DNA of 64,000 nt, from the IMG/VR virus record IMGVR_UViG_3300026076_000002. One strand, given 5' to 3'. The notes under the pieces are model-generated. The model worked only from the letters and a program-made list of their open reading frames with translations. It was not told where the DNA came from and made no database searches. The translations under genes and the position numbers were made by a program. This DNA is from a virus. Within the stretch, counting starts at the first letter, position 1. Every line of letters starts with the position of its first letter. Shown piece after piece: positions 1 through 64,000 of this stretch.

Positions 1-97
1 GTGAATCGACTTACCAGTCGGGTCTCGGACAGTGAGGTAAAAATCTACTAATGTAGCAATGCCCCTTACTTGTTGGTATACATTAATCCAACCTCCC
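1..97 (+). ncRNA. 3' part of a probable manA-type structured RNA motif (cyanophage-associated), truncated by the window start
   Basis: Non-coding, with short stems (CGACT-TACC-AGTCG, CTAC-TAAT-GTAG, TTGG...CCAA) and followed directly by a terminator. Resembles my recollection of cyanophage manA RNA 3' ends; not checked against Rfam. Confidence 0.5.
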
Positions 98-100
98 ACA

Positions 101-124
101 CCTCCACTAAGGAGGTTTTTTTTT
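101..124 (+). terminator. Rho-independent terminator
   Basis: CCTCC-ACTAA-GGAGG stem-loop followed by T9. Confidence 0.85.
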
Positions 125-127
125 GTC

Positions 128-156
128 TTGACATCACCTAAATACTGGTGTATACT
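128..156 (+). promoter_or_regulatory. Sigma70-type promoter for gp32 with an embedded T4-type late promoter
   Basis: TTGACA (128-133), 17-nt spacer, TATACT (151-156); CTAAATA at 138-144. Confidence 0.8.
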
Positions 157-191
157 ATGTTTATTGACAATCAATTAATCCACGAATCTAA

Positions 192-1100
192 ATGTCATTC
201 GCAGATCTAAAGAAACAATCACGACTCGGCAGTCTCACGTCCAAACTGACGACTGAGATAGAAAAGATGTCTAAAGGCACTAAAGTTGGTGCTGATGAGC
301 GTGTATGGAAACCAGAAGTAGACAAAGCAGGTAACGGTTATGCCGTTATCAGATTTCTACCAGCACCAGAAGGTGAAGAACTACCTTGGGCAAAGTTATA
401 TTCACATGCTTTCCAAGGACCTGGTGGTTGGTACATCGAGAACAGTTTAACCACATTGGGTCAGAAAGATCCAGTATCAGAGTACAATAGAATACTTTGG
501 AACAGTGGTGGTGATGGCTCACCTGAACGGGCACAAGCACGTAATCAGAAACGTAAGTTAACTTACATTGCCAACATCTATGTTGTTAAGGATCCAGCAA
601 ACCCACACAATGAAGGTGGAGTATTCCTCTTCAAGTTTGGTAAGAAGATCTTTGATAAGATAACTGCTTCTATGCAACCAGAATATGAGGATGAGACAGC
701 AATTGATCCATTCGATTTCTGGCAGGGTGCTAACTTCAAGATGAAAATTAAGAACGTTGCAGGGTATCGTAACTACGATTCATCAGAGTTTGGTTCAGTT
801 GAACCACTACTAGAAGATGATGATGCACTAGAAGGACTATGGAAGAAACAGTATTCTCTAGAAGAGTTTACTAAACCTACAGAGTTCAAATCATATGCTG
901 ACTTAGAGAAGCGTATGGAGAGTGTACTTAATCCAACCACAAAGACTCCTCGAATAGACCCAGAGGTTGCCGAGGAAGAACAACCTGTATACGTACAGAA
1001 GAAAGAACCTGTTGCAGCACACCCATCTACTTCTAACGAAGGACAAGTTGATGCTGATGATGAGGCACTAAAATACTTCCAACGCCTAGCGGAGGAGTAA
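192..1100 (+). CDS. gp32: Single-stranded DNA-binding protein
   Basis: MSFADLKK N-terminus; GNGYAVIRFLP, HAFQGPGGWYIENSLTT, KFGKKIFDKI, PFDFWQGANF, YRNYDSSEF; acidic C-tail. Confidence 0.97.
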   Translation: MSFADLKKQSRLGSLTSKLTTEIEKMSKGTKVGADERVWKPEVDKAGNGYAVIRFLPAPEGEELPWAKLYSHAFQGPGGWYIENSLTTLGQKDPVSEYNRILWNSGGDGSPERAQARNQKRKLTYIANIYVVKDPANPHNEGGVFLFKFGKKIFDKITASMQPEYEDETAIDPFDFWQGANFKMKIKNVAGYRNYDSSEFGSVEPLLEDDDALEGLWKKQYSLEEFTKPTEFKSYADLEKRMESVLNPTTKTPRIDPEVAEEEQPVYVQKKEPVAAHPSTSNEGQVDADDEALKYFQRLAEE

Positions 1101-1376
1101 GTGTATTACATTGCAGTAGCAAATCTTGACGTAAACCAAGCTTGGAATATGTCTTGGGGTGAAGGCATCCAATTTATATTGGTACTCGCTTTCTTATATT
1201 GGTTAAAGAAGAGGATAGATCTTCACTTTGCCAAGAAGACATCCAAGATTGTGTATAAGGTTAAAGTGGTAGAAGATTCACACATCAGTGTTGATCATGC
1301 TAACATAGATCATGCACACATCGATGACATCGGTGAGATACATGGTGATGTTACCACACATCCAAAGCCTTTTTAG
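1101..1376 (+). CDS. Hypothetical membrane protein with a His/Asp-rich C-terminus
   Basis: GGAGGAG RBS before GTG; one hydrophobic helix (IQFILVLAFLYWL); DHANIDHAHIDD tail. Confidence 0.6.
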   Translation: MYYIAVANLDVNQAWNMSWGEGIQFILVLAFLYWLKKRIDLHFAKKTSKIVYKVKVVEDSHISVDHANIDHAHIDDIGEIHGDVTTHPKPF

Positions 1377-1391
1377 CACAGGCAAATTCGA

Positions 1392-1420
1392 TTTTTAATT
1401 CCCATAATTCGGGAAAAAAA
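1392..1420. terminator. Probable bidirectional terminator between convergent operons
   Basis: TTTTT..TTCCC-ATAATTC-GGGAA-AAAAA between the convergent ends of ORF 1101-1376 and gp53. Confidence 0.5.
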
Positions 1421-1455
1421 TCTCCGCAATTTTTTGGTCAAATACCTTTTTGGAA

Positions 1456-2118
1456 CTATCTTGGGGATAATATCCTTAAGTTAGTTCCTCTTTTATTTCT
1501 AGAATTAATATATTGAGAAGAATTAGTATATGTCATAATTTTCTTCATATCGTCAATTACAAATTCTAACCAATTTGGTCGTAATACCCATATATTCCTT
1601 TTTTCTTCATTTTTCGCAATTTCCCATTCAAACCAAGTTACAGAATTTACTAAATCACTGCCTGTAACGGTTTTATTCGTTTCTTGGTCTAAAAACTCAA
1701 AACTGAAGTTTTGGTCAACTATGTTTCCTTTACCCATTACAAGATTTCCGTTACTATCAGTTATTTTCTTAGTTTCGTAATGATGGACAGATCTTAGTTG
1801 ATCGTCACTATACTTATTGAGCAAATAGTTGTTTAAGTCAGTTTGAGCAATAGGCCACTCTTCACGTACATTTAGTATATTATTAGATATTAGTATAACC
1901 CAATCTAACCCAGAATCACCATAAAGACGTTCTGCAACCTGATCTGGTCTAGTATCACCAATTATTGTAAATTTATCAAAAGAAGTGACATTTTGGAATA
2001 AGTCATCTCTTATTTTTGCACGTTTAAATAAATTCTTAGATAATGTATAATCTAAGCTTGAATTGTGCTTATTATACGTTGGTAACTGTATATTTGGGAA
2101 TAAGTCGAAATAAGCCAT
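1456..2118 (-). CDS. gp53: Baseplate wedge subunit
   Basis: MAYFDLFPN start, RPDQVAERLYG (LysM-like), WVILISNNI, VHHYET, NEEKRNI. Confidence 0.92.
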   Translation of the reverse strand: MAYFDLFPNIQLPTYNKHNSSLDYTLSKNLFKRAKIRDDLFQNVTSFDKFTIIGDTRPDQVAERLYGDSGLDWVILISNNILNVREEWPIAQTDLNNYLLNKYSDDQLRSVHHYETKKITDSNGNLVMGKGNIVDQNFSFEFLDQETNKTVTGSDLVNSVTWFEWEIAKNEEKRNIWVLRPNWLEFVIDDMKKIMTYTNSSQYINSRNKRGTNLRILSPR

Positions 2119-3653
2119 TAGAATCCTACATCATCGGGTTTTTCTTGGAAACCGCCTAAATCAGACGTGTTTGCTTGAAGGTCTTTTAGGTCTGAAAATT
2201 CAGTACCCCATACAGTGTCCTCATAATGATCTTGGAATATAGGTGTTAACTCAGTAAAGTCACAAGTCATATTACTTCTTACTGGCATAGCACCTGCATT
2301 ATCATCATTATATGTCATCCATGAGTTTTCAGGAGTGTAGTTTATTGCACATTTAGTCATAGCACATATCTTCATCATACCAACACCACCTATTCTGTGA
2401 TCACCACTTCTAAAACGTATCCTGAACACATCTGGAGTATCTATGAATAGTCTATTTCCACTATTTCTCGATGGAGACATACATTTTTTCAAAAACTTTT
2501 GAATCTTTCTTACTTCAGATGCTTCATATGAGTCATTTGGTGCAAATAAGAAGTTAAATGAGAAATTCCTTAACTTAGGACCATTGAATAGTAGTTCTAA
2601 ATTAGGGTTTATTGCTGAACCAGTAGCACGTGTCATCATTTGTCCTGGATCTACATTTATACCAAGACTACCTAGTGCAAATTGTGCTCCAAATGCACTT
2701 GCAAGCTTTTTGAATTCATCATCACCTTCTCCTAGATTGTTTATCATATTTTTAGCACTATTAGCTCCTGTTATACCAAGAGCCCATGGATCTGCACCAA
2801 ACTGCCTAAGTGAGTTTGCTGCACCCATGAACGCAGCAGTAGTAAATGCATTAGCACTTTCATCACCCCACGAAATGCCGTTAGACATTTGTAATTCATT
2901 AGGTATTGGTAATTTAACTAAACCATGGTATTCTTGTATATTACTATTTCTATCTAAACCTTTAGTTATAGTATCTGTGGTAAATGTATCCTTGTCATTT
3001 TTCCAAGGTTCTTTTTTGGTTCCTCCCTTATCATTTTTATCAAAAGCCTTAGCCAGATGAGATTGAGGTGCTCTATACTTAAATGCTTCTATTATTAGAT
3101 GATCTTGTATATTATTCTTTTCGTAAGCACCTTTTGGATATGTATATCCAACTATTTTATCAGCATCTGGTATTGGTTGTATTCCTATACTTGAATTAGT
3201 TTCATCATTTTCCTCAATTATAGCTGTATCAGTATTACTTGTAGATATACCTGTTATGTCAGTTTCTTTAGTTATTAAATCAGCTTCTACACCATTTGAT
3301 ACTTCTTCTATTTCGGCAAATACTTCACCATTACCTGATCTATCAGCTGCTTGTGATGCTCTATTGTAAAATTCTGGACCTGCTTTCTTTAATTGGAGTT
3401 TATGTTTTGCTAGTATTTGTGACCATCTTTCCTTTGTTTCTTCATCTTGTAGTACTAAATCTCTTACATTATCCTTGACTTCATAACCACCTATGCCAAA
3501 TCTAGATGTAGTAACTTTGACTATATCAAGATAATCATTATTATTGACATCAGTGCTATATTGTATAGCGTAAACCCTACCATCTAGTTTTACAGTAAAT
3601 CTAGAAAGGGTAGATCCCCATGGTAGAGCACCTTGTTTTTTATTCATTTCCAC
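2118..3653 (-). CDS. gp48: Baseplate tail-tube cap, with an N-terminal extension
   Basis: LPIPN, INPNLELLFNGPKLRNFSFNF, PDVFRI, NYTP, FTELTPI motifs; synteny. Confidence 0.85.
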   Translation of the reverse strand: MEMNKKQGALPWGSTLSRFTVKLDGRVYAIQYSTDVNNNDYLDIVKVTTSRFGIGGYEVKDNVRDLVLQDEETKERWSQILAKHKLQLKKAGPEFYNRASQAADRSGNGEVFAEIEEVSNGVEADLITKETDITGISTSNTDTAIIEENDETNSSIGIQPIPDADKIVGYTYPKGAYEKNNIQDHLIIEAFKYRAPQSHLAKAFDKNDKGGTKKEPWKNDKDTFTTDTITKGLDRNSNIQEYHGLVKLPIPNELQMSNGISWGDESANAFTTAAFMGAANSLRQFGADPWALGITGANSAKNMINNLGEGDDEFKKLASAFGAQFALGSLGINVDPGQMMTRATGSAINPNLELLFNGPKLRNFSFNFLFAPNDSYEASEVRKIQKFLKKCMSPSRNSGNRLFIDTPDVFRIRFRSGDHRIGGVGMMKICAMTKCAINYTPENSWMTYNDDNAGAMPVRSNMTCDFTELTPIFQDHYEDTVWGTEFSDLKDLQANTSDLGGFQEKPDDVGF

Positions 3654-4072
3654 ATACTCCTATTTGATACAGGAACTTCCGTTCCACGAAAAGTTCTTAC
3701 GAAATCTTCTGTTGGTAGAGCAATTGCTAGTTCCCATTCTTCCATTGGAATATCCAGAAATGGTGATTCTACTTCCGATTTCAAGTATTTATGGAACCCA
3801 CTGCTACCAAACATAAATCTATCCCATTCAGGATCGGCACTTTCCCTTAATCCATCTATTGTTTCTAATATATCCTTTCTTGCATTAATTGGATAATAAT
3901 GTAAATTACATCCATAAAAGAATCCACCAGCATCTATAGCAACGTATAAACAAGGTGTTTTGTCATATACTATCTTATCTGCAAGTTTTGCCTTATACCT
4001 AAACATGACAAGATGTCCTATTTCAGGTGATGTGACAAGTTTTGAGTTTGGTAGGTTGCTAGTTAATTCCAA
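3644..4072 (-). CDS. gp2: DNA end protector protein
   Basis: MFRYKAK, YDKTP, FYGCNLHY, HKYL, EWELAIALPTEDF; lies next to gp4. Confidence 0.8.
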   Translation of the reverse strand: MELTSNLPNSKLVTSPEIGHLVMFRYKAKLADKIVYDKTPCLYVAIDAGGFFYGCNLHYYPINARKDILETIDGLRESADPEWDRFMFGSSGFHKYLKSEVESPFLDIPMEEWELAIALPTEDFVRTFRGTEVPVSNRSMWK

Positions 4073-4496
4073 GTTCTTTTTCGGTTAGTACTTTAAAATC
4101 CCATCTTCTATCTTTACAATATTCTTCTGCTGCTTTCCATTTTGCCTGATTTTTGGCATACTCATATACTTCTGCAACATACTTTTTAGTTCTTCTTTTT
4201 TGTTGTTTTGGTGGATTTACTTGTTTTAGTGGTTTGATCTCAATTATACTTTCTAAGGTTTTACCCTTATTATCAACGTATTTAATATAGAAGTCTGGAA
4301 AGTATCTGTGGTATTTTTCATCTATTGGTGATTTGTAACGTATTACATGTTCTTCAGATGCCCACTTTATTATATTCTTATTAGTATCGCAATATTTCAT
4401 AAATTTTAGTTCCCATAAAGACCTAAAAACTATGTTTGTTGGGTCACCCTTGTATTTTCTAGGTTTAGTTGGTCTAAACTTCCCACTATAAGCCAT
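4059..4496 (-). CDS. gp4: Head completion protein (TnsA-like nuclease fold)
   Basis: MAYSGKF, KYKGDPTNIVFRSLWE, WASEE, HRYFPDF, EIKP, NQAKWKAA. Confidence 0.95.
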   Translation of the reverse strand: MAYSGKFRPTKPRKYKGDPTNIVFRSLWELKFMKYCDTNKNIIKWASEEHVIRYKSPIDEKYHRYFPDFYIKYVDNKGKTLESIIEIKPLKQVNPPKQQKRRTKKYVAEVYEYAKNQAKWKAAEEYCKDRRWDFKVLTEKELGIN

Positions 4497-4525
4497 ACAT
4501 AGTATATAATGTTAGTCTTATTTAG
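4495..4525. promoter_or_regulatory. Divergent late promoters
   Basis: TATTTAG (CTAAATA on the minus strand) at 4519-4525 and an ATACATA variant at 4495-4501. Confidence 0.55.
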
Positions 4526-4530
4526 AATAG

Positions 4531-5499
4531 ATGGCTGGGAAGGAACTATTTGCTGGAGAAAGATTTAGAATACCTACCAATCAACTTTGGACAGTAGGTA
4601 CTGAATCTGGTGTAGTACCAGCATTTAATAATGTATATGATGTGTGGATAGATTTTAATAGTGCATTTAGTGATGATGGCAGCACTTTAGCGGGTTTTAT
4701 CAATTCATATGGTATGAATAATAGTAATTTGACAGCTAATCCTGGTGATTATCTGGCATTATTTTGTTCTGAAGCAGTATTACCATCAACTAATATAGAA
4801 GTCAGTTCAGTTAGGGGTCTTAGACAGGGAATATCACAGGGATATGCAGCATATAGAACATTTCCTGATGTAACATTGACATTTTATTCTCAAAGAGATT
4901 ACTTCACTAATGATGTTTTTAATGCATGGACTGAATATATTTCTCCAACACATGTTCATGGTACAACCAAATTTGGTGAAAGCACTAAGGATAGGATGAA
5001 TGATCAATTTGCATATAGGAAGATGAAATATCCCAACACATATAAGTGTGATATGAAGATAACAGCATTTACAAGGGATATTGTGAGTAAGTGGGATAGA
5101 TTATATAAAAATGGTTATATAGAAGTTCCAAATAGCATTCAATATAGTCTAATGAATGTATTTCCAGTTAGTGTTGTTGCTTCACCACTAGCATATGGGG
5201 ATGCTGAGTTACTTAAAACAACTGTTACCTTTAACTATGAGACATACTATACAGATAGAACTAAAATATCATATCAGCATGATACACCAGATACTCTAAG
5301 CTTTTTTGATAAAAATGATAATTATACTGGAGATCAACTTAATGGTGTTGATAAAATGAATACTCCATTGGGTCTAAATTTTGGATATACTGAAGAGTCT
5401 GATGAAAATCAGGTTAGGACACCATTTGCAGAAGATAAAAAATTAGTTGAATCGATAAGTTATTTTGATAAAGATGGTAATTTTATTGGCGATCAGTAA
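4531..5499 (+). CDS. Tail-tube-like baseplate protein (gp54/gp19 family)
   Basis: CSEAVLPS, LTFY, FNAWTEYI, YPNTYK, NVFPVSV..PLAYG, TVTFNYE pattern of T4 tube-fold proteins; synteny. Confidence 0.75.
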   Translation: MAGKELFAGERFRIPTNQLWTVGTESGVVPAFNNVYDVWIDFNSAFSDDGSTLAGFINSYGMNNSNLTANPGDYLALFCSEAVLPSTNIEVSSVRGLRQGISQGYAAYRTFPDVTLTFYSQRDYFTNDVFNAWTEYISPTHVHGTTKFGESTKDRMNDQFAYRKMKYPNTYKCDMKITAFTRDIVSKWDRLYKNGYIEVPNSIQYSLMNVFPVSVVASPLAYGDAELLKTTVTFNYETYYTDRTKISYQHDTPDTLSFFDKNDNYTGDQLNGVDKMNTPLGLNFGYTEESDENQVRTPFAEDKKLVESISYFDKDGNFIGDQ

Positions 5500-5505
5500 A
5501 GCTCA

Positions 5506-5512
5506 CTAAATA
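5506..5512 (+). promoter_or_regulatory. T4-type late promoter
   Basis: CTAAATA upstream of gp26. Confidence 0.7.
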
Positions 5513-5533
5513 AAGCTACTGTAATGAATTGTT

Positions 5534-6259
5534 ATGCCTTTACCCAAGGTTGTTACACCAACCTATGAACTGAAGTTACTATCTACAGGCAAGACATGTA
5601 AGTATCGACCATTCCTTGTTAAGGAAGAAAAGGTACTATTACTTGCCCTTGAGGATGGTGACTCAAAAACTATATCTACTGCCATTAATAAGGTTCTTAA
5701 GAACTGCATAATGACACGTGGTGTTAGAATCGAAAATCTACCCAGTTTCGATATTGAATACTTATTTCTGAATATACGTGGAAAGTCTGTTGGTGAAACA
5801 GTAGAACTAAACGTAGTATGTGAGGATGATGGTAAGACTCAAGTTCCACTAACAGTTGATGTTGGTGATATTAAATTGGTTGTACCAGATGAACATAATG
5901 AAGACGTTGATTTGGGTAGTGGGTTACATATTAAGTTGAAGTATCCTTCAATGCAAGAGTTCCTTAATACGAACTTTAATGTAACTGAGAACAAAGGTGA
6001 CACTATTGATACTGCCTTTAAGTCAGTAGCAAAGTGTATAGACACGATTTATAATGAAGAGGAAGCATGGTCTTCCACAGACTACTCTGAAAGGGAACTT
6101 GTAGATTTCATTGAACAACTTGACTCTAGCCAGTTTGCTAAAGTTGAGAAATTCTTTGCAACAATGCCTAAGTTGCAGTACAAGACCACTGTTGTTAATC
6201 CTAATACAAAGGCTGAGAATGAGATAGTAATTGAGGGCTTGTCATCTTTTTTCGCATAA
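5534..6259 (+). CDS. gp26: Baseplate hub subunit
   Basis: MPLPKV.TPTYEL, YRPFLVKEEK, FDIEYLFLNIRGKSVGE, FFATMPKL, IEGLSSFF. Confidence 0.95.
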   Translation: MPLPKVVTPTYELKLLSTGKTCKYRPFLVKEEKVLLLALEDGDSKTISTAINKVLKNCIMTRGVRIENLPSFDIEYLFLNIRGKSVGETVELNVVCEDDGKTQVPLTVDVGDIKLVVPDEHNEDVDLGSGLHIKLKYPSMQEFLNTNFNVTENKGDTIDTAFKSVAKCIDTIYNEEEAWSSTDYSERELVDFIEQLDSSQFAKVEKFFATMPKLQYKTTVVNPNTKAENEIVIEGLSSFFA

Positions 6260-6441
6260 TGCTATATCATAGCAGTGTGGATTCTTTTTATGAAATTAAT
6301 TTTGCATTAATGCATTATCATAAGTGGAGTCTATCTGAAATTGAGAATATGATACCTTTTGAAAGAGACATTTATATGAAATATCTACTAAATGCTCTGG
6401 AGAAAGAAAGACTAGAAGCACAGCAAGCAGCTAATGCCTAG
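6259..6441 (+). CDS. gp51: Baseplate hub assembly catalyst
   Basis: NFALMHYHKWSLSEIENMIPFERDIY. Confidence 0.9.
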   Translation: MLYHSSVDSFYEINFALMHYHKWSLSEIENMIPFERDIYMKYLLNALEKERLEAQQAANA

Positions 6442-7894
6442 AAGAAAAAAGTATACTGGTGATGTACTACCTAAGTCTCGGATGTTTCCGATGGCTGAAC
6501 CTGAACGTCAAAATACTGCCACTGAACCTTTGGTTAGAAGGTTAGACGTTGCTGGTGCAAAGTTGGAGAAGATGCAGCAACAGATAGAAGATAATAAAGG
6601 ATTGACACCGAAGATATTGAGGAATTTGGGTAAGGTAACATTAGAATTTGAACAGGTTAATAATAATCTTGACAGTTTAAGGGGTACTATATTAAGAGAC
6701 ATGTCTGCTAAACGTAGGTTTATGCAACAGGAACGTAGACTTATAAAGGAAGAGAAGAAGGTTATAGAAGAAACAAGTAAAAATATAAGTATTTCTAGGA
6801 TAGCATTTGGTGCTGTAGCAGGTTTTGCAGCAATTAATAATCTTAAAGACGGTGATATTGGTGGATTTTTAGGTAATACTTTACTTGCTGGAGCAGTAAA
6901 TGCTGATATAGTAAGTAGTATTGTAGGTGGTCTTGGTTTAGGTGCTTTATTACGTGGTCGTGGAGCTCAAACAGCAACACGGGTTACTCAGGGTGTTGGT
7001 GTGAGTAAGGGTATGGGATTGATGAAACATCTAAAGAATCCTAAGATAGGAATACCATTAGCACTTTTAAGTTTGCTAGGACTATCTCAGATGGGTAAAG
7101 CAAATGCATCAGAACCAATAACTTCTACTGGTACTGGTATTGATAAGAAAGATCTTAGTAGATTTGATGCATTAAATCAACAGTTTCAAGCTGCTTTAGT
7201 ACCTTTAATAAAACTGACCAATAAAGGTAATATATTAGCTGGTGCAATGACAGACGCACAAGAATTGAACTTAAGTGATGAAGATTATAAGTGGTTAGCA
7301 TATGGTGTATCAGCAGAAGCTGCTAGGGGTACTGATGATGAGCATGCTGTAGCAGCATCTATCTTGAATAGGGTATCATCAAAACATTTCCCTAATAGTA
7401 TAAAGGAGGTTGTGTTACAAGAGAATCAATATGAGGCAGTTACTAAAGAACGTGCATTCCATGATAAGAAATTACAAAATCAATTATCATCTATTGAAGG
7501 ACAGAATAAAATTGCAAGTGCATTAGCACTACTAGAAGGTAGAACAGATTTTAAAGGTCAAAGTCAATTACATAATAGAGTTGAGAAAGAAGACCCTATG
7601 TTTGATGAGAAGGGTAACTTCTATCATTATTGGTGGCAACAACCTGGTGCAGTAAAACCTGAAGGATGGAAGCAACCTAACTGGCAACAGTTCATGTCAA
7701 TAAATCAGGATCCTGATGAGACAACAAAGGTTAAGACAAATAATAGTATGGTATTACCTTTCATGTCTGCACAGAATAAAGGTGGTGGTTCAACACCGCC
7801 ATCTTCACCTAGCACTGGAAGTTTGCAATGCTTCCCTGATTTTAAATCAGTAGATGAGTTTGCTTGTAATCTATTATTAGGTGCTGGTACATGA
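6434..7894 (+). CDS. Virion/baseplate-hub protein with a C-terminal SleB-like (Hydrolase_2) cell-wall hydrolase domain
   Basis: Coiled-coil and hydrophobic Gly-rich N-half; LAYGVSAEA..AVAASILNRV..FPNSIKEVVLQENQYEAV is the SleB signature. Confidence 0.75.
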   Translation: MPRRKKYTGDVLPKSRMFPMAEPERQNTATEPLVRRLDVAGAKLEKMQQQIEDNKGLTPKILRNLGKVTLEFEQVNNNLDSLRGTILRDMSAKRRFMQQERRLIKEEKKVIEETSKNISISRIAFGAVAGFAAINNLKDGDIGGFLGNTLLAGAVNADIVSSIVGGLGLGALLRGRGAQTATRVTQGVGVSKGMGLMKHLKNPKIGIPLALLSLLGLSQMGKANASEPITSTGTGIDKKDLSRFDALNQQFQAALVPLIKLTNKGNILAGAMTDAQELNLSDEDYKWLAYGVSAEAARGTDDEHAVAASILNRVSSKHFPNSIKEVVLQENQYEAVTKERAFHDKKLQNQLSSIEGQNKIASALALLEGRTDFKGQSQLHNRVEKEDPMFDEKGNFYHYWWQQPGAVKPEGWKQPNWQQFMSINQDPDETTKVKTNNSMVLPFMSAQNKGGGSTPPSSPSTGSLQCFPDFKSVDEFACNLLLGAGT

Positions 7895-9159
7895 CAATAG
7901 ATAGTAGCAAATTAATACCAAAGACAGAAGCAATAAAGTTTAAGACTGCAAGGTTAGTCAATGTTTATAGTAGATCTAATTATCTTGATAATAGATATTT
8001 GAAGCAAAATATCTTATTCAAAGAGGACTTATTTAAGGAGAAGGAGAAATTATATGATAGTCTTAGTAAGAGTCAGAAAGATCTTGGTGATGATGTAAAA
8101 AGGGGAGCTATTAAGTTAGGTATATTAGGTGGTGTAGGTGGTGCAGGTTTGTTTAGTAGATTATTTAAAAAAGGAAAAGCACCTAAAGTAAAGATTACAG
8201 GTGATGTTCTTAAAAATACCAAACTTCCAAAGGCAAAGGGAGTTGGTTTAGGTGGTGGTATATTGAATTTTGGTCTTGATGTAGCGTCAGGAACACCAGT
8301 AGATGAAGCAGCTGTTGGTAGTGGTGGATTCTGGGCTGGTGCAAAGATAGGTGCTGGATTGGGATTCTTTATACCAGATGGACCTTTGATGGTTGCTGGT
8401 GAACTTGTTGGTGGTCTTGTTGGTGGACTTATAGGTGAGGCAGCAGTTAAAAAGTTATATCGTAAGATGATGGGTAGGGAGGAAAATTCACAAGATGTAG
8501 TTGATAAGATTGAACCAGAACCTGTAGTGAATCATTTTGACAACTCCCTTACTCTTTATAGTAGATCTGTAGAGATGATGGAATCTGTTAACTGGGAAAA
8601 ACTTATTGCTAAGAATGAGGATAAGAAGGAGGACAAGGGAAAGTCGCAGGAAGAAAAGAAAGTTGATCCACAGACTCCTATAGTAGAAAAGGGTAAAGAT
8701 ACTATAACTGAGAACAATATAACAGAAAAAGAATTCCACACAACTGAGATAACCAAGATTATCGAGAAGGTCAATACTAATAAAGAACTTACAGTACGTG
8801 AGAGAACACTACTTGTAGATAATGGTATAGATGATTTTGCTGTTGGTGGTAAGACTCAATCTATTGTGGGTGATCTTGTAACATTAGGTGCTAGTGCTGC
8901 TGTAGCAGTTAAAGCACCAGTTATAGCATCTAAAACTATGTCTGGTGTCAATCTATGGAATAATGTGAAACAAACTATCAGTAGGAAAAAGAAATTAGAT
9001 AATGTAGTTACTAATGATATTACACCATTTAATGTCCCTATTAAGGATGCTACTGGTATTGTTATTAATCAGAATAGTGGTGGTATGAGGAATTTATATA
9101 GTAGAAATACTAATACTATAAGTTGGACTGAGATAATACGTCAAGCGAGGACACAATGA
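7891..9159 (+). CDS. Hypothetical virion protein (tape-measure/gp29-like region) with glycine-zipper segments
   Basis: GAKIGAGLG..GGLVGGLIG helices; located in the hub operon. Confidence 0.5.
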   Translation: MTIDSSKLIPKTEAIKFKTARLVNVYSRSNYLDNRYLKQNILFKEDLFKEKEKLYDSLSKSQKDLGDDVKRGAIKLGILGGVGGAGLFSRLFKKGKAPKVKITGDVLKNTKLPKAKGVGLGGGILNFGLDVASGTPVDEAAVGSGGFWAGAKIGAGLGFFIPDGPLMVAGELVGGLVGGLIGEAAVKKLYRKMMGREENSQDVVDKIEPEPVVNHFDNSLTLYSRSVEMMESVNWEKLIAKNEDKKEDKGKSQEEKKVDPQTPIVEKGKDTITENNITEKEFHTTEITKIIEKVNTNKELTVRERTLLVDNGIDDFAVGGKTQSIVGDLVTLGASAAVAVKAPVIASKTMSGVNLWNNVKQTISRKKKLDNVVTNDITPFNVPIKDATGIVINQNSGGMRNLYSRNTNTISWTEIIRQARTQ

Positions 9160-10001
9160 AACCTATACTTGTTATTTGTCCAGGAAATCCTAAATCTGGT
9201 ACAACTTCATTATTCTATACTTTATCTGAATCGGGATTTGCTAATTATCCTTTATTCAAAGAACCTCAATATTGGATAAGAATTTTAAGAGACAATGTAC
9301 AGATGATCAAATATAACGTTGATACTGGAGAAAGGTATGAACCTGGTTGGGATTGGAAAGGGTATGGGTTTAAATCTCATGATTTTTACTTGAAACATAT
9401 TTCTTCTAGAATTAGAAATTATTCTCTAAATCCTAAACCATGGTTGAGTGTAAAGGATTATGCAGATTTAGTTGGTAGAATTGCCTGTGATTTGCCGATA
9501 TGGGAGGATTATCGGTTGTTATATAAATCTACAACAATTCATGCACCTGTAATGGATTTTTCACAAATGTATAGTACTCTAACCAGTGAAGAGTTGGATA
9601 TAGTAAAGTCTGAATTAGATGAACATTTTGATATTAGAGTTATTATTTGTTTACGTGACTATTATTCATGGTTAAGATCATGTAAGAGGAATCTTATAGG
9701 TACACCTAATGCTAAAATTTCAGACCTAAAATATTATCGCTATAAAGACTTAGTAAAAAAATTCTCATCAAAGTGGCCGACTATGATTGCTAAAATGGGT
9801 GATTTTGATAATAAAGATGGTGTATTGTCTACTGTATTAAATGAGTTTTTGGGTATAAATATTACTAAATCTTGGAAAGTGGGTAAATTTAATATAACAT
9901 CTTCAACAACTACTGATACGAATGGGTATGGAGATGATTGGGATATTCCTGAAAGGGAGAATAAAAATTTCTATGAAACTGTAAAAACTGGTATAGTATA
10001 A
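9156..10001 (+). CDS. Sulfotransferase-family (P-loop) protein
   Basis: 5'-PSB motif PGNPKSGTTSL, KEP, DFS, 3'-PB-like IICLRD..SW.RS. Confidence 0.75.
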   Translation: MKPILVICPGNPKSGTTSLFYTLSESGFANYPLFKEPQYWIRILRDNVQMIKYNVDTGERYEPGWDWKGYGFKSHDFYLKHISSRIRNYSLNPKPWLSVKDYADLVGRIACDLPIWEDYRLLYKSTTIHAPVMDFSQMYSTLTSEELDIVKSELDEHFDIRVIICLRDYYSWLRSCKRNLIGTPNAKISDLKYYRYKDLVKKFSSKWPTMIAKMGDFDNKDGVLSTVLNEFLGINITKSWKVGKFNITSSTTTDTNGYGDDWDIPERENKNFYETVKTGIV

Positions 10002-11242
10002 TGGCTGATTGGTTACAGAACGCTAGTTTAAAGAATCTTACCTATACTGGTGATGGTGTACAGGCAACTGACATCAGGATGCAACATAATACCATCGAGT
10101 ACCATGAAAGTATATTTGATCCAAGTATTCATATGGAGATTGGTATACAGGATACTATTGGATTCATGGATCTAACACCTATAAGATCAGGTGGTAGACT
10201 TAATATTAAAATAGAACATGAAACAGGTGAGATAACATATGGAGACACAAACCCATTAATACTATCTAACATTGTTAATAATCTTAGAGAAGGTAAACGT
10301 GAGTTTTATACCTTACAAGGTGAGACTAAAGGAACCTATGATAATCAGATGACTAGGGTTAGTGGTAAGTATAAGGGTAACATAGGTGATTCTGTTGAGA
10401 AGATATTGAAGGACGTGATGCAGGTTCCTGAAGATAAGATTGATGTAGAGCAGACATTGAATGGTTATCATTTCATGGGTAACATGAAGAAACCTTTATA
10501 CTGTATTGCATGGTTACGTAATAGATCTATACCACACACGGCAGAGAATTCCACAACCAAGGGACATGCAGGGTTTTTATTTTGGGAAGATATGGATGGA
10601 TACCATTATAAGAGTGTTGAAAGTATATTAAAGGAAGAACCTGAGTTTGAGTATGAGTATAGGGAGGATGGTGAAAGTATCCATACAGATACTAACTTTA
10701 AACTTATAGCACCACCTATATTCACTACTAACCATGATGTACTCAAGAAGTTACGAGATGGTGCATATAAGAGTACTAATATATTCTTTGATTTATTAAC
10801 AAGACTACCTGCATTACATGAATACTCATGGGATGATGGTGAGCATACTACTATGGGTTCTGATGAACCAATACCAGAGATAGCAGCATCACCTAGTAGA
10901 AGAATGTTAGGTCTTGTTGACATAGGTGCTATGGCATTCGAGGAACCTCCCGAAGGTGAGACAGCATCTATGAATATGACTAAGTACCAAGCACAGACTG
11001 TCTCTAGGTTATCTAACTTATTTTCTCAAACCCTGAATATTACGGTTCCACTTAACCTAAAATTAAGGGTAGGTGCTATGATAACGTGTAAACTACCTAA
11101 GCTAAATACAGCTGCTACGGATTTTCGTAGTAGCCCTGCCAAGGGATCTTATATGATAACTAGGTTATCCCATAAATTCCTATCAAAAGGTGCAGTGACC
11201 GCTTTGGAGCTTGTACGAGACTCTTACGAAGAACTTAAATGA
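10001..11242 (+). CDS. Baseplate hub protein (gp27-like)
   Basis: YHESIFDP, GFLFWED..GYHYKSVES, LNITVPLN..LRVG, GSYMIT.LSH, LELVRDS; upstream of gp5. Confidence 0.7.
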   Translation: MADWLQNASLKNLTYTGDGVQATDIRMQHNTIEYHESIFDPSIHMEIGIQDTIGFMDLTPIRSGGRLNIKIEHETGEITYGDTNPLILSNIVNNLREGKREFYTLQGETKGTYDNQMTRVSGKYKGNIGDSVEKILKDVMQVPEDKIDVEQTLNGYHFMGNMKKPLYCIAWLRNRSIPHTAENSTTKGHAGFLFWEDMDGYHYKSVESILKEEPEFEYEYREDGESIHTDTNFKLIAPPIFTTNHDVLKKLRDGAYKSTNIFFDLLTRLPALHEYSWDDGEHTTMGSDEPIPEIAASPSRRMLGLVDIGAMAFEEPPEGETASMNMTKYQAQTVSRLSNLFSQTLNITVPLNLKLRVGAMITCKLPKLNTAATDFRSSPAKGSYMITRLSHKFLSKGAVTALELVRDSYEELK

Positions 11243-11508
11243 CAACTGAAATCCCTAAACATGACCTCGAACATGAGGTTTATATTGATCCAAAGGATCA
11301 TAAGGAGCATGTCAACCATGGCATGATTGAGTACACTGAAAAGGACTTGGAAATGCACAATGATGCTTTCCATGACCACACCGAAGAGGAAGTGGAACCT
11401 AATGATGGTAAGATTAATGACTGGCACACACGCCATGAAGATAAGCACCTAGAAGTGTATTGTGATAACCATCCAGATTCACTGGAATGTCGAGTGTATG
11501 ACGATTAA
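11239..11508 (+). CDS. cp12: CP12-like protein (Calvin-cycle inhibitor family), His-rich, C-terminal Cys pair only
   Basis: C-terminal LEVYCDNHPDSLECRVYDD matches the CP12 C-terminal motif. Confidence 0.75.
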   Translation: MTTEIPKHDLEHEVYIDPKDHKEHVNHGMIEYTEKDLEMHNDAFHDHTEEEVEPNDGKINDWHTRHEDKHLEVYCDNHPDSLECRVYDD

Positions 11509-13487
11509 TGCTAGAACAAAGTTTTTCTAAAATTAACTTTATAGGTGAAGACGGTTTCCATTGGTTTATCGGTCAAGTCACTGCTGATGAAGCATGGCGT
11601 GATTATAGTATAGCGTATGGTTATCGTGCCAAAGTTAGAATTTTAGGAAGACATCCTAGCACTAACGAAGTACCAGACTCGGAGTTACCTTGGGCACACT
11701 TTTTACTACCACCTAGTTTAGGTTCAGGTACTAATGGTGCTGGTCATAGTTTCTTTATACATGGGGGTGAGACTGTAATAGGTTTCTTCCTCGATGGTGA
11801 GGATATGCAGCAACCCATCGTACTTGGGTCGTTGCATAATGCTGACTTCATACCAGCAGAAGGTGTGAAAGCATGGAATAAAGTTATCTCTGATGAATCA
11901 TCAGGATTTAAACCTATTGCTTTCAATAACAATCTGAAGTTTGGTATGCATCATTCACCAGTATCTGCTGGTAAGATTCATAAAGCAGGTGTTATACCTG
12001 ATGAAAACAATGAAGTACGTGATGACGACAGGAAGCCTTTAAAGGCAAAGTTAACAGTAATAAATGATGAACAACGATTGATACGTAAAGCAAAAGCATG
12101 CACAGGTTCTGCTGGCTTTATGAGTGATGTTGCTAAAGCATTAGCATCATTTACTGAAATCGTAGGTGGTCTCCAGAAAACTGTTGACGGATTTATCGAT
12201 CCTATCCTTAATCAGATATATGATATTAAGAACCTAGTTAAGCGAATTAGTAAACTGATATCCAGACAGTTTGCAAAACTGATTCGCTTGGCTCGGAAGT
12301 TCATGTTCGAGAAGATCTACAAGTTAGTCGAACAGGCACTAGGTTTCTTAATACCAGATAACTTACTAAAGGATATCGCTATTAAAAAGAGTATCGATGG
12401 AATCTACTGTGTTATTGAAAATATTATTAAGGGATTAGGTAGCTTTATATCTGATTTCCTTATGGGGTTGATTGGTAAGGTCGTAAATCTTCCCCTTTGT
12501 GCTGCTGAACAGGCAATCGCTGGTCTTATGTCTAACTTGACTAATAAGATCCAAGGTCTTATTGGACCTTCACTAAACGGTATCATGGGTATACTTGGTC
12601 CGATTGGTTCATTCATGGGATTTATGAACAAAGCGATGGGTTATGCTCAGATGGGTCTTAACTTCTTATCATGTCAAGGTCAAGAGTGTGATACAGAACC
12701 TTATGATTGGGCTACTAACTTTGGACCTAGCAAGAAGAGCATGGTTGACTTCCAAAGAGCAATCAATATATCATCACAGTTTAGTAAGTTAGATCTGGGT
12801 GGTAAGATAGAGGACTTTGTTGATGGTATATTCCCCACAGGTGGTACTGGTTCAGAAGATGTGGCTGCTCTGGTTGGTGACTGTCCCACTGATGCTAAGT
12901 TATGTGGTCCTCCTAAGATAGAAATATTTGGTGGTGGTGGAGTAGGAGCAGCAGCAAATGCTGTCATCAACTCTATTGGTCAGGTGGTTGGTGTTAATAT
13001 GAAGAGTCTTGGTATTGGTTATAAGAACACACCTTTTGTTACTATAATTGATAACTGTGATAATGGTAGGGGTGCTACTGCACGGGCAGTTGTAGAAGAT
13101 GAGAAGGTTGTTGATATTATCATAGAATTACCTGGTGGTGGATACTTAGGTCCTGATGATTCAACAGGAACTGATGAAGGTACTGAGGTTGTAGGTACAG
13201 TAGATGATGGTGATATTATTAACACTGGTGTAGGTTATACTGAAGATGATACTATAACTACTGGTAATGGTGATACATTTAAACCTATTGTAGATGATGA
13301 TGGACGTATCATTGGTATGGAAAATCTGGTCAAAATACCTGGTGTAACTGACTTCCCAACATTCACAATAAATAGCGATACTGGTTATGGTGCTATCATT
13401 CAGCCCATAGTTAAGTTTACTGAACCTGATAAGGATTTAATTATTCCAGAAGGTACTAAAGTTTTAACTGTAATTGATTGTGTCTAA
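11508..13487 (+). CDS. gp5: Baseplate hub/central spike protein (gp5 N-terminal OB domain; no recognisable lysozyme domain)
   Basis: GFHWFIGQV, RAKVRILGRH, LPWAH, GETVIGFFLDG..QQPIVLG. Confidence 0.85.
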   Translation: MLEQSFSKINFIGEDGFHWFIGQVTADEAWRDYSIAYGYRAKVRILGRHPSTNEVPDSELPWAHFLLPPSLGSGTNGAGHSFFIHGGETVIGFFLDGEDMQQPIVLGSLHNADFIPAEGVKAWNKVISDESSGFKPIAFNNNLKFGMHHSPVSAGKIHKAGVIPDENNEVRDDDRKPLKAKLTVINDEQRLIRKAKACTGSAGFMSDVAKALASFTEIVGGLQKTVDGFIDPILNQIYDIKNLVKRISKLISRQFAKLIRLARKFMFEKIYKLVEQALGFLIPDNLLKDIAIKKSIDGIYCVIENIIKGLGSFISDFLMGLIGKVVNLPLCAAEQAIAGLMSNLTNKIQGLIGPSLNGIMGILGPIGSFMGFMNKAMGYAQMGLNFLSCQGQECDTEPYDWATNFGPSKKSMVDFQRAINISSQFSKLDLGGKIEDFVDGIFPTGGTGSEDVAALVGDCPTDAKLCGPPKIEIFGGGGVGAAANAVINSIGQVVGVNMKSLGIGYKNTPFVTIIDNCDNGRGATARAVVEDEKVVDIIIELPGGGYLGPDDSTGTDEGTEVVGTVDDGDIINTGVGYTEDDTITTGNGDTFKPIVDDDGRIIGMENLVKIPGVTDFPTFTINSDTGYGAIIQPIVKFTEPDKDLIIPEGTKVLTVIDCV

Positions 13488-14016
13488 AAAAATAACTCCA
13501 CCATTAATCTTCAATAACCCTGAAGATGGTACTTTAATTATTGGTTCTGAAAGTTCAGCAGTATTGAGGACTAGACAGGTTCAGTTAGCTGCTGGTTCTG
13601 GAGCAAATGTACGTCTGTTTGAAGATGGTGGATGGGAAGTTAAAGCACAACCCAATAATAAGGGTTCAAATATTATACAGAAAGGAGAAGGACCCCTTAA
13701 TATTGAGTCAGAAGGTGACCTTAATATAGACTGTAAAGGTACATTATCCATTACAGCAGATAAAATAGTCTTTGATTGTGATGATTTTATTACTCAAGCA
13801 TCTAATGATATTAGATTAGATGCAGATAACAATACTACTATACTAGGTACTAATATAGTAATTAAAGCAAATCAGAATGTTTTGACATCTTCTGATGGTT
13901 GGAACATCATATCAGGTAACCCAGTATTCATACATGAAAAGAAAAGTAAGTTGATACCAACGGGTGTGGGTGATGTTATAGATATGTTATTGGATCAAAT
14001 TGTTCTAGGAGTATAA
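13474..14016 (+). CDS. gp5 C-terminal beta-helix-like spike protein
   Basis: Repeating beta-strand pattern (GDLNIDCKGTLSITAD, DIRLDA, NIVIKA); follows gp5. Confidence 0.55.
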   Translation: MIVSKKITPPLIFNNPEDGTLIIGSESSAVLRTRQVQLAAGSGANVRLFEDGGWEVKAQPNNKGSNIIQKGEGPLNIESEGDLNIDCKGTLSITADKIVFDCDDFITQASNDIRLDADNNTTILGTNIVIKANQNVLTSSDGWNIISGNPVFIHEKKSKLIPTGVGDVIDMLLDQIVLGV

Positions 14017-14017
14017 C

Positions 14018-14956
14018 ATGGCAATCGCAGGTGAGTTAGGAGCATCAAAACTTTATATTGGACCAGAACTGCCTATTAGGAAGGATCAGTCGCTTCTTAC
14101 TTTAAACAGTTTAGATCCTTTTGCTGGTACACTATCATGTGTTGGTCCTGCTTTCTTTGGAGCACCTACTAATGTAGGTTTTGCAAGGGCAGTTGTTAAT
14201 ATTGGACCTAATATTCCTGGTATTACAGGTGGTTTTGTATCTGGTATACCATTACTAGCATTGGATGTTACTGGTGGAACCCATCATTATGGGTGGATGA
14301 ATAACTTTGCTATCAGTAATTTCTTTAGTATATCCAACACCATAGGTGTCAATAATAGGATAGGTGCTAACAACGACATTGGCTTTTTGAACAGATTAGG
14401 GTATAATACTGGTATTGGCGGTGAGTCGAATGCTCAACCTGTACAGGGTGATTTCTGTCCAGCGAAGAAGTCGGCTGCACCAGTTTATCGACATTATGGA
14501 ATGATCATGGCTGATGAAGTGATGACCAGTTCTGGTAGGACTCTTTCTACTAGAAAAGGTTTTGATATTAAACATCCTAATAAGGAAGGACATAGACTGA
14601 GACACATTTGTGTTGAAGGTCCTGAGGCAGCAGTCTATGTACGTGGTACAGTGACTAAAGATGGTATCATAGAACTACCAGATTACTGGAGAGGTCTTAT
14701 TAAGAAAGAGACTATCACAGTGACACTAACACCTATCGGTGTCTATCAAGAATTATTTGTTGACAGAATAGAATGGGGGCAAAGAGTCTTCATTAAGAAT
14801 AATGCTGGTGGTGCTATCAATGCATACTATACTGTATGGGCAGATAGAGTTGGTCCTGAGTTGCACGTAGAATACGAAGGAGAATCAGCAGCAGATTACC
14901 CTGATGACCAGTCAGAATATAGTATTGCTGGATATCATTACGATGTCAAGGAATAG
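14018..14956 (+). CDS. Virion protein with a C-terminal chaperone-like domain
   Basis: KGFDIKHP..RLRHICVEGPEAAVYVRG, IELPDYW motif common in cyanophage spike/fibre C-termini. Confidence 0.6.
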   Translation: MAIAGELGASKLYIGPELPIRKDQSLLTLNSLDPFAGTLSCVGPAFFGAPTNVGFARAVVNIGPNIPGITGGFVSGIPLLALDVTGGTHHYGWMNNFAISNFFSISNTIGVNNRIGANNDIGFLNRLGYNTGIGGESNAQPVQGDFCPAKKSAAPVYRHYGMIMADEVMTSSGRTLSTRKGFDIKHPNKEGHRLRHICVEGPEAAVYVRGTVTKDGIIELPDYWRGLIKKETITVTLTPIGVYQELFVDRIEWGQRVFIKNNAGGAINAYYTVWADRVGPELHVEYEGESAADYPDDQSEYSIAGYHYDVKE

Positions 14957-14982
14957 ACAGGGAGCATACCCTGTGGTATAAT
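14954..14982 (+). promoter_or_regulatory. Sigma70-type promoter overlapping a short hairpin
   Basis: TAGACA-17 nt-TATAAT; ACAGGG..CCCTGT inverted repeat. Confidence 0.6.
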
Positions 14983-15006
14983 ACATACTGTAGTCTCAGT
15001 TTTTTT

Positions 15007-15195
15007 ATGATTGACGAGTGCGTTAGCTTGATCGAAGTGGATGTCATGAACAAGACCTATTGCATCTATGGTGAGGATGGGTCTGTTAATGAAGTGCTTT
15101 GTGACACAATAGATCAGTTCCTAAATGTCTTAGATCTTGTCAGAAGTAATTCTGATAGAACTGAGGTTGTTTATCTATCCGATGGCAGCGATTAG
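15007..15195 (+). CDS. Small hypothetical protein
   Basis: ORF downstream of the promoter; acidic; CDTIDQFLNVL. Confidence 0.6.
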   Translation: MIDECVSLIEVDVMNKTYCIYGEDGSVNEVLCDTIDQFLNVLDLVRSNSDRTEVVYLSDGSD

Positions 15196-15325
15196 ATGTC
15201 CTATGTGTGGGCATATATGCAATAGTCGGATAGAATTTGGTTCCCACATCAAACGATGTAAAAAATCAAATTCTAAATTTAATTTCAACCCTAAAAGAAA
15301 CTCAAAACCTAAGAAAAAAAGATGA
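15182..15325 (+). CDS. Small zinc-finger-like basic protein (start reassigned from 15137)
   Basis: GAGG upstream; MAAIRCPMCGHICNSRIEFGSHIKRC plus Lys-rich tail. Confidence 0.55.
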   Translation: MAAIRCPMCGHICNSRIEFGSHIKRCKKSNSKFNFNPKRNSKPKKKR

Positions 15326-15888
15326 TGATTCCGCAAGACATAGCTGATCCTGATTACCAGTCAGAAAATGTTTTTAGGATTGCTATGCTTAATGCTGATG
15401 GTGACCACTGTTGGTTAACTGATCACAATAAGACACCAAAGATTAATACATTTAAGTATAGTAAGAAAATTAAATTCTTAGCAAATGCATATCCTACTCA
15501 TACACACACTTGGTCTACTGAACGTAGAGCAAACAATGCTATAGCAACTATACCATTTAGTAAGATTAGACAGAAGTTATTTACTGTAGAGTCAAGACCT
15601 GATAAGATAGTAGACAGAATATTCTATAGGTTTGCTATTAGAGATGAAGGTAAACCATTGATGTGGTTACGTGAGGATGAGTCTTGGGATCAATTAATAT
15701 GGGAGGATACTGTCTTGATAGATGACATCATGGACGCTTTTGACTTTATGGATACATTTTCTGAAAGACAAAAGGATTATATTAAGTTGGTTAAGTGTTA
15801 TGATTATGGACCACCAGACTGGCCTTGGGATTATGAGTTTGTAACCCGTAGGAGTTGTATATATTGTAAGACTGAATTTACTCCTTAA
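15322..15888 (+). CDS. Hypothetical protein
   Basis: 188-aa ORF whose start overlaps the upstream stop. Confidence 0.55.
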   Translation: MMIPQDIADPDYQSENVFRIAMLNADGDHCWLTDHNKTPKINTFKYSKKIKFLANAYPTHTHTWSTERRANNAIATIPFSKIRQKLFTVESRPDKIVDRIFYRFAIRDEGKPLMWLREDESWDQLIWEDTVLIDDIMDAFDFMDTFSERQKDYIKLVKCYDYGPPDWPWDYEFVTRRSCIYCKTEFTP

Positions 15889-16645
15889 TATACTCAGCGT
15901 AATCAGGGTCTTCTAGTGCTGCTATTAGACCTTCTTTTTTGCTTATTTGATCATCAATCATTTCCATAGAGTTAGTCATACCATACTTACGTAGTTCATA
16001 TCTTGCTCTTTCTTCCTTAATAATATTAACATGCTCTATGACAGCATCACGTTCTGCACGTAGTGCTGGTAGTTTTGCATACTCAGCATCAATAGTTGCT
16101 TGGGTTCCATCACAGTTAGTTCCATCACTACCTGATACGAACTCTAAGTAACTACCAACTAGAACTGTTGCTATACCAGTATATGTACCAATACCACTAT
16201 TAGTACCGTCTAGTACTGTAACAGTTTTAGCAAAGGGATCTTCACCACTAAATGCCCAGCTGTGTAGTTGCACCTGATCGTATGCAATTTCTCTACTAAG
16301 TGCTGCTGGATCTCCATCCTCATCTGTACCAGCAAGGACAGGTTCTCCATCTATTTCGGAGCAGTCACTTGCTGCCGTTCCAGTATCTAATATTGTTTGT
16401 AGGACTGCATTTATACTATTATTGACTTCATTTATCTTATCATCCAGACCTTCTACTGCTGGTTGGTATCTGTCTATCATTTCATCACAACCTTCTATGA
16501 CTGTAACCAGTTCATTGTTGTGATCACCTGAGAATATCTTTACACCGTCAAGTGTCTTTTGTATATCTTCTCTTTGCTGTTTATCTTGTTTGATTTCACG
16601 AGCATAAGACGCAATCAAGTATTGGGTTTTAGGACCAACTGCCAT
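15878..16645 (-). CDS. Hypothetical, probably late/virion coiled-coil protein
   Basis: Acidic coiled coil with GIGTYTGIAT motif; divergent late promoter. Confidence 0.6.
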   Translation of the reverse strand: MAVGPKTQYLIASYAREIKQDKQQREDIQKTLDGVKIFSGDHNNELVTVIEGCDEMIDRYQPAVEGLDDKINEVNNSINAVLQTILDTGTAASDCSEIDGEPVLAGTDEDGDPAALSREIAYDQVQLHSWAFSGEDPFAKTVTVLDGTNSGIGTYTGIATVLVGSYLEFVSGSDGTNCDGTQATIDAEYAKLPALRAERDAVIEHVNIIKEERARYELRKYGMTNSMEMIDDQISKKEGLIAALEDPDYAEYIKE

Positions 16646-16647
16646 GG

Positions 16648-16683
16648 TATAAATAAGTTGAAGAGTAGGTGTCAGTATTTATT
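16648..16683. promoter_or_regulatory. Divergent T4 late promoters
   Basis: TATAAATA at 16648-16655 (+) and TATTTATT at 16676-16683 (-). Confidence 0.75.
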
Positions 16684-16688
16684 AGGCT

Positions 16689-19600
16689 ATGCCGTTAAGC
16701 AGATTGGAAAATTTCCTGAAGAACGTTCAGGGCAATGTCATATACGTAAACCCAGAAGAACTGGATGCAACGGATGATATTGGAAATACTGGTAACTCAA
16801 GAGCCAGACCTTTTAAGACTATTCAACGTGCGTTGATTGAGTCTGCTAGATTCTCGTACCAGATTGGAAAGGATAATGATAAGTTCGATAAGACTACTAT
16901 ACTTGTAAGTCCAGGTACACATTATATTGACAATAGACCAGGATATAGTATAAACACAGACGGTGACTTGTTTGATGTTAACGGCACATCAGTACAGATA
17001 GACCAGTTCAGTGTTGGTACTAACTTTAATATACATGATCCTAACAACGAATTATATAAGTTTAATAGTATCCACGGTGGTGTTATCATGCCACGTGGTA
17101 CATCAGTTGTTGGACAAGACTTAAGAAAGACTAAGATAAGACCTAAGTATATACCAGACCCACATAATAATAACCTACCTAGAACTTCTATCTTTAAAGT
17201 AACTGGTTCATGCTGGTTCTTTGGATTCTCATTCTTTGATGGTGACCAACAGGATAGAACTTTTAGAGATTATACTAAGAGTGTATACACACCAAACTAT
17301 TCACACCATAAATTAACTTGTTTTGAGTTTGCTGATGGTGTTAACAATGTTGGTGATGGTAACCTTGCCACCACTGACCTTGACATGTACTATAACAAGT
17401 TAACACTTGGTTATGGTACTAACAGTGGTAGAGCATTACCTAACTACCCAGCTAACAACGACTTTGAGACACAGATCGATGAGACCCGTATTGTTGGTGC
17501 TATCAGTCAGTTAGGTGCTATTTCTATCAAGGACATATATTCTGGTAGAAATACAAGTGACACTACTGCTACTCCAGTTGTTACTGTTATCACTAAGTCT
17601 GACCATAGGCTTAATGTAGATACACCTATCCTTATTACTGGTGTTGATAACCCTGAGTATGATGGTAGTTACATGGTAACTGGTGTTGTTAATGACACTA
17701 CATTTACCTATGCATTAGCTACAACTCCTACATCAACAGCAACACCGTTGTTGGTTAACAAGGAACCATTTGTAACTATTGAGTCTGATACAGTTACATC
17801 ATCCTCACCATATATCTTTAACTGTTCTATTAGATCAGTATATGGTTTGAATGGTATGGATTGTGACGGTGACAAAGCCACTGGTTTCAAATCAATGGTT
17901 ACTGCACAGTTCACTGGTATATCATTGAACAAAGATGATAATGCTTATGTTCTATACAATGAGGAGACAGGTATATGGGAAGATCAAGCAACACTAGGTT
18001 CATCTGTATCATTACACACTAACAGTAGGGCAAGACACAAACCCGAATGGGAGAACTTCCACGTTAGGGTGGCAAGTAATTCTATTATACAGGCGGTATC
18101 TGTTTTCGCTATTGGTTATGCTAAACACTTTGTTGCAGACAAGGGTGGTGATATGTCTATCACCAACAGTAACAGTAACTTTGGTGCTAGGGCATTAGAA
18201 GCTGATAAGTATAGATTTGAGGCGTTTGGTAAAGATGATGCAGGGTATATCACAGAAATTATTCCGCCACAAAAAAACACCAGGGGGTCAACGAGATATA
18301 ATTGGGTTCCAGTTGATGTAGACAACACAGATAACCTATTCACAGGCACAAGTTTACCAACTGGTATAGGTTCTACTGATACTAAACTGTTACTACATGG
18401 TTATACTCAGAAGGATGCTTTACCACCATTCGTAACCAATGGTTATAATATTGGTAACAAAGATAATGAAATAGTATATGCAAACATAGAGAATGCGATA
18501 TATGCATCTCCTATTCTTATGCCAGTACCCCAGTCAAATCCTGACGAAAGGGTAGTTGCTAAGAAGGAGTCTGAGGTTCTCAGGGAAAATGGTATAAACA
18601 AGATTACAGGGTCACGTTTTACATTAAGAGAAGACCATAAGTTCTTACAGGGTGAGTCTATCAGGATATATTCTGAAGATGGTTCATTACCTGATGGTAT
18701 AGAATATGGCAGAATGTATTATGTTGTTCCAGTGGAAGGAGCACCTGATCAGATTGATATTGCTACAACATATAATAATGCTCTTGCTGGTACTGAAGGT
18801 AGACTTCTTGGTATAAACAACCTAGGTGGTAGTTTAAGGATAGTATCTACAGTTGAGGATAAGGAGCCAGGGCAACCAGGTCATCCAATCCAGTATGACG
18901 AAGATCTTGGATTCTGGTATGTTAACGTAGGTGCTGGTAATACTATAAGTACTGGTATTAATACTAACACTGCTACTATATCACCTAAGACACAATCACT
19001 ATTCATATACAGAAAGCCAGACCAGAGAAGTGCTGAAGATAAGACCTATAGAGTTAGATATGTTATACCTGAGTCAGCAACACTAGCTGCAGCTCCTAAC
19101 AATGGATTCTCTATTGAGGAATCATCTGCTGTTATTGATGATGACATGTATGGTTCAGTTAATGACACACTTACAAGTGTTAATAACTTAAGAACCAGTA
19201 CTAATATAGTTGATGCTACATGGGCTGGTAATGTTGCTATCGTTACTGCACAGAATCCACATAGACTGAATGTTGGTAATATTGTTGAAGTTACTAGGTT
19301 GAAGTCTGAGAATAATGCTAATGGTTTAGATAATCTAGGATTTAATGGAATATACAGTGTTCTTGCTATTACTGATAGTAAGACATTCTCTGTTGGATTA
19401 AACACTAACCCAGGCAGCATCAGTACAATATCTAATGCTGGTATACCTTATACAGTACATGATTCTACTGTTATTGGTAGTGGTAGAACTGATAGTCCAT
19501 ACTTTGTTAAGAGAACCTTTGGTCCTTCTTATCAGATATATGCTAACACACCTGTTCAAGAATACAAGAAGGACGTACAGGATGGTGTCTATGACTTATC

Positions 19601-22208
19601 ATTCTTATCTTATCATAGCACTCCAGAGGTAGCACCTTTCAATACTGAAGATCATTCATTTGCACAGGATTACCGTAACGTAGTACCTAAAGTAAGTATT
19701 GATAACCCAGTAGATGATCCTATTGCTGCTAAGACTTATGCTGTAAGAGATGATATTGGTGATGTTAATACAAGTGACCCAGCCAGGTCACTAACCAAGG
19801 AATCATTAGACTCTATGATTGAGTCTATGGGTATTGGTATAGGTATTACTTCTGCTGAAGTTAATGGTAACATATTGACTGTTCATACTGCTACTGAGCA
19901 CGGATTGAATGGTGTTAAGGCATTTACTATAACATCAGCAGGTACAAACTATGGTACTCAGTCAGGTGGTATCGAGAAATTCTACAGTGCCCGCTTAGTC
20001 GGAGGTGCTGGTAAAGGTGCTACTGCCGATGTTACTGTAAACACTGCTGGTGCTATAGCGAGTCTTACTATAAGTGATCCTGGTTCATCATATAACGTAG
20101 GAGATTTGCTCACTGTGTCTGGGGTCCCCAAACATAGTTTAAGTGGTGGTGACTGTACTATAACAGTAAGCCAGATCAAAAATAATACTGGTGATGCTAT
20201 AGAAGTTGTTGGTGTATCAAGTACAAACTATAACGGGTTGTTCCGTATTCAAAGCGTTCCATCTTCAAGGTCTATCAACTATGTTGGAGACGGACTGGAT
20301 GCTGTACCGTTTGGACAAGGTACAGGATATGTGTATCATGTTGGTGTAAGTACTGGTGTTAATACTATAACTCATGATCCAGCATCAGGTATTTCTACTA
20401 TCACTGTTGCAGGTGACAACGGATGGAGGATTGGTGACACAATTAAGATTGAAGGTTACCAAGAGTTCGCATCTGTTTATAACGGTGTTCATTATGTTAC
20501 TGACAAGATTGATTCTACTACCTACAAGGTTAACATAGGTATCACATCTAATGCACCAGCCGCACCAGTGGGAGTTGCTACTGCTTACGGCACAGGTTTC
20601 AGTGTAAGGTCATCTAATCGTGGAGTACCAATATACGGTGGTCATACTACCAACTTGGCATCAGGTATTGGTACTGCTGACGCTACTGCAACACTAGACG
20701 ACAGTGCAGGTCTGAAGCGAGGAGATTACCTACTGATTGAAGATGAGATAGTCAGAGTATCTAATGAATCTAATGGATTACTCAGAGGATTACTTGGAAC
20801 TAATGCTGTCGAACATGCTGATGATGCACCAGTACGTAGAATTAAAGTCTTACCAGTAGAAGGAAGACGTTACAGTATACTGAGAGCATCAGGTCATACA
20901 TTTGAATATGTAGGTTTCGGACCAGGTAACTATTCAACTGCGATGCCACAGACTCAGGATAGAGTACTGGCAACTAAGGAACAGTTACTATCACAGTCAA
21001 GACAGACACGTGGTGGATTTGTTATCTACACTGGTATGAATGACAGTGGAGACTTCTACATTGGTAAACTTAAGTTTGAGGCATCAGGTGGTACTCTAAC
21101 TGAGGTTGATAACATCGGTGATGGTGAAGGTGGTAAGAGCTTCAAGTTACCTAACTCGGCACAGTTTGATGATCTGACTGTTATTGATAACTTCTATAGT
21201 CTTGGTAATACTGAGATCATTGACCTAACCTTAACTGGAAACAGAGCAGGTACAATCAATAAGTCTGTTCACTTTGGTATCTGGGATAGTGGTACTGGCA
21301 TCTATCCTAATAATAATACTGACAATGTATTATTCCAGACTGAGTTTAAACGTGGAGGTTACATTGGTTGGGTTAAGACTAAGACATCAGGTGCAGAGCA
21401 ATGGCAAGTATGGGGTCCTATCTCTAGGGATGCTGACTCAGAGCATTACTCATTCGATCAATTAGCACTTGGTAGGAACAGAGCAACAGGTAGTAATGTA
21501 CTACACACTGAGGGTGATGTTAAGTTTGAAAGCGATATCGAACAGATTGGAGATTATGAAAGAGAAGGTGACCTAACTAATACTGGTAACGTTACGATAA
21601 CGGGAACACTCAACGGACAGGGTGCGGTGGACTTCGATGCCACCCTGAATGTTGATGGTAACGTTACCTTTAATGGGAACACCACTATTGGTAACTCCTC
21701 TAGTGATACTCTTACTGTCACAGCAACATCCACATTCAATGGAGCTGCTGAATTTAACAATGGTATTACTACCAATGAGATTACAGTAGAGAATCTAACT
21801 AGCGGTAGAGTAGCCTTAGTTGGTTCAGGTGGTAAGTTAATTGATAGTTCTGCCTTCACATATAGTGGAAGCAATCTAATAGTAACAGGTGACATCACCG
21901 CTTTCGCAACATCTGACGAAAGACTCAAGGATCATGTACATCCTATCGAGGATCCACTTGATAAGATACTCAAGATCAGTGGTAACACATTTGAATGGAA
22001 TGACAAGTCAGGTAAGACAGGTCGTGACGTTGGTGTATTAGCACAGGAGATTGAGGAGGTAATACCTGAAGTTGTAACAACTAGGGATACAGGTTACAAG
22101 GCAGTTAGATATGAGAAGTTAGTTCCACTACTCATTGAGGCAGTTAAGGAACTTACATTAGAACTGAATGAATTGAAAGCAACCGTTTCGGAACTACAAG
22201 AGGACTAA
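16689..22208 (+). CDS. Large virion structural/tail-fibre protein with a C-terminal peptidase S74 intramolecular chaperone
   Basis: MPLSRLENFLKN start, RPFKTIQRA, repeated small beta domains, C-terminal SDERLK..GVLAQEIEEV.PEVV..VRYEKLVPLLIEAVKEL. Confidence 0.85.
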   Translation: MPLSRLENFLKNVQGNVIYVNPEELDATDDIGNTGNSRARPFKTIQRALIESARFSYQIGKDNDKFDKTTILVSPGTHYIDNRPGYSINTDGDLFDVNGTSVQIDQFSVGTNFNIHDPNNELYKFNSIHGGVIMPRGTSVVGQDLRKTKIRPKYIPDPHNNNLPRTSIFKVTGSCWFFGFSFFDGDQQDRTFRDYTKSVYTPNYSHHKLTCFEFADGVNNVGDGNLATTDLDMYYNKLTLGYGTNSGRALPNYPANNDFETQIDETRIVGAISQLGAISIKDIYSGRNTSDTTATPVVTVITKSDHRLNVDTPILITGVDNPEYDGSYMVTGVVNDTTFTYALATTPTSTATPLLVNKEPFVTIESDTVTSSSPYIFNCSIRSVYGLNGMDCDGDKATGFKSMVTAQFTGISLNKDDNAYVLYNEETGIWEDQATLGSSVSLHTNSRARHKPEWENFHVRVASNSIIQAVSVFAIGYAKHFVADKGGDMSITNSNSNFGARALEADKYRFEAFGKDDAGYITEIIPPQKNTRGSTRYNWVPVDVDNTDNLFTGTSLPTGIGSTDTKLLLHGYTQKDALPPFVTNGYNIGNKDNEIVYANIENAIYASPILMPVPQSNPDERVVAKKESEVLRENGINKITGSRFTLREDHKFLQGESIRIYSEDGSLPDGIEYGRMYYVVPVEGAPDQIDIATTYNNALAGTEGRLLGINNLGGSLRIVSTVEDKEPGQPGHPIQYDEDLGFWYVNVGAGNTISTGINTNTATISPKTQSLFIYRKPDQRSAEDKTYRVRYVIPESATLAAAPNNGFSIEESSAVIDDDMYGSVNDTLTSVNNLRTSTNIVDATWAGNVAIVTAQNPHRLNVGNIVEVTRLKSENNANGLDNLGFNGIYSVLAITDSKTFSVGLNTNPGSISTISNAGIPYTVHDSTVIGSGRTDSPYFVKRTFGPSYQIYANTPVQEYKKDVQDGVYDLSFLSYHSTPEVAPFNTEDHSFAQDYRNVVPKVSIDNPVDDPIAAKTYAVRDDIGDVNTSDPARSLTKESLDSMIESMGIGIGITSAEVNGNILTVHTATEHGLNGVKAFTITSAGTNYGTQSGGIEKFYSARLVGGAGKGATADVTVNTAGAIASLTISDPGSSYNVGDLLTVSGVPKHSLSGGDCTITVSQIKNNTGDAIEVVGVSSTNYNGLFRIQSVPSSRSINYVGDGLDAVPFGQGTGYVYHVGVSTGVNTITHDPASGISTITVAGDNGWRIGDTIKIEGYQEFASVYNGVHYVTDKIDSTTYKVNIGITSNAPAAPVGVATAYGTGFSVRSSNRGVPIYGGHTTNLASGIGTADATATLDDSAGLKRGDYLLIEDEIVRVSNESNGLLRGLLGTNAVEHADDAPVRRIKVLPVEGRRYSILRASGHTFEYVGFGPGNYSTAMPQTQDRVLATKEQLLSQSRQTRGGFVIYTGMNDSGDFYIGKLKFEASGGTLTEVDNIGDGEGGKSFKLPNSAQFDDLTVIDNFYSLGNTEIIDLTLTGNRAGTINKSVHFGIWDSGTGIYPNNNTDNVLFQTEFKRGGYIGWVKTKTSGAEQWQVWGPISRDADSEHYSFDQLALGRNRATGSNVLHTEGDVKFESDIEQIGDYEREGDLTNTGNVTITGTLNGQGAVDFDATLNVDGNVTFNGNTTIGNSSSDTLTVTATSTFNGAAEFNNGITTNEITVENLTSGRVALVGSGGKLIDSSAFTYSGSNLIVTGDITAFATSDERLKDHVHPIEDPLDKILKISGNTFEWNDKSGKTGRDVGVLAQEIEEVIPEVVTTRDTGYKAVRYEKLVPLLIEAVKELTLELNELKATVSELQED

Positions 22209-24304
22209 TGGCACTCCAGTCGTCAGGTGTACAGATATCTGCATCAGATATAAGAACTGAGTTCGGACCTAGTGCAGACTCAGGATCATTTGGGTTTCCA
22301 TCTGCTAATATTGCTGTATCACTAGGTAACTATAGAGTAAGTAAGAGTTATGGTGGTATGACTTCCATGCCACTAGATCAGGGTGTTCCTCAAGCAGGTG
22401 CAATCAGATTCTCGGATTTCTACTCAAAGAGACTTAATATTATATCAGATTTATGGAGACCAATAAATAATAATACGACTAGAAGAAATGGAAGATCCCA
22501 GTATAATTCTGGGGCAGTTGATGTTTTAGGTTGGAGATCGAAACCTTCATCTAGTAGTGGATGTAAGGTCTTTATACATGTAAATCAAACTATAGGATCC
22601 GCTACTGGCGGTGATTGTACATGTGCAGTACGTACTGGAAGTTGGGATAGTAATACTAGATTAGAAACTAACATCGGATCAAGTGGTAGAATCTTTGGTG
22701 CTGGTGGACGTGGTGGTAACGGTGGCATTCCAGGTGGCGTAGGAAGTGATGGTACTTCAGGACTCGGTGTTGAGTATGACCCATCTGCTGTTGTTAACAA
22801 TGGTTACATTCAAGCTGGCTACGGAGGTGGCGGTGGAGGAGGTCGTTCAGCCGTTGACCCATCCGACAAAAATGATTATGACCCCACTGCTGGAGGAGGC
22901 GGTGGAGGAGGTGGTGCTGGATTCCCGATTGGACAAGGTGGTTCAGGCGGTTCGGGTACATTCTCAGGGTCGAATGGCAATAACTCATCGCAAACGGTAG
23001 GAGGATTAGGTGGTGCTGGAGGTTCAGGTGATGGCACAGATGCTGGAGATGGTGGACGTGGTGGAGATCCTAGCAATGCACCACAAAGAGGAGGAGATGG
23101 TAATGAATCTTATGGTGGAGCATGGGAGACAGTAGGTGGTAATCCTGGATTAAGTGGTGATGCTGTTAGAGTAGTAACAGGAACTGCTGGTACTCCAGAC
23201 ACAGAAAGTACAGAGACATTCTCATGGACAAGAACTAATACAGATCTATACCCATTTGCATTCTTTGTTAAGTCAGGTAGTAACACAGGACCTGATAACT
23301 TTACAATCGGTATTGCTACTGGTACATCAGCTGGGGTAGGTGATATAGATGCAAACTTTAGGTTAACATCTGGAGCATTTGGTCCATTCTCATCTGGTTA
23401 TCCTGATCCAATAGAAGGTCAAGCAACAAATGATAGTTATGTTAAACTTGATCTAACTGGTACTGGTACTGCTACTCTTAACTTTGCATGGACATGGAAT
23501 GATCAGCTGGGACAGGATGGTAGAGCATGTGACTTTGTAGAAGTCTTCTTAACATCACCTACGGGTGGTAGTGTATCTTCCACTTATGAGAAGTTCACAA
23601 TGACATGGAACCAAGAAACTGGTAGTTCTAATGCTAGTGTGACAGTTGTGAAACCTAACGCTGGTACACATGAGATGACAGTTAAGTTAACTGGTACATA
23701 TCATACATTTGATGAAGATGATGATGGATGGACTGACACACCAGATGAGTATGATGACCAGACAGATCCTAATGATCCTAACTCATGGACACCAGGTCAG
23801 TTATATAATGAGGATGATGAACCTGAAGGTACATATAAGTCTGAAAGATATCTCCATGGTATTCTTACTGGTGTACCAGCTGGGCTGGCTAATACAAAGA
23901 CTCTAGGTATACATGATATGGATGGTGATGATAACAACGCTGCCTTAACAGTAAGTGTTGTTAATACTACTACATCAGGCACAGGTGCTGTGAGTGGAAC
24001 AGTACCAGCTACAGTTGCACCTAGTACGGTGTATGTTGGACAGGCTGGTAACTCAACTGGATTCTCAGTTAATTCTACTAACCCACGTCAACTGTTAATC
24101 CAAGGAAGTGGTAATGCATCCAGTAGTGATGACCTAGTAGTTAATGTTACTTCTGGTACATTTGCAGAAGCTGGTACTCAAATTAGTTGGACTGCACCTT
24201 CTACAGGTCAAGGTACACCTTCAAGTGGTACTACTTCAGGAGTATCCATAACCAATAATGGAACCATTGCAGGTGATATAGAATACGGTGTAAACGTCTG
24301 CTAA
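22208..24304 (+). CDS. Glycine-rich fibre-tip/adhesin-like protein
   Basis: MALQSSG.QISASDIRTEFG, IRFSDFY, poly-Gly segments (GGGGGGG), acidic DxDDDG motif. Confidence 0.7.
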   Translation: MALQSSGVQISASDIRTEFGPSADSGSFGFPSANIAVSLGNYRVSKSYGGMTSMPLDQGVPQAGAIRFSDFYSKRLNIISDLWRPINNNTTRRNGRSQYNSGAVDVLGWRSKPSSSSGCKVFIHVNQTIGSATGGDCTCAVRTGSWDSNTRLETNIGSSGRIFGAGGRGGNGGIPGGVGSDGTSGLGVEYDPSAVVNNGYIQAGYGGGGGGGRSAVDPSDKNDYDPTAGGGGGGGGAGFPIGQGGSGGSGTFSGSNGNNSSQTVGGLGGAGGSGDGTDAGDGGRGGDPSNAPQRGGDGNESYGGAWETVGGNPGLSGDAVRVVTGTAGTPDTESTETFSWTRTNTDLYPFAFFVKSGSNTGPDNFTIGIATGTSAGVGDIDANFRLTSGAFGPFSSGYPDPIEGQATNDSYVKLDLTGTGTATLNFAWTWNDQLGQDGRACDFVEVFLTSPTGGSVSSTYEKFTMTWNQETGSSNASVTVVKPNAGTHEMTVKLTGTYHTFDEDDDGWTDTPDEYDDQTDPNDPNSWTPGQLYNEDDEPEGTYKSERYLHGILTGVPAGLANTKTLGIHDMDGDDNNAALTVSVVNTTTSGTGAVSGTVPATVAPSTVYVGQAGNSTGFSVNSTNPRQLLIQGSGNASSSDDLVVNVTSGTFAEAGTQISWTAPSTGQGTPSSGTTSGVSITNNGTIAGDIEYGVNVC

Positions 24305-24307
24305 ATA
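24301..24307 (+). promoter_or_regulatory. T4-type late promoter
   Basis: CTAAATA. Confidence 0.6.
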
Positions 24308-24326
24308 TAACAAATTAAGGATTATC

Positions 24327-24809
24327 ATGGGTAAAATGATTCCACCTAGCAGAAAGAGCTGCTATAACTTTAGGGTGGTCAAGATTAATAGGGTAGTTGA
24401 TGGTGACACGATTGATGTGACGATTGACTTAGGATTTGACCTACTTAAGAAGGAACGTGTTAGAATAGCTGGTGTAGATACTCCAGAGAAACGTACAAGA
24501 GACAAGGAAGAAAAAGTACTTGGAATTGATGCGACTAACTGGATGAAAGAACATTTAGAGGGAGCTATTAAAGGTGGAGAAGAACTCATTATTAGAACTG
24601 AACTTAAGGGTGGCGTTGGGAAGTATGGTAGGCTTCTTGGTTGGCTCTATATTAACGATGATATTGTTTCATTGAATGAGCAGATGATTAAGGAAGGATA
24701 TGCTTGGGAATATGATGGTGGAACGAAGAAAAAGGATTTCGAGGAACTCAAAAAAATTCGCAGGGAATTTGGGAGCATAGAGGAAAATAATGAGTGGGAT
24801 GCTACATGA
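24327..24809 (+). CDS. Thermonuclease (SNase-like) endonuclease
   Basis: RVVDGDTID, RVRIAGVDTPE, GKYGRLLG, LNEQMIKEGYA. Confidence 0.9.
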   Translation: MGKMIPPSRKSCYNFRVVKINRVVDGDTIDVTIDLGFDLLKKERVRIAGVDTPEKRTRDKEEKVLGIDATNWMKEHLEGAIKGGEELIIRTELKGGVGKYGRLLGWLYINDDIVSLNEQMIKEGYAWEYDGGTKKKDFEELKKIRREFGSIEENNEWDAT

Positions 24810-25264
24810 TCTTTGAAAAAGTGAGTCTTGTTACTGGTGGATTTGACCCAATACATAGTGGTCACATACGATATTTCACAAAAGCAAAAGACCTATCAAA
24901 CTATCTTGTAGTAGGATTGAATGGTGACCCATGGTTAACAAGAAAAAAAGGACAATACTTTCAATCTTGGACAGAACGTGCAGATATTGTACGACATCTT
25001 GACATGGTTGATGCTGTAATATCATGGGATGACGCAGATGATTCTGCCTGTGGTGCTATAGATAAATGCTTAGAAATTGCTGCTGAAGTTGTATTTTGTA
25101 ATGGTGGAGATAGGGGCAAGGGAAACACCCCAGAGCTTGATAAATTCCAAGACAATGATAGAGTAACGTTTGAATGGGGTATAGGTGGTACAGATAAAAT
25201 GAACAGCAGTTCATGGATACTGCATAATTATTTTAACCGTCAACGTAAACTACTAGGAATCTAA
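24806..25264 (+). CDS. Cytidylyl/nucleotidyltransferase (TagD/RfaE-like HxGH family); start reassigned to the ATGA overlap
   Basis: TGGFDPIHSGH, LVVGLNGD, RKKG, FCNGGDR, KMNSSSWIL. Confidence 0.9.
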   Translation: MIFEKVSLVTGGFDPIHSGHIRYFTKAKDLSNYLVVGLNGDPWLTRKKGQYFQSWTERADIVRHLDMVDAVISWDDADDSACGAIDKCLEIAAEVVFCNGGDRGKGNTPELDKFQDNDRVTFEWGIGGTDKMNSSSWILHNYFNRQRKLLGI

Positions 25265-25425
25265 TGAAAAAGTATTACGATAAAGATGGATGGGAGATCT
25301 CTCCACCTATAACTGATAAGGAATGTATACGTAGAGCATTATATAATAGTATAGACTTATGTGGTCTTGATAAGAAGCAAGTTCAAAGATTATATGTTAA
25401 GTATGGAGGTAAACAGATAATATGA
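25264..25425 (+). CDS. Small hypothetical protein (53 aa, not in the ORF track)
   Basis: MKKYYDKDGWEISPPITDKEC...; TAATG and ATGA coupling at its two ends. Confidence 0.6.
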   Translation: MKKYYDKDGWEISPPITDKECIRRALYNSIDLCGLDKKQVQRLYVKYGGKQII

Positions 25426-25700
25426 TTGAGAAAGGTGATAAGATAGTACAGATGGTTCTGATAAATTCTCATGAAGCAGACCACTTATATAAAAAACCAA
25501 ACGGTACGTTTTACTGGCAACATCATAGGAAGGGTGGTGACACTTTCTCTATACCTGAGATACAATTAGAAATGTTCCCACCTGAACCACCTAAGAAGAT
25601 AAAGGTGAATGAAGATGCACCACATCTTAATATTCTAGAAAGATATTATGGTAAAGACTGGGAACTTAAACCAGTAGAAGGACTTGAGGATCATTACTAA
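25422..25700 (+). CDS. Hypothetical protein
   Basis: GGAGG RBS; translational coupling. Confidence 0.6.
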   Translation: MIEKGDKIVQMVLINSHEADHLYKKPNGTFYWQHHRKGGDTFSIPEIQLEMFPPEPPKKIKVNEDAPHLNILERYYGKDWELKPVEGLEDHY

Positions 25701-25972
25701 TGCACCCTAACGGTTATACTAAAGAGATGATCAGGGAGTTACTAGGCACTTCTTGTCCAGAGTTCATGGCTGAGTCTGGTAATCAGATTAGAAGAAGAAA
25801 GGGTAGAGAAATGAGAGCAGGGAAGATACCCTATCCAAAGTATCCATCAAAGGAATCAAGGATGGCAGACACTTCTGGAAAGTTTGATGAAAATGGAAAT
25901 TATATATACCCTGAAGGATCTGGATTTAATTATTGTGACAAAACAGAAGCAGGCCAAAACGTTGATAAATAA
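25700..25972 (+). CDS. Hypothetical protein
   Basis: TAATG coupling; GAGG RBS. Confidence 0.55.
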   Translation: MHPNGYTKEMIRELLGTSCPEFMAESGNQIRRRKGREMRAGKIPYPKYPSKESRMADTSGKFDENGNYIYPEGSGFNYCDKTEAGQNVDK

Positions 25973-26084
25973 TGCAGCAGAATTGCTTGGTGCAACAGTA
26001 TCTAAGCATTATACTTTAAATAGTACAGGTAAACAAACCTGTAAGTATATCCTAGAATATCCAATCACCAGTTATGAAGATTAA
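25884..26084 (+). CDS. Small hypothetical protein (true start uncertain)
   Basis: Fills the gap between coupled ORFs. Confidence 0.4.
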   Translation: MMKMEIIYTLKDLDLIIVTKQKQAKTLINNAAELLGATVSKHYTLNSTGKQTCKYILEYPITSYED

Positions 26085-26442
26085 TTTTAAAATCATTGAG
26101 CATAATAATGTCAATGGTACTATCACAGTTAAAGTGTGTAGGAAACATTCTACCAGAAGTATTGACTCGTACCCACCAAGTATAATTGAAACTAGGAACT
26201 TGGATTTTGGTGACTGGGATTCATTTATGGCTAGTTTAGGAGCATATGCTGCTAGGGAAGCAAGGGCACATGAGGATAATGAGGATGTATTACAAGATAA
26301 TTTACCATTTGATCTTGCTGATATTCATAAGCATAGGGTTGTGACAAATACTGATTTCTCAGGTTTATTGAATAAGGTTATTGATTTTGATGAGAAGATA
26401 TTAACACAGACAAATCATCCAATATATGAGGTTGAATTATAG
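26074..26442 (+). CDS. Hypothetical protein
   Basis: 122-aa ORF in a coupled series. Confidence 0.6.
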   Translation: MKINFKIIEHNNVNGTITVKVCRKHSTRSIDSYPPSIIETRNLDFGDWDSFMASLGAYAAREARAHEDNEDVLQDNLPFDLADIHKHRVVTNTDFSGLLNKVIDFDEKILTQTNHPIYEVEL

Positions 26443-26903
26443 TGGCACGTCTTACTACTAGAAAATGTGATGACTTTGTACTCTGTATAGCAACAGGTAA
26501 GCAAGGTTACAAATATGAGGAAGATCACCTATCACGTAGAAGTATATACAATTACTTTGTATATGGTTCAGGTGTTATAAATGGTGAGTATGTACCTGAG
26601 AGAACATTATATGATGTTAAATCACATTTGTACAGAAAGGTAGAATATATTGCACAGCAAGACTTCTACATGATAGCATTTAATGTATTCGATAAGGAAG
26701 ATGCAGACAACTGGAGTGGTACTATCATAGATAGTTCATTCACATGTAATGCTAACAATTCCCATCTACTTTGCTTAGATGGTAACCCAATAGTAAATGG
26801 TGTTGAGTTAAAAAGATACTCACATTCAAAACTAGAACGTAATAAACATTATGACATAACAATGAATGGTGGTGTTCTAGCAATATTTGATAAATACAAG
26901 TAA
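26442..26903 (+). CDS. Hypothetical protein (possible cupin-like beta fold)
   Basis: GAGG RBS, GTG start, beta-rich sequence. Confidence 0.55.
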   Translation: MARLTTRKCDDFVLCIATGKQGYKYEEDHLSRRSIYNYFVYGSGVINGEYVPERTLYDVKSHLYRKVEYIAQQDFYMIAFNVFDKEDADNWSGTIIDSSFTCNANNSHLLCLDGNPIVNGVELKRYSHSKLERNKHYDITMNGGVLAIFDKYK

Positions 26904-26925
26904 AGATCAGGAGTGCTGATTTAAG

Positions 26926-29900
26926 ATGGCATCTGTTAATAAGAACTTTAAAATTGAAAAAGGTCTGGATGTCGGTGATCAGGCTTTAACTGTAGATGGA
27001 ACAACTGATAGAACGGGTGTTGGTAAGACTAACCCTTCTTATAACCTAGACGTTGCTGGTACTGCCAACTTTGATGGTATTGTCGCAGCTGGTCAGATCG
27101 GTATTGGGACGACACAACCAGTAAGAGATGCTGAGTTTAGAGGAGATATAGGAGTATATCAAAAGTTATATGACTTTAACGATGAAAGTGGTACTAACAA
27201 CCAAGCATTAATATCTGTTGATGGTCCAGCTGGTGCAGGTGTAAGTTGGACAACTCTAGCAGATATTGAAGTTAATGCTGCTGGTAGTACATTCCAAGTT
27301 CAGTATAGAAAAGAGAACGGTAAGTTTGGTGGTGCAGAGCATTTATATGCTAATGATGAGACTAACCGTATAGGTATTGGAATATCTACACCTGAGTACC
27401 TATTCCAAATTCAAAGACCTAGTGGACATCATAGCGATAATGGTTATGTTCAGATAGGTGGTACATTCTTAGATAGTAATGCAAGTGTTGGTGCTGCTGG
27501 ATCTGTACTTGGTGTTAATAATGATGGAGAACTTAGATGGGTAGGTGCTGCTAGTTCAGAATTCAATATTATATTTGTATGCGAAGATGGTGATGATGTT
27601 AACAGTGGTTATAATATAACTGAAGCGAAGAGAACTGTAGGTAGTGCTGCCACTATATGTCGTGCAGGTATGACTATCAGGGTGACAACTGGTGTATATC
27701 CTGAGAATAACCCTATTGATCTACCTAGGAACGTATCAGTTGATGGTGACGATCTAAGAAACACACAGATTGTACCATTAAATGCTGGTAAAGACATGTT
27801 CCATGTTGATAATGGATGTCTAGTACAGAACTTATCATTTATTGGTGCTGCTAACACAGGTGCTATGGTGGCATTTACCCCTGGCAGACCTAACGAACAT
27901 ACTGGTGCAAGCATCAAAGCAGATGCAGTTGTGGTAGATAACTGGGGAGGTACTACTATAACTCCTACCAGTGCTAGTTACGACCAAGCAACTGGTATAA
28001 TGACAGTCACGGCAGCTGGGCACGGGCTGGCAGGTCCTGTTGGAAAGAACATATCAACTGCTGTTTATAATGCAGACGTTGGTATTATAACAGTAACAAG
28101 TACAGCTCATGAGTTTGATACGAATACACAGGTCCTCTTTGCACCAGGATCCTTACACTTCAAGTGTGAGATGGATAACTACGCTACTGAGCATTCTTAT
28201 CCTAGAATAACAGATCCTTATTATAAGATACTAAGAGATGTCAATATTCTAGACAGTGATACATTCGAGGTCCAGCTGGGCACATCACCTAGAGTATTAT
28301 TTGATATAACTGACGCTGTTTATAATGCTACCAGTGGTGCAATGAAACTCACTATTGGTGAGCATAGTTTGAAAGTTGGTGAGAATGTAAAACTAGCACC
28401 TAATAGTCTAGGTTTCACTTGTAACTATAATGGTGATAACTGGCAAACAACTAAGACATATCCACGTGCGAGTGGTGCAGGTACGACATCAGGTGCTGAC
28501 TATGCATATGAAACATCCTTACCAATACTGGCAAAGACTGATACTACTATAACTGTTAATGTCAACGGTGGTCAAGGTGCTATCACTGACACTACAGAGC
28601 ATAAGTATGTTACAGGAACTGCCAACAATGCATTGTGGACAGGTGGTGCATACAACCATGTTCTTCAATCAGCAGATGCTGGAGCATTATTAGTTGGTGT
28701 ACAGACTGTAGGATTCACTACTGAAACTATTGGTTTCACTTGTAAGACAGATAACGATACATCGGAGCATTTCTATCCACGTGCTACTGATCCTATTGCT
28801 GGTATTCTTACTGGTATATCATCAGTCACAGATGACACATTTACTGTTCATGTATATCCAGCTGGTGCTCAAGGTAGTGAGTACGTAGGATTTATCACAC
28901 AGTCACCATATGTTAGAAACTGTACTAACTTTGTACCTGATTCAATAGGTATGAAGATAGATGGTAATGACTCAAGTAATCTTAAGTCTATGGTGTGTGA
29001 CTCATTCACACAGTATAACCAAGGTGGTATTGGTGTTAGTATTACTAACGATGGTTATGCTCAGTTAGTGTCTATCTTTACTATATGTGATGACATTGCT
29101 ATCTACTGTGGTAGTGGTGGACAGTGTGACCTAACCAACAGTAACAGTTCATTTGGTAATAAAGGTTTAGTATCTCAAGGTATTGGTACTGTTCATTATC
29201 AAGGTACACTTAGAACTGAGACTATAGAAGAGGATAATACTATAGTTGTTGAGAACCTAGGTAATGAAAGACCATATACGGGTCAGGTATTCTATGTTGG
29301 AGAACTGTTTAATAATATTATAAGCGTCAACGTAACTAATCCTGGAACTGGATACACAAGTACATTACCACCAAGAGTAACTATCGGTCCACCAGAAGGT
29401 GAGAACGGTATTACTGCTGAAGGTGTTGCTAGTGTATCTGGCTTCGGTTCTATTACTTCTATTGACTTAATAGCATCAGGTACTCAGTACAGGGGAACCC
29501 CTGAAGTTACTATTGCTGCACCTAACACTGGATTCGCAACAGCGACTGCAACTGCTGAGATCGGACCGATCTATTATACTATAAATAGTGCTACGACTCC
29601 TTCTGCTGGTATCTCGACTATAACAGTCGATCAGAAGATACCTAATGTTATAGGAATAGGTTCTACTGTACCATTTGCGAAGCAATCATTAATACTTGCT
29701 TCATCACATTCATTTGAATATATTGGTTCAGGTGTAACTATTGGAGTTGCTTTACCACAAAAGGGTGGAGTAACATTATCAGAGAACCAAACGCTGTCTA
29801 TTGAAGGTGGTAAAGTTGTTCATACATCTACGGATGAACGAGGTAACTATCTCATAGGTGATGACTTCACTATCAATCAACAGACTGGTACTATCACAGG

Positions 29901-29967
29901 TGATGCTTTTAATAAGAGCATACAGGCAATCTTGACACCACTTATCATTTCACTAGGACAAGGATAA
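26926..29967 (+). CDS. Virion structural protein, paralogous in part to 16689-22208
   Basis: Late promoter ATAAATA at 26890; SPYVRNCT, KSMVCDSFTQ, DLTNSNSSFG, SHSFEYIGSG, GGKVVHTSTDERG motifs. Confidence 0.8.
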   Translation: MASVNKNFKIEKGLDVGDQALTVDGTTDRTGVGKTNPSYNLDVAGTANFDGIVAAGQIGIGTTQPVRDAEFRGDIGVYQKLYDFNDESGTNNQALISVDGPAGAGVSWTTLADIEVNAAGSTFQVQYRKENGKFGGAEHLYANDETNRIGIGISTPEYLFQIQRPSGHHSDNGYVQIGGTFLDSNASVGAAGSVLGVNNDGELRWVGAASSEFNIIFVCEDGDDVNSGYNITEAKRTVGSAATICRAGMTIRVTTGVYPENNPIDLPRNVSVDGDDLRNTQIVPLNAGKDMFHVDNGCLVQNLSFIGAANTGAMVAFTPGRPNEHTGASIKADAVVVDNWGGTTITPTSASYDQATGIMTVTAAGHGLAGPVGKNISTAVYNADVGIITVTSTAHEFDTNTQVLFAPGSLHFKCEMDNYATEHSYPRITDPYYKILRDVNILDSDTFEVQLGTSPRVLFDITDAVYNATSGAMKLTIGEHSLKVGENVKLAPNSLGFTCNYNGDNWQTTKTYPRASGAGTTSGADYAYETSLPILAKTDTTITVNVNGGQGAITDTTEHKYVTGTANNALWTGGAYNHVLQSADAGALLVGVQTVGFTTETIGFTCKTDNDTSEHFYPRATDPIAGILTGISSVTDDTFTVHVYPAGAQGSEYVGFITQSPYVRNCTNFVPDSIGMKIDGNDSSNLKSMVCDSFTQYNQGGIGVSITNDGYAQLVSIFTICDDIAIYCGSGGQCDLTNSNSSFGNKGLVSQGIGTVHYQGTLRTETIEEDNTIVVENLGNERPYTGQVFYVGELFNNIISVNVTNPGTGYTSTLPPRVTIGPPEGENGITAEGVASVSGFGSITSIDLIASGTQYRGTPEVTIAAPNTGFATATATAEIGPIYYTINSATTPSAGISTITVDQKIPNVIGIGSTVPFAKQSLILASSHSFEYIGSGVTIGVALPQKGGVTLSENQTLSIEGGKVVHTSTDERGNYLIGDDFTINQQTGTITGDAFNKSIQAILTPLIISLGQG

Positions 29968-29968
29968 C

Positions 29969-30307
29969 ATGGCTGCAATTCCATTAAATAGATTTCGTAC
30001 TATTACACATACTTTAGATACTAGCACAGTTGGTATCTATACGTGTCCACCAGGAGTTGCTGCGTTGGTTATCTACGGCAACGTGGCAAACACTGGTAGT
30101 GGTACATCAGTAACACAGTTTACAGTATCACATAATAGAGGTGCTGTAACAACTCCAATAGTTGCTGGTTATAGAATACCTTCAGAGGACGCTGCCAACT
30201 TCATTGATGGTAGATTGGCTCTTGAAACTGGTGATATCCTACAAATTAAGGGTAACCAGAATAATACTATGCAATGTATTATATCAGTATTGGAGAACGC
30301 TAAGTAA
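29969..30307 (+). CDS. Small virion structural protein
   Basis: IYTCPPGV, GRLALETGD, SVLENA. Confidence 0.7.
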   Translation: MAAIPLNRFRTITHTLDTSTVGIYTCPPGVAALVIYGNVANTGSGTSVTQFTVSHNRGAVTTPIVAGYRIPSEDAANFIDGRLALETGDILQIKGNQNNTMQCIISVLENAK

Positions 30308-30885
30308 TGCCTAAGTTACTTTCTGGTCGTGTTGGTGTAACCAGTTATTCTGGTATATCCACATCAAGGTATGAATGGTTGGGTCTGTCAGAAGCAGAAC
30401 CAAACCTTAACGTACCAGCTCAGAATGATTATGCATTATTCAGTGATGTTGATGGTAACAGGTATTGGCAATCAATAGCACCTTCAGGTGCAGTTGAAGG
30501 AATAACTGTTCAGGATGAGTATGTCACCCCAGTAGGGTACGGTGGTAGTATAACCATTGTTAACTTTGTTGGTACAGGTGTTACTGCAATTCAAACGAAG
30601 CAGAACATTGGTGGTGAGACTGTTGGTGTTGCAACAGTTATTATAGACCAACCACCACAAATGGTGGGTATTGGTTCTGCACTACCAGGTGCAGAGAATA
30701 TCATAGAATATTTGAACAGTGAGATAGGACTAGGACATACTGTTACTATTTCATCTGCACAGATGCCTAATGCTGAAAAGGCATGGTCAATCTATGAAAC
30801 TTTGGTTATGAATGAAGGTGGGGATCTGATTATTGGGGATGGACGCACATTTACTGTGGACATCTTAGATTTCGGACAACTTTAA
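30307..30885 (+). CDS. Virion structural protein
   Basis: LGLSEAEPNL, GNRYW, ITVQDE..NFVGTGVTA fibre motifs. Confidence 0.65.
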   Translation: MPKLLSGRVGVTSYSGISTSRYEWLGLSEAEPNLNVPAQNDYALFSDVDGNRYWQSIAPSGAVEGITVQDEYVTPVGYGGSITIVNFVGTGVTAIQTKQNIGGETVGVATVIIDQPPQMVGIGSALPGAENIIEYLNSEIGLGHTVTISSAQMPNAEKAWSIYETLVMNEGGDLIIGDGRTFTVDILDFGQL

Positions 30886-30930
30886 CCACATAAATAAAAC
30901 TAAGAAAAGAACCAGGAGTGCTGATTCACA

Positions 30931-32328
30931 ATGTCAAAAATTAGAGTAAATACAGTAGTCAATAGGACATCTAATGACAAGGTTACTTTTCCTTTTGGCA
31001 TAGGTGTAACTAACGGTGTTATCTGTTCAGGTGTTGTAACTGCAACATCATTTGTTGGTTCAGGTGTTTCACTGACGGGAGTTAAAGGAGAAACAGATAT
31101 AGAATATAGAGATGGTAGTGCTGGATTAACTGGTATTACTACAATAAGAGTCGGTGCTGGTCTTACTGTATCATTAGACAGTGCTGGTATAGCAAGTATT
31201 GGACAAGATAGAAATATAACTGTCACACAGGTCTATGGTGTTCCTGGAGTTACAACCTTTAGAGCATCTGATGGTAGAATAAGAGCACAAGGTGCTAATT
31301 CACCTAACCTTATATCATCAAGAATAGGTTTTGCAACTGATATACGTGATAGATGGGCAAGAGATTTTGCAGGTTCTGTATTATATGCTGCTGATACTGA
31401 CCAGTTATTATATGGTAAAGCAGTAGTATCTGGTACTCAAGGTCATTGGTCAGAATTAGTTAAGTCACAACATGCTGGTATAGTTACATTTACATCAGGT
31501 GGTGTTAATGTCAGTGCTGGCGGAGATGGAGTTAATAGTGATAGATTAAATGTTAGTGGTGTTGGTACTATAACTGATCTTAACGTATCAAACAACCTTC
31601 AGGTTACTGGTATAACCACACTAGGTGATACTGTTGTAAACAGTGCAGGTGAGGTTATCATCCAAAACCTAGACAGGGTTATGATGGGTGGTGTTGATGG
31701 TGCTGGAGCTCCAATAGGTTTTGCTGCAAGATATAATAGTGGTTCAGGTACTGAGTTATCAAATATATCTGGTTTACCATTTGTATTTGGTGATGGTAAT
31801 GTAACTGACTTTGCTACTATTAGTGTTGGTGGTATAGATGTTGGTTCAGGTGTTATAACTGCAACTGCATTTGATGGTGAACTATCAGGTAATCTATCAG
31901 GTAGTATAAATGCCAGTGGTATTTCAACTATTCAGAATTTACATATTACTGAGGCATTACTAGCAACAGGTGTTTCTATTGGTACTGTTAGAACATTACA
32001 ATCTGAGACATTACTTGTATCTGGAATTGCTACTGCTACATCATTTGATGGTCCAGCAACTGGGTTAAGTGGTACTCCTAATATTATAGTAGGACACAGT
32101 ACTCATTATAGTATAGTTCCATCAGCAGATGATACCTATAATCTAGGTGCTAACGACAAACGTTGGGCAAACATATATTCTGCTGACATGCACTTTAGTA
32201 ATAAGGGAGCATCTAACAGTGTAGATGGTACATGGGGAGACTGGACATTACAGGAAGGAGAAAATGATATCTTTATGCTTAATAATCGTACAGGTAAGAA
32301 GTTTAAGATCAATCTAACAGAAGTCTAA
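30931..32328 (+). CDS. Tail-fibre protein
   Basis: Late promoter at 30890; GVVTATSF repeats; C-terminal PSADDTYNLG..RWANIY..DGTWGDWTLQEG. Confidence 0.8.
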   Translation: MSKIRVNTVVNRTSNDKVTFPFGIGVTNGVICSGVVTATSFVGSGVSLTGVKGETDIEYRDGSAGLTGITTIRVGAGLTVSLDSAGIASIGQDRNITVTQVYGVPGVTTFRASDGRIRAQGANSPNLISSRIGFATDIRDRWARDFAGSVLYAADTDQLLYGKAVVSGTQGHWSELVKSQHAGIVTFTSGGVNVSAGGDGVNSDRLNVSGVGTITDLNVSNNLQVTGITTLGDTVVNSAGEVIIQNLDRVMMGGVDGAGAPIGFAARYNSGSGTELSNISGLPFVFGDGNVTDFATISVGGIDVGSGVITATAFDGELSGNLSGSINASGISTIQNLHITEALLATGVSIGTVRTLQSETLLVSGIATATSFDGPATGLSGTPNIIVGHSTHYSIVPSADDTYNLGANDKRWANIYSADMHFSNKGASNSVDGTWGDWTLQEGENDIFMLNNRTGKKFKINLTEV

Positions 32329-32359
32329 ATAATAAGGTAGTATAATAGTATAATCCACT

Positions 32360-34450
32360 ATGTCTAGAGCCAGAGAACTGGCAAAAGCAGGTGGAACTCA
32401 ACAGAGGATAGCTGGTCTATCTTCACACGTTGGTGTTTCTACTTTTGCCTCAGACGTTTATATCTATGAGGATCTCGTGGTATCTGGTGACATTAATGTC
32501 ACTGGTGACATGTCATTCGATGAGCAGACAGCGACTAACTCGAAGATTACTGGAATCGGTACGATAAACGATCTCTATGTAAGTCAGAATTTTACAGTTG
32601 CAGGAATTTCAACAATTCCACAAGTAATAGCTAGCACAGTTAACGCTAGTGGTATCATAACAGCAGCTGGTCTTGATATTGGCGGTAATTTTGATATTAC
32701 TGGTAGTATTTTACCAAGTGCAGATAACACCTATGACTTAGGTTCAGCAGAAGCAATGTGGCGAGATGTCTACATTGGTCCTGGATCACTTTACGTTAAC
32801 GGTCAGAAGGTTATTGAAGAAGATTCTTCAAACATTATCGTTAGTTGTGATGCTAACCAAAACCTAGTACTTCAAACCAGTGGGTCTGGAGACTTAGAAC
32901 TTGATCCAACTGGAACAGGTGTGGTTCAGGTTAAGGGTACATTACAATTAGAAGACGGACAGAATGTTACCAACAGTGCTGGTAATGATGTCACATTTGG
33001 AAACAGAATTGCTGTTGACCAAATCATTTCTAAGACTGACGATACAAACCTAACATTATCTGGAGAAGGTACTGGTAAGGTTCGAGTTTCAGATGACTTT
33101 GAAGTTACAGGATCATCTAATTTCACAGGTGGTTTAACCATTGGAACTAATGGTGTTAGTGTAACGACTTTAAGTGCAACTGGTATTGCCACTGCAACAG
33201 GTGGTTTCGTTGGAAACTTGACTGGTAATGTCACAGGTGATGTTACAGGTGACGTAACTGGAGATCTAACAGGAGATTCAGCAGGTACTCATACGGGTGC
33301 AGTTGTTGGAGATGTTACAGGTTCTATCACTGACACAGGTGATTCTACCATAGCATATCTTAACTCAACCACTGTAAACGTTGGTGCGGGTCTGACAGTA
33401 GGAGGCAACGCAGTAGTCGAAGGTAACTTGACAGTTAATGGTACAACCACAACTGTTAACAGTACTACGATGACTGTTGATGATAAGAACATCGAACTTG
33501 GTTCGACTGCTTCACCTAGCGATGCTGGTGCAAATGGCGGTGGTATTACACTAAAGGGAGATACAGATAAAACTATAGCATGGGATTCTACAACAGGTGC
33601 TTGGGATCTATCCGAGGATGTTAATGTAGTTTCAGGTAAAAAGTTCAGTATTGCAGACACTTCAGTTCTTACTGCTACTACACTTGGATCTGGTGTTGTT
33701 AACTCTAGTTTGACTAGCGTTGGTACACTTGGATCACTTGGAGTAACGGGTACTGTTACTGCTGGTGGATTTACTGGAGACGTGACTGGTGATGTAACTG
33801 GAGACTTAACTGGTGATGTAACTGGTAACGTAACTGGTAACTTGACAGGTGATGTAACTGGTGACGTGACTGGTGATCTAACTGGTGACGTAACGGGTGA
33901 TGTAACTGGTAACCTAACTGGTACAGTTAATACAGCATCACAAACCAACATCACATCAGTTGGTACACTCGGATCACTTGCAGTAACTAACAACATCACT
34001 GTTGGTGGTACTGTTGATTCACGTGACATCGCTAGTGATGGTTCAAAACTTGATGGTATAGAATCTGGTGCTACTGCCGATCAGTCTGCTGCTGAAATTT
34101 TGACAGCAATTAAGACTGTTGACGGTGCTGGTTCTGGACTTGATGCAGATACACTTGACGGTGTAAGTTCTGGATCTTTCTTAAGATCAGACACTGCTGA
34201 TACTATGACTGGTAATCTTACCATGACTGGTAACATTACTCCATCAGCGAACGACACATATAACTGTGGTTCATCTGCTAACAGATGGGCGAACGTCTAT
34301 AGTAATGACTTAGACTTATCAAACGAAGGAAGTGCAAACGAGGTCGATGGCACTTGGGGATCTTACCTTATACAAGAGGGTGAGTCTGACCTATTCATCA
34401 TCAACAGACGTAGCGGCAAGAAATTCCGTTTCGTTGTTGAAGAAGTTTGA
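32360..34450 (+). CDS. Tail-fibre protein with (G-D/N-V/L-T)n repeats
   Basis: CTAAATA at 32325; MSRARELA start; GNLTVNGTTTTVNS, DGAGSGLDADTLDG; same C-terminal domain as 30931-32328. Confidence 0.85.
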   Translation: MSRARELAKAGGTQQRIAGLSSHVGVSTFASDVYIYEDLVVSGDINVTGDMSFDEQTATNSKITGIGTINDLYVSQNFTVAGISTIPQVIASTVNASGIITAAGLDIGGNFDITGSILPSADNTYDLGSAEAMWRDVYIGPGSLYVNGQKVIEEDSSNIIVSCDANQNLVLQTSGSGDLELDPTGTGVVQVKGTLQLEDGQNVTNSAGNDVTFGNRIAVDQIISKTDDTNLTLSGEGTGKVRVSDDFEVTGSSNFTGGLTIGTNGVSVTTLSATGIATATGGFVGNLTGNVTGDVTGDVTGDLTGDSAGTHTGAVVGDVTGSITDTGDSTIAYLNSTTVNVGAGLTVGGNAVVEGNLTVNGTTTTVNSTTMTVDDKNIELGSTASPSDAGANGGGITLKGDTDKTIAWDSTTGAWDLSEDVNVVSGKKFSIADTSVLTATTLGSGVVNSSLTSVGTLGSLGVTGTVTAGGFTGDVTGDVTGDLTGDVTGNVTGNLTGDVTGDVTGDLTGDVTGDVTGNLTGTVNTASQTNITSVGTLGSLAVTNNITVGGTVDSRDIASDGSKLDGIESGATADQSAAEILTAIKTVDGAGSGLDADTLDGVSSGSFLRSDTADTMTGNLTMTGNITPSANDTYNCGSSANRWANVYSNDLDLSNEGSANEVDGTWGSYLIQEGESDLFIINRRSGKKFRFVVEEV
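33212..33280 (+). repeat. 12-bp degenerate coding tandem repeat (GDVT/GNLT)
   Basis: ACN-GGN-GAY/AAY-GTN/YTN units. Confidence 0.8.
33773..33922 (+). repeat. 12-bp degenerate coding tandem repeat, about 12 units (consensus ACTGGTGATGTA)
   Basis: Directly visible; encodes TGDVTGDVTGDLTGDVTGNVTGNL... Confidence 0.9.
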
Positions 34451-34485
34451 TCACAACTAAATAACAACAAGGAGATTAAACACAA

Positions 34486-35040
34486 ATGGCAATCTACGGA
34501 CAAGGTTCTAACATAACCCAAACCACAGATGCTACGGCTGGAACATATGGTTCTGCTAACCAAGTAGGTCAGATTACCATAGACTCGGACCAAAGGATCA
34601 GTGGTATAACAAATGTCTCTATAACAGCAAGCATCAATGCTAATGCTAGTACTGGAGATGTTGGTACGTATGCTTTCATGCAACAAGCATCTGGAAACGA
34701 TACGTACAACCCAGGCTCAACACTCGCTGGATCTTCACTAAGATACAGTGATGCAACTGGAAGACTTTACACTGGTACAACACCTTCGGGTACATGGAGA
34801 TGTATGGGATATGACTCAGGTTCTGCCTTAGTCAACTCAGGTTCTGGTACTGGTTCTGGTTCAGGTTCAGGTAACGTATCAGGTTCTGTATCTGGTAACG
34901 TATCTGTATCTGGTAAAGGATCTTACGGTTTATCTAGTGGTACTGTTAACGATGGTTCTGCCTCAGTTAACGTGAACACAAACGTATCTGTAAACACAGA
35001 AGTTGCTTACTCAGCAACACTGTGGATGCGGTATTCTTGA
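34486..35040 (+). CDS. Distal tail-fibre tip protein with a Gly/Ser-rich insert
   Basis: CTAAATA at 34457; AGTYGSA..ITID..RI, VGTYAF, PSGTWRCMG, TLWMR motifs of phage fibre tips. Confidence 0.75.
   Translation: MAIYGQGSNITQTTDATAGTYGSANQVGQITIDSDQRISGITNVSITASINANASTGDVGTYAFMQQASGNDTYNPGSTLAGSSLRYSDATGRLYTGTTPSGTWRCMGYDSGSALVNSGSGTGSGSGSGNVSGSVSGNVSVSGKGSYGLSSGTVNDGSASVNVNTNVSVNTEVAYSATLWMRYS
34837..34917 (+). repeat. GGTTCW/GTATCT-rich coding repeat (SGSGTGSGSGSGNVSGSVSGNVSVSG)
   Basis: Directly visible. Confidence 0.75.
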
Positions 35041-35067
35041 TTCATATATACTAGGAGGTAAAAACCA

Positions 35068-35463
35068 ATGGATCAATCACCATACTACACAGTAAAGGCA
35101 GGGCGTAACCCTAAGTGGGCTAATTCTGAGCATAACATGATCGACTTAGAAGTCGATTTCATGGATTTGGTTGAGGAATGGCTACCATACTCAGCATGTG
35201 CAGACGACCCTTGCCAACATAGTAGAGAAGTATATTCTCGTGCTATCAATGGCGAGTTCGGAGAAATACAGGAGTATGAAGACTACATGAAGTGGGTTCC
35301 TGTCAACAAGACACAAATTAATGTGTCAACTGAGGGACTTGTACAGATTCTACTGGAAAAAGGAGTTCTAACTGATGAGGAAGTTGATACTATCCTCGTT
35401 GAAGAGACTTCAACAGTAGGTTTCGCACGTACATCAACAGACGGAAGAGCATACGAATATTAA
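35068..35463 (+). CDS. Tail-fibre assembly chaperone (Tfa-like N-terminal domain)
   Basis: AGGAGG RBS; NPKWAN..IDLEVDF..WLPYSA..D..HSREVY.RA..GEFGEI. Confidence 0.75.
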   Translation: MDQSPYYTVKAGRNPKWANSEHNMIDLEVDFMDLVEEWLPYSACADDPCQHSREVYSRAINGEFGEIQEYEDYMKWVPVNKTQINVSTEGLVQILLEKGVLTDEEVDTILVEETSTVGFARTSTDGRAYEY

Positions 35464-35466
35464 ATC

Positions 35467-36459
35467 ATGAATTTTGCTGACTTATCTGATAAGTGGCATC
35501 ATTCAATCTGTAGGTATCTGGGTCTCGACTCGGATACCTATTTTTATTTTGGTGTTATGCCAGGTGTCTGCCGAGAAGTGGCTGGTAGACGTGACTTTAT
35601 GTACACAAATCCACAGTGTTTTAACAGTAAGATGGTGTACTCATGGACTGAGTACCACCATAAGAAGATAGATGACAGTAAATATGTTGACTCATATTAT
35701 GGTACGTGTCCATTCTTATGGGAGGTGGGTGCATTAGCCAGCAAGAATAACTATGAACCAAAGGGTTCACTATTCTTCTTACCAAGAGATGATCAAGTTA
35801 CTATAAGAGACTCGGATTATAGTAAGGTACAGAAAATAATAGATGAAGCACCACGCCCAGCCACGTTTCTGCTGCCATGGAGATCCTGTGATATCTGGAA
35901 GTCATGGGATAAAATAAAACTAGGTGGTGACTGTAGATTCATACAGATGAAAGATCCTGTGACCAGACAGTTTACACTAGCAGAAGCATTTTTACAACAT
36001 GAGTTCGTGTACATTCCTTGGCCTGGTACTGACATGTATTACAGTGAATTTCTTGATAAGAATACTATAATATATGATGACATAACAATGTATCGTACTA
36101 AGACTTCAGAAGAAACTGAACGTGATGAGAAGGGTAGTGTGTTGAGGTTCTTGAAGTGGGGATATGACTATCTAAATGATGTGCAGAAGGAATACTTCCA
36201 TTGGACTGAAAAGTGGAATGATATTCGTGTACAAGACAGAAAGTTCTTAGCACAAAAAATGCTAGGTCTTGATGTACTCAAGAGCCCAGCATCATTACAT
36301 GAAGATTTAACTAATAGAGGATTCTTACAACATGAACACCATTATAATCAATTCAAGAATTATCAATATGATTATTATACATCATATGAATGGTTACGTG
36401 AACGAGTAGACAACTATAAACCTAGTGACTATTGTAGTAAGATCTATAGTGCTTTGTGA
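35467..36459 (+). CDS. Hypothetical protein, possible GT-B-type glycosyltransferase
   Basis: LFFLPR and GTDMYYSEFLDKNTIIY weakly resemble GT-B C-terminal motifs; converges on the KdsB cassette. Confidence 0.35.
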   Translation: MNFADLSDKWHHSICRYLGLDSDTYFYFGVMPGVCREVAGRRDFMYTNPQCFNSKMVYSWTEYHHKKIDDSKYVDSYYGTCPFLWEVGALASKNNYEPKGSLFFLPRDDQVTIRDSDYSKVQKIIDEAPRPATFLLPWRSCDIWKSWDKIKLGGDCRFIQMKDPVTRQFTLAEAFLQHEFVYIPWPGTDMYYSEFLDKNTIIYDDITMYRTKTSEETERDEKGSVLRFLKWGYDYLNDVQKEYFHWTEKWNDIRVQDRKFLAQKMLGLDVLKSPASLHEDLTNRGFLQHEHHYNQFKNYQYDYYTSYEWLRERVDNYKPSDYCSKIYSAL

Positions 36460-36908
36460 GTATAACTCCTTCCTGTTAGTTTCTCAATAAATCTCTTCCA
36501 ATTATAACTAAAGAACTTACCATCTTTGATGCCTCGGTCATCCACATATAATTTTGCTCTAGGTTTACCGAAAAACAACTTCGTGTATTTTACACCCCAT
36601 GATTTGAGTTGTGCTTCAGTTCGTTCTCTAGCATGTCTATCTTGTTCTATCTGTATTTGTAGTGGATCTTCGTGTATTTTACAGGCATGTAAGAATCCAC
36701 GTGCTGTCTGTAGATATATTGTATCTCCAGCATCATACATTTCATTTATTACTGATATTCTATCTTCACGTGGTTTTGCTATCCATGGAGTACCATTATG
36801 AGGTTCAGTCAATGTACCATCTATATCAATAACATAGATGTTCTCCCTATCAAGGGGTTTAAGTGTTGACTCTGTAGTTACTCCTACTACTGGTTCATTC
36901 ATTTTCAT
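36444..36908 (-). CDS. HAD-superfamily phosphatase (capsule-biosynthesis type)
   Basis: DIDGTL motif I, TARG motif II, GKP..YVDDR motifs III/IV. Confidence 0.88.
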   Translation of the reverse strand: MKMNEPVVGVTTESTLKPLDRENIYVIDIDGTLTEPHNGTPWIAKPREDRISVINEMYDAGDTIYLQTARGFLHACKIHEDPLQIQIEQDRHARERTEAQLKSWGVKYTKLFFGKPRAKLYVDDRGIKDGKFFSYNWKRFIEKLTGRSYTHKAL

Positions 36909-37372
36909 GGTAATTCAGGTAATTGTACACCTATGGATTCCATAAGCATATAGATTGTCCATAAAGCATTGACTTCAAATTCGTGATAATTTCTACACTT
37001 ATCTAAGGTGATAGTGTGTATAATATCATGCTTTTTGGGTGCAATTAATAATACTTTAGATCTATCTGATAATGTATTTAATGACCTAACAATATCATTA
37101 TTAAGTCTACATGTAACACCAATGAATAGATCTATATTATTATAACAATGGTCAATCCATTGTTGTTGCCATGGTACATCAGGATTGTCTGTCTGCAATG
37201 CTGTGATCTCAATAGCATTAGCAGTTACACAGAATTTACCAGTATGCCTAGCAATATCACTTGCCATGTGTTGACATATAGCAAGGTTACCACCATGTCC
37301 TATCAACCCAATACTCTTGGCATTGTTAAACATTTCTTTGGCAATATCTAAGTTAGCATTATATAAGGTCAT
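36905..37372 (-). CDS. SIS-domain sugar-phosphate isomerase (GmhA-like, short)
   Basis: IGHGGNLAICQHMASD, ITAL..D. Confidence 0.7.
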   Translation of the reverse strand: MTLYNANLDIAKEMFNNAKSIGLIGHGGNLAICQHMASDIARHTGKFCVTANAIEITALQTDNPDVPWQQQWIDHCYNNIDLFIGVTCRLNNDIVRSLNTLSDRSKVLLIAPKKHDIIHTITLDKCRNYHEFEVNALWTIYMLMESIGVQLPELP

Positions 37373-38070
37373 AAATTATCCTCTACTTCTTTAATATGTT
37401 CAGGTCTATCTACTGCTCTTATCTTACCACATTCAAGATCAAATGGTATAACATTATATCTACCACAAAATCCAATAGTGTCTAACCCTTTCCAATACTT
37501 AACAAATGTCATGTCAAGGTTAGGGAAGTTTCTAATAACATCATGCCTATAGAAGTATAGTCCTAACTGAACAGTTATGTTAGAGCATACTACGTCAGGT
37601 GTACGTTGCATGTGCATTACTCTATTATTATTTTCAATCATCTTGACTACATCTTCATCTTCTAGTTCTCCTTCTTCTAACTTCCTAGATGCTTGTACCA
37701 TATCATAGTCATTAGCAATACCATGAGATATTATATCATCTATCCATGATACTCTAGTCAATGGTTCATCACCCTGAAGATTGAACACATAGTCACTCTT
37801 GATTCTATCAGCAACTTCAGCAACCCTGTGAGTACATGTATAATGCTTGTCAGTAAGCATTGACTCATACCCATGTATTTCGCATGTACGTTGTATGATC
37901 GGATCCTCAGTTGCTACTATAACCCTATCAACATACGCTGATAGTGATGCTATCTCAGCAACTCTTAGTATCATCTCACGTCCATGTATCTTAGCAAGTG
38001 GTTTACCATGAAACCTACTACTGGACATTCTTGCTGGTATTACACAGTTGATTGTTTTGCTTTTAAACAT
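37369..38070 (-). CDS. kdsB: CMP-Kdo synthetase-like cytidylyltransferase
   Basis: IPARMSSSRFHGKPLAKI, VIVATED, NLQGDEP, VDRPEHI. Confidence 0.85.
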   Translation of the reverse strand: MFKSKTINCVIPARMSSSRFHGKPLAKIHGREMILRVAEIASLSAYVDRVIVATEDPIIQRTCEIHGYESMLTDKHYTCTHRVAEVADRIKSDYVFNLQGDEPLTRVSWIDDIISHGIANDYDMVQASRKLEEGELEDEDVVKMIENNNRVMHMQRTPDVVCSNITVQLGLYFYRHDVIRNFPNLDMTFVKYWKGLDTIGFCGRYNVIPFDLECGKIRAVDRPEHIKEVEDNL

Positions 38071-39208
38071 AGGGATTGTTCCATGATGTAGGGATAGTAC
38101 CGAATACTTTTTTATAGTGATCGTATATCGGAATGAAGTTTGGCATTACCTTATCAACAGTAGTTTGTTCAAGTGTTTCAAGATCACTTGTCCATTGGTC
38201 TCTTAGTTCTTTATACTGTGGTGCATTGTTACCTAGATCAGGGACGTAACAGTTCCTATGCAGATTTGTGATAGGAAATTCAAGAAACTTAGATAGTTCT
38301 TTGAGTGGTCTGGACAGTCTGGGATTCCATAGTTCTTCCATTATAACATGATGGACGTTCTTTTCACCAAAATACTGTACAAACTTAAGGAAGTTCTCAG
38401 CATACTTACCTACACCAAACTGACATATCTTATATGTATTGACCATTGTTATGAAATAATCATTGTGACCTTTACCCTTAGTGGACATGGTGTTATGCTT
38501 ATTCCATATTGTTACAAACTCTGGAATATCAGGTGTAGGACATTCTGGCAATATTATAGTAGAACCCAGTTCAGAGAATAACCTTCTAATAGGATCTCTA
38601 AATTCTATCAATACTTTTACATTAAAGTGTTCTCTTAATTGAGGTGCGATTCTTGCATAGAATTCTGCTGGTAGATTCATGTTGAAATTACTGAAGTCAG
38701 CAACAGCATGATAACCAGCATCCTTAATGAAATCCCAATGCCTAGTATAGTAATCAATATACTTCTCTAAGGTCATAGGATACTCAAATAACTTTTTAAG
38801 GTACTTGCTAGTATAGTGGTAAGTCTTATCAGTATACTCTATCTGAGTTTGGTAATTACTCCATTCTCTAGTATCAGTACAAAGAATACCATAAGGATTA
38901 TCATGCCATTCAGGATAGATCCCATTAGTGAGTATGTTATTATCGTATTGTCTATGCCTGTACCAGTCTCCAGATCCACGTATTCCAAAACCCCAATAGC
39001 ACACGTGTTCACCACAATGCTTACCTAGATTTTGAGTTTTGAACCAGTCACGTTCTACTGTATGCTGATAATGACATTGTGACAACCACAGTGGTTCCTT
39101 CCTATGACCTGTATGACAATATCTATTGTCACGCTGTAAGGTTAACCACATGGGTGTAGTCGCTGCCCATCCACACCCAGTATTAAGTAGTAGTGTTGGT
39201 TTATCCAT
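38063..39208 (-). CDS. Sulfotransferase-like P-loop protein with a variant 5'-PSB motif
   Basis: GCGWAATTP, KEP, ADFSN, FRDPIRRLFS; paralogue of 56340-57332. Confidence 0.65.
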   Translation of the reverse strand: MDKPTLLLNTGCGWAATTPMWLTLQRDNRYCHTGHRKEPLWLSQCHYQHTVERDWFKTQNLGKHCGEHVCYWGFGIRGSGDWYRHRQYDNNILTNGIYPEWHDNPYGILCTDTREWSNYQTQIEYTDKTYHYTSKYLKKLFEYPMTLEKYIDYYTRHWDFIKDAGYHAVADFSNFNMNLPAEFYARIAPQLREHFNVKVLIEFRDPIRRLFSELGSTIILPECPTPDIPEFVTIWNKHNTMSTKGKGHNDYFITMVNTYKICQFGVGKYAENFLKFVQYFGEKNVHHVIMEELWNPRLSRPLKELSKFLEFPITNLHRNCYVPDLGNNAPQYKELRDQWTSDLETLEQTTVDKVMPNFIPIYDHYKKVFGTIPTSWNNPYV

Positions 39209-39270
39209 CAACTAACATAACCTATATTATGTATGGTATACTACATAACATTAGTTATGTTAGTTTGGAT
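39203..39270. repeat. Long imperfect inverted repeat at a divergent gene junction
   Basis: AACTAACATAAC (39210-21) pairs with GTTATGTTAGTT (39254-65); inner TTATGTA/TACATAA; outer ATCCA/TGGAT. Confidence 0.85.
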
Positions 39271-39496
39271 GACCACATTGCCATCACTTAATGATTTATA
39301 CATGGGAGATACAGTAAGAACTACACAGGGTGATGTAGGAACAGTAGCATTTATAAGTGAGTCATACTTTACTATCCTCGTAACTAGAGGTCATCATAGA
39401 TCAAGAGATGTACATTTGCTTGTACATTGGGACAGTGCATATACTGTCACACATACTGTAGAAAACCTTTCTGATGATGATATTATAGTATCATAA
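39269..39496 (+). CDS. Small hypothetical SH3-like protein (start reassigned from 39233)
   Basis: GDTVRTTQGDVGTVAFI; C-terminus runs through the next promoter. Confidence 0.5.
   Translation: MTTLPSLNDLYMGDTVRTTQGDVGTVAFISESYFTILVTRGHHRSRDVHLLVHWDSAYTVTHTVENLSDDDIIVS
39431..39486 (+). promoter_or_regulatory. Phage early-promoter motif, copy 1
   Basis: GACAGT-N6-ACTGTCAC, 30 nt, TATTAT. Confidence 0.75.
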
Positions 39497-39510
39497 ACAA
39501 GGAAAGAAAC

Positions 39511-41712
39511 ATGACAGTCAACATTGAGATTAAAGGAAACCTTGCTAGACTACTAGCAACTGAGGATCTAATGGTTGAGCATAAGAATGTAGAGACTGCT
39601 TCATTTAATGTAGAGTCTCGTATTCTAACACTACCACAGTGGAAGACTGCAAGTGAGTTTGTGTATGATATGCTAGTGTCACATGAAGTAGGACATGCAC
39701 TATTCACACCATGTAGAGACTGGAATAAAGAGGATGCTTATACTCAAGTACCTATGGACTATGTAAATGTAGTTGAGGATGCAAGAATTGAGAGAATGAT
39801 GAAAGAGAAGTTTGCTGGTCTTAATAGAGACTTCTTTAATGCTTACAAGGAACTACAAGATGATAACTTCTTTGAAGTAGAATTATCTGAGTTACCAACA
39901 TATACTCTTATTGATAGAATCAACCTATACTTTAAAGTTGGTCTATACTTACCAATACCATTCAATGATGATGAGTCAGAGTTTGTAACTAGAGCATCTA
40001 AGACTGAGACTTTTGATGATGTACTTGAACTATCAAGAGATATATATGAGTATGCTAAACAGCAACAGGAAACTCAAAAGCAACAAGCAACTGCTGATCC
40101 TGAAGGTCAGGATGATGTAGAGAATACTGATGGACAATCAACTGATACATCAACTGATGCACAATCTGAAGGTAGCAGTAACAATAAGACTGAGCAAGAG
40201 GAAGGTGGAGAAGATGATGATGAAATGACTGCTGGTAAGTCAGGTGGAAATAGTATTGAGGAGTCAAGAACTCAAAGAGCATTTGATAGAAATAGTGACT
40301 CTATGATTGATAGATCAGATAGTAGAGAGACCACTTATGTTAGCATACCAGACTGCAACTTAGATAAGATAGTAATACCAGTTGATGTTGTTAAAAAGTA
40401 TCTTGATGAGCATTGGAATGATATTAGAAATGATGAGTCAACTTATGATGAAGCACACCACGAGCATAAGAGAAGATATTATGAAAACTATTGCCCATTC
40501 ATGGATGCTGAGAAACAGTATACAGAGTATAAGAGATCAGCAATGAAGGAAGTTAACTACCTTGTAAAGGAGTTTGAGATGAAGAAATCTGCTAATGCTT
40601 ATGCGAGGACTGCAACTGCTAAGACTGGAGTAATTGATACATCTAAATTGCACACTTATATGTACAATGAGGATATATTTAAGAAGATCAATGTAGTTGC
40701 TGATGGCAAGAATCATGGTCTAATATTTGTACTAGACTGGAGTGGTTCAATGTCAAACATACTACATGATAGTATGAAGCAACTATTCAACTTAGTATGG
40801 TTTTGTAAGAAAGTAAACATACCATTTGAAGTATATGCTTTCAGCAATGACGCATGGTCAATAGGTATGGATGCTGAAGATTATGATAAGAGTAAGTATG
40901 CTTACAGGTATGATGATGGACTTAAACGTCAGGATCTAGTTAACAACATTAAACTTAATGATCTTTCTATTGAAGCAGCATTTCGCATGGTGACAGTATT
41001 AGACAATACATTGAACAATAGAGATCTTGATGCACAAATGAAGAATCTATGGTTGACTTCACAATCATTTAGAAATGGTGCATACCAGCATCCACATAGA
41101 TTCCACTTATCAGGTACACCACTAAATGAAGCAATTATATCTCTTAAGAGTATAACTAAGAGATTCATTGCTGAGAATCAAGTACAGAAGTCTCACATTG
41201 TTATCTTTACTGATGGAGAAGGTTATGATGCTTCATACAATAGAAAGTCTACCTATGATGATTCAATCATGGCAACTTCAGTACCATACGATAGTGCTAT
41301 TAGAGCAAATGGTAGAACATTCCATGTACTATCTAATAGATGTGACTTCACCAATAAATTGATTGAAGCAGTAAAGTCAACACTACCAGATACATCCTTC
41401 ATTGGATTTAGGGTACTTGCTACTGGAGATACTAGATCATTTACACATTACTATGCAAGGAACTTGACTGTTGAGTACATTAAAGGTGAGATCAGAAAGA
41501 AAGGATGTGTATGTGTTAAGGATCCTAAAGGTATGGATCTAATGTTTGGTCTACCTCAAAAGAATCTTAATCTTGATACAGACTTAGATGATACAATGCC
41601 AGAAAAGGATAACATCACTAAGAGCGATATATCAAGAGCATTTAGAAAGACTTTTAAAAATAAGAAGTCTAATAAAATAGTATGTCAGACTTTCATAAGT
41701 CAAATAGCATGA
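39511..41712 (+). CDS. Metallopeptidase-like (HExxH) plus VWA domain protein, CobT-like partner of the AAA ATPase
   Basis: HEVGH, NVVEDARIE, acidic linker, MIDAS DWSGSM, GTPLNEA, TDGE. Confidence 0.88.
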   Translation: MTVNIEIKGNLARLLATEDLMVEHKNVETASFNVESRILTLPQWKTASEFVYDMLVSHEVGHALFTPCRDWNKEDAYTQVPMDYVNVVEDARIERMMKEKFAGLNRDFFNAYKELQDDNFFEVELSELPTYTLIDRINLYFKVGLYLPIPFNDDESEFVTRASKTETFDDVLELSRDIYEYAKQQQETQKQQATADPEGQDDVENTDGQSTDTSTDAQSEGSSNNKTEQEEGGEDDDEMTAGKSGGNSIEESRTQRAFDRNSDSMIDRSDSRETTYVSIPDCNLDKIVIPVDVVKKYLDEHWNDIRNDESTYDEAHHEHKRRYYENYCPFMDAEKQYTEYKRSAMKEVNYLVKEFEMKKSANAYARTATAKTGVIDTSKLHTYMYNEDIFKKINVVADGKNHGLIFVLDWSGSMSNILHDSMKQLFNLVWFCKKVNIPFEVYAFSNDAWSIGMDAEDYDKSKYAYRYDDGLKRQDLVNNIKLNDLSIEAAFRMVTVLDNTLNNRDLDAQMKNLWLTSQSFRNGAYQHPHRFHLSGTPLNEAIISLKSITKRFIAENQVQKSHIVIFTDGEGYDASYNRKSTYDDSIMATSVPYDSAIRANGRTFHVLSNRCDFTNKLIEAVKSTLPDTSFIGFRVLATGDTRSFTHYYARNLTVEYIKGEIRKKGCVCVKDPKGMDLMFGLPQKNLNLDTDLDDTMPEKDNITKSDISRAFRKTFKNKKSNKIVCQTFISQIA

Positions 41713-41846
41713 CTACTCCCAACTGGCAACATAACTCAGGTAAGGATGCTAAACGCATCCTTAAACCTAGAGCATTAAAATCTGCCAAGCAACGGTTACA
41801 GGCACTTAAGAGACAGTTGCTAAACCGACCACCAAACAACTCATAA
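41709..41846 (+). CDS. Small basic protein (45 aa, not in the ORF track)
   Basis: MTTPNWQHNSGKDAKRILKPRALKSAKQRL...; ATGA overlap. Confidence 0.6.
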   Translation: MTTPNWQHNSGKDAKRILKPRALKSAKQRLQALKRQLLNRPPNNS

Positions 41847-41867
41847 TACCATAACAGGTATTATAAT
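41812..41867 (+). promoter_or_regulatory. Phage early-promoter motif, copy 2
   Basis: GACAGTT-N4-AACCGACCAC, 29 nt, TATAAT. Confidence 0.65.
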
Positions 41868-41892
41868 AAGTACATAACAAACAAAGAGGATT

Positions 41893-43023
41893 ATGCCACG
41901 CACTATTGACTTTACACCACACTTCGATTCTATCATCAATAAGTATGGAGTCGAATTGGATGCCGATATGATTAAAGAGTACGTTGCTTTGAATCCTGAT
42001 GTATCATACCAGACTGTCACCAAGTATCTTAATGATTTTAAGATCAAGCGTGGCAAGTGGGTAATAAACAAAAATCAAAAGGAACAGCAACCAGTAGTTC
42101 AAACTATTGCTCAACCAGTACCAACAAATACTGATAGGTCACTTAAGAAGACTACCATTGATGTAGAGAATCTTGTACCTGATAAGGATAAAACATTTGT
42201 TCCTTTTGGTGGATTTAGTGACCTAAAGAAAGTAATAGCATCAAGACAGTTCTATCCTACTTTCATTACTGGTATGAGTGGTAATGGTAAGACTTTTGGA
42301 GTAGAACAGGCATGTGCCCATTTAGGTAGAGAACTTATCAGAGTCAACATCACAGTTGAGACTGATGAGGACGATTTGATCGGTGGATTTAGACTGGTCA
42401 ATGGTGAGACCGTATGGCATAATGGACCAGTTATTGAAGCACTTGAAAGAGGATGTGTATTATTACTTGATGAGATTGATTTAGCATCAAATAAAATACT
42501 ATGCTTACAATCTATTCTTGAAGGCAAAGGAGTATTCCTTAAAAAGATAGGTGAGTATGTTAAACCTACTGCTGGATTCACAGTTGTTGCTACTGCCAAC
42601 ACTAAAGGTAAAGGTAGTGATGATGGAAGGTTTATTGGCACTAATGTATTGAATGAAGCGTTCCTTGAGCGATTCCCTATTACATTTGAGCAAGCATATC
42701 CTACTCCAAAAACTGAGAACAGGATACTTAGAGCATTATGTGAACAACTCAACATACCTATGATAGGTGAGCATGAGGACTTCATTGTACATCTATGCTC
42801 ATGGGCAGAGATAGTCAGGAAGACTTTTGCTGAAGGTGGAGTTGATGAGATTATCTCAACTAGGAGACTTACTCACATTATGAAAGCATACTCCATTTTT
42901 GGAGATAAAATGAAAGCAGTTGATCTATGCTTGAATAGATTTGATGATGAGACCAAAGAGTCTTTCAGACAACTCTATACTAAGTTAGACCCTACTGTTA
43001 CTATCACTCCAGAATCGGAGTGA
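41893..43023 (+). CDS. cobS: CobS-like MoxR-family AAA+ ATPase
   Basis: Walker A GMSGNGKT, ETDEDDLIGG, Walker B LLLDEID, ATANTKG, NEAFLERF, STRRL. Confidence 0.92.
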   Translation: MPRTIDFTPHFDSIINKYGVELDADMIKEYVALNPDVSYQTVTKYLNDFKIKRGKWVINKNQKEQQPVVQTIAQPVPTNTDRSLKKTTIDVENLVPDKDKTFVPFGGFSDLKKVIASRQFYPTFITGMSGNGKTFGVEQACAHLGRELIRVNITVETDEDDLIGGFRLVNGETVWHNGPVIEALERGCVLLLDEIDLASNKILCLQSILEGKGVFLKKIGEYVKPTAGFTVVATANTKGKGSDDGRFIGTNVLNEAFLERFPITFEQAYPTPKTENRILRALCEQLNIPMIGEHEDFIVHLCSWAEIVRKTFAEGGVDEIISTRRLTHIMKAYSIFGDKMKAVDLCLNRFDDETKESFRQLYTKLDPTVTITPESE

Positions 43024-43058
43024 TATACATATAATGTACTTCATTCTCCCAGTTTACC

Positions 43059-43187
43059 ATGAACCCTTACCTACTTGCATTTGAACCGACTGAGTGGTAC
43101 AATGAGGAGTATGAGAACTGGGATGAGGATGATTATAGAGATCAAACAGATCACTATGAGGCATTATCGGTCAAATTCTATTCATAA
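43059..43187 (+). CDS. Small acidic hypothetical protein (42 aa)
   Basis: MNPYLLAFEPTEWYNEEYENWDEDDY... Confidence 0.45.
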   Translation: MNPYLLAFEPTEWYNEEYENWDEDDYRDQTDHYEALSVKFYS

Positions 43188-43208
43188 GCAATGCTTATCA
43201 TTAGATAC

Positions 43209-43237
43209 TTGACAAGCACTTCAATCCATAGTATACT
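43209..43237 (+). promoter_or_regulatory. Sigma70-type promoter
   Basis: TTGACA-17 nt-TATACT. Confidence 0.85.
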
Positions 43238-43243
43238 TTGTAT

Positions 43244-43500
43244 ATGAATCGGGGTTGAGCAACTAGGAGAGCATCACTGCCGATCCCTGAGAACTGAGTT
43301 AGTACCTAACCTTGTAGTTAGGTGAAGCACCACTTGACCAGTTCAGACATCTCGGAGTGTAAACTGTCCGTCTTATGACGTTGCTTGTAAAACACTTTCC
43401 CTTCTTTGTTATGTCCACGTATGACTCAAAACTGCTAGGGTGTACCGCCTCAAACTATTACCTACATTAGTTAGAGGCATTATTCTATATCATGCTAAAT
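43244..43500 (+). ncRNA. Putative structured non-coding RNA or long leader
   Basis: About 255 nt, higher GC, no credible ORF; stems ATCGG/CCGAT, GAACTG/CAGTTC enclosing ACCTAAC/GTTAGGT, and GCCTC-AACTA/TAGTT-GAGGC. Confidence 0.55.
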
Positions 43501-43501
43501 C

Positions 43502-43717
43502 ATGCAAATCTCTGGTTCATCCGCTATCACATCCGTATCATTTGGTGACAACAACAGCGTTGCTGTTAAGTACACTACTAACGATAAGGAGTATGGATTT
43601 ACAGCGAAAGATCAGAATGTGATTAAGGCAGGTCTTGAGACCACCATTTCAAAAGGTGAGTCTGTTGGTCGTCTTATTGCTGGTTACCGTAGAAACGGTC
43701 AACTACAAGCAGTTTGA
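43502..43717 (+). CDS. KTSC-domain-like small protein
   Basis: SSAITSVSF..VAVKY....Y.F....GESVGRLI matches the KTSC pattern. Confidence 0.6.
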   Translation: MQISGSSAITSVSFGDNNSVAVKYTTNDKEYGFTAKDQNVIKAGLETTISKGESVGRLIAGYRRNGQLQAV

Positions 43718-43759
43718 TCTTTAAATACAACTGAATACTTTTATTAATTAATTTAATAT

Positions 43760-43790
43760 AACCCCTATTGAGTAGGGGTTTTATTGTTTT
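43760..43790 (+). terminator. Rho-independent terminator
   Basis: AACCCCTA-TTGAG-TAGGGGTT followed by a T-rich tail. Confidence 0.85.
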
Positions 43791-43810
43791 TACACTAAGG
43801 AGTTTTTAAA

Positions 43811-44404
43811 ATGTCATGTGACAATCATTTGGATTATAACACAGTCTGGGAGGCAATGAACTCTTTAGATGAGGAGATAAGAAACTTTCAACAAGCGATT
43901 GAAATGTCAAACGATTTGTTGACTGAGGCAAGGGAACATGGTAATGAGTCTATCATAAAGACTGCTGAATTACTACAACGATATGTTGACTGGCAATGGC
44001 ATAGGTTAGAGTCAGTTGGTGTTACAGCATGGAATGAGACAGTTGTTAAGTTGAAAGACTCAGAAGAACCACTTGTTATCAACACAGGACTAGGTACTGA
44101 GTCAGCAACATATAATGTTGATCCAACATCATTTATTACTGATGATGATTATACATTGAACATTCCTGAAGATATGACAGTCAGTTTAAATACTGATGCT
44201 GAGATTCCAGGAATTGACATAAGTGATCTAGGTTATGCTGGTCTCACTCCTGAGAGTATATCATTAGATACTGATGATATTATAACAACTGGTATTCATA
44301 CTGACTACTTAAATGATGCAGCGTATGGACTAGGTGAGGATAAACAACAAGCAGATGAGTTATGGGATGCAGTTGGGTTTAATCCTGATGAGGAGGTCAA
44401 ATGA
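43811..44404 (+). CDS. Acidic hypothetical protein
   Basis: AAGGAG RBS; helical N-half, low-complexity acidic C-half. Confidence 0.65.
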   Translation: MSCDNHLDYNTVWEAMNSLDEEIRNFQQAIEMSNDLLTEAREHGNESIIKTAELLQRYVDWQWHRLESVGVTAWNETVVKLKDSEEPLVINTGLGTESATYNVDPTSFITDDDYTLNIPEDMTVSLNTDAEIPGIDISDLGYAGLTPESISLDTDDIITTGIHTDYLNDAAYGLGEDKQQADELWDAVGFNPDEEVK

Positions 44405-44613
44405 AACTTGAAATAGATGAAAACGATAGAGAACTATTGTTTGAATCATTATGTCATTATGATATGCACAATGAGTTAAACTCAAAAGAGAATGATTCAT
44501 TCCATTATCTCTATGGTGAACTTTCACCTTCATTCACACCTGATGAAATAAAACAGAATAAGGAAGTGGCAGCAAGGGTAAGGGCAACAGTTCCACCAGA
44601 GACATATACATAA
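44401..44613 (+). CDS. Small hypothetical protein
   Basis: GGAGG RBS; ATGA overlap. Confidence 0.65.
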   Translation: MKLEIDENDRELLFESLCHYDMHNELNSKENDSFHYLYGELSPSFTPDEIKQNKEVAARVRATVPPETYT

Positions 44614-44656
44614 TTGTCACAAGCACCCTTAACAGGGTGCTTTTTTATGTTATAAT
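44601..44656 (+). promoter_or_regulatory. Phage early-promoter motif, copy 3, fused with a terminator hairpin
   Basis: GACA..TTGTCAC, AAGCACCCT-TAAC-AGGGTGCTTTTTT, TATAAT 30 nt after the motif. Confidence 0.8.
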
Positions 44657-44662
44657 ACTATT

Positions 44663-45484
44663 ATGGAAAGACAAGATCGCTTCACTAATTTAATCAAGCA
44701 CTCATTTGGTGGACAACGTGAGGAGATATTGATGTGTCTTGAGAATGATGAAGGATACAAGTTTGATAGTGCTAAGTTTGGTGAGCGAGTAGCATTTATA
44801 ACTGAGGATACTAAAGGTGTTGCATCCAATGGTGGATGTGCATTTGATTGTAAGGATGGAACTGAAGCAAAAGCATTGTTTCTAGGTCAAACATATATGT
44901 GTCCTGTTTGTTCGTCTAAAAATAATTATTATTCGTCTAAATGTACTAGGTGTGGGTCTACTGAAAGAATTGATCCCAATGATACAAGATGGGGAATAGA
45001 CTGTGAAGCACACGTCAAATATTATGGTCAGATACCAAACTACATCTTCAGTCACATTCAACCATTAAATAGAGATCTTGATGAATTAAAATTTAGACTA
45101 AGAGTTTTTCGTGTATCTGCATCTGAACCGTATTTCACTTCGTGTTTAGAGTATCAACATAAGCATGGGTCTAAACCACATAAAAATTTCATGCCATTTG
45201 GCAGAGATTTCTATATGTCATCACCTAGTAGATTGATAGATTGTACTATTACTGTTTATCAATCAAATGTAAATGTTGAGTATGAATATTATAACCTAGA
45301 CAACAAATTAAAATGCTTAAATATTCCTATTTCAAAGTTTACCAAAAAAGAGTTAAAACAATTAACAGTCAAAAATGGAAAAGTTAGTGTTAATGAAGCA
45401 GTAAATGTCTTAGGAGTGAAGAAATCAACCCATGGTAAATTACGTGGACAACTTAACAGAAACAAAAACCATGTTCAACTTTGA
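44663..45484 (+). CDS. Putative type II restriction endonuclease, MamI-like (PD-(D/E)xK with Zn ribbon)
   Basis: GE..., FDCKDGTEAK catalytic pattern followed by CPVC..CTRC and DTRW; adjacent to a DNA methyltransferase. Confidence 0.65.
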   Translation: MERQDRFTNLIKHSFGGQREEILMCLENDEGYKFDSAKFGERVAFITEDTKGVASNGGCAFDCKDGTEAKALFLGQTYMCPVCSSKNNYYSSKCTRCGSTERIDPNDTRWGIDCEAHVKYYGQIPNYIFSHIQPLNRDLDELKFRLRVFRVSASEPYFTSCLEYQHKHGSKPHKNFMPFGRDFYMSSPSRLIDCTITVYQSNVNVEYEYYNLDNKLKCLNIPISKFTKKELKQLTVKNGKVSVNEAVNVLGVKKSTHGKLRGQLNRNKNHVQL

Positions 45485-46424
45485 ATTAACATATAAGAAC
45501 CAAGATTGTCTTGAATTCTTATCAACAATAGAAGAAGGATCTATTGACTTAGTGTTAACTGATCCACCATATTACAGGGTAGTTAATGATAGTTGGGATA
45601 ATCAATGGTTTACATCTAACGAGTATTACAGTTGGTGTAAACAATGGATTGAAGAATTAAGCAGAATATGTAAATATAGTGCTTCATTTTGGTTGTTTGG
45701 TTATCCTCAACAACTAGCACATTTACTGCCAGTAATTATAAAGAATGGGTGGACATTTAGGCAACAGATAGTAATAGATAAGGGCATAAGATCTGTTGCT
45801 GGTAGAACATCTAAGAATCTTAAAATGTATCCAACTGCGACTGAATCTATCTACTATTTTCATTATGAAAGCAGAGATATTATCAGGAGTTATTTACAAT
45901 CAGAAAGACAAAGATTAGGTCTTAATGGTAAACAATGCAACGAAATACTAGGAAAAGCAACAACTGGAGGAGGCACTTTTGCATGTATCGCAAGCGAGAA
46001 GAAACCACTTGAACATAGAACTTATCCTACTAGAATTGACTGGACTAAGTTACAATCAGTAATGAACTTACCAGACTATGATGATCTAGTTTACAAGTTT
46101 AATTTACAATCAGGTCTAACAGATGTGTGGACTGATATAAACTTTTATCATAAAGATAAGAAGATACATAGTACACAAAAACCCTTAAGTTTGATGCAAA
46201 GAATAATAGAAACTTCGTCAAATAAGGGTGATAAAGTGTTAGATATGTTTGCTGGTAGTGGTTCAACTGCGGTTGCATGTAAAGGTCTTAATAGACATTT
46301 TACAGGTTGCGAAGTTGATAAAAAGTATTATAAAGACTCACTTGAAAGAATAAACAATTCGTGTGTAGGTTATTTAACTGGCACATCCGATAGTGATAAT
46401 CCATTACTGTCTGCTATAATATAA
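45471..46424 (+). CDS. Beta-class N6-A/N4-C DNA methyltransferase (start probably 45471)
   Basis: DLVLTDPPY, HSTQKP, VLDMFAGSGST, GCEVD. Confidence 0.92.
   Translation: MFNFELTYKNQDCLEFLSTIEEGSIDLVLTDPPYYRVVNDSWDNQWFTSNEYYSWCKQWIEELSRICKYSASFWLFGYPQQLAHLLPVIIKNGWTFRQQIVIDKGIRSVAGRTSKNLKMYPTATESIYYFHYESRDIIRSYLQSERQRLGLNGKQCNEILGKATTGGGTFACIASEKKPLEHRTYPTRIDWTKLQSVMNLPDYDDLVYKFNLQSGLTDVWTDINFYHKDKKIHSTQKPLSLMQRIIETSSNKGDKVLDMFAGSGSTAVACKGLNRHFTGCEVDKKYYKDSLERINNSCVGYLTGTSDSDNPLLSAII
46376..46420 (+). promoter_or_regulatory. Phage early-promoter motif, copy 4
   Basis: AACTGGCAC, 30 nt, TATAAT. Confidence 0.7.
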
Positions 46425-46759
46425 ACATACAACGGGTTAAAACCATGGACATGCCTAGTATTATGCTAGAAACTGAACATCACATGATGGAAATTGAGTC
46501 ACAGTTGTATGTAACAATCAAACGATATTGTCAAGAAAAGAATATTACTCTTGACTATTTTATGTTTGAATTTATGAACTTTGACCCTGAATCAGGTGAT
46601 GGAAATGTTATTTAACAAGCATGAATGTGATTTAATTGTTTACTGTCTTGAGCAACAATCTATTGATTTCAATGAGATTGAAGAGCAAGATATGACATCA
46701 ATTCTTCACAAATTACGTCAACAATCCCAACCAATTACTAACAACAACCGAGGTTAATT

Positions 46760-46972
46760 ATGTCCAACGGATTATTAAACAGTTACACATTTGAAGCAAA
46801 GAAAATTGTATATTATTCTGTAACTGTTGGTGCTAATACTAAAACTGAAGCACGAAAAATTGCATCTAATTTTGAACATTGCCAACATTATGAGGAGGTT
46901 GAGTATATTGAAGGTGATGATTATAAGGTAGGTAAAATGTTAGAAACAACTGATGAAAAGTGGTTAACATGA
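46760..46972 (+). CDS. Hypothetical early protein
   Basis: GAGG RBS. Confidence 0.6.
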   Translation: MSNGLLNSYTFEAKKIVYYSVTVGANTKTEARKIASNFEHCQHYEEVEYIEGDDYKVGKMLETTDEKWLT

Positions 46973-47108
46973 GACAATTTACTGTAAGTGCCATTGTTGA
47001 AGGTTATAGAATTGATGAACAATTTACTGCTGTAAGTATTCATCATGCTATCAAATTAATGAAGGCAAAGTATTCATCTGCACGAAATGTATTCGTAAGA
47101 AACTAACA

Positions 47109-47366
47109 ATGAAACAACTAACTTCCCCACAATGGGATGAACTAATCGACCAGTATGTTCAACTACAAATTGATAGTATGGATCACAAAGATATGTACCA
47201 ATTTGTATACAATCAACTCGTACATGAGTTAGGTGAGATAGAATCAAGACAAGAATTATGTGATGATATTAAATACTCATTTGATGAAGATACATTGAAT
47301 GAGTTAATAGATAACGTCACTAATCCTACTGTATTAGATGTTAACCAGACTGGAGGTAAGTATTAA
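47109..47366 (+). CDS. Hypothetical early protein (paralogue of 51869-52132)
   Basis: Shared V.LQID.MD motif. Confidence 0.65.
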   Translation: MKQLTSPQWDELIDQYVQLQIDSMDHKDMYQFVYNQLVHELGEIESRQELCDDIKYSFDEDTLNELIDNVTNPTVLDVNQTGGKY

Positions 47367-47632
47367 TGAGTAGACCAATTATCACCAATATCTACAAACG
47401 TAGAACTGCATTTAGTGATGAATTGTTATCAATCATTGCCGACTATCCTGACCAACAAATTGTTATCATTGATGAGTTATTATCTAAATTAAATCATATT
47501 CAATTAGATGAATTAGAGGATCTAATTGTTAACAACTATGATAGCGAAGAAGATGATAATATTACAAATGATGTTGTGACAGATGATAAACTGTCTACTT
47601 TTCATTGCAAAAGAGACTTAGATAGTTTATAG
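47366..47632 (+). CDS. Hypothetical early protein
   Basis: GGAGG RBS; TAATG coupling. Confidence 0.6.
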   Translation: MSRPIITNIYKRRTAFSDELLSIIADYPDQQIVIIDELLSKLNHIQLDELEDLIVNNYDSEEDDNITNDVVTDDKLSTFHCKRDLDSL

Positions 47633-47633
47633 T
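47576..47633 (+). promoter_or_regulatory. Phage early-promoter motif, copy 5
   Basis: GTGACAG-N6-AACTGTCTAC, 29 nt, TATAGT. Confidence 0.7.
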
Positions 47634-47662
47634 ATAAGAGTCAAACAAATACTATCATTTTT

Positions 47663-47995
47663 ATGCCTGTTAGTTCTACTTCCACAGTATCAACAACTGC
47701 CAAAAAGAGAACAAGGAAAGTAACAACAACTCCAAAGAAGTCTGTTACTAAAGTAAAAAGAACTCCTCGCAAGTCTACTTCAAAAGTAACAACTAAGAAG
47801 TTAAAAAGACCAGCGAAAACAGTATTGACTTTAAATCATTATGTTCGTGACTATCAATCAAGAGTCAAGATTCATAACTATGAAGTACAACAATTCATGG
47901 AAGATTTAAAGGTTGGTTATACATTAGCAAGCAAATTGTCCTCACAGTTTGTTAATTATGCCAAGGAGTCATACAAAACACACTTCAACGTGTAA
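47663..47995 (+). CDS. Lys/Thr/Arg-rich basic early protein
   Basis: AKKRTRKVTTTPKKSVTKVKRTPRKSTSK N-terminus. Confidence 0.65.
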   Translation: MPVSSTSTVSTTAKKRTRKVTTTPKKSVTKVKRTPRKSTSKVTTKKLKRPAKTVLTLNHYVRDYQSRVKIHNYEVQQFMEDLKVGYTLASKLSSQFVNYAKESYKTHFNV

Positions 47996-48049
47996 CACTT
48001 CTCAAACTGTCACAAGCACCCTACACAGGGTGCTTTTTTAGTGTATAAT
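47991..48049 (+). promoter_or_regulatory. Phage early-promoter motif, copy 6, fused with a terminator hairpin
   Basis: AACTGTCAC, AAGCACCCT-ACAC-AGGGTGCTTTTTT, TATAAT 30 nt after the motif; near-identical to copy 3. Confidence 0.8.
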
Positions 48050-48077
48050 AATAGTATAAACAAATTAAGGTTACTAA

Positions 48078-48341
48078 ATGAAACTTTATTCCAAGAATCT
48101 TGATACAGTTATTGACTATTACCCTGTAAAGAATGTAGCAACTGGGTTAATACTTGATGACTACATTTTAAAGGTAACAAGTGATAACGAGTTTACAACA
48201 ATGAAGCAGAATTATATTACTAAAGGTGAAATGTTGCATGAGATTAATATAAGATTAAGCATGTCTAATTTAGGTTACAAAGTAATAGGTAACAACGAGA
48301 ATTTACCTCAGTTAGGTAATCCATTTAGAGACCTAGGTTAA
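48078..48341 (+). CDS. Hypothetical early protein (paralogue of 51119-51376)
   Basis: Shared IDYYP and N..LPQ motifs. Confidence 0.65.
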   Translation: MKLYSKNLDTVIDYYPVKNVATGLILDDYILKVTSDNEFTTMKQNYITKGEMLHEINIRLSMSNLGYKVIGNNENLPQLGNPFRDLG

Positions 48342-48578
48342 TGGTATTATTATTATTTTGGTCTTACAATCTATTCGCACTAAGTGTATTCATTTATTTA
48401 AAAGTTACGGAGGTTAAGTAACAATGTCAACCCTACATCATGCGTCAATTCTTGAAAGTTTAGCAGAGACAATCTATGATGAGATTGTATTAGTTAACTT
48501 TAGTGAATTGTCCCCTAGTGAAGAAGATTTAGTGTATGAAATTGCATGTACTAAAGCACAACAATCATTTGAGGATTT

Positions 48579-48785
48579 ATGCCAGTAATTAACAACAAAG
48601 AAGTGCAATTAGCATGGGGTAATTGTTATCCTGATGATGAAATATCATTAGATTATAATGATTATGAAGTGCTAATTGACCTCGTGTTTGATGTTATCAA
48701 ACAAGACTACATTAATGATGAAAAATGTAGATTAAACAGCAAATTACTAGGTAAACTATTAATTTTAGCGAACAAAGATGACTAA
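48579..48785 (+). CDS. Hypothetical early protein
   Basis: GAGG RBS. Confidence 0.55.
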   Translation: MPVINNKEVQLAWGNCYPDDEISLDYNDYEVLIDLVFDVIKQDYINDEKCRLNSKLLGKLLILANKDD

Positions 48786-48916
48786 ACAAACTATTATCCA
48801 ACTCGCAGATTGTGTCAACTATGTTATACGAAATGATGACAAGTTAACCGCTTGCGATATACTTAACCTAATCAAGATTAGGTCTGATTTATTGTTAACT
48901 TATGAGGACAAATTAA

Positions 48917-49120
48917 ATGCTTAATAGTGATAAGTTTGGCATGACATTCTGGTTTGATGATGACAATTACCTCATGTATTGTCCTACACAAACTAACAAC
49001 TTCCCAGACTTTAATTGTGCTGGTTATGTACATGAATGGGATGATTTTAGCAATGTTAATTTCAAAGATCTCTTTGATATTATCAGTAAGTTAGTATTAC
49101 TTAAGGAGATGGATTTATGA
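48917..49120 (+). CDS. Hypothetical early protein
   Basis: GAGG RBS. Confidence 0.6.
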   Translation: MLNSDKFGMTFWFDDDNYLMYCPTQTNNFPDFNCAGYVHEWDDFSNVNFKDLFDIISKLVLLKEMDL

Positions 49121-49347
49121 ACTATTATTCACCTAAAGACATAGGAATTGGTGACAAAGTATTATATAAGGGCAGCGAATATGATGTCCTTATTAATTAC
49201 ATAAAGGGAGAAACTGATGCAAAAGGTTATACTCCTAAAATGAATCGTACTGTCTTAATTGATAGTTTAGATCAAAAGATTACCTGTCTTGATTATAAAG
49301 AACTTCAGGTAATTGAACAAATAACTTATCATGGGAGACTAATTTAA
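49117..49347 (+). CDS. Hypothetical early protein (SH3-like)
   Basis: AAGGAG RBS; IGIGDKVLYKG. Confidence 0.6.
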   Translation: MNYYSPKDIGIGDKVLYKGSEYDVLINYIKGETDAKGYTPKMNRTVLIDSLDQKITCLDYKELQVIEQITYHGRLI

Positions 49348-49585
49348 CAATGGTAATGAACAACAACCTAGCACAATTCTTGTCAGAATGTTGTAAATCA
49401 AATGAACAACTTACTGACCTTATATGTACAAATTATGTTGAACGCTTAAATGATAGCGAACAGAACGATTTAACAACAGTTCTTTATACAAACTACAACC
49501 ATTTTAAGGAGACTATTTAACATGTTTATTCTTCCAATTACCATTGCTTCATTGTTAGTAATAGCATACATATTGTATGTACTAA

Positions 49586-49855
49586 TTGTCAACAATCCAC
49601 ACCATGAGTAAGTATGATATACCAGACAAATATGACATTCATTTGGTACTCAAACCCAATGAAATTAGAGAACTAAAGCAAGTATTTAAGACTGCATTTA
49701 GAATACATGATGACATTGATTCTATGCCTAACTTGTTAGATAAGTGGCAAAAGTTGTTCACTAAAATAACACTTCAGCATGATAATTATGTCAAAGAAAA
49801 TTACAATGGAACTGGTAAGATTGTAAGCGAAGATCAAACATTAGGCAGTGGTTAA
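49586..49855 (+). CDS. Hypothetical early protein (start probably the internal ATG, MSKYD)
   Basis: ORF track. Confidence 0.5.
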   Translation: MSTIHTMSKYDIPDKYDIHLVLKPNEIRELKQVFKTAFRIHDDIDSMPNLLDKWQKLFTKITLQHDNYVKENYNGTGKIVSEDQTLGSG

Positions 49856-49888
49856 CTAACAACAACTCAACTCAATCCCCTAATCAAA

Positions 49889-50110
49889 ATGAGAACAATT
49901 AACAGACAATTACACTATGCAATGTGTAACTTACTAAAGGAATTAGCGACACTAAATCCTACATTGCATGAATATTGGACGTGTGAATTGTATAAATCAA
50001 ATGGTGATATTAATGAGGAAGAGTGGATAGAATTGAACTACAATGACCTCTATGAGGATGTAAACAATGCACAACGATTACAACAACAAAATGTCAACAA
50101 AGCAAACTAA
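49889..50110 (+). CDS. Hypothetical early protein
   Basis: ORF track. Confidence 0.55.
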   Translation: MRTINRQLHYAMCNLLKELATLNPTLHEYWTCELYKSNGDINEEEWIELNYNDLYEDVNNAQRLQQQNVNKAN

Positions 50111-50194
50111 ATCGTCATCTAAGAGTGATAAGAAAGAAGTGGTAATCGTGCCACAAAATATAATAAAATGGAGGACGCTAAAAAACTATTGATC

Positions 50195-50253
50195 GTGTAC
50201 CAGTTGGGAAAGTGTCCACTATTACCCCACAATACCCTAGAATCGGTTATTAT
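50195..50253 (+). promoter_or_regulatory. Phage early-promoter motif, copy 7
   Basis: GTGTACCAGTT-N4-AAGTGTCCAC, 28 nt, TATTAT. Confidence 0.75.
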
Positions 50254-50308
50254 AAGTATATCGGGGAGGGAAACCAAACCGAGAGTCCTTAAACCAATTA
50301 GATTCTAC

Positions 50309-50539
50309 ATGAAACTAACTCCAATAGCAGCAAACCAAACTGAGTTAACACTAAACAACGGTACACAAGTTTTCTTCAGTTATAAAACCCCAGTTGCCGC
50401 TTATGACTCCGTTTCTGGCAAGTTTTTAAGAACTTCTTACAAATGGTCAGTAACAACTAGCAGACATATTAACAAGTGGTTAGATACAAGAATTGCTGAG
50501 AATGTTGACCAAAGTGTATTAGATTCACTGGTCAATTAG
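50309..50539 (+). CDS. Small phage protein (start reassigned from 50168)
   Basis: MKLTPIAANQTEL..VFFSYKTPVAA..WSVTTSRHINKWL; the upstream part of the track ORF is promoter sequence. Confidence 0.7.
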   Translation: MKLTPIAANQTELTLNNGTQVFFSYKTPVAAYDSVSGKFLRTSYKWSVTTSRHINKWLDTRIAENVDQSVLDSLVN

Positions 50540-50558
50540 TATTCTTGACTAACAACTG

Positions 50559-50585
50559 AATACCCCTAATCCTAGGGGTATTTTT
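50559..50585 (+). terminator. Rho-independent terminator
   Basis: AATACCCCTA-ATCC-TAGGGGTATT followed by TTT. Confidence 0.85.
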
Positions 50586-50811
50586 ATACCCAAAATTATT
50601 AATCCCTTCACTAAGTAACAATCAATGAAAACAGTTAAATTAACAGATATACAACACAATCTTCTCTTAGATGTTATATCAACGGTTGCAAGTTTGGATC
50701 TTGATAATAACTATGAGGGAACAGAATTTGATGGACAATTTAATACTTTATGGGATGCAGTTATAGCAGCAAACTAACATTTAAACCCACCCAATTACCC
50801 CACTAATTATT

Positions 50812-51114
50812 ATGACTTCCATGCCAAACTATCTCTACAAAAATGATATTAACCGAGAGATATTAGAGGATACATTGTTATCAGTTTGTATGAAAAATGA
50901 GGGTATCTTAGATATGTGCATTAACCACTTAGTTAATACACTAAGTGATAACGAGGTTGAAAGATGGGATGAGTTAGTATCAACTAACTTTTGGGATATT
51001 TACGAAGAAAAATGTGTCAAACGCCATGCTAATCCTGTGGCAATAGATCATAACAAACCAGTTGATATTGTACCTGAGTTTGATACACCTTTAGCAGAAC
51101 AATACGGAGGATAA
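50812..51114 (+). CDS. Hypothetical early protein
   Basis: ORF track; resembles 47366-47632. Confidence 0.6.
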   Translation: MTSMPNYLYKNDINREILEDTLLSVCMKNEGILDMCINHLVNTLSDNEVERWDELVSTNFWDIYEEKCVKRHANPVAIDHNKPVDIVPEFDTPLAEQYGG

Positions 51115-51118
51115 AGTA

Positions 51119-51376
51119 ATGCAAATTAAACCCACAATTACATCCCAATTATGTATAGATTACTACCCAATCTGTGACATAAATGGTACAGTTAACAAGG
51201 ATTACAAGAGAAGAGTAATAAGATTAAAAGGCAACATTATCAAAGATGTATTAATTAGCATCACAAAATACTCTTATCAGTTATTAGATTACACCGAGAA
51301 TCACAATTACGTTGTAACTAATCAAAACAGATTACCCCAGTATTATTCATTTAATGAGGACACAATCTATGCCTAA
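51119..51376 (+). CDS. Hypothetical early protein
   Basis: GGAGG RBS; IDYYP motif. Confidence 0.65.
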   Translation: MQIKPTITSQLCIDYYPICDINGTVNKDYKRRVIRLKGNIIKDVLISITKYSYQLLDYTENHNYVVTNQNRLPQYYSFNEDTIYA

Positions 51377-51542
51377 AGTATCAACAACTATGCAACCCCT
51401 AAGTAACACCGAGTATCAAGCATTACTCGACATTTATAACAACAATGTCCCTAATGATTTCTATGCCTACAATGATACTTATTATCAAATGTTTGGCAGC
51501 GAAGGTGTTAGTGGAGCAACTCTAATCTCCCGCTTTAATTAA
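51354..51542 (+). CDS. Hypothetical early protein
   Basis: ORF track; start probably the MPKV codon. Confidence 0.5.
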   Translation: MRTQSMPKVSTTMQPLSNTEYQALLDIYNNNVPNDFYAYNDTYYQMFGSEGVSGATLISRFN

Positions 51543-51868
51543 CAATGACTAGACAAACAATTACTGTTAATCAGTACGAACAATTACAAAAACAATTTAA
51601 CTTTCAAGATCAACAATATGGATCTGTTAATTGTTATCATTCTCCAAAGTATTACAACAACCCTTTATACTTTGATCCACTATCTTATGAGGTTATTTAA
51701 CAATGAAAGAACGACTAATTCTCGTGACTGATTGTAACATAAAGGATGCAATCGGTCTATGGTATACTAACAAGTATTCCACACTAATTGATAAGATAAG
51801 TAATACTTTTGACCAAGAGATTACACATCTTTCATTAACACATAACACACTACATTCTCTGACCAGTT

Positions 51869-52132
51869 ATGTATAACAATCTACCCCTAAATTCTGAACA
51901 GTTAGATACACTTAAGGATGATTTTGTTGCTCTACAAATTGATAACATGGATATGCAATGTTTGATTGAGTTAGCATCAGATTATCTCTACAATTCGTAT
52001 CATAGATTAACACAAACTGACATGAAAGAACGTATTGAATGTTTATACTCAGAGGAGACATATTTAGAAATGGTTGATAACATTTTATCAGACCAATCTG
52101 ACCAGTACAAACTAATCCCTACTCGCTACTAA
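51869..52132 (+). CDS. Hypothetical early protein
   Basis: VALQIDNMD motif. Confidence 0.65.
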   Translation: MYNNLPLNSEQLDTLKDDFVALQIDNMDMQCLIELASDYLYNSYHRLTQTDMKERIECLYSEETYLEMVDNILSDQSDQYKLIPTRY

Positions 52133-52697
52133 TTACAATGAACAAATTAACATTTTTATCATCACAATCTTCAGATGAAATGTATGAAGCGGATTTTGAA
52201 TATGACCCCACTAAGTATCACTTAGAGGAAGAACAGTTCTTATCAGATAGTGGTGGGATTACAGAACAAATTGATAGTGAAACAATGCAAATCTTAAGAC
52301 AATGGTGATAACAATGCGACTTAAATTAATGTTTAAATTAATATACTTAGTCTTTCTATTAAGTATGATAAGTATTAATTATGTGACGTAATAAGGTGTT
52401 CAGTTATTGTTACCTAAGACTGCACAATATCGTCAAAATGTCAACAACAAGTGTGCAAATCCTCGTGTATACTTATGGGGAGTAATTGCTGCCCCTTTAA
52501 AGACAATTAGTCCACAAACCAGTTACTAACAACAATTATGACAATCGAACAGGCATTTGAGTTACTTTGGGATGCACAATCTGGCACAGAATTGTTATAC
52601 AATCTCGACATAATTGTCGATGAACTTAACAATTAAGTGAGGTAAATTAGCAGTCCTTCGTTAACAACAACTGTGTAACACTAAGTATCACTCAGGC

Positions 52698-52726
52698 TTG
52701 ACAGTCTGGGTGAATAGTGTTATACT
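52698..52726 (+). promoter_or_regulatory. Sigma70-type promoter in the candidate origin region
   Basis: TTGACA-17 nt-TATACT. Confidence 0.75.
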
Positions 52727-52822
52727 TATGACAGTTAATTTGTGATCTTCGATGATATTTTGTGGCGGTGCGTATATTAAAAAAGTACCTTCTTTCTAAC
52801 CTACAAACGTTCCCAAACGACC

Positions 52823-52830
52823 TATAAATA
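52823..52830 (+). promoter_or_regulatory. T4 late promoter
   Basis: TATAAATA upstream of the radical SAM gene. Confidence 0.7.
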
Positions 52831-52863
52831 TTAAAAATCTTGAAAATTTTTTTGGTATAAAAA

Positions 52864-54234
52864 ATGAAGATAGGGGGAAATGATATATGTATGAGTCCAT
52901 TTAGCGGGCTGACCATAGGTCCTAGGGGAGATATCCAGTTATGCTGTATGGCTTCGAGGTATTCATTAGGTAAACTACAAGAAGTAGACGATCTGGAAGA
53001 GTTTTACAATAGTTCTCCACAGCTTGTGGAAATCAGGCGGTTGTTTTCCACAGGGCAGTATGGAACGTTTGAACCATGTACTGAAGCATGTTACCATAAG
53101 GAGATGGCAGGTGATACAGGGATAGTAAAGGTAATACAGGAGACAGAGGCAACAAAACTTACTTATTTTAAAGAGGACTTTGAAAAAATTGCCTGTGGAA
53201 AAAAAGTCCCTATAAGATTTTTAGAGGTAACTACGAGTAATCAGTGTCAGGCATCATGTACTATGTGTAGTAGTGAGTTCAGTAGTAAGTGGGCAGAGAT
53301 AGAGGAAGAGAATAATAATAGTGCTAGGTGGAAATTCTTTAGAGGACATGAAAATCAAGGTCTACTAAGAATAGACGATCCTGAGATAGAGAAGATAGTA
53401 AAGGTAATACCAGAGTTAACACAATTTTGTTTAAAGGGAGGAGAACCCTTTGCAGATATTAGAAACATCTACTTACTGGAGAAGTTTGCAGAGTTAAATG
53501 AGAACAATGCTCAGATAGACATAACAACTAATGCTGGAATACTTACAGATGAAGAGTTTAAGATTATTGAGAAGGTAATAAAGAAAGGATGTCATATTAA
53601 AGTTATGTGTAGTATAGACAACGTTGGAAAGATATATGAGTATATTAGGAGTATACCTTTTGAAAGAAGTATTCAGAATGTAAAGAGATTACATGCAGTT
53701 GGATGCCAAGTAGATATCTATTTGACACATAGTACATGGAACTGGTTTAACTTTGGTGACTTCTTAGAGTATATGGTAGAACATAAAGCATGGGAATGGT
53801 TAGATTGGATAAATGCTTTCAATGTGGTATGGAATGGTCCCGTGGAATCTGACCCACGTATACTGTCTGAAGAGTTGTTCCAAGAAGGTAAGAGAAAGTC
53901 ACTTGCTGCTGTGGAAAAGTATGGAAAGATACTATGGGATAATGCATGCTTCAATCCAGTTGATACTAAGAATGCAATTGAGAATAAGTTATATAAACCT
54001 TATACCGACAGTGCTAAGATGTTTATGGGACAACATTGGATATTCAAAGAGTATGTTGATATGATGAAGAAGAACAGGATGCATGATATATTAGGACTTG
54101 TGCCTGAACTTAAAGACTATTACTTCTATGGTAGGAATATTGAAGATAAGGAATGGCATTTGCCGAATGACAATATTTTATACTTTGATAAGGATGGTAA
54201 GGCGAAAGAGAAACCAGCTGAGTGGAATACTTAA
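52864..54234 (+). CDS. Radical SAM protein with an N-terminal SPASM/twitch-like Cys cluster
   Basis: CQASCTMC (CxxxCxxC), GGEPF, ITTN, SID; N-terminal CMSPF..G.IQLCC..C..AC. Confidence 0.9.
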   Translation: MKIGGNDICMSPFSGLTIGPRGDIQLCCMASRYSLGKLQEVDDLEEFYNSSPQLVEIRRLFSTGQYGTFEPCTEACYHKEMAGDTGIVKVIQETEATKLTYFKEDFEKIACGKKVPIRFLEVTTSNQCQASCTMCSSEFSSKWAEIEEENNNSARWKFFRGHENQGLLRIDDPEIEKIVKVIPELTQFCLKGGEPFADIRNIYLLEKFAELNENNAQIDITTNAGILTDEEFKIIEKVIKKGCHIKVMCSIDNVGKIYEYIRSIPFERSIQNVKRLHAVGCQVDIYLTHSTWNWFNFGDFLEYMVEHKAWEWLDWINAFNVVWNGPVESDPRILSEELFQEGKRKSLAAVEKYGKILWDNACFNPVDTKNAIENKLYKPYTDSAKMFMGQHWIFKEYVDMMKKNRMHDILGLVPELKDYYFYGRNIEDKEWHLPNDNILYFDKDGKAKEKPAEWNT

Positions 54235-55391
54235 GACTTACGTTCGTCTTGATAATATCCAGAAGTCATATCTTGTTCTTTAGTTCCATCTCCCACTGTT
54301 CCACCAACATTTCCTACGGTTGATATAGTACCGTATGACCCTCTGGTTGTTCTCTCTGATACTATACCGTATGTACCATCTTCTTTAATAGCATAATCGT
54401 TATTGTTAACGTGTTCTATTGGGTCTGATTTATCTTTCTTTTGCCAACACCAAAAATAGTGATGCCCTCCTTTTGACATCCAACTGGCATTCTTTACACC
54501 ATTAGACTCTGAGAATTTTTTAGAAACACTCATCAGTATTGGAGACATTACACTCATCTCTGGATGACCTTGATGTTCACAGTATTGGAAGTCGTGATAC
54601 CATTTCTGTTTAAATCCAAATGCCTGTCTTTTGATTTCTAATGCTTGTCTACACTCCTCGGACGATAAGTTCTTAAATCCAGGATTACATTTACCTTCTT
54701 CAGTTAAAGGTAAACGACATGCAAACTGCTGTAAACGTCTCATTGAAGAACGAAAATAAACCCTCCCTCCTGGTTTAAGTATTCTGAATATCTCACCAAA
54801 TATTATCTGTCTAAATCGTCTTCTAAAGGTTTGACCACCCATACACAATACCACATCGGCAGAATTATCTTTTAAGGTTGTCTGAGCAAAGGATGTTTGT
54901 ATGTCTACTCCTGGGTATGGTTCAATATCAATAGCACATAAGTTTGGTATGTATCTCTTATATGGATTAGTAGCACATGCTAAGTCTACTACTAGGTCAT
55001 TCTCTGTTTTATTAACGTCTCTAATCATATTCCAACCACTTTGAACAAATCTGTCTACTATCTTGTCATTTAGTTCATCTAATGTAATAGTTTCTCCTCG
55101 CATTGCTGCTAATACATTATAAGGTAAATATCCACCCTTTATAAATTCCTCAAGCATTTCTGGTGAAATCTTTGTAAAATCACCTTGGGCACAGTATTCT
55201 GTCCAACGTCTTTGTGCATGATCTACCCTTCTTTGAACAAATCGTTCTACATCTTCTTGTATAAACTCAGAAAAGTCGGTGCGAACCTCTACTGGTTCAC
55301 AAGGATCTGCCTTTAACTTCTGAATAGGAGTTCTATTAGGTAAAGGTGTTGCATTTTGATGATATGTTGGACTCATTTTTCCACCGTCCAT
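54231..55391 (-). CDS. Class I SAM-dependent methyltransferase-like protein
   Basis: VVDLACATNPYK, DNSADVVLC, EIFRILKPGGRVY. Confidence 0.75.
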   Translation of the reverse strand: MDGGKMSPTYHQNATPLPNRTPIQKLKADPCEPVEVRTDFSEFIQEDVERFVQRRVDHAQRRWTEYCAQGDFTKISPEMLEEFIKGGYLPYNVLAAMRGETITLDELNDKIVDRFVQSGWNMIRDVNKTENDLVVDLACATNPYKRYIPNLCAIDIEPYPGVDIQTSFAQTTLKDNSADVVLCMGGQTFRRRFRQIIFGEIFRILKPGGRVYFRSSMRRLQQFACRLPLTEEGKCNPGFKNLSSEECRQALEIKRQAFGFKQKWYHDFQYCEHQGHPEMSVMSPILMSVSKKFSESNGVKNASWMSKGGHHYFWCWQKKDKSDPIEHVNNNDYAIKEDGTYGIVSERTTRGSYGTISTVGNVGGTVGDGTKEQDMTSGYYQDERKS

Positions 55392-56170
55392 GTCCAGAAA
55401 TAGTGCTGTCTTGGAAATTTATTTAACTTATGCTTGTTGTTTTCCACATAGTAACTGCTGCTACCATCAAACTCATCCATATCTAATGCATTACCTTCTA
55501 CATATAACCCTTCTTCTAGTGGCGTTCTTATTTTAAATCCAAATGCTTCACCCATTTTCTCTGGTAATGGGGTATCATTCTCTAATGTAATGGCAGTTAT
55601 TACTGGATGCTTTGCTTGTTCTTCTTCATTCATCGTGCAAAGTCTATGCATACTTCTTTCATTCATATACTTTTTCTTTAATTTACGGAATTTTTGCTTT
55701 GGAGTTCTACAATATATGACTGCACCGTTCTTAGCAATACGTCTTACTTCAGTTAATGAAGCCTTATTATTAATAAATCTGAAGAATTGACCTGTTAAAC
55801 ACAATATTACATCAGCACAATCGTCTACGAAAGGAGTATGGGCAAAATCTGCCTGTACATCTATATCTTTATAAGGTAAAACGTCTGCACCTACACAATT
55901 TTTTATATACTGCACATAAGGATTAAACCCACAACCCAAGTCTATGACTAGATCCTTGTTCATTGAATTGACTTCCTCACACAATTTCATGCCAGTTTGG
56001 TCAAATCTGTCTATAACTTCCTTTGCATCATATGGTGCATTAACATTATCACCATATTGATATATTGCTTGTTTTACGGATTGGTCTGTTCTTATGTTTT
56101 TTGCAAGTAAAGCACCATTCTCATTTGTCCCATCAATCTTATCGGGGTCAATATACCATGGTAAACTCAT
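55373..56170 (-). CDS. Class I SAM-dependent methyltransferase
   Basis: VIDLGCGFNPY, ADFAHTPFVDDCADVILC, EVRRIAKNGAVIY. Confidence 0.8.
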   Translation of the reverse strand: MSLPWYIDPDKIDGTNENGALLAKNIRTDQSVKQAIYQYGDNVNAPYDAKEVIDRFDQTGMKLCEEVNSMNKDLVIDLGCGFNPYVQYIKNCVGADVLPYKDIDVQADFAHTPFVDDCADVILCLTGQFFRFINNKASLTEVRRIAKNGAVIYCRTPKQKFRKLKKKYMNERSMHRLCTMNEEEQAKHPVITAITLENDTPLPEKMGEAFGFKIRTPLEEGLYVEGNALDMDEFDGSSSYYVENNKHKLNKFPRQHYFWTWTVEK

Positions 56171-56316
56171 TTAACTACCTCAACTGCTATGGGTTTTGAT
56201 AAAAAGTCAGTTATTCTAATTATACCATAGGCAGTAAATACCTGCGGTATTATAAATGCAACCATTGCTACTACCCAGAACAAGTAATAGTAGTTCTCTT
56301 TATTTTGTGTTCGCAT
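56167..56316 (-). CDS. Small membrane protein (49 aa, not in the ORF track)
   Basis: MRTQNKENYYYLFWVVAMVAFIIPQVFTAY...; ATGA overlap with the next gene. Confidence 0.65.
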   Translation of the reverse strand: MRTQNKENYYYLFWVVAMVAFIIPQVFTAYGIIRITDFLSKPIAVEVVK

Positions 56317-56339
56317 GAACATGACGAATCTTTTTTTAT

Positions 56340-57332
56340 TTATAGGTAAATATGTTCACCCCAACCCTTTGGTAGACTACCAAATTCCTCTTCCCATTCA
56401 TCATATACAAATTGCAACTTTTCCTTAATTATAGCATAGAATTCTGGTGTCATTGATTCACGTTCTGAGTGCCATTGATCTCTTAAACCAGGAATTTTAG
56501 GTGAATTTACACCCATTTCTGGCCAATAACAGTTAGAGTGAAGTTTTTTAATCTCATAATCTAAGAAATTTGATAAAGGTTCGGTTTTACCATCCCAAAA
56601 TTCTTCCATTACGGTAGCATGTGTAGGAAAATACTTCTTCCATTTCCTATAATGCTTAACATATTCGCAATCTTCAAATGAACGGACATCTTGACAAGCA
56701 ATAACCTTATCAAGTTCAGCAATTAAGTATTTCATAGCGTTTGGATAGACTCTTCCATGGTGAAGTCTGTAGTATCTGGTCTGAAATTCTGAAAAAACCC
56801 GTCTAACTGGGTCTCTAAAAATCAATGATACCTTAGTATCAAACCATTCATCTAAAAATGGTTTAAATTTTTTGATTTTTTCCTCCGATAAATGGAAATT
56901 TGAATTAGAAAAGTCAGCAACTGCCTTATAATTACTACAATGTTGTAATTCTAACCAGTGATTTCTATAAAAATGGCAATATTTTTGAATTGTAAAGGGA
57001 GGAGTCATCCAATTTATCTTTTCTTCCTCAGTAAGTTTCATAAATGGGGAGTGAACACCCACAATTACCTTTTTATTACAATCAACCCAATACTTATTGT
57101 TAGTTTTTTCTTCTATTTTTGGAGTTGAAATCTCTTTTTTGTACTTATCCAAATAATATTGCTTCGGAGGACCATCTATGAACCTCAAATATTCAGATTC
57201 TTTCCAATAACCAGGATGGCAGTACTCATTTTGAATCGCTAAAGTACACATTAGGGGAGTTGTAGCACTCCAACCTGTACCTGCTGCTATAAGAAGACTG
57301 GGAGTCTTATTAGTATAACGATTTTTATTCAT
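56340..57332 (-). CDS. Sulfotransferase-like P-loop protein with a variant 5'-PSB motif
   Basis: GTGWSATTP, KES, ADFSN, FRDPVRRVFS; paralogue of 38063-39208. Confidence 0.65.
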   Translation of the reverse strand: MNKNRYTNKTPSLLIAAGTGWSATTPLMCTLAIQNEYCHPGYWKESEYLRFIDGPPKQYYLDKYKKEISTPKIEEKTNNKYWVDCNKKVIVGVHSPFMKLTEEEKINWMTPPFTIQKYCHFYRNHWLELQHCSNYKAVADFSNSNFHLSEEKIKKFKPFLDEWFDTKVSLIFRDPVRRVFSEFQTRYYRLHHGRVYPNAMKYLIAELDKVIACQDVRSFEDCEYVKHYRKWKKYFPTHATVMEEFWDGKTEPLSNFLDYEIKKLHSNCYWPEMGVNSPKIPGLRDQWHSERESMTPEFYAIIKEKLQFVYDEWEEEFGSLPKGWGEHIYL

Positions 57333-57347
57333 TTAAGGTAACCATTG

Positions 57348-58667
57348 TTACGAATCTTTTTTATTCTTTATATAACTGAAGTCTCCCTTTTCTCCTTTTC
57401 TCTTGAGATCGCTTGTGATGCAATGTAATCCACCATCCCAGAAATATCTATGTCTGAAATTGATAACATGGGGTGTAACATTATACTCATCGAACTTTTT
57501 GAACAGTGCTTCATTGTAATTATTGCAAATTACGTTATTTTCGTCAATGACTAACATGTTTACATCAAAAACTGACTCTGCTGCATAATTTACCCAGTCA
57601 TTCATCCAAGAATCTATAAATTCTTCCAATTCTTTGTTGTTTTCTTCACCTTCTATCCACCATCTGCCTCTATTTTTGTTTTTAATGTTTCTCCATCCTT
57701 CCATTTTATCCCAATGTGGGTCAACTTTGACAATATCCCAACCTGGAAAGTAATTAGGAGTTTCTACGGTGTTAACTGCTGCAAGAAGACCAGGTTTTAT
57801 TGGATGCATACCCCCATCACAGTGTCCTGGTTCGTCCATAACGTGAATATTGTAATCTGGGAAGATTTTTTCCCACCTTTTTACACAATGATCTCTATTC
57901 ATGTAATTAACTATGTTAACTAGACTGAAATATAGGTCTTTTCCCATTCTCCACATGGTTGCACTGTTAATATACTTGTCATAAACCTTCTCTACACCAT
58001 TATCGTCACACCATTTACGAACAGGGTTCCAAACGTCATAGAAAAGGTCTCTGTCAACCCTATTATTAGATCCTATAGTGTTTCTTTCAGCAGCAAGTAT
58101 CAATTTCTTTGCAGCTTCTAGATCTAAATGTGCTAGGAAACTTTGTCCGTTCAATAATATGTCATCTTTCCAGTTTTCTCTTATTTCATCCAAAGATCCC
58201 TTGAGGTCATGAGGTCTACCAGGTTGCATAGCGTCCAAAATGAACTTTGCCATGACTTGTTCATCATGTAGTCGTTCAGGAGTTTTATCCCAGTCGCCAA
58301 ACATACCAAAATGGAGACCTTCTATATTATTGGGGTTGCAAAAGTCAGGTCCAGGCATAAAAAAGCGATCTCCCACCATTGCAGTGAAATCTCTTGGTTG
58401 CATGGGTGGACAAACCCTGCATAAATCGTTTTTATCCTTTGCCCTATCGTAATAGTCCTCATATGAACCAACATCCATCCTTACGATTTCTACATTAAAC
58501 TCTTCTAACTTAGATATGATCTTTTGGTAGTCTTCTTCTGTTTCTATTGCTATCTTTTCAAATGTATTACGTATTTTTGGGTTCTCTATATAACTATAGA
58601 ACTCAGGACTATAGGATTTTCCGACTAAGCAAGCTTCGAGAGGATCCCAATGTTGATGTACCGACAT
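57348..58667 (-). CDS. Amidinotransferase (glycine/inosamine-phosphate amidinotransferase family)
   Basis: WDPLEACLVG, PPMQPRD, GHCDG, FDVNML, HRYFWDGGLHCIT (catalytic Cys). Confidence 0.88.
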   Translation of the reverse strand: MSVHQHWDPLEACLVGKSYSPEFYSYIENPKIRNTFEKIAIETEEDYQKIISKLEEFNVEIVRMDVGSYEDYYDRAKDKNDLCRVCPPMQPRDFTAMVGDRFFMPGPDFCNPNNIEGLHFGMFGDWDKTPERLHDEQVMAKFILDAMQPGRPHDLKGSLDEIRENWKDDILLNGQSFLAHLDLEAAKKLILAAERNTIGSNNRVDRDLFYDVWNPVRKWCDDNGVEKVYDKYINSATMWRMGKDLYFSLVNIVNYMNRDHCVKRWEKIFPDYNIHVMDEPGHCDGGMHPIKPGLLAAVNTVETPNYFPGWDIVKVDPHWDKMEGWRNIKNKNRGRWWIEGEENNKELEEFIDSWMNDWVNYAAESVFDVNMLVIDENNVICNNYNEALFKKFDEYNVTPHVINFRHRYFWDGGLHCITSDLKRKGEKGDFSYIKNKKDS

Positions 58668-58668
58668 T

Positions 58669-59349
58669 ATGACATATAGCAGTATACTATTTAACGGTTG
58701 TTCTCTTTGTTGGGGAGATGAACTAAATTCACCTTATGAGCAGCGATATTCTAGAAAAGTTGCTGAACATTTTGGTGCAGTAGATCATAATATCTCAAAA
58801 CGTGGAATTAGTAATGATGGAATTGCTAGAACCACAATGGATTGGTTAAGAACCAATGATTGTGATGCTATGGTTATCCAATTTACTGTCACAAGTCGTT
58901 TAGATGGGTATGAACCCAATACAGGAAAGAAGTTTGAAGCGACAACTACGAATGGGATGAAAATGCATGTAGATATTGGACATGTTGACAAAGACCCGTA
59001 TAAATGTGTTACTGTTCAAACCCCTAGGAAGTGGAAAGGGTTTTATCAAAGGTATTACCACCCCCAGTTGGGTATGGATGCCCTTTGGAAGAACTATTAC
59101 CTGTTAGAGCAAGAATGTATCAGAAGAAGGATTCCATATTGCTTTATGACCCATGATGATTGGGTAATAAGTGAATACTACTTACCTTGTATATGGAAAG
59201 ATTATGTTGATAGGGAACCTAGGTTTATTTGGGGTGTTCCTGACAGCGATTTCCTATTAAAGGATCATCAGGAGACATTACCACTAGGTCATCCAACTGC
59301 TGAAGCACATCAGCACCTAGCAGATTATGTTATTAGTGTGTTAAAATGA
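58669..59349 (+). CDS. SGNH/GDSL-like hydrolase or acyltransferase
   Basis: FNGCSLCWG block I, N.S..GISND block II, GHPTAEAH block V. Confidence 0.7.
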   Translation: MTYSSILFNGCSLCWGDELNSPYEQRYSRKVAEHFGAVDHNISKRGISNDGIARTTMDWLRTNDCDAMVIQFTVTSRLDGYEPNTGKKFEATTTNGMKMHVDIGHVDKDPYKCVTVQTPRKWKGFYQRYYHPQLGMDALWKNYYLLEQECIRRRIPYCFMTHDDWVISEYYLPCIWKDYVDREPRFIWGVPDSDFLLKDHQETLPLGHPTAEAHQHLADYVISVLK

Positions 59350-59379
59350 TCATAAATACTTTCAATTGAAGGAGGGCTG

Positions 59380-59559
59380 ATGTACAGTGTCTACCTTGAT
59401 GAAAAGCAAGCTTTTCACCATCTTAGCAAAGAAGAAGCAGAAGATATCCAAACAAAGATGCGACAGATGATATCTGCTGGCATAAAAACTTATTATCAAC
59501 CCGAAGACATTACTATTAAAGACGATGAAAAGTATACTAACATGGGCGAAGAAACTTAG
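59380..59559 (+). CDS. Small hypothetical protein (59 aa, not in the ORF track)
   Basis: CATAAATA late promoter at 59351 and GGAGG RBS; MYSVYLDEKQAFHHLSKEEAED... Confidence 0.65.
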   Translation: MYSVYLDEKQAFHHLSKEEAEDIQTKMRQMISAGIKTYYQPEDITIKDDEKYTNMGEET

Positions 59560-59722
59560 TACGCCTAAAGATGCTTTACAGAAAGCATTTCCACATCACT
59601 ATATAACTAGGGTTGAGAACCCAGATGGTTCCATTCGTATTTCATTATTACCTAAAAATGTTCAGAAGACTGATAAGGAAAATTCAACAGTGGCAGAAGT
59701 TGAGGAAACTTCGGAAAAGTGA
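59525..59722 (+). CDS. Small hypothetical protein
   Basis: ORF track. Confidence 0.5.
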   Translation: MKSILTWAKKLSTPKDALQKAFPHHYITRVENPDGSIRISLLPKNVQKTDKENSTVAEVEETSEK

Positions 59723-59740
59723 TCCATACATTTACGAGGA

Positions 59741-61132
59741 ATGATTGGATTTAGTGAAGGTTTTCATGATGCTGCCATTTCAGTTGTAAAGAATGGGCGT
59801 ATTACATATGCCAGTCATGCTGAACGATATTCCCGTAAAAAGCATGATAAACGCTTAACTGCCGAACAAGCAACTCTAGCGTTAGAACTAAATGGCGATG
59901 ATACTATAGCATTTTACGAAAAAACTGGATTTCTCAAAAGATCACGTCAATGGTTCGCAGGTCAATTTGATACTGCGAAAAAAGAACGTGTTTTAGCACT
60001 AAAACCGACAGTTAATCACTATCATCACTTATCACATGCTGCTGCTGCGTTTCAAACGTCAAAATATGACGAGGCAGCTTGTGTAGTAGTAGATAGTATT
60101 GGAGAATGGGATACTGCAAGTATATGGAAGGCGAAATATGAAAATGGAGTTGCGAAATACTATAAAAAGTGGAATATGTGTTATCCAAGGTCTATTGGAC
60201 TCTGGTATTCTGCTTTAACTGATTATGTTGGTCTAAAACCCCTAGATGAAGAATATATCTTCATGGGAATGAGTGCCTTTGGAAAACCCTGTCATACCAA
60301 GCGATTACGGAGACAATTATGGGCAAATAATCACAAAGGTATAAGAAGACCGATAAATGGAGACCATGTAGACATCGCTGCTAGTGCTCAAGTAGTGTTA
60401 GAGGAGGAGTTAAGTAAGATATTCAAGATTGCTCTTAAGTTTAGTGATAATATTTGTTATGGGGGTGGAGTTGCATTGAATTGCGTTGCTAACTCTAAGT
60501 TGCAAGTACAGTGTGATGATAACTTATGGATTATGCCCAATCCTGGCGATGCTGGTGGGTCATTGGGTGCTGCTTTGCTTTCTTATGGTAAAAGAGTTCC
60601 ATTTAGTCCGTACTTAGGTTATAATATAGAGAAACCGTGTGATCCTAAAGAAGTTGTCGAAGAAATCCTCAAAACTGGACTCGCTGGTGTTGCAAATGGT
60701 CGTGCTGAGTTTGGTCCTAGGGCTCTTGGTAACAGAAGTCTATTGGCGGATCCGAGAAAAATGGAGAACAAGAGAAAAGTAAATGATATTAAGAAAAGGC
60801 AAAGATTTAGACCATTTGCACCAGCAATACTAGAAGAGCATGCAGTAGACTACTTTGATATGCCTAGGCAGTCAAGGCACATGTCTTATGTGTACTCTGC
60901 AAAGCGTGGTAGTGCCATTCCAGCATGCATACATGTCGATAACACTGCAAGAGTCCAAACTGTCCCTAAGATCTCTTCTAGCGTCATTAGACCCATACTG
61001 GAGTGCTGGTATGAAAGAACAGGGTGTCCTGTCCTCTTGAATACGTCATTAAACATTCGTGGCATGCCCATGGTAAATACAATAGATGATGCTGTAGCAT
61101 TTTCTACAAAATACGATGTAAGGGTATTCTAG
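59741..61132 (+). CDS. NodU/CmcH-family carbamoyltransferase
   Basis: FHDAA, HHLSHAA, DSIGE, GGVALNCVAN, PGDAG, EFGPRALGNRS, RFRPFAP, HVD.TARVQTV, LLNTSLN. Confidence 0.95.
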   Translation: MIGFSEGFHDAAISVVKNGRITYASHAERYSRKKHDKRLTAEQATLALELNGDDTIAFYEKTGFLKRSRQWFAGQFDTAKKERVLALKPTVNHYHHLSHAAAAFQTSKYDEAACVVVDSIGEWDTASIWKAKYENGVAKYYKKWNMCYPRSIGLWYSALTDYVGLKPLDEEYIFMGMSAFGKPCHTKRLRRQLWANNHKGIRRPINGDHVDIAASAQVVLEEELSKIFKIALKFSDNICYGGGVALNCVANSKLQVQCDDNLWIMPNPGDAGGSLGAALLSYGKRVPFSPYLGYNIEKPCDPKEVVEEILKTGLAGVANGRAEFGPRALGNRSLLADPRKMENKRKVNDIKKRQRFRPFAPAILEEHAVDYFDMPRQSRHMSYVYSAKRGSAIPACIHVDNTARVQTVPKISSSVIRPILECWYERTGCPVLLNTSLNIRGMPMVNTIDDAVAFSTKYDVRVF

Positions 61133-61133
61133 T

Positions 61134-62423
61134 ATGTGGATAGATGAGAACCCAAATAAAATATGGACTCAAGAAGAGTATGAGTCTATAAAAAATAGTA
61201 GTGTAATATGCAATTTGCCATTTCAGCAGTTGCGGAATGGTACTGGGATAAATTATCAACCATGTTGTTGGGCTAGGACTCTGACCCCAAATGGTCCTCA
61301 GAACACGGTTCCTTTTGATCATTTCAAAGGAGAAGAGTTTAATGAATTGCGAAAAGATATGCTATTGGGCAAGAAGACTCCTAGATTAAAGCATTCTTGC
61401 GATTTATGTTGGAAAAATGAGAAAGAAAGTGGATGGTCGCCAAGAATGGAAAATCTACTTAATGTAGATTGTCTGCAAAACTTTGATAAAGAAGGAAAGA
61501 TGGTTGAAACAGACCATAGGTTCATTAAGTTAGAATTAAATGCATTTGGTAACTACTGCAATCTTCAATGTTATGAGTGTCAGGTAGACAACTCTAGTGG
61601 TAGACTACAAGCAGCAAAACAACTTGGTAAGATAGATCCAAAATGGTTGGGATTATTACAACGCTATTCATTTGTTGATAGGGATGTTAAAAAGGTCAAT
61701 CCAGAGCAATGGCGTAAATTTAAAAATGATATTATCAAGCATGCAAAGAATATTAGGGTTATAGTCTTTTGTGGGGGAGAACCCATGATGATGAAATCGC
61801 ATTTTGAACTTCTAGATGAATTAATAGAAGCAGGTGAAGCGAAAGGTATTGAATTGGGGTATGTTTCAAATATGACACATACTACTATTGATAAGATGAA
61901 GAAGTATCTTGACGCTTTTAGGTGGACAGAGTTTCAATGGTCTGTAGATGGTTTGACTGAACGTAACCATTGGTTGAGATATCCTACAAATTGGGATACT
62001 ACTATCAATAACGTATTTGCAATGCGAGACTATCTCCATCATTCTAATCCAAATTGGAAGATAGGTAATTTTAAATGTACTATAACACCAAGTATCCTTG
62101 GTATATTGCAGTTACATAAAACAGTACAGTGGATGAAGGATAATGATATATTTGGTGATGATAATGTACTTTTGAATAGAATTGAAAACCCTGCATTTTG
62201 TCAAACCCGACATTTACCAGATGAAGTAAAAGAACAGATAGCAGATAATGTGAAAAGTGTATCCGATCATATATACCAGGACATGATGCAACCACGGAGT
62301 GAACATCTGTGGAAAATTGCATTAGAATATTTTGATAAAACTGACCAAGTACGTGGAGACACGAATTGGAAAGAAACATTCCCTGAATTAGCGAAGTATG
62401 CTTTGGAGTACCCACTATCTTGA
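61134..62423 (+). CDS. Radical SAM protein with an N-terminal twitch-like Cys cluster
   Basis: CNLQCYEC, GGEPM, SVDG, RYPTNW; N-terminal CNLPF..QPCC..CDLC. Confidence 0.9.
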   Translation: MWIDENPNKIWTQEEYESIKNSSVICNLPFQQLRNGTGINYQPCCWARTLTPNGPQNTVPFDHFKGEEFNELRKDMLLGKKTPRLKHSCDLCWKNEKESGWSPRMENLLNVDCLQNFDKEGKMVETDHRFIKLELNAFGNYCNLQCYECQVDNSSGRLQAAKQLGKIDPKWLGLLQRYSFVDRDVKKVNPEQWRKFKNDIIKHAKNIRVIVFCGGEPMMMKSHFELLDELIEAGEAKGIELGYVSNMTHTTIDKMKKYLDAFRWTEFQWSVDGLTERNHWLRYPTNWDTTINNVFAMRDYLHHSNPNWKIGNFKCTITPSILGILQLHKTVQWMKDNDIFGDDNVLLNRIENPAFCQTRHLPDEVKEQIADNVKSVSDHIYQDMMQPRSEHLWKIALEYFDKTDQVRGDTNWKETFPELAKYALEYPLS

Positions 62424-62652
62424 CTTTAAGTTCAAGGATGAGAATGTTCCCAAGTCAAGTTGGGAGATAGTATATGATGCCATCAATATTATGGCAATTG
62501 ATTGCGAAGACGATAAAACTGCGGAAGATATAAAGGAAGAGTTAGCAGAATATTATAAGATTGAAGTTATACGGTGGGATTTGAAGCCAACTCCACAACA
62601 AGATTTCACATACTATGTGCTACCTGAAAATGATGTATGGTTTTGCGATTAA
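62398..62652 (+). CDS. Hypothetical protein
   Basis: ORF overlapping the radical SAM stop. Confidence 0.55.
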   Translation: MLWSTHYLDFKFKDENVPKSSWEIVYDAINIMAIDCEDDKTAEDIKEELAEYYKIEVIRWDLKPTPQQDFTYYVLPENDVWFCD

Positions 62653-62657
62653 CACCT

Positions 62658-62686
62658 TTGACAAACCGCTATATATCGTGTATGAT
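62658..62686 (+). promoter_or_regulatory. Sigma70-type promoter
   Basis: TTGACA-17 nt-TATGAT. Confidence 0.75.
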
Positions 62687-62728
62687 CCTTTTGGGTGATA
62701 CCCGTTTACGTAAACACTTGAATATAGT

Positions 62729-63496
62729 ATGGCAAAAGGTTTTAAGGTTGTAACTCAACCTCCTACTGCTAGTCAGAAAAAGACAGAAGAACCAAAAACA
62801 ATTGTAGATAAAGGCAGAGAAGCAATCAGAGGCAAGTCTATTGTCTTCTGCTTACCTGGTCGTGGTGTTTCATACACATATCTAAAGAACTTTGTTCAAC
62901 TGTGTTTTGATCTAGTACAAAATGGTGCGAGCATTCAAATCTCACAAGATTACTCCTCCATGGTTAACTTTGCACGTTGTAAGTGCCTAGGAGCGAATGT
63001 TCTAAGGGGACCTGATCAGTTACCTTGGGATGGTAAGTTAAAATACGACTATCAACTCTGGATTGATAGTGATATCGTTTTTGGACTAGAGCAATTCTAT
63101 CGTCTTGTCTTAATGGATAAGCAGATTGCTGGAGGATGGTATGTAACTGAAGATGGTAAGACAACTTCATGTGCTCATTGGTTAGAAGAGGACGATTTCA
63201 AAGAAAATGGTGGAGTCATGAATCATGAAATGGTTGATGGCATACAAAAACGTAGAAAACCATTTACTGTTGACTATTCTGGATTTGGATGGTTACTTAT
63301 TAAGCATGGTGTGTTTGAACATCCTGAAATGAAGTATCCTTGGTTTGCTCCACAAATGCAAGTCTTTGATTCTGGTGAAGTACAGGATATGTGTGGTGAA
63401 GATGTCAGTTTCTGCCTAGATGCTATCAAAGCAGGTATTGAGATTTGGATTGACCCTGCATGTCGTGTTGGTCACGAGAAGACAAGAATTATATAA
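62729..63496 (+). CDS. GT-A/GT2-like glycosyltransferase of the conserved cyanophage type
   Basis: SMVNFAR, LWIDSDI (DxD), GFGWLLIK.GVFE, GEDVSFC, VGHEK. Confidence 0.8.
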   Translation: MAKGFKVVTQPPTASQKKTEEPKTIVDKGREAIRGKSIVFCLPGRGVSYTYLKNFVQLCFDLVQNGASIQISQDYSSMVNFARCKCLGANVLRGPDQLPWDGKLKYDYQLWIDSDIVFGLEQFYRLVLMDKQIAGGWYVTEDGKTTSCAHWLEEDDFKENGGVMNHEMVDGIQKRRKPFTVDYSGFGWLLIKHGVFEHPEMKYPWFAPQMQVFDSGEVQDMCGEDVSFCLDAIKAGIEIWIDPACRVGHEKTRII

Positions 63497-63513
63497 GTAT
63501 AGTACAGAAGTGC

Positions 63514-63690
63514 ATGTCCGAAATGACAGATCGATACAATATTTTTATTCAAGGTGAATTAGAATACGATTCTATTACCGAGGAAGAAATGTTCGATATA
63601 ACCCAAGATCTTGCTGATAAGTTTTATTCAGAAGGTACTCCCCATCCTGACGATGTTGTGGTAGAATACCTAGGCAACGAATTAGACTAA
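63514..63690 (+). CDS. Small acidic hypothetical protein (start reassigned from 63460)
   Basis: MSEMTDRYNIFIQGELEYDSITEEEMFD... Confidence 0.6.
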   Translation: MSEMTDRYNIFIQGELEYDSITEEEMFDITQDLADKFYSEGTPHPDDVVVEYLGNELD

Positions 63691-63827
63691 TGGCAGCAGG
63701 TTTTGGAACCCTAGACAAGATGGAAGCAAGACCAAAACGTACTAGGCAAGGAAGAGGAAAGCATACTAAATATGCTGCTACTTCTAAAAACAAAGCTAGG
63801 AAACGTTACCGTGGACAAGGCAAATAA
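63690..63827 (+). CDS. Small basic protein (45 aa, not in the ORF track)
   Basis: PKRTRQGRGKHTKYAATSKNKARKRYRGQGK; TAATG coupling. Confidence 0.75.
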   Translation: MAAGFGTLDKMEARPKRTRQGRGKHTKYAATSKNKARKRYRGQGK

Positions 63828-63830
63828 AGG

Positions 63831-63855
63831 GGGGATCTTCGGATCCCCTTTTTTT
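63831..63855 (+). terminator. T4-style UUCG-tetraloop terminator
   Basis: GGGGATC-TTCG-GATCCCC followed by T7. Confidence 0.92.
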
Positions 63856-63860
63856 ATGGT

Positions 63861-63877
63861 CTAAATAAGGATAAATA
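63861..63877 (+). promoter_or_regulatory. Tandem late promoters
   Basis: CTAAATA and ATAAATA. Confidence 0.7.
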
Positions 63878-63897
63878 CATCGAATTGTAGAAGACCA

Positions 63898-64000
63898 GTG
63901 CCTCTTCAAGAAGTATCACGGGGATTTAAAGACATTTCATTGTCCTTTAAACGGCATCCGATAACTTCAGACTTACTTCCGCTAAAAAATGAGGACGCTA
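63898..64000 (+). CDS. gp25: Baseplate wedge protein, N-terminal fragment (runs off the window)
   Basis: GTG start; SRGFKDISLSFKRHPITSDLLPLKNEDA. Confidence 0.85.
   Translation, partial: MPLQEVSRGFKDISLSFKRHPITSDLLPLKNEDA

Follow-up and report, generated by a model that had tools for sequence, protein, structure and literature searches.

Between positions 43,209 and 43,790 of the window, by which we mean the whole stretch of 64,000 nucleotides of viral DNA that was analysed, a small gene lies behind a long leader and is enclosed by a promoter and a terminator. The features of this unit are as follows.

43209-43237, + strand: sigma70-type early promoter, TTGACA-17-TATACT, with 11 of 12 consensus matches
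43251-43401, + strand: irregular hairpin of ~150 nt (the rod), predicted by RNAalifold from the window and its four close relatives (L017-L020)
43288-43347, + strand: V element, a modular hairpin of ~60 nt at the tip of the rod, defined by covariance model R1 and alignment
43413-43439, + strand: degenerate proximal leader element of class A, a short hairpin plus TCAAAAC...CTAGG
43447-43478, + strand: proximal hairpin GCCTC.AAACTA / TAGTT.GAGGC, which carries a YYAAA(C/G) core
43502-43717, + strand: open reading frame of the 71-aa gene for a KTSC-fold protein (phrog_4357), with no Shine-Dalgarno sequence
43727-43737, + strand: conserved 3'-UTR motif ACAACTGAATA, of the CAAYTGAATA family
43760-43790, + strand: intrinsic terminator, a 9-bp stem (43760-43780) followed by a T-run

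The promoter is the sole promoter-like site on the + strand within 42500-44500 and its sequence is almost unchanged among L017-L020. Judged from its position, transcription would start at ~43244, and the resulting leader of 258 nt has no open frame from ~43244 to 43501. The segment 43213-43439 is the longest run in the 64 kb without an ORF of at least 40 aa on either strand, and the GC content of the leader is 0.43 vs 0.369 for the window. A Shine-Dalgarno sequence is missing from the 71-aa ORF while AAGGAG is found at the next gene. Directly 3' of the gene, a GC-rich hairpin is followed by a T-run, as in intrinsic (Rho-independent) terminators, and this terminator is invariant in the close relatives. 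The initial annotation, made from the letters of the sequence, had described a self-contained unit with a near-consensus sigma70 promoter, a long non-coding and GC-richer stretch and a closing terminator, and each of these elements was borne out. Coding by the leader was considered and rejected as there is no ORF of at least 40 aa and indels break the frames among relatives; in the case of a 31-aa ORF at 43375, the start ATG is ATA in L019, which speaks against coding.

On the evidence of its sequence, the window comes from an uncultured marine relative of the T4-like cyanomyoviruses. The AAA+ protein encoded upstream of the unit is CobS-like (phrog_249), with 62-65% identity to CobS of Synechococcus and Prochlorococcus myoviruses. 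Late-promoter-like sites, NATAAATA or CTAAATA, were found 26-54 nt before the ATG of structural genes in this window. The manA RNA (RF01745) at 1-102 is the only Rfam match above gathering score in the window, and no tRNA or tmRNA was found by a search for these genes.

The 71-aa protein is assigned by PHROGs to phrog_4357, a family of unknown function. No match of the window protein to the Pfam KTSC family (PF13619) was obtained even at E values up to 10, and none of 20 close relatives matched; of 59 more remote relatives, which were taken for a family profile from the 105 representatives found at E < 1e-3, three matched weakly, the best with E 0.0017. The AlphaFold (AF2) model, for which an alignment of 20 relatives was the input, has a pLDDT of 90.8 and the topology beta-beta-beta-alpha-alpha-beta. 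The top Foldseek match of the model is 7x8c_A, with a probability of 0.94 and TM scores of 0.66/0.67 over 68 columns but an E value of only 0.36. Comparison with representative structures by VIA-align placed 7x8c at Z 7.9 (rmsd 2.1, 63 of 69 residues) vs Z 5.2 for the runner-up. The 59-member profile, searched against the PDB, also ranked 7x8c first (E 0.015), followed by the C-terminal segment of HerA (E 0.22). The protein shares with the KTSC proteins (PF13619; 7x8c) its size, the beta-beta-beta-alpha-alpha-beta topology, an N-terminal SSxI, a central Y-x-aromatic motif and S-x-G-K/R-(L/F)-I near the C-terminus. The central motif reads Y31-G-F33 in the window protein, Y-Q-Y in 7x8c and Y-T-Y in some relatives. 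It differs from them in that its identity to 7x8c is 19%, that it falls under every Pfam threshold and that it forms a phage family of its own, phrog_4357. Therefore, the term KTSC-like, used in the initial annotation, is accepted at the level of the modelled fold, not as Pfam membership. The same annotation overstated the case in taking KTSC domains as established nucleic-acid-binding modules, as such binding is only postulated or predicted in the literature (PMC8541194, PMC9503650). Among the close relatives, the divergence of the gene is 0.018 at codon positions 1 and 2 vs 0.042 at position 3.

Homologues with 43-100% protein identity are encoded at 16 IMG/VR and 49 metagenome loci. An alignment-based scan of viral contigs was successful, whereas a scan with the single protein yielded no homologue. 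Searches of cultured phages with blastn and tblastn, for both the region and the protein, gave no match, even at E values up to 1 and with a second family member; the family in its present form appears so far confined to uncultured contigs. N-terminal extensions annotated in three homologues (P0001, P0005 and P0006) were dismissed as gene-caller artefacts, their frame being different from that of the window. In every lineage, the gene has its own sigma70-like promoter shortly upstream. It is followed by a terminator at each of the 48 distinct loci, and many of these terminators have covarying stems and share the loop sequence ATTGAGT. The genomic neighbours vary, the cassette being directly after cobS in some lineages and at other places in others, and in some relatives the terminator runs straight into the next TATAAT box. 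Since promoter and terminator are present in all the lineages, the unit as such is conserved, which supports the self-contained unit of the initial annotation.

The leader of the window is shared only with four near-identical Tara contigs, L017-L020 (96-100% protein identity). At the ~60 other homologue loci, the leaders are roughly 60-110 nt long and are built of different hairpins, so that leader length ranges from ~60 to ~265 nt across the family. A 17-mer from the rod found no match in IMG/VR. No model of Rfam release 15 (4227 models) gave a hit over 43240-43500 at E values up to 10, and a search of 16 related loci gave no matches either, in line with the remark in the initial annotation that the RNA family was not recognised. 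These results do not support a single ncRNA family of ~255 nt paired with the protein, as had been proposed there. The upstream comparison of homologues, which had been suggested as a check, did uncover real conserved RNA structure within the leader, while the leader as a whole is not conserved beyond the four contigs.

Single-sequence folding gave MFE z-scores of -1.28, -1.29 and -1.45, which are not significant; the value for the rod is only about -1.3. As single-sequence folding is unremarkable, the word structured must rest on comparison with relatives. The following helices of the rod, all on the + strand, were derived from this comparison.

P0: 43251-54 paired with 43398-401
P1: 43257-63 paired with 43380-86
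P2: 43266-71 paired with 43364-69
P3: 43275-83 paired with 43352-59
P4: 43291-96 paired with 43339-44

All variable sites in P0 and P1 keep pairing (GC to AU in L017; GU to AU and GU to GC). Compensatory changes were observed in P4, where GACTTT/AAAGTC replaces GAACTG/CAGTTC in L019 and one base is gone from each arm in L020, and the rod fold is predicted to be unchanged in L018 despite the missing V. Nevertheless, the comparison comprises five sequences only (the window and L017-L020), and the support for the rod amounts to about four pair-preserving transitions, for which chance could account with a probability that we estimate at ~5%. In the same five sequences, the divergence of the leader is 0.034-0.051 vs 0.039-0.042 at the synonymous sites of cobS and the 71-aa gene; the two being equal, sequence conservation alone shows no constraint. 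The rod is thus plausible but weakly supported as a real structure. Of the nested stems described in the initial annotation, the terminal hairpin is strongly backed and the enclosing helices modestly backed by comparative data, while the folding energy lends them no significance.

The terminal hairpin is the V element. Its architecture comprises a closing helix with a bulged A, an invariant 5' strand (G/C)TTAGTA, a variable distal hairpin and an invariant 3' strand TGAAGCACCNCTTGA. With R1, the window gave a single clear copy at 65.2 bits (E 5e-15). When 16 copies were aligned with MAFFT, changes on both sides were seen for 13 of the 14 pairs, and 89.5% of the pairing cells are paired vs 30-40% in controls with slid partners; none of 500 shuffles reached the covariation score. 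The AGTA and TGAA strands resemble, in our reading, purine-rich internal-loop motifs of the loop-E type. Among the 96-100% identical relatives, the presence or absence of V differs. L017 has an insertion of 10 nt at this site, L018 a precise deletion which leaves a minimal hairpin, L019 a different insert in place of V and L020 a longer insert. Three distant homologues (L043, L044 and L060) have the same architecture in their leaders.

Outside the family, an exact-pattern scan of IMG/VR with one 14-mer pattern, which is the sole basis of the V census and lists many chance matches, yielded at least ~25 full copies, all intergenic and in marine phage contigs; R1 found 23 copies in the first 100 loci fetched by pattern. 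They lie before or after varied genes with no consistent class of downstream gene, and a genome or contig usually has one or two of them. Some copies are followed by a T-run and look terminator-like, and others directly precede a gene start or are embedded in a further conserved hairpin. In the cultured Prochlorococcus phage P-SSM2, one unannotated copy was found at 56826-56903, 30 nt before the 43-aa gene PSSM2_071. No Rfam model matched V. V is a widespread and strongly covarying hairpin motif without an Rfam counterpart. It may be among the 8,495 unnamed IMG/VR candidates reported earlier (PMC10690425).

An obligate pairing of V with the KTSC-fold gene was rejected by looking for each without the other. 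The family profile, which found the KTSC-like gene in all five control contigs, detected none in P-SSM2, which carries V. Conversely, V is absent from those five KTSC-bearing contigs, among them a 100%-complete genome of 192 kb. It follows that V is not tied to the protein. The RNP reading of the initial annotation finds no support here, as the best-supported structured part of the leader is found elsewhere and is absent from a complete phage genome with the gene.

The part of the leader next to the gene behaves differently from the rod. In the clade of the window, the core is TCAAACT (43450-43456 in the window) and lies 52 nt before the ATG, and a second, degenerate copy is found at -76. All other lineages have a YTAAA(C/G) core (CTAAACT, ATAAACT, CTAAAGA or CTAAAAC) 32-42 nt before the ATG, and its distance to the ATG is fixed while that to the promoter varies widely. 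The core is flanked by short lineage-specific hairpins with some covariation. The class A element of the window (43413-43439) matches the GTCATGTCGTATGAC-TCTAAACTAGGCATTG block which precedes the gene in ~15 distinct relatives; in those relatives, the switch of the outer pair from G-C to C-G keeps pairing without exception (15/15), and another pair is often mismatched. In the stems of class D, two double changes were observed in our reading. The last hairpin before the ORF, which the initial annotation had pointed out, is the proximal hairpin at 43447-43478, and 23 nt separate its end from the ATG. Its A-U pair 43453/43472 becomes G-C in L019, which is one compensatory change in its favor, while the pair 43450/43475 is broken (U.U) in both L017 and L018. 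RNAalifold energies of the proximal element range from 0 to -12.8 kcal/mol per class, and one common secondary structure could not be defined by RNAalifold over all the lineages. In 1.39 Mb of related DNA, longer variants of the motif occur mostly before genes of the 71-aa family; the remaining matches look like background, without leader context. That the proximal motif marks a conserved mini-ORF upstream of the gene was considered and rejected, as in our reading both ATG and frame vary across the classes.

On the 3' side, 50 of 63 homologue loci have CAAYTGAATA at most 35 nt past the stop codon. This motif and YTAAA(C/G) are the only family-wide UTR signals, and inspection by eye revealed no convincing complementarity between the two. 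Similar signals were found around a second small-gene cassette of the window.

50195-50590: promoter, leader, gene of a 76-aa phrog_5643 protein, and terminator

The 76-aa protein is unrelated to KTSC. The leader of this cassette opens with the same ATCGGGG as that of the KTSC cassette, TTAAAC is found ~21 nt before the ATG, and the cassette ends with ACAACTGAATA (50552-50562) and a terminator. Bookend motifs are present in both cassettes, at 43248 and 43727 in one and at 50260 and 50552 in the other. Over the whole window, TAAAC occurs 13-45 nt upstream of 11 genes vs 3.6 +/- 1.8 expected. Since the UTR signals are shared with an unrelated cassette and TAAAC is enriched upstream of genes, they seem to serve regulation at the level of cassettes and not to be an operator reserved for the KTSC-fold protein. 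The same general enrichment means that the motif could act on DNA, e.g., as a promoter element.

The arrangement of the locus is reminiscent of the PeSL cassettes known from T4-like phages, in whose hyperplastic regions they were described (Arbiol et al. 2010, PMC2839356; Comeau et al. 2014, PMC4122927). As in those, a small ORF of unknown function has an early promoter close to consensus on one side and a stem-loop terminator on the other, and conserved bookends are common to unrelated cassettes of one genome. PeSLs differ in being short composite terminator-promoter motifs without a long structured 5' UTR or V, and without the YTAAA(C/G) and CAAYTGAATA motifs of the KTSC cassette, at whose own 5' side no fused terminator-promoter element was found. 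In the features named first, the cassette resembles the PeSL type, with new motifs in its UTRs and a leader that is long and structured as apparent additions. A structured element placed some tens of nucleotides before an early gene's start codon, in a phage of the T4 type, also recalls the translational operators of T4, namely the pseudoknot and unstructured leader of gene 32, the hairpin operator of gene 43 and the RegA sites. In contrast to these, the KTSC cassette shows no sequence or structural similarity to them and its motif is common to an unrelated cassette. Candidate structures before gp32 have been reported in IMG/VR (PMC10690425). V, for its part, is like the manA RNA (RF01745) in being covarying, intergenic, associated with marine cyanophages and of orphan function, and, unlike the orphan motifs of marine phages in Rfam, V and the rod match none of the 4227 models at E values up to 10. 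V is a new family of a known kind, the orphan structured RNA motifs of marine phages.

On balance, the locus is probably an autonomous early cassette whose single gene is transcribed by itself, and the 5' UTR would be composite and act in cis rather than be a separate ncRNA family. Host sigma70 RNA polymerase would initiate near 43244 and terminate at 43760-43790, and the product would be a monocistronic mRNA of ~545 nt for the 71-aa KTSC-fold protein. Its 258-nt 5' UTR would be a lineage-specific composite of the rod, tipped by one V, and the gene-proximal segment 43413-43478, V itself being a hairpin module of conserved structure which turns up promiscuously, at many intergenic positions, in marine T4-like phages. 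The proximal motif and hairpin would set translation initiation and/or the mRNA fate of a gene lacking a Shine-Dalgarno sequence, and would do so via a factor common to other cassettes and not via the KTSC-fold protein alone. The rod and V would be an optional accessory, either as a 5' stabiliser or as a binding platform for a phage or host protein. The explanations weighed here are not all mutually exclusive. A dedicated RNA-protein pair, in which the KTSC-fold protein represses its own translation via the leader or 3' UTR or forms an RNP, would account for the retention of the proximal 5' and the 3' motif throughout the family while the flanks diverge, for the fixed distance of the former from a start without Shine-Dalgarno sequence and for the AACT(G) found within both; moreover, nucleic-acid binding has been predicted by others for the KTSC fold (PMC8541194, PMC9503650). 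Nevertheless, that binding is a prediction of the literature only, the large structured portion of the leader (rod and V) is either restricted to one clade or promiscuous and does not depend on the gene, and similar UTR motifs surround the unrelated cassette; we regard such a pair as unlikely, with an autoregulatory leader, which the initial annotation had listed, as a conceivable form of it. Far less probable still is that the leader, or V inside it, is a riboswitch aptamer for a small molecule, which the initial annotation had listed. The invariant internal-loop nucleotides between covarying helices, and the placement of some copies directly before a terminator-like T-run or a gene start, have the look of an aptamer. 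The same aptamer before a coherent set of genes, together with an expression platform, was not found; the class of downstream gene is inconsistent, V often lies at the 3' ends of genes and is dispensable in the near-identical relative L018, the remaining leader is conserved in one clade and not across the homologues, and Rfam gave no match.

Two further explanations deserve somewhat more weight than the pair, each being doubtful in our view. In one, YTAAA(C/G) is a DNA signal, a second phage-specific promoter of middle- or late-like type 30-50 bp before the gene, which would add later transcription to the early one. The late-like sites 26-54 nt before ATGs overlap the 32-52 nt position of the motif, and TAAAC is enriched upstream of genes. 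An early-plus-late promoter arrangement has been described for cyanomyoviruses (PMC2984593), and this would be double transcription of the kind proposed for the middle genes of T4-like phages without MotA. The late core TAAATA, however, is present in none of ~45 distinct leaders, which have TAAACT, TAAAGA or TAAAAC instead, and the conservation reaches into flanking hairpins with covarying stems. In L019, AAA has become AGA and its partner in the hairpin has changed in compensation, an indication of pairing in RNA. The other explanation, which we consider about equally doubtful, concerns the rod and V, which would be selfish or neutral passengers, i.e., mobile or recombination-prone hairpins that gather in a 5' UTR which tolerates them and that do nothing for the gene. 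V is precisely present or absent, replaced or inserted among near-identical genomes, it occurs in many contexts including the inside of other hairpins or terminators, other lineages have other modules, and the leader has diverged as much as synonymous sites. What distinguishes V from a mere passenger is selection on the folded molecule, as shown by its two long invariant loop strands and covarying helices. Typical repeat families also differ from V, which is usually limited to one or two copies in a genome or contig, and we know of no transposase-like partner.

It is further conceivable, at long odds, that V is the operator of an unrecognised post-transcriptional regulon in marine T4-like cyanophages, a plug-in module for binding a protein or ligand, with the YTAAA(C/G) and CAAYTGAATA bookends as a second layer. 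If so, V grafted onto the hairpin tips of 5' UTRs and terminators would put unrelated transcripts under one control, and the layer of bookends would act on small early cassettes including that of the KTSC-fold gene. To our knowledge, the regulation of T4-like cyanophages is poorly understood beyond the sigma70-type early and NATAAATA late promoters; we are aware of neither MotA nor AsiA in these phages, and nearly all of their small early genes are, as far as we know, of unknown function. Against this background, the present results show that the cassettes in the hyperplastic regions of T4-like cyanophages carry conserved UTR signals, and that an uncultured clade has conserved a KTSC-fold family, probably as an early product. 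V circulates among marine myoviruses, being gained and lost between near-identical genomes, and, as it is carried by the cultured phage P-SSM2, its function can be tested at the bench.

Several features of the window accompany the KTSC unit, the cassette encoding the 71-aa KTSC-like protein, and are listed here in window coordinates.

1–102, manA RNA (RF01745), 67.4 bits, 5′ end cut off by the window edge
43059–43187, highly acidic ORF of 42 aa, between the CobS-like gene and the KTSC unit
50195–50590, second self-contained cassette with promoter, leader, ORF and terminator
39490, 46420, 48055, 25240 and 62700, example sites of the TAAAC motif

The acidic ORF is probably a real gene. Its divergence among close relatives is 0.050 at codon positions 1+2 versus 0.126 at position 3. 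A TATAAT box lies ~20 nt 5′ of it, and it evolves faster than the neighbouring genes. The leader of the second cassette starts with ATCGGGG, as does the KTSC leader, and TTAAAC is found ~21 nt 5′ of the ATG at 50309. The product, a 76-aa protein of phrog_5643, has no relation to KTSC, and its ORF is followed by ACAACTGAATA and a terminator. The 123-aa ORF call at 50168–50539 is probably an overextension of the true gene.

Window-wide, TAAAC is enriched 13–45 nt 5′ of start codons (11 genes versus 3.6 ± 1.8 expected), often in the form GTAAAC or ATAAAC. In three early cassettes it stands 6–7 nt 3′ of the -10 box, close to the expected transcript start, and GTAAAC also precedes genes adjoining copies of the V element, a covarying hairpin module of ~60 nt, on other contigs (L112, L142 and L105; L-numbers denote fetched loci with a KTSC-like homologue or V). 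Within the last 15 nt 5′ of the KTSC-like gene, many relatives (L021, L023, L039, L001, L024, L025 and L030) have a three-codon mini-ORF ending at or beside the main start (TGATG, TAATG, TAA-ATG); others (L013 and L011) have an in-frame ATG 2 or 3 codons 5′ of it. These mini-ORFs and upstream ATGs may be related to SD-less initiation.

In L002, L007 and L008, a segment ~100–190 nt 5′ of the KTSC-like gene, comprising the promoter and the leader's first ~25 nt (TTGACC..TATGAT TACTAAGTAATCAGG), is duplicated in tandem. In most loci (window 43760–43780) the terminator hairpin 3′ of the gene keeps an ATTGAGT loop on covarying stems (ACCCCT../..AGGGGT, ATCCCCG../..CGGGGAT). In L002–L010 and L022–L027 a TATAAT-like box lies directly 3′ of the terminator, a fusion resembling the PeSL cassettes (promoter/terminator stem-loops) of T4-like phage hyperplastic regions.

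A further recurrent intergenic module, 5′ of the KTSC-like gene or adjoining V, conserves the blocks GGCARGGGT ... AATCGAACCTC ... GTAAGTCCC with a variable middle (L001, L011, L026, L028, L035, L040, L041, L106); scanning L001 and L011 gave no Rfam match to it at the gathering score. Another, promoter-proximal module, AAGCGAGGT ... GAAAGGAACC ... ACCTCGC, is located 100–200 nt 5′ of the gene in L022, L023, L025, L030, L033, L034, L036 and L037, and its inner hairpin covaries (TAGGTAGG/CCTACC versus GGTGG/CCACC). Other modules are held in common, for instance GTGTAAGCGATTCCCAG..GGTAAATTTGGGC in L024, L067 and L132. The phages carrying these loci seem to draw repeatedly on a repertoire of hairpin modules.

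V itself is present in a cultured phage. The Prochlorococcus phage P-SSM2 (NC_006883.2; L186/L187) has one copy (56826–56903, 80.1 bits) in a spacer without annotation, 30 nt 5′ of PSSM2_071, which encodes a hypothetical protein of 43 aa, and P-SSM5 has an identical copy. The occurrence of V in P-SSM2 provides a culturable test system for the element.

What the first reader, a model, noticed from the sequence alone, without database searches (positions are those of the whole stretch)
44601..46424. Complete type II restriction-modification pair carried as an early cassette by a lytic phage
Seen: a PD-(D/E)xK/Zn-ribbon ORF overlaps a beta-class MTase, bounded exactly by promoter copies 3 and 4; the MTase C-terminus is encoded by copy 4. 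Established: cyanophage MTases are usually orphans, and MamI recognises GATNNNNATC. Such a site occurs in this window (5401-5410), so self-methylation would be required if the specificity is shared. Inference: a weapon against host or co-infecting phage DNA, or a selfish cassette. The MTase also has a helical, HTH-like insert (LQSERQRLGLNGKQCNEILG).
Basis: partly seen in the sequence, partly recalled or inferred. Interest (0 to 1): 0.7.

Follow-up and report, generated by a model that had tools for sequence, protein, structure and literature searches.

The report
Cyanophage restriction-modification pair, inferred site GAN6TC
This T4-like marine cyanophage carries a real DNA-cutting enzyme with its protective methylase, and it and its relatives have stripped GA-N6-TC from their own genomes (to zero where the methylase is gone), so the enzyme probably cuts that site in host or rival-phage DNA.

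Summary
ORF1 (44663-45484) is a PD-(D/E)xK nuclease with an inserted four-cysteine zinc ribbon. It overlaps a beta-class DPPY methyltransferase (45471-46424) by 14 nt. ORF1 misses Pfam RE_MamI itself, but its homologues at phmmer E 1e-27 to 1e-30 pass that family's cut-off.

New here is the site evidence. The window holds 33 GA-N6-TC against about 206 expected, and none between 34809 and 57166. The MamI site GATN4ATC (3 against 27) is only a subset of this. Two cultured Synechococcus phages, S-MbCM7 and S-H9-1, encode a 25-27% identical ORF1 homologue and no PF01555 methylase. Each has 0 GA-N6-TC in about 190 kb (826 and 922 expected).

Five cyanomyoviruses without the nuclease have normal counts, one of them on the same host strain as S-MbCM7. 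So does Prochlorococcus and Synechococcus DNA. All 22 close methylase orthologues with upstream sequence have this nuclease next to them. Nuclease-only genes keep the catalytic residues and show dN/dS of 0.08-0.15.

Best reading: an early-expressed Type II R-M system, specificity GA-N6-TC, aimed at host or rival-phage DNA. The phage protects itself by methylation plus site loss. No activity was measured. This scan noted analogous cases with other nucleases in other genomes.

The parts
44614..44660 (+). Composite hairpin terminator plus sigma-70-like promoter (PeSL-like). The TTAACA -35 sits in the loop and TG-n-TATAAT is the -10. The -10 ends 6 nt before the ORF1 ATG.
   Evidence: concept of PeSLs from PMC2839356 and PMC4122927
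44663..45484 (+). Restriction endonuclease (273 aa): PD-(D/E)xK core (E41, D62, E68-x-K70), inserted Cys4 zinc ribbon (C80, C83, C94, C97), conserved basic C-terminal GKxRGxLxR tail. Extended RE_MamI family. Inferred site GA-N6-TC.
45471..46424 (+). Beta-class DNA methyltransferase (317 aa from ATG 45471; an upstream ATG at 45432 is also open). Carries DPPY (motif IV), a helical target-recognition block and FAGSGS (motif I). Probably m6A.
46377..46420 (+). Promoter-like element inside the methylase 3' end (ACTGGCAC box, about 28 nt, TGCTATAAT), without a hairpin. It would serve the next small ORF at 46445.
48007..48053 (+). Second copy of the hairpin-promoter module. It matches 44587-44664 at 74% over 78 nt, and the 45-bp core is near identical.
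34809..57166 (.). A 22.4-kb tract with no GA-N6-TC at all (about 72 expected). It covers the early and auxiliary gene region, including the R-M pair. The 33 sites left in the window lie in the tail-fibre/baseplate module (1-34.8 kb) and in 57.2-64 kb.

Best explanation
The two genes form an orthodox Type II restriction-modification system carried by a lytic T4-like cyanomyovirus in a hyperplastic early region.

Shown:
- ORF1 is an intact PD-(D/E)xK nuclease of the extended RE_MamI lineage.
- ORF2 is an intact beta-class DPPY methyltransferase, overlapping ORF1 by 14 nt.
- The pair is conserved as a unit in uncultured marine phages.
- Genomes that carry the nuclease lack GA-N6-TC, and nothing else tested shows that pattern.

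Inferred:
- The nuclease, probably as a homodimer, recognises the interrupted palindrome GA-N6-TC. By analogy with MamI (GATNN^NNATC) it probably cuts within the spacer.
- The methylase puts m6A on the A of each half-site.
- The pair is transcribed early from the hairpin-promoter module.
- The enzyme cuts unmethylated host DNA, which has about one site per 270 bp, and the DNA of co-infecting phages. That would serve host shut-off, nucleotide supply or exclusion of rivals.

This phage is protected twice: by methylation, and by having lost about five in six sites (all of them across 22 kb around the cassette). In relatives the loss has gone to completion and the methylase is gone. That suggests a path from R-M acquisition, through site purge, to methylase loss.
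For: Nuclease identity:
- The AlphaFold model has pLDDT 90.9.
- Eight of the top ten VIA-align matches are PD-(D/E)xK restriction or homing endonucleases or Holliday junction resolvases.
- E41, D62, E68, K70 and the four cysteines are kept, including in the nuclease-only enzymes.

Methylase: PF01555 at 3.9e-40. The nearest solved relatives are the m6A enzymes M.MboIIA, M.RsrI, CcrM and DpnA.

Linkage:
- 5 of 19 nuclease-anchored loci have the orthologous methylase directly downstream.
- All 22 methylase-anchored loci at 63% identity or more that have upstream sequence carry a nuclease of this family directly upstream. It belongs to one of two clades that are only 25-30% identical to each other.

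Site:
- The window has 33 GA-N6-TC against about 206, the second most depleted 2+gap+2 word there.
- S-MbCM7 has 0 against 826, its most depleted word. One-off variants are normal or slightly raised.
- S-H9-1 has 0 against 922. Neither genome has a PF01555 gene.
- G004 has 0 against about 240.
- 13 further nuclease-only loci have 0 against 10-36.

Controls:
- P-SSM2, P-SSM7, Syn9, S-PM2 and P-SSM4 lack the nuclease and have normal counts.
- S-PM2 and S-MbCM7 are both recorded on Synechococcus WH7803.
- 54 loci with only distant methylases have counts close to their other-spacing expectation.
- Host-type DNA has one site per 263-276 bp.

Further support:
- Carriers with normal site counts always have the methylase (G002 506, G003 466, L014 28).
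- Six of six GA-N6-TC in the S-WAM2 helicase region are destroyed by point changes in S-MbCM7.
- Nuclease-only genes show dN/dS of 0.08-0.15.
Against: - No enzymatic activity, cleavage position or methylation was measured.
- The specificity rests wholly on comparative site counts.
- ORF1 itself does not reach any Pfam threshold. Structural Z-scores of 5-7.5 are in the range the tool warns can reflect only a common arrangement.
- The carriers are related, so there are few independent lineages: about three purged lineages and three or four unpurged ones.
- L013 is a nuclease-only locus with 10 sites, all at its two ends. This may be mosaicism or a mis-assembly.
- The window's own whole genome is not held, so the counts cover 64 kb only.
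- Early expression is inferred from promoter-like sequence alone.
- Whether the target is host DNA, rival phages or both is not resolved.
Confidence: 0.75

Rival explanations
1. The loss of GA-N6-TC is driven by a host restriction system with that specificity. The phage cassette would then be a captured host R-M, or its methylase an anti-restriction device, and the nuclease would not be the cause of the purge.
For: Phages commonly avoid host restriction sites. This window also avoids AGCT, CCGG, GGCC, GCGC, ACTAGT and CTGCAG, which this pair cannot explain. Phage methylases are often solitary anti-restriction devices (PMC4176335).
Against: S-PM2 is recorded on the same host strain as S-MbCM7 (WH7803) and has normal counts. 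The other four control phages are also normal. The purge follows presence of the nuclease gene and is total exactly where no methylase exists. No close homologue of the nuclease turned up in one genome for each of about 185,000 prokaryote species, although that was a pattern-based scan.
Confidence: 0.08
2. The pair has MamI's own specificity, GATNNNNATC. The wider GA-N6-TC depletion would have another cause.
For: Family relation to RE_MamI. GATN4ATC is strongly depleted, 3 against 27.
Against: Every inner-base combination is depleted, not only T...A. For example GAT-N5-TCT is 0 against 26, GAT-N4-TTC is 0 against 24 and AGA-N6-TCA is 1 against 27. In the two nuclease-only genomes all GA-N6-TC are gone, about 830-920 sites, roughly sixteen times more than GATN4ATC alone would account for.
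Confidence: 0.05
3. The pair is a purely selfish, mobile cassette, shuffled between hairpin-promoter modules, that persists by addiction and gives the phage no offensive benefit.
For: It sits in a hyperplastic early region next to PeSL-like modules. It lies in different gene neighbourhoods in different phages. Other cyanomyoviruses hold unrelated R-M cassettes at a syntenic spot.
Against: In a lytic phage, post-segregational killing has no obvious setting. Nuclease-only descendants keep the gene under strong purifying selection (dN/dS 0.08-0.15) after rewriting about 800-900 sites genome-wide. That argues the nuclease itself is useful to the phage.
Confidence: 0.1
4. ORF1 is a modification-dependent (Type IIM/IV-like) nuclease, as some of its nearest structural matches are (DpnI; NhoI and Eco15I as I recall them), and it attacks methylated DNA.
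For: DpnI is among the top structural matches, with NhoI and the Eco15I N-terminal domain.
Against: A methylase is always adjacent in carriers that keep normal site density. If the nuclease needed methylated sites, that arrangement would be suicidal. PvuII, an orthodox enzyme, matches equally well.
Confidence: 0.02

Closest known systems
MamI / BsaBI-type Type IIP restriction enzymes (Pfam PF09567 RE_MamI; site GATNN^NNATC, from established enzyme catalogues)
   Same: Homologous family by transitive search. The recognition site is an interrupted palindrome with GA...TC as the outer bases and the same 10-bp span.
   Different: ORF1 does not itself reach the Pfam threshold. The avoided site is GA-N6-TC, without the inner T and A. 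I know of no characterised prototype with that site (from memory, REBASE not consulted), and 31 papers containing the string showed no R-M usage among the 15 listed. The gene is carried by lytic phages, and no close homologue was found in cellular genomes.
Chlorovirus (PBCV-1 and relatives) virus-encoded R-M systems that degrade host DNA early in infection (established knowledge, not checked here)
   Same: A lytic virus carries a Type II nuclease plus its cognate methylase. Viral DNA is protected while host DNA is the presumed target.
   Different: Those viruses rely on methylation. Here the genome is also purged of sites, and in relatives the methylase has been dispensed with altogether.
PacI of Pseudomonas alcaligenes, a solitary restriction enzyme in a genome without its site (cited in PMC3488263)
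   Same: Self-protection by absence of target sites instead of methylation.
   Different: PacI's 8-bp AT-only site is rare by composition in a GC-rich genome. Here a site with four specified bases, expected about 830-920 times in 190 kb, has been removed by selection.
T4 EndoII/EndoIV host-DNA nucleases with hydroxymethyl-cytosine self-protection (established knowledge)
   Same: Early phage nucleases that distinguish host from phage DNA.
   Different: In T4 the distinction comes from a modified base. Here it would come from sequence (site absence) and N6-methyladenine.
PeSL promoter-terminator cassettes of T4-type phages (PMC2839356, PMC4122927)
   Same: A hairpin overlapping a sigma-70-like early promoter, lying in a variable region beside accessory ORFs.
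   Different: PeSLs have not been described for cyanophages in the paper I searched. Only two near-identical copies lie nearby, and they bracket 44.6-48.0 kb, not the R-M pair alone.

Membership tests
Orthodox Type II R-M system | Separate nuclease and methyltransferase genes, adjacent | tested here: met
   14-nt overlap in the window. Adjacency holds in 22 of 22 orthologous loci that have upstream sequence.
Orthodox Type II R-M system | Nuclease with a catalytic PD-(D/E)xK (or other nuclease) site | tested here: met
   D62, E68 and K70 are invariant in 80 sequences and E41 is at least 90% conserved. They lie on the expected helix and strands of the model. The fold matches NhoI, PvuII, DpnI and others at Z 5-7.5.
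Orthodox Type II R-M system | Nuclease and methylase act on the same short defined sequence | not testable with these tools
   Indirect only. Carriers with the methylase tolerate GA-N6-TC, and carriers without it have none.
Orthodox Type II R-M system | Sequence-specific double-strand cleavage | not testable with these tools
   No biochemistry. Specificity GA-N6-TC is inferred from site avoidance.
Pfam PF09567 RE_MamI | Score above the 25-bit gathering cut-off | tested here: not met
   ORF1 gives no hit at E<=1, nor do six close homologues at E<=10. Homologues P0036 (32.4 bits) and P0039 (31 bits) pass and match ORF1 at E 6.5e-30 and 1.8e-27. ORF1 is therefore a divergent relative, not a member by the curated test.
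Pfam PF09567 RE_MamI | Recognition of GATNNNNATC | tested here: inconclusive
   The avoided word is the superset GA-N6-TC. There is no biochemical test.
Beta-class N6-adenine/N4-cytosine DNA methyltransferase (PF01555) | Pfam score above cut-off, with motif IV (D/S-PPY) N-terminal to motif I (FxGxG) | tested here: met
   138.6 bits against 26.7. DPPY lies at residues 31-34 and F260-x-G262-S263-G264 near the C-terminus in the 317-aa numbering. D31, P32, P33, Y34, F260, G262 and S263 are invariant and G264 is at least 90% conserved.
Beta-class N6-adenine/N4-cytosine DNA methyltransferase (PF01555) | Product is m6A rather than m4C | not testable with these tools
   DPPY and the best solved relatives (M.MboIIA, M.RsrI, CcrM, DpnA) point to m6A. 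This was not measured.
PeSL mobile regulatory cassette | Stem-loop overlapping a sigma-70-like early promoter, repeated in a variable region | tested here: met
   Met for 44614-44660 and 48007-48053. The element at 46377-46420 has no stem-loop.

The most novel reading that the evidence does not exclude
Marine cyanomyoviruses use restriction endonucleases as offensive weapons against host and rival-phage DNA. They tell self from non-self by sequence: after acquiring an R-M pair, the phage genome is progressively rewritten until the site is extinct (0 of about 830-920 expected in two cultured phages), and the methylase is then discarded. This family would define a new Type II specificity, GA-N6-TC. 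All stages of the path are visible in present-day genomes, and the window phage is an intermediate.
Probability: 0.6. Interest if true: 0.85.

Novelty: new variant of a known kind. Interest (0 to 1): 0.78.

Why it matters
- Complete R-M systems are rare in phages. One survey found nine in 831 genomes (PMC4176335), and solitary restriction enzymes are usually taken to be toxic or dead.
- Here a nuclease family that public records label 'hypothetical' or, wrongly, 'ribosomal protein L40E' is tied to a specific site by a very clean genomic signal.
- Lytic cyanophages appear to protect themselves by erasing that site from their genomes. This offers an explanation for how T4-like cyanophages, which lack hydroxymethyl-cytosine, could destroy host DNA while sparing their own.
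- It predicts a new restriction specificity that could be tested in a week.
- It gives two cultured phage-host pairs in which to test it: S-MbCM7 on Synechococcus WH7803 and S-H9-1 on MW02.
- It shows that some 'restriction-site avoidance' in phage genomes may reflect the phage's own nucleases, not host defence.

Tried and rejected
- Pfam, NCBIfam and PHROGs on ORF1 gave only zinc-ribbon noise.
- phmmer of ORF1 against PDB sequences gave nothing meaningful.
- Foldseek against PDB found nothing at E<=0.001. Only the wide VIA-align search gave the nuclease fold.
- In BFVD the only match was the S-MbCM7 homologue.
- The window's own assembly is not held. The nearest record, G001, is a 26-kb fragment that is 93-97% identical to the tail module only.
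- A genome-contig scan with the phage-clade alignment found no cellular relative. Wider alignments (A2, A4) were too divergent to make search patterns.
- The single-protein methylase scan of IMG/VR found nothing. The alignment-based scan worked.
- The 'distant methylase' 1.3-2.8 kb downstream in many nuclease-only loci was considered as a partner and rejected. It carries SPPY, is 26-28% identical where most of its length aligns (38-42% over a 57-67-residue C-terminal match in the other loci), and sits among unrelated genes.
- Paper searches found no R-M use of GANNNNNNTC among the 15 of 31 hits listed. They also surfaced no paper on phage nucleases with self-site purging.
Full report
**What is at the coordinates.** On the + strand, ORF1 runs 44663-45484 (273 aa). 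A second frame is open from 45432 to 46424. Orthologues of the second protein align from the ATG at 45471, so the two genes most likely overlap by 14 nt.

Directly upstream (44614-44660) a 9-bp GC-rich hairpin with a T-run is fused to a sigma-70-like promoter, TTAACA-16-TATAAT with a TG extension. The -10 ends only 6 nt before the ORF1 ATG, so the message may be nearly leaderless.

The window is from a T4-like cyanomyovirus. Its nearest named relatives are Prochlorococcus phages P-SSM2, P-SSM5 and P-SSM7. Bases 1-35,000 encode baseplate and tail-fibre proteins, and 35,000-57,000 encode early and auxiliary genes such as the CobS-like ATPase.

**The methylase.** ORF2 matches PF01555 at 3.9e-40 and phrog_67. 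Its nearest solved relatives are the m6A enzymes M.MboIIA, M.RsrI, CcrM and DpnA. DPPY precedes FxGSG, which is the beta-class order.

The model has pLDDT 85. It shows a confident helical block at residues 135-195, between the two halves of the catalytic domain.

**The nuclease.** ORF1 has no family hit of its own. It has 31 close homologues (42-58% identical, plus a 99% identical copy), all from marine metagenomes, and 94 representatives at E<=0.001.
- Across 80 of these, D62, E68, K70, C80, C94, C97, R109 and N175 are invariant. E41 and C83 are nearly so.
- The AlphaFold model has pLDDT 90.9. It places D62 and E68-x-K70 on adjacent strands and E41 on the preceding helix, the canonical PD-(D/E)xK layout.
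- The Cys4 ribbon is inserted after the ExK strand.
- Foldseek found nothing. The exhaustive VIA-align search put NhoI (Z 7.5), PvuII (6.5), the Eco15I N-domain (6.1), DpnI (6.0), entry 3ndh (5.6), Hjc, NaeI, I-Ssp6803I and RecU on top.
- These Z-scores are moderate, but the list is almost purely PD-(D/E)xK nucleases.
- 25 of 80 family members hit Pfam RE_MamI. P0036 and P0039 match ORF1 at 6.5e-30 and 1.8e-27 and pass the curated cut-off.

**The site signal.** An unbiased scan then showed that this is a subset of a wider loss. GA-N6-TC occurs 33 times, while GA-Nk-TC at every other spacing from 0 to 18 occurs 184-240 times. All inner-base combinations are affected. There is no site at all between 34809 and 57166.

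Genomes that carry homologues of ORF1 show the following:
- S-MbCM7 (NC_023587, 189 kb) has 0 sites against 826 expected. S-H9-1 (NC_070961, 192 kb) has 0 against 922. Neither genome has any PF01555 gene.
- In S-MbCM7, GA-N6-TC is the single most depleted 2+gap+2 word. Its one-base variants are normal or slightly raised, so all four bases matter.
- G004 (60 kb read) has 0 against about 240. Thirteen further nuclease-only IMG/VR loci have 0 against 10-36.
- Carriers with the methylase adjacent range from normal (G002 506; G003 466 against about 570; L014, L092, L106) to almost purged (L020/L021 with 1, L101 with 0, L098 with 2).

**Controls.**
- P-SSM2, P-SSM7, Syn9, S-PM2 and P-SSM4 have no homologue of ORF1. 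They hold 296-399 sites per 80 kb, like other spacings.
- S-PM2 and S-MbCM7 are both recorded on Synechococcus WH7803. This speaks against a host-driven purge.
- S-WAM2 and ACG-2014i are normal locally.
- 54 loci with only distant methylases and no nuclease have counts close to their other-spacing expectation.
- Twelve Prochlorococcus and three Synechococcus-type loci have one site per 263-276 bp.
- In the helicase region, six of six GA-N6-TC in S-WAM2 are destroyed by one or two point changes in S-MbCM7.

**Linkage and evolution.** Anchoring on the methylase, every orthologue of 63% identity or more with upstream sequence (22 of 22) has a nuclease of this family immediately upstream. That nuclease is either the window type (51-54% identical) or the S-MbCM7 type (25-30% identical). 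The pair has therefore stayed together while the nuclease diverged greatly.

On the nuclease tree, the unpurged R-M loci and the window are basal. A clade of 16 loci is purged, and within it L020/L021 keep the methylase while the rest have lost it. The S-MbCM7/S-H9-1 clade is purged and has no methylase.

Nuclease-only enzymes keep every catalytic and zinc ligand and evolve at dN/dS 0.08-0.15. They are therefore working genes.

The simplest history is acquisition of the pair, then gradual loss of sites, then loss of the methylase. The window phage is an intermediate. Its remaining sites sit in the tail-fibre module and in a distal accessory block. These regions may exchange by recombination, so their sites may have been imported, but I did not test that.

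**Mechanism and role.** The gene identities, linkage, site statistics and selection are shown. Inferred steps are recognition of GA-N6-TC, cleavage within the spacer as in MamI, m6A protection, early expression, and use against host or co-infecting phage DNA. With about one site per 270 bp, a 1.7-2.5 Mb host chromosome would carry some 6,000-9,000 targets.

**Rivals.**
- Host-driven avoidance is unlikely, given the same-host control and the tie to the nuclease gene.
- Strict MamI specificity is excluded by the inner-base data.
- A purely selfish cassette fits the PeSL-like setting and the varied neighbourhoods. It does not fit purifying selection on solitary nucleases after a genome-wide rewrite.
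- A methyl-dependent enzyme is incompatible with an adjacent methylase in site-rich genomes.

**Known or new.**
- R-M systems in phages are rare but known (PMC4176335).
- Self-protection by site absence is known for PacI (PMC3488263).
- Other cyanomyoviruses carry annotated, unrelated R-M cassettes at a syntenic spot.
- I found no paper on this family, on GA-N6-TC as a restriction site, or on phage nucleases with self-site purging.
- Earlier notes of this scan describe the same logic for other nucleases (TTAA, AATT, CATG, CTAG) in other cyanophages. Those are unchecked AI notes. I did not test them and they do not count as support.

**Verdict.** This is a genuine phage-borne Type II R-M pair of a divergent MamI lineage, with a strongly supported but untested specificity of GA-N6-TC, and an unusual mode of self-protection.

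Noticed in passing
window 1-64000: Several other short palindromes are strongly depleted: ACTAGT 0 against 37, CTGCAG 1 against 33, AGCT 61 against 297, CCGG 0 against 75, GGCC 6 against 75, GCGC 0 against 34, TCGA 66 against 180, TTCGAA 0 against 17, GGTACC 0 against 14.5, ACCGGT 0 against 16, CCA-N5-TGG 1 against 21. This R-M pair cannot explain them. They may reflect host systems or other phage nucleases.
   Followed up: no
window 44651-44665: The -10 hexamer of the hairpin-promoter module ends 6 nt before the ORF1 ATG, so the nuclease may be translated from a leaderless or near-leaderless mRNA. The methylase start lies inside the nuclease's last codons. This could set the ratio or order of the two proteins.
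   Followed up: no
L087 875-3849 (NC_027132 ACG-2014i gp045-gp047); L088 5868-7293 (NC_031935 S-WAM2 gp213-gp212): Other Synechococcus myoviruses carry different annotated nuclease/methylase cassettes at the spot syntenic with the S-MbCM7 nuclease, downstream of the helicase. This suggests a hot spot for R-M-type cargo.
   Followed up: partly
P0003, P0007, P0008, P0028, P0248, P0252: JGI annotation names members of this nuclease family 'ribosomal protein L40E'. The error evidently comes from the inserted zinc ribbon, which also gives weak L40e hits.
   Followed up: yes
L013 1-622 and 6899-7522: This 8.5-kb IMG/VR contig has a nuclease, no cognate methylase, no GA-N6-TC in its central 6.2 kb, and 10 sites packed into its two ends. 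It may be a recombinant or a chimeric assembly.
   Followed up: partly
window 39431-50264: Seven promoter-like elements share an ACTGTCAC-type box about 28 nt before a TATAAT-type -10, without a TTGACA -35. The strict pattern occurs 5 times against 1.07 expected. This may be a phage-specific early or middle promoter class.
   Followed up: partly
L004 5945-6907; L013 5969-7063; L015 3424-4386: Many nuclease-only loci hold an SPPY-type (probably N4-cytosine) beta-class methylase 1.1-1.2 kb downstream. It is unrelated to the GA-N6-TC partner.
   Followed up: partly
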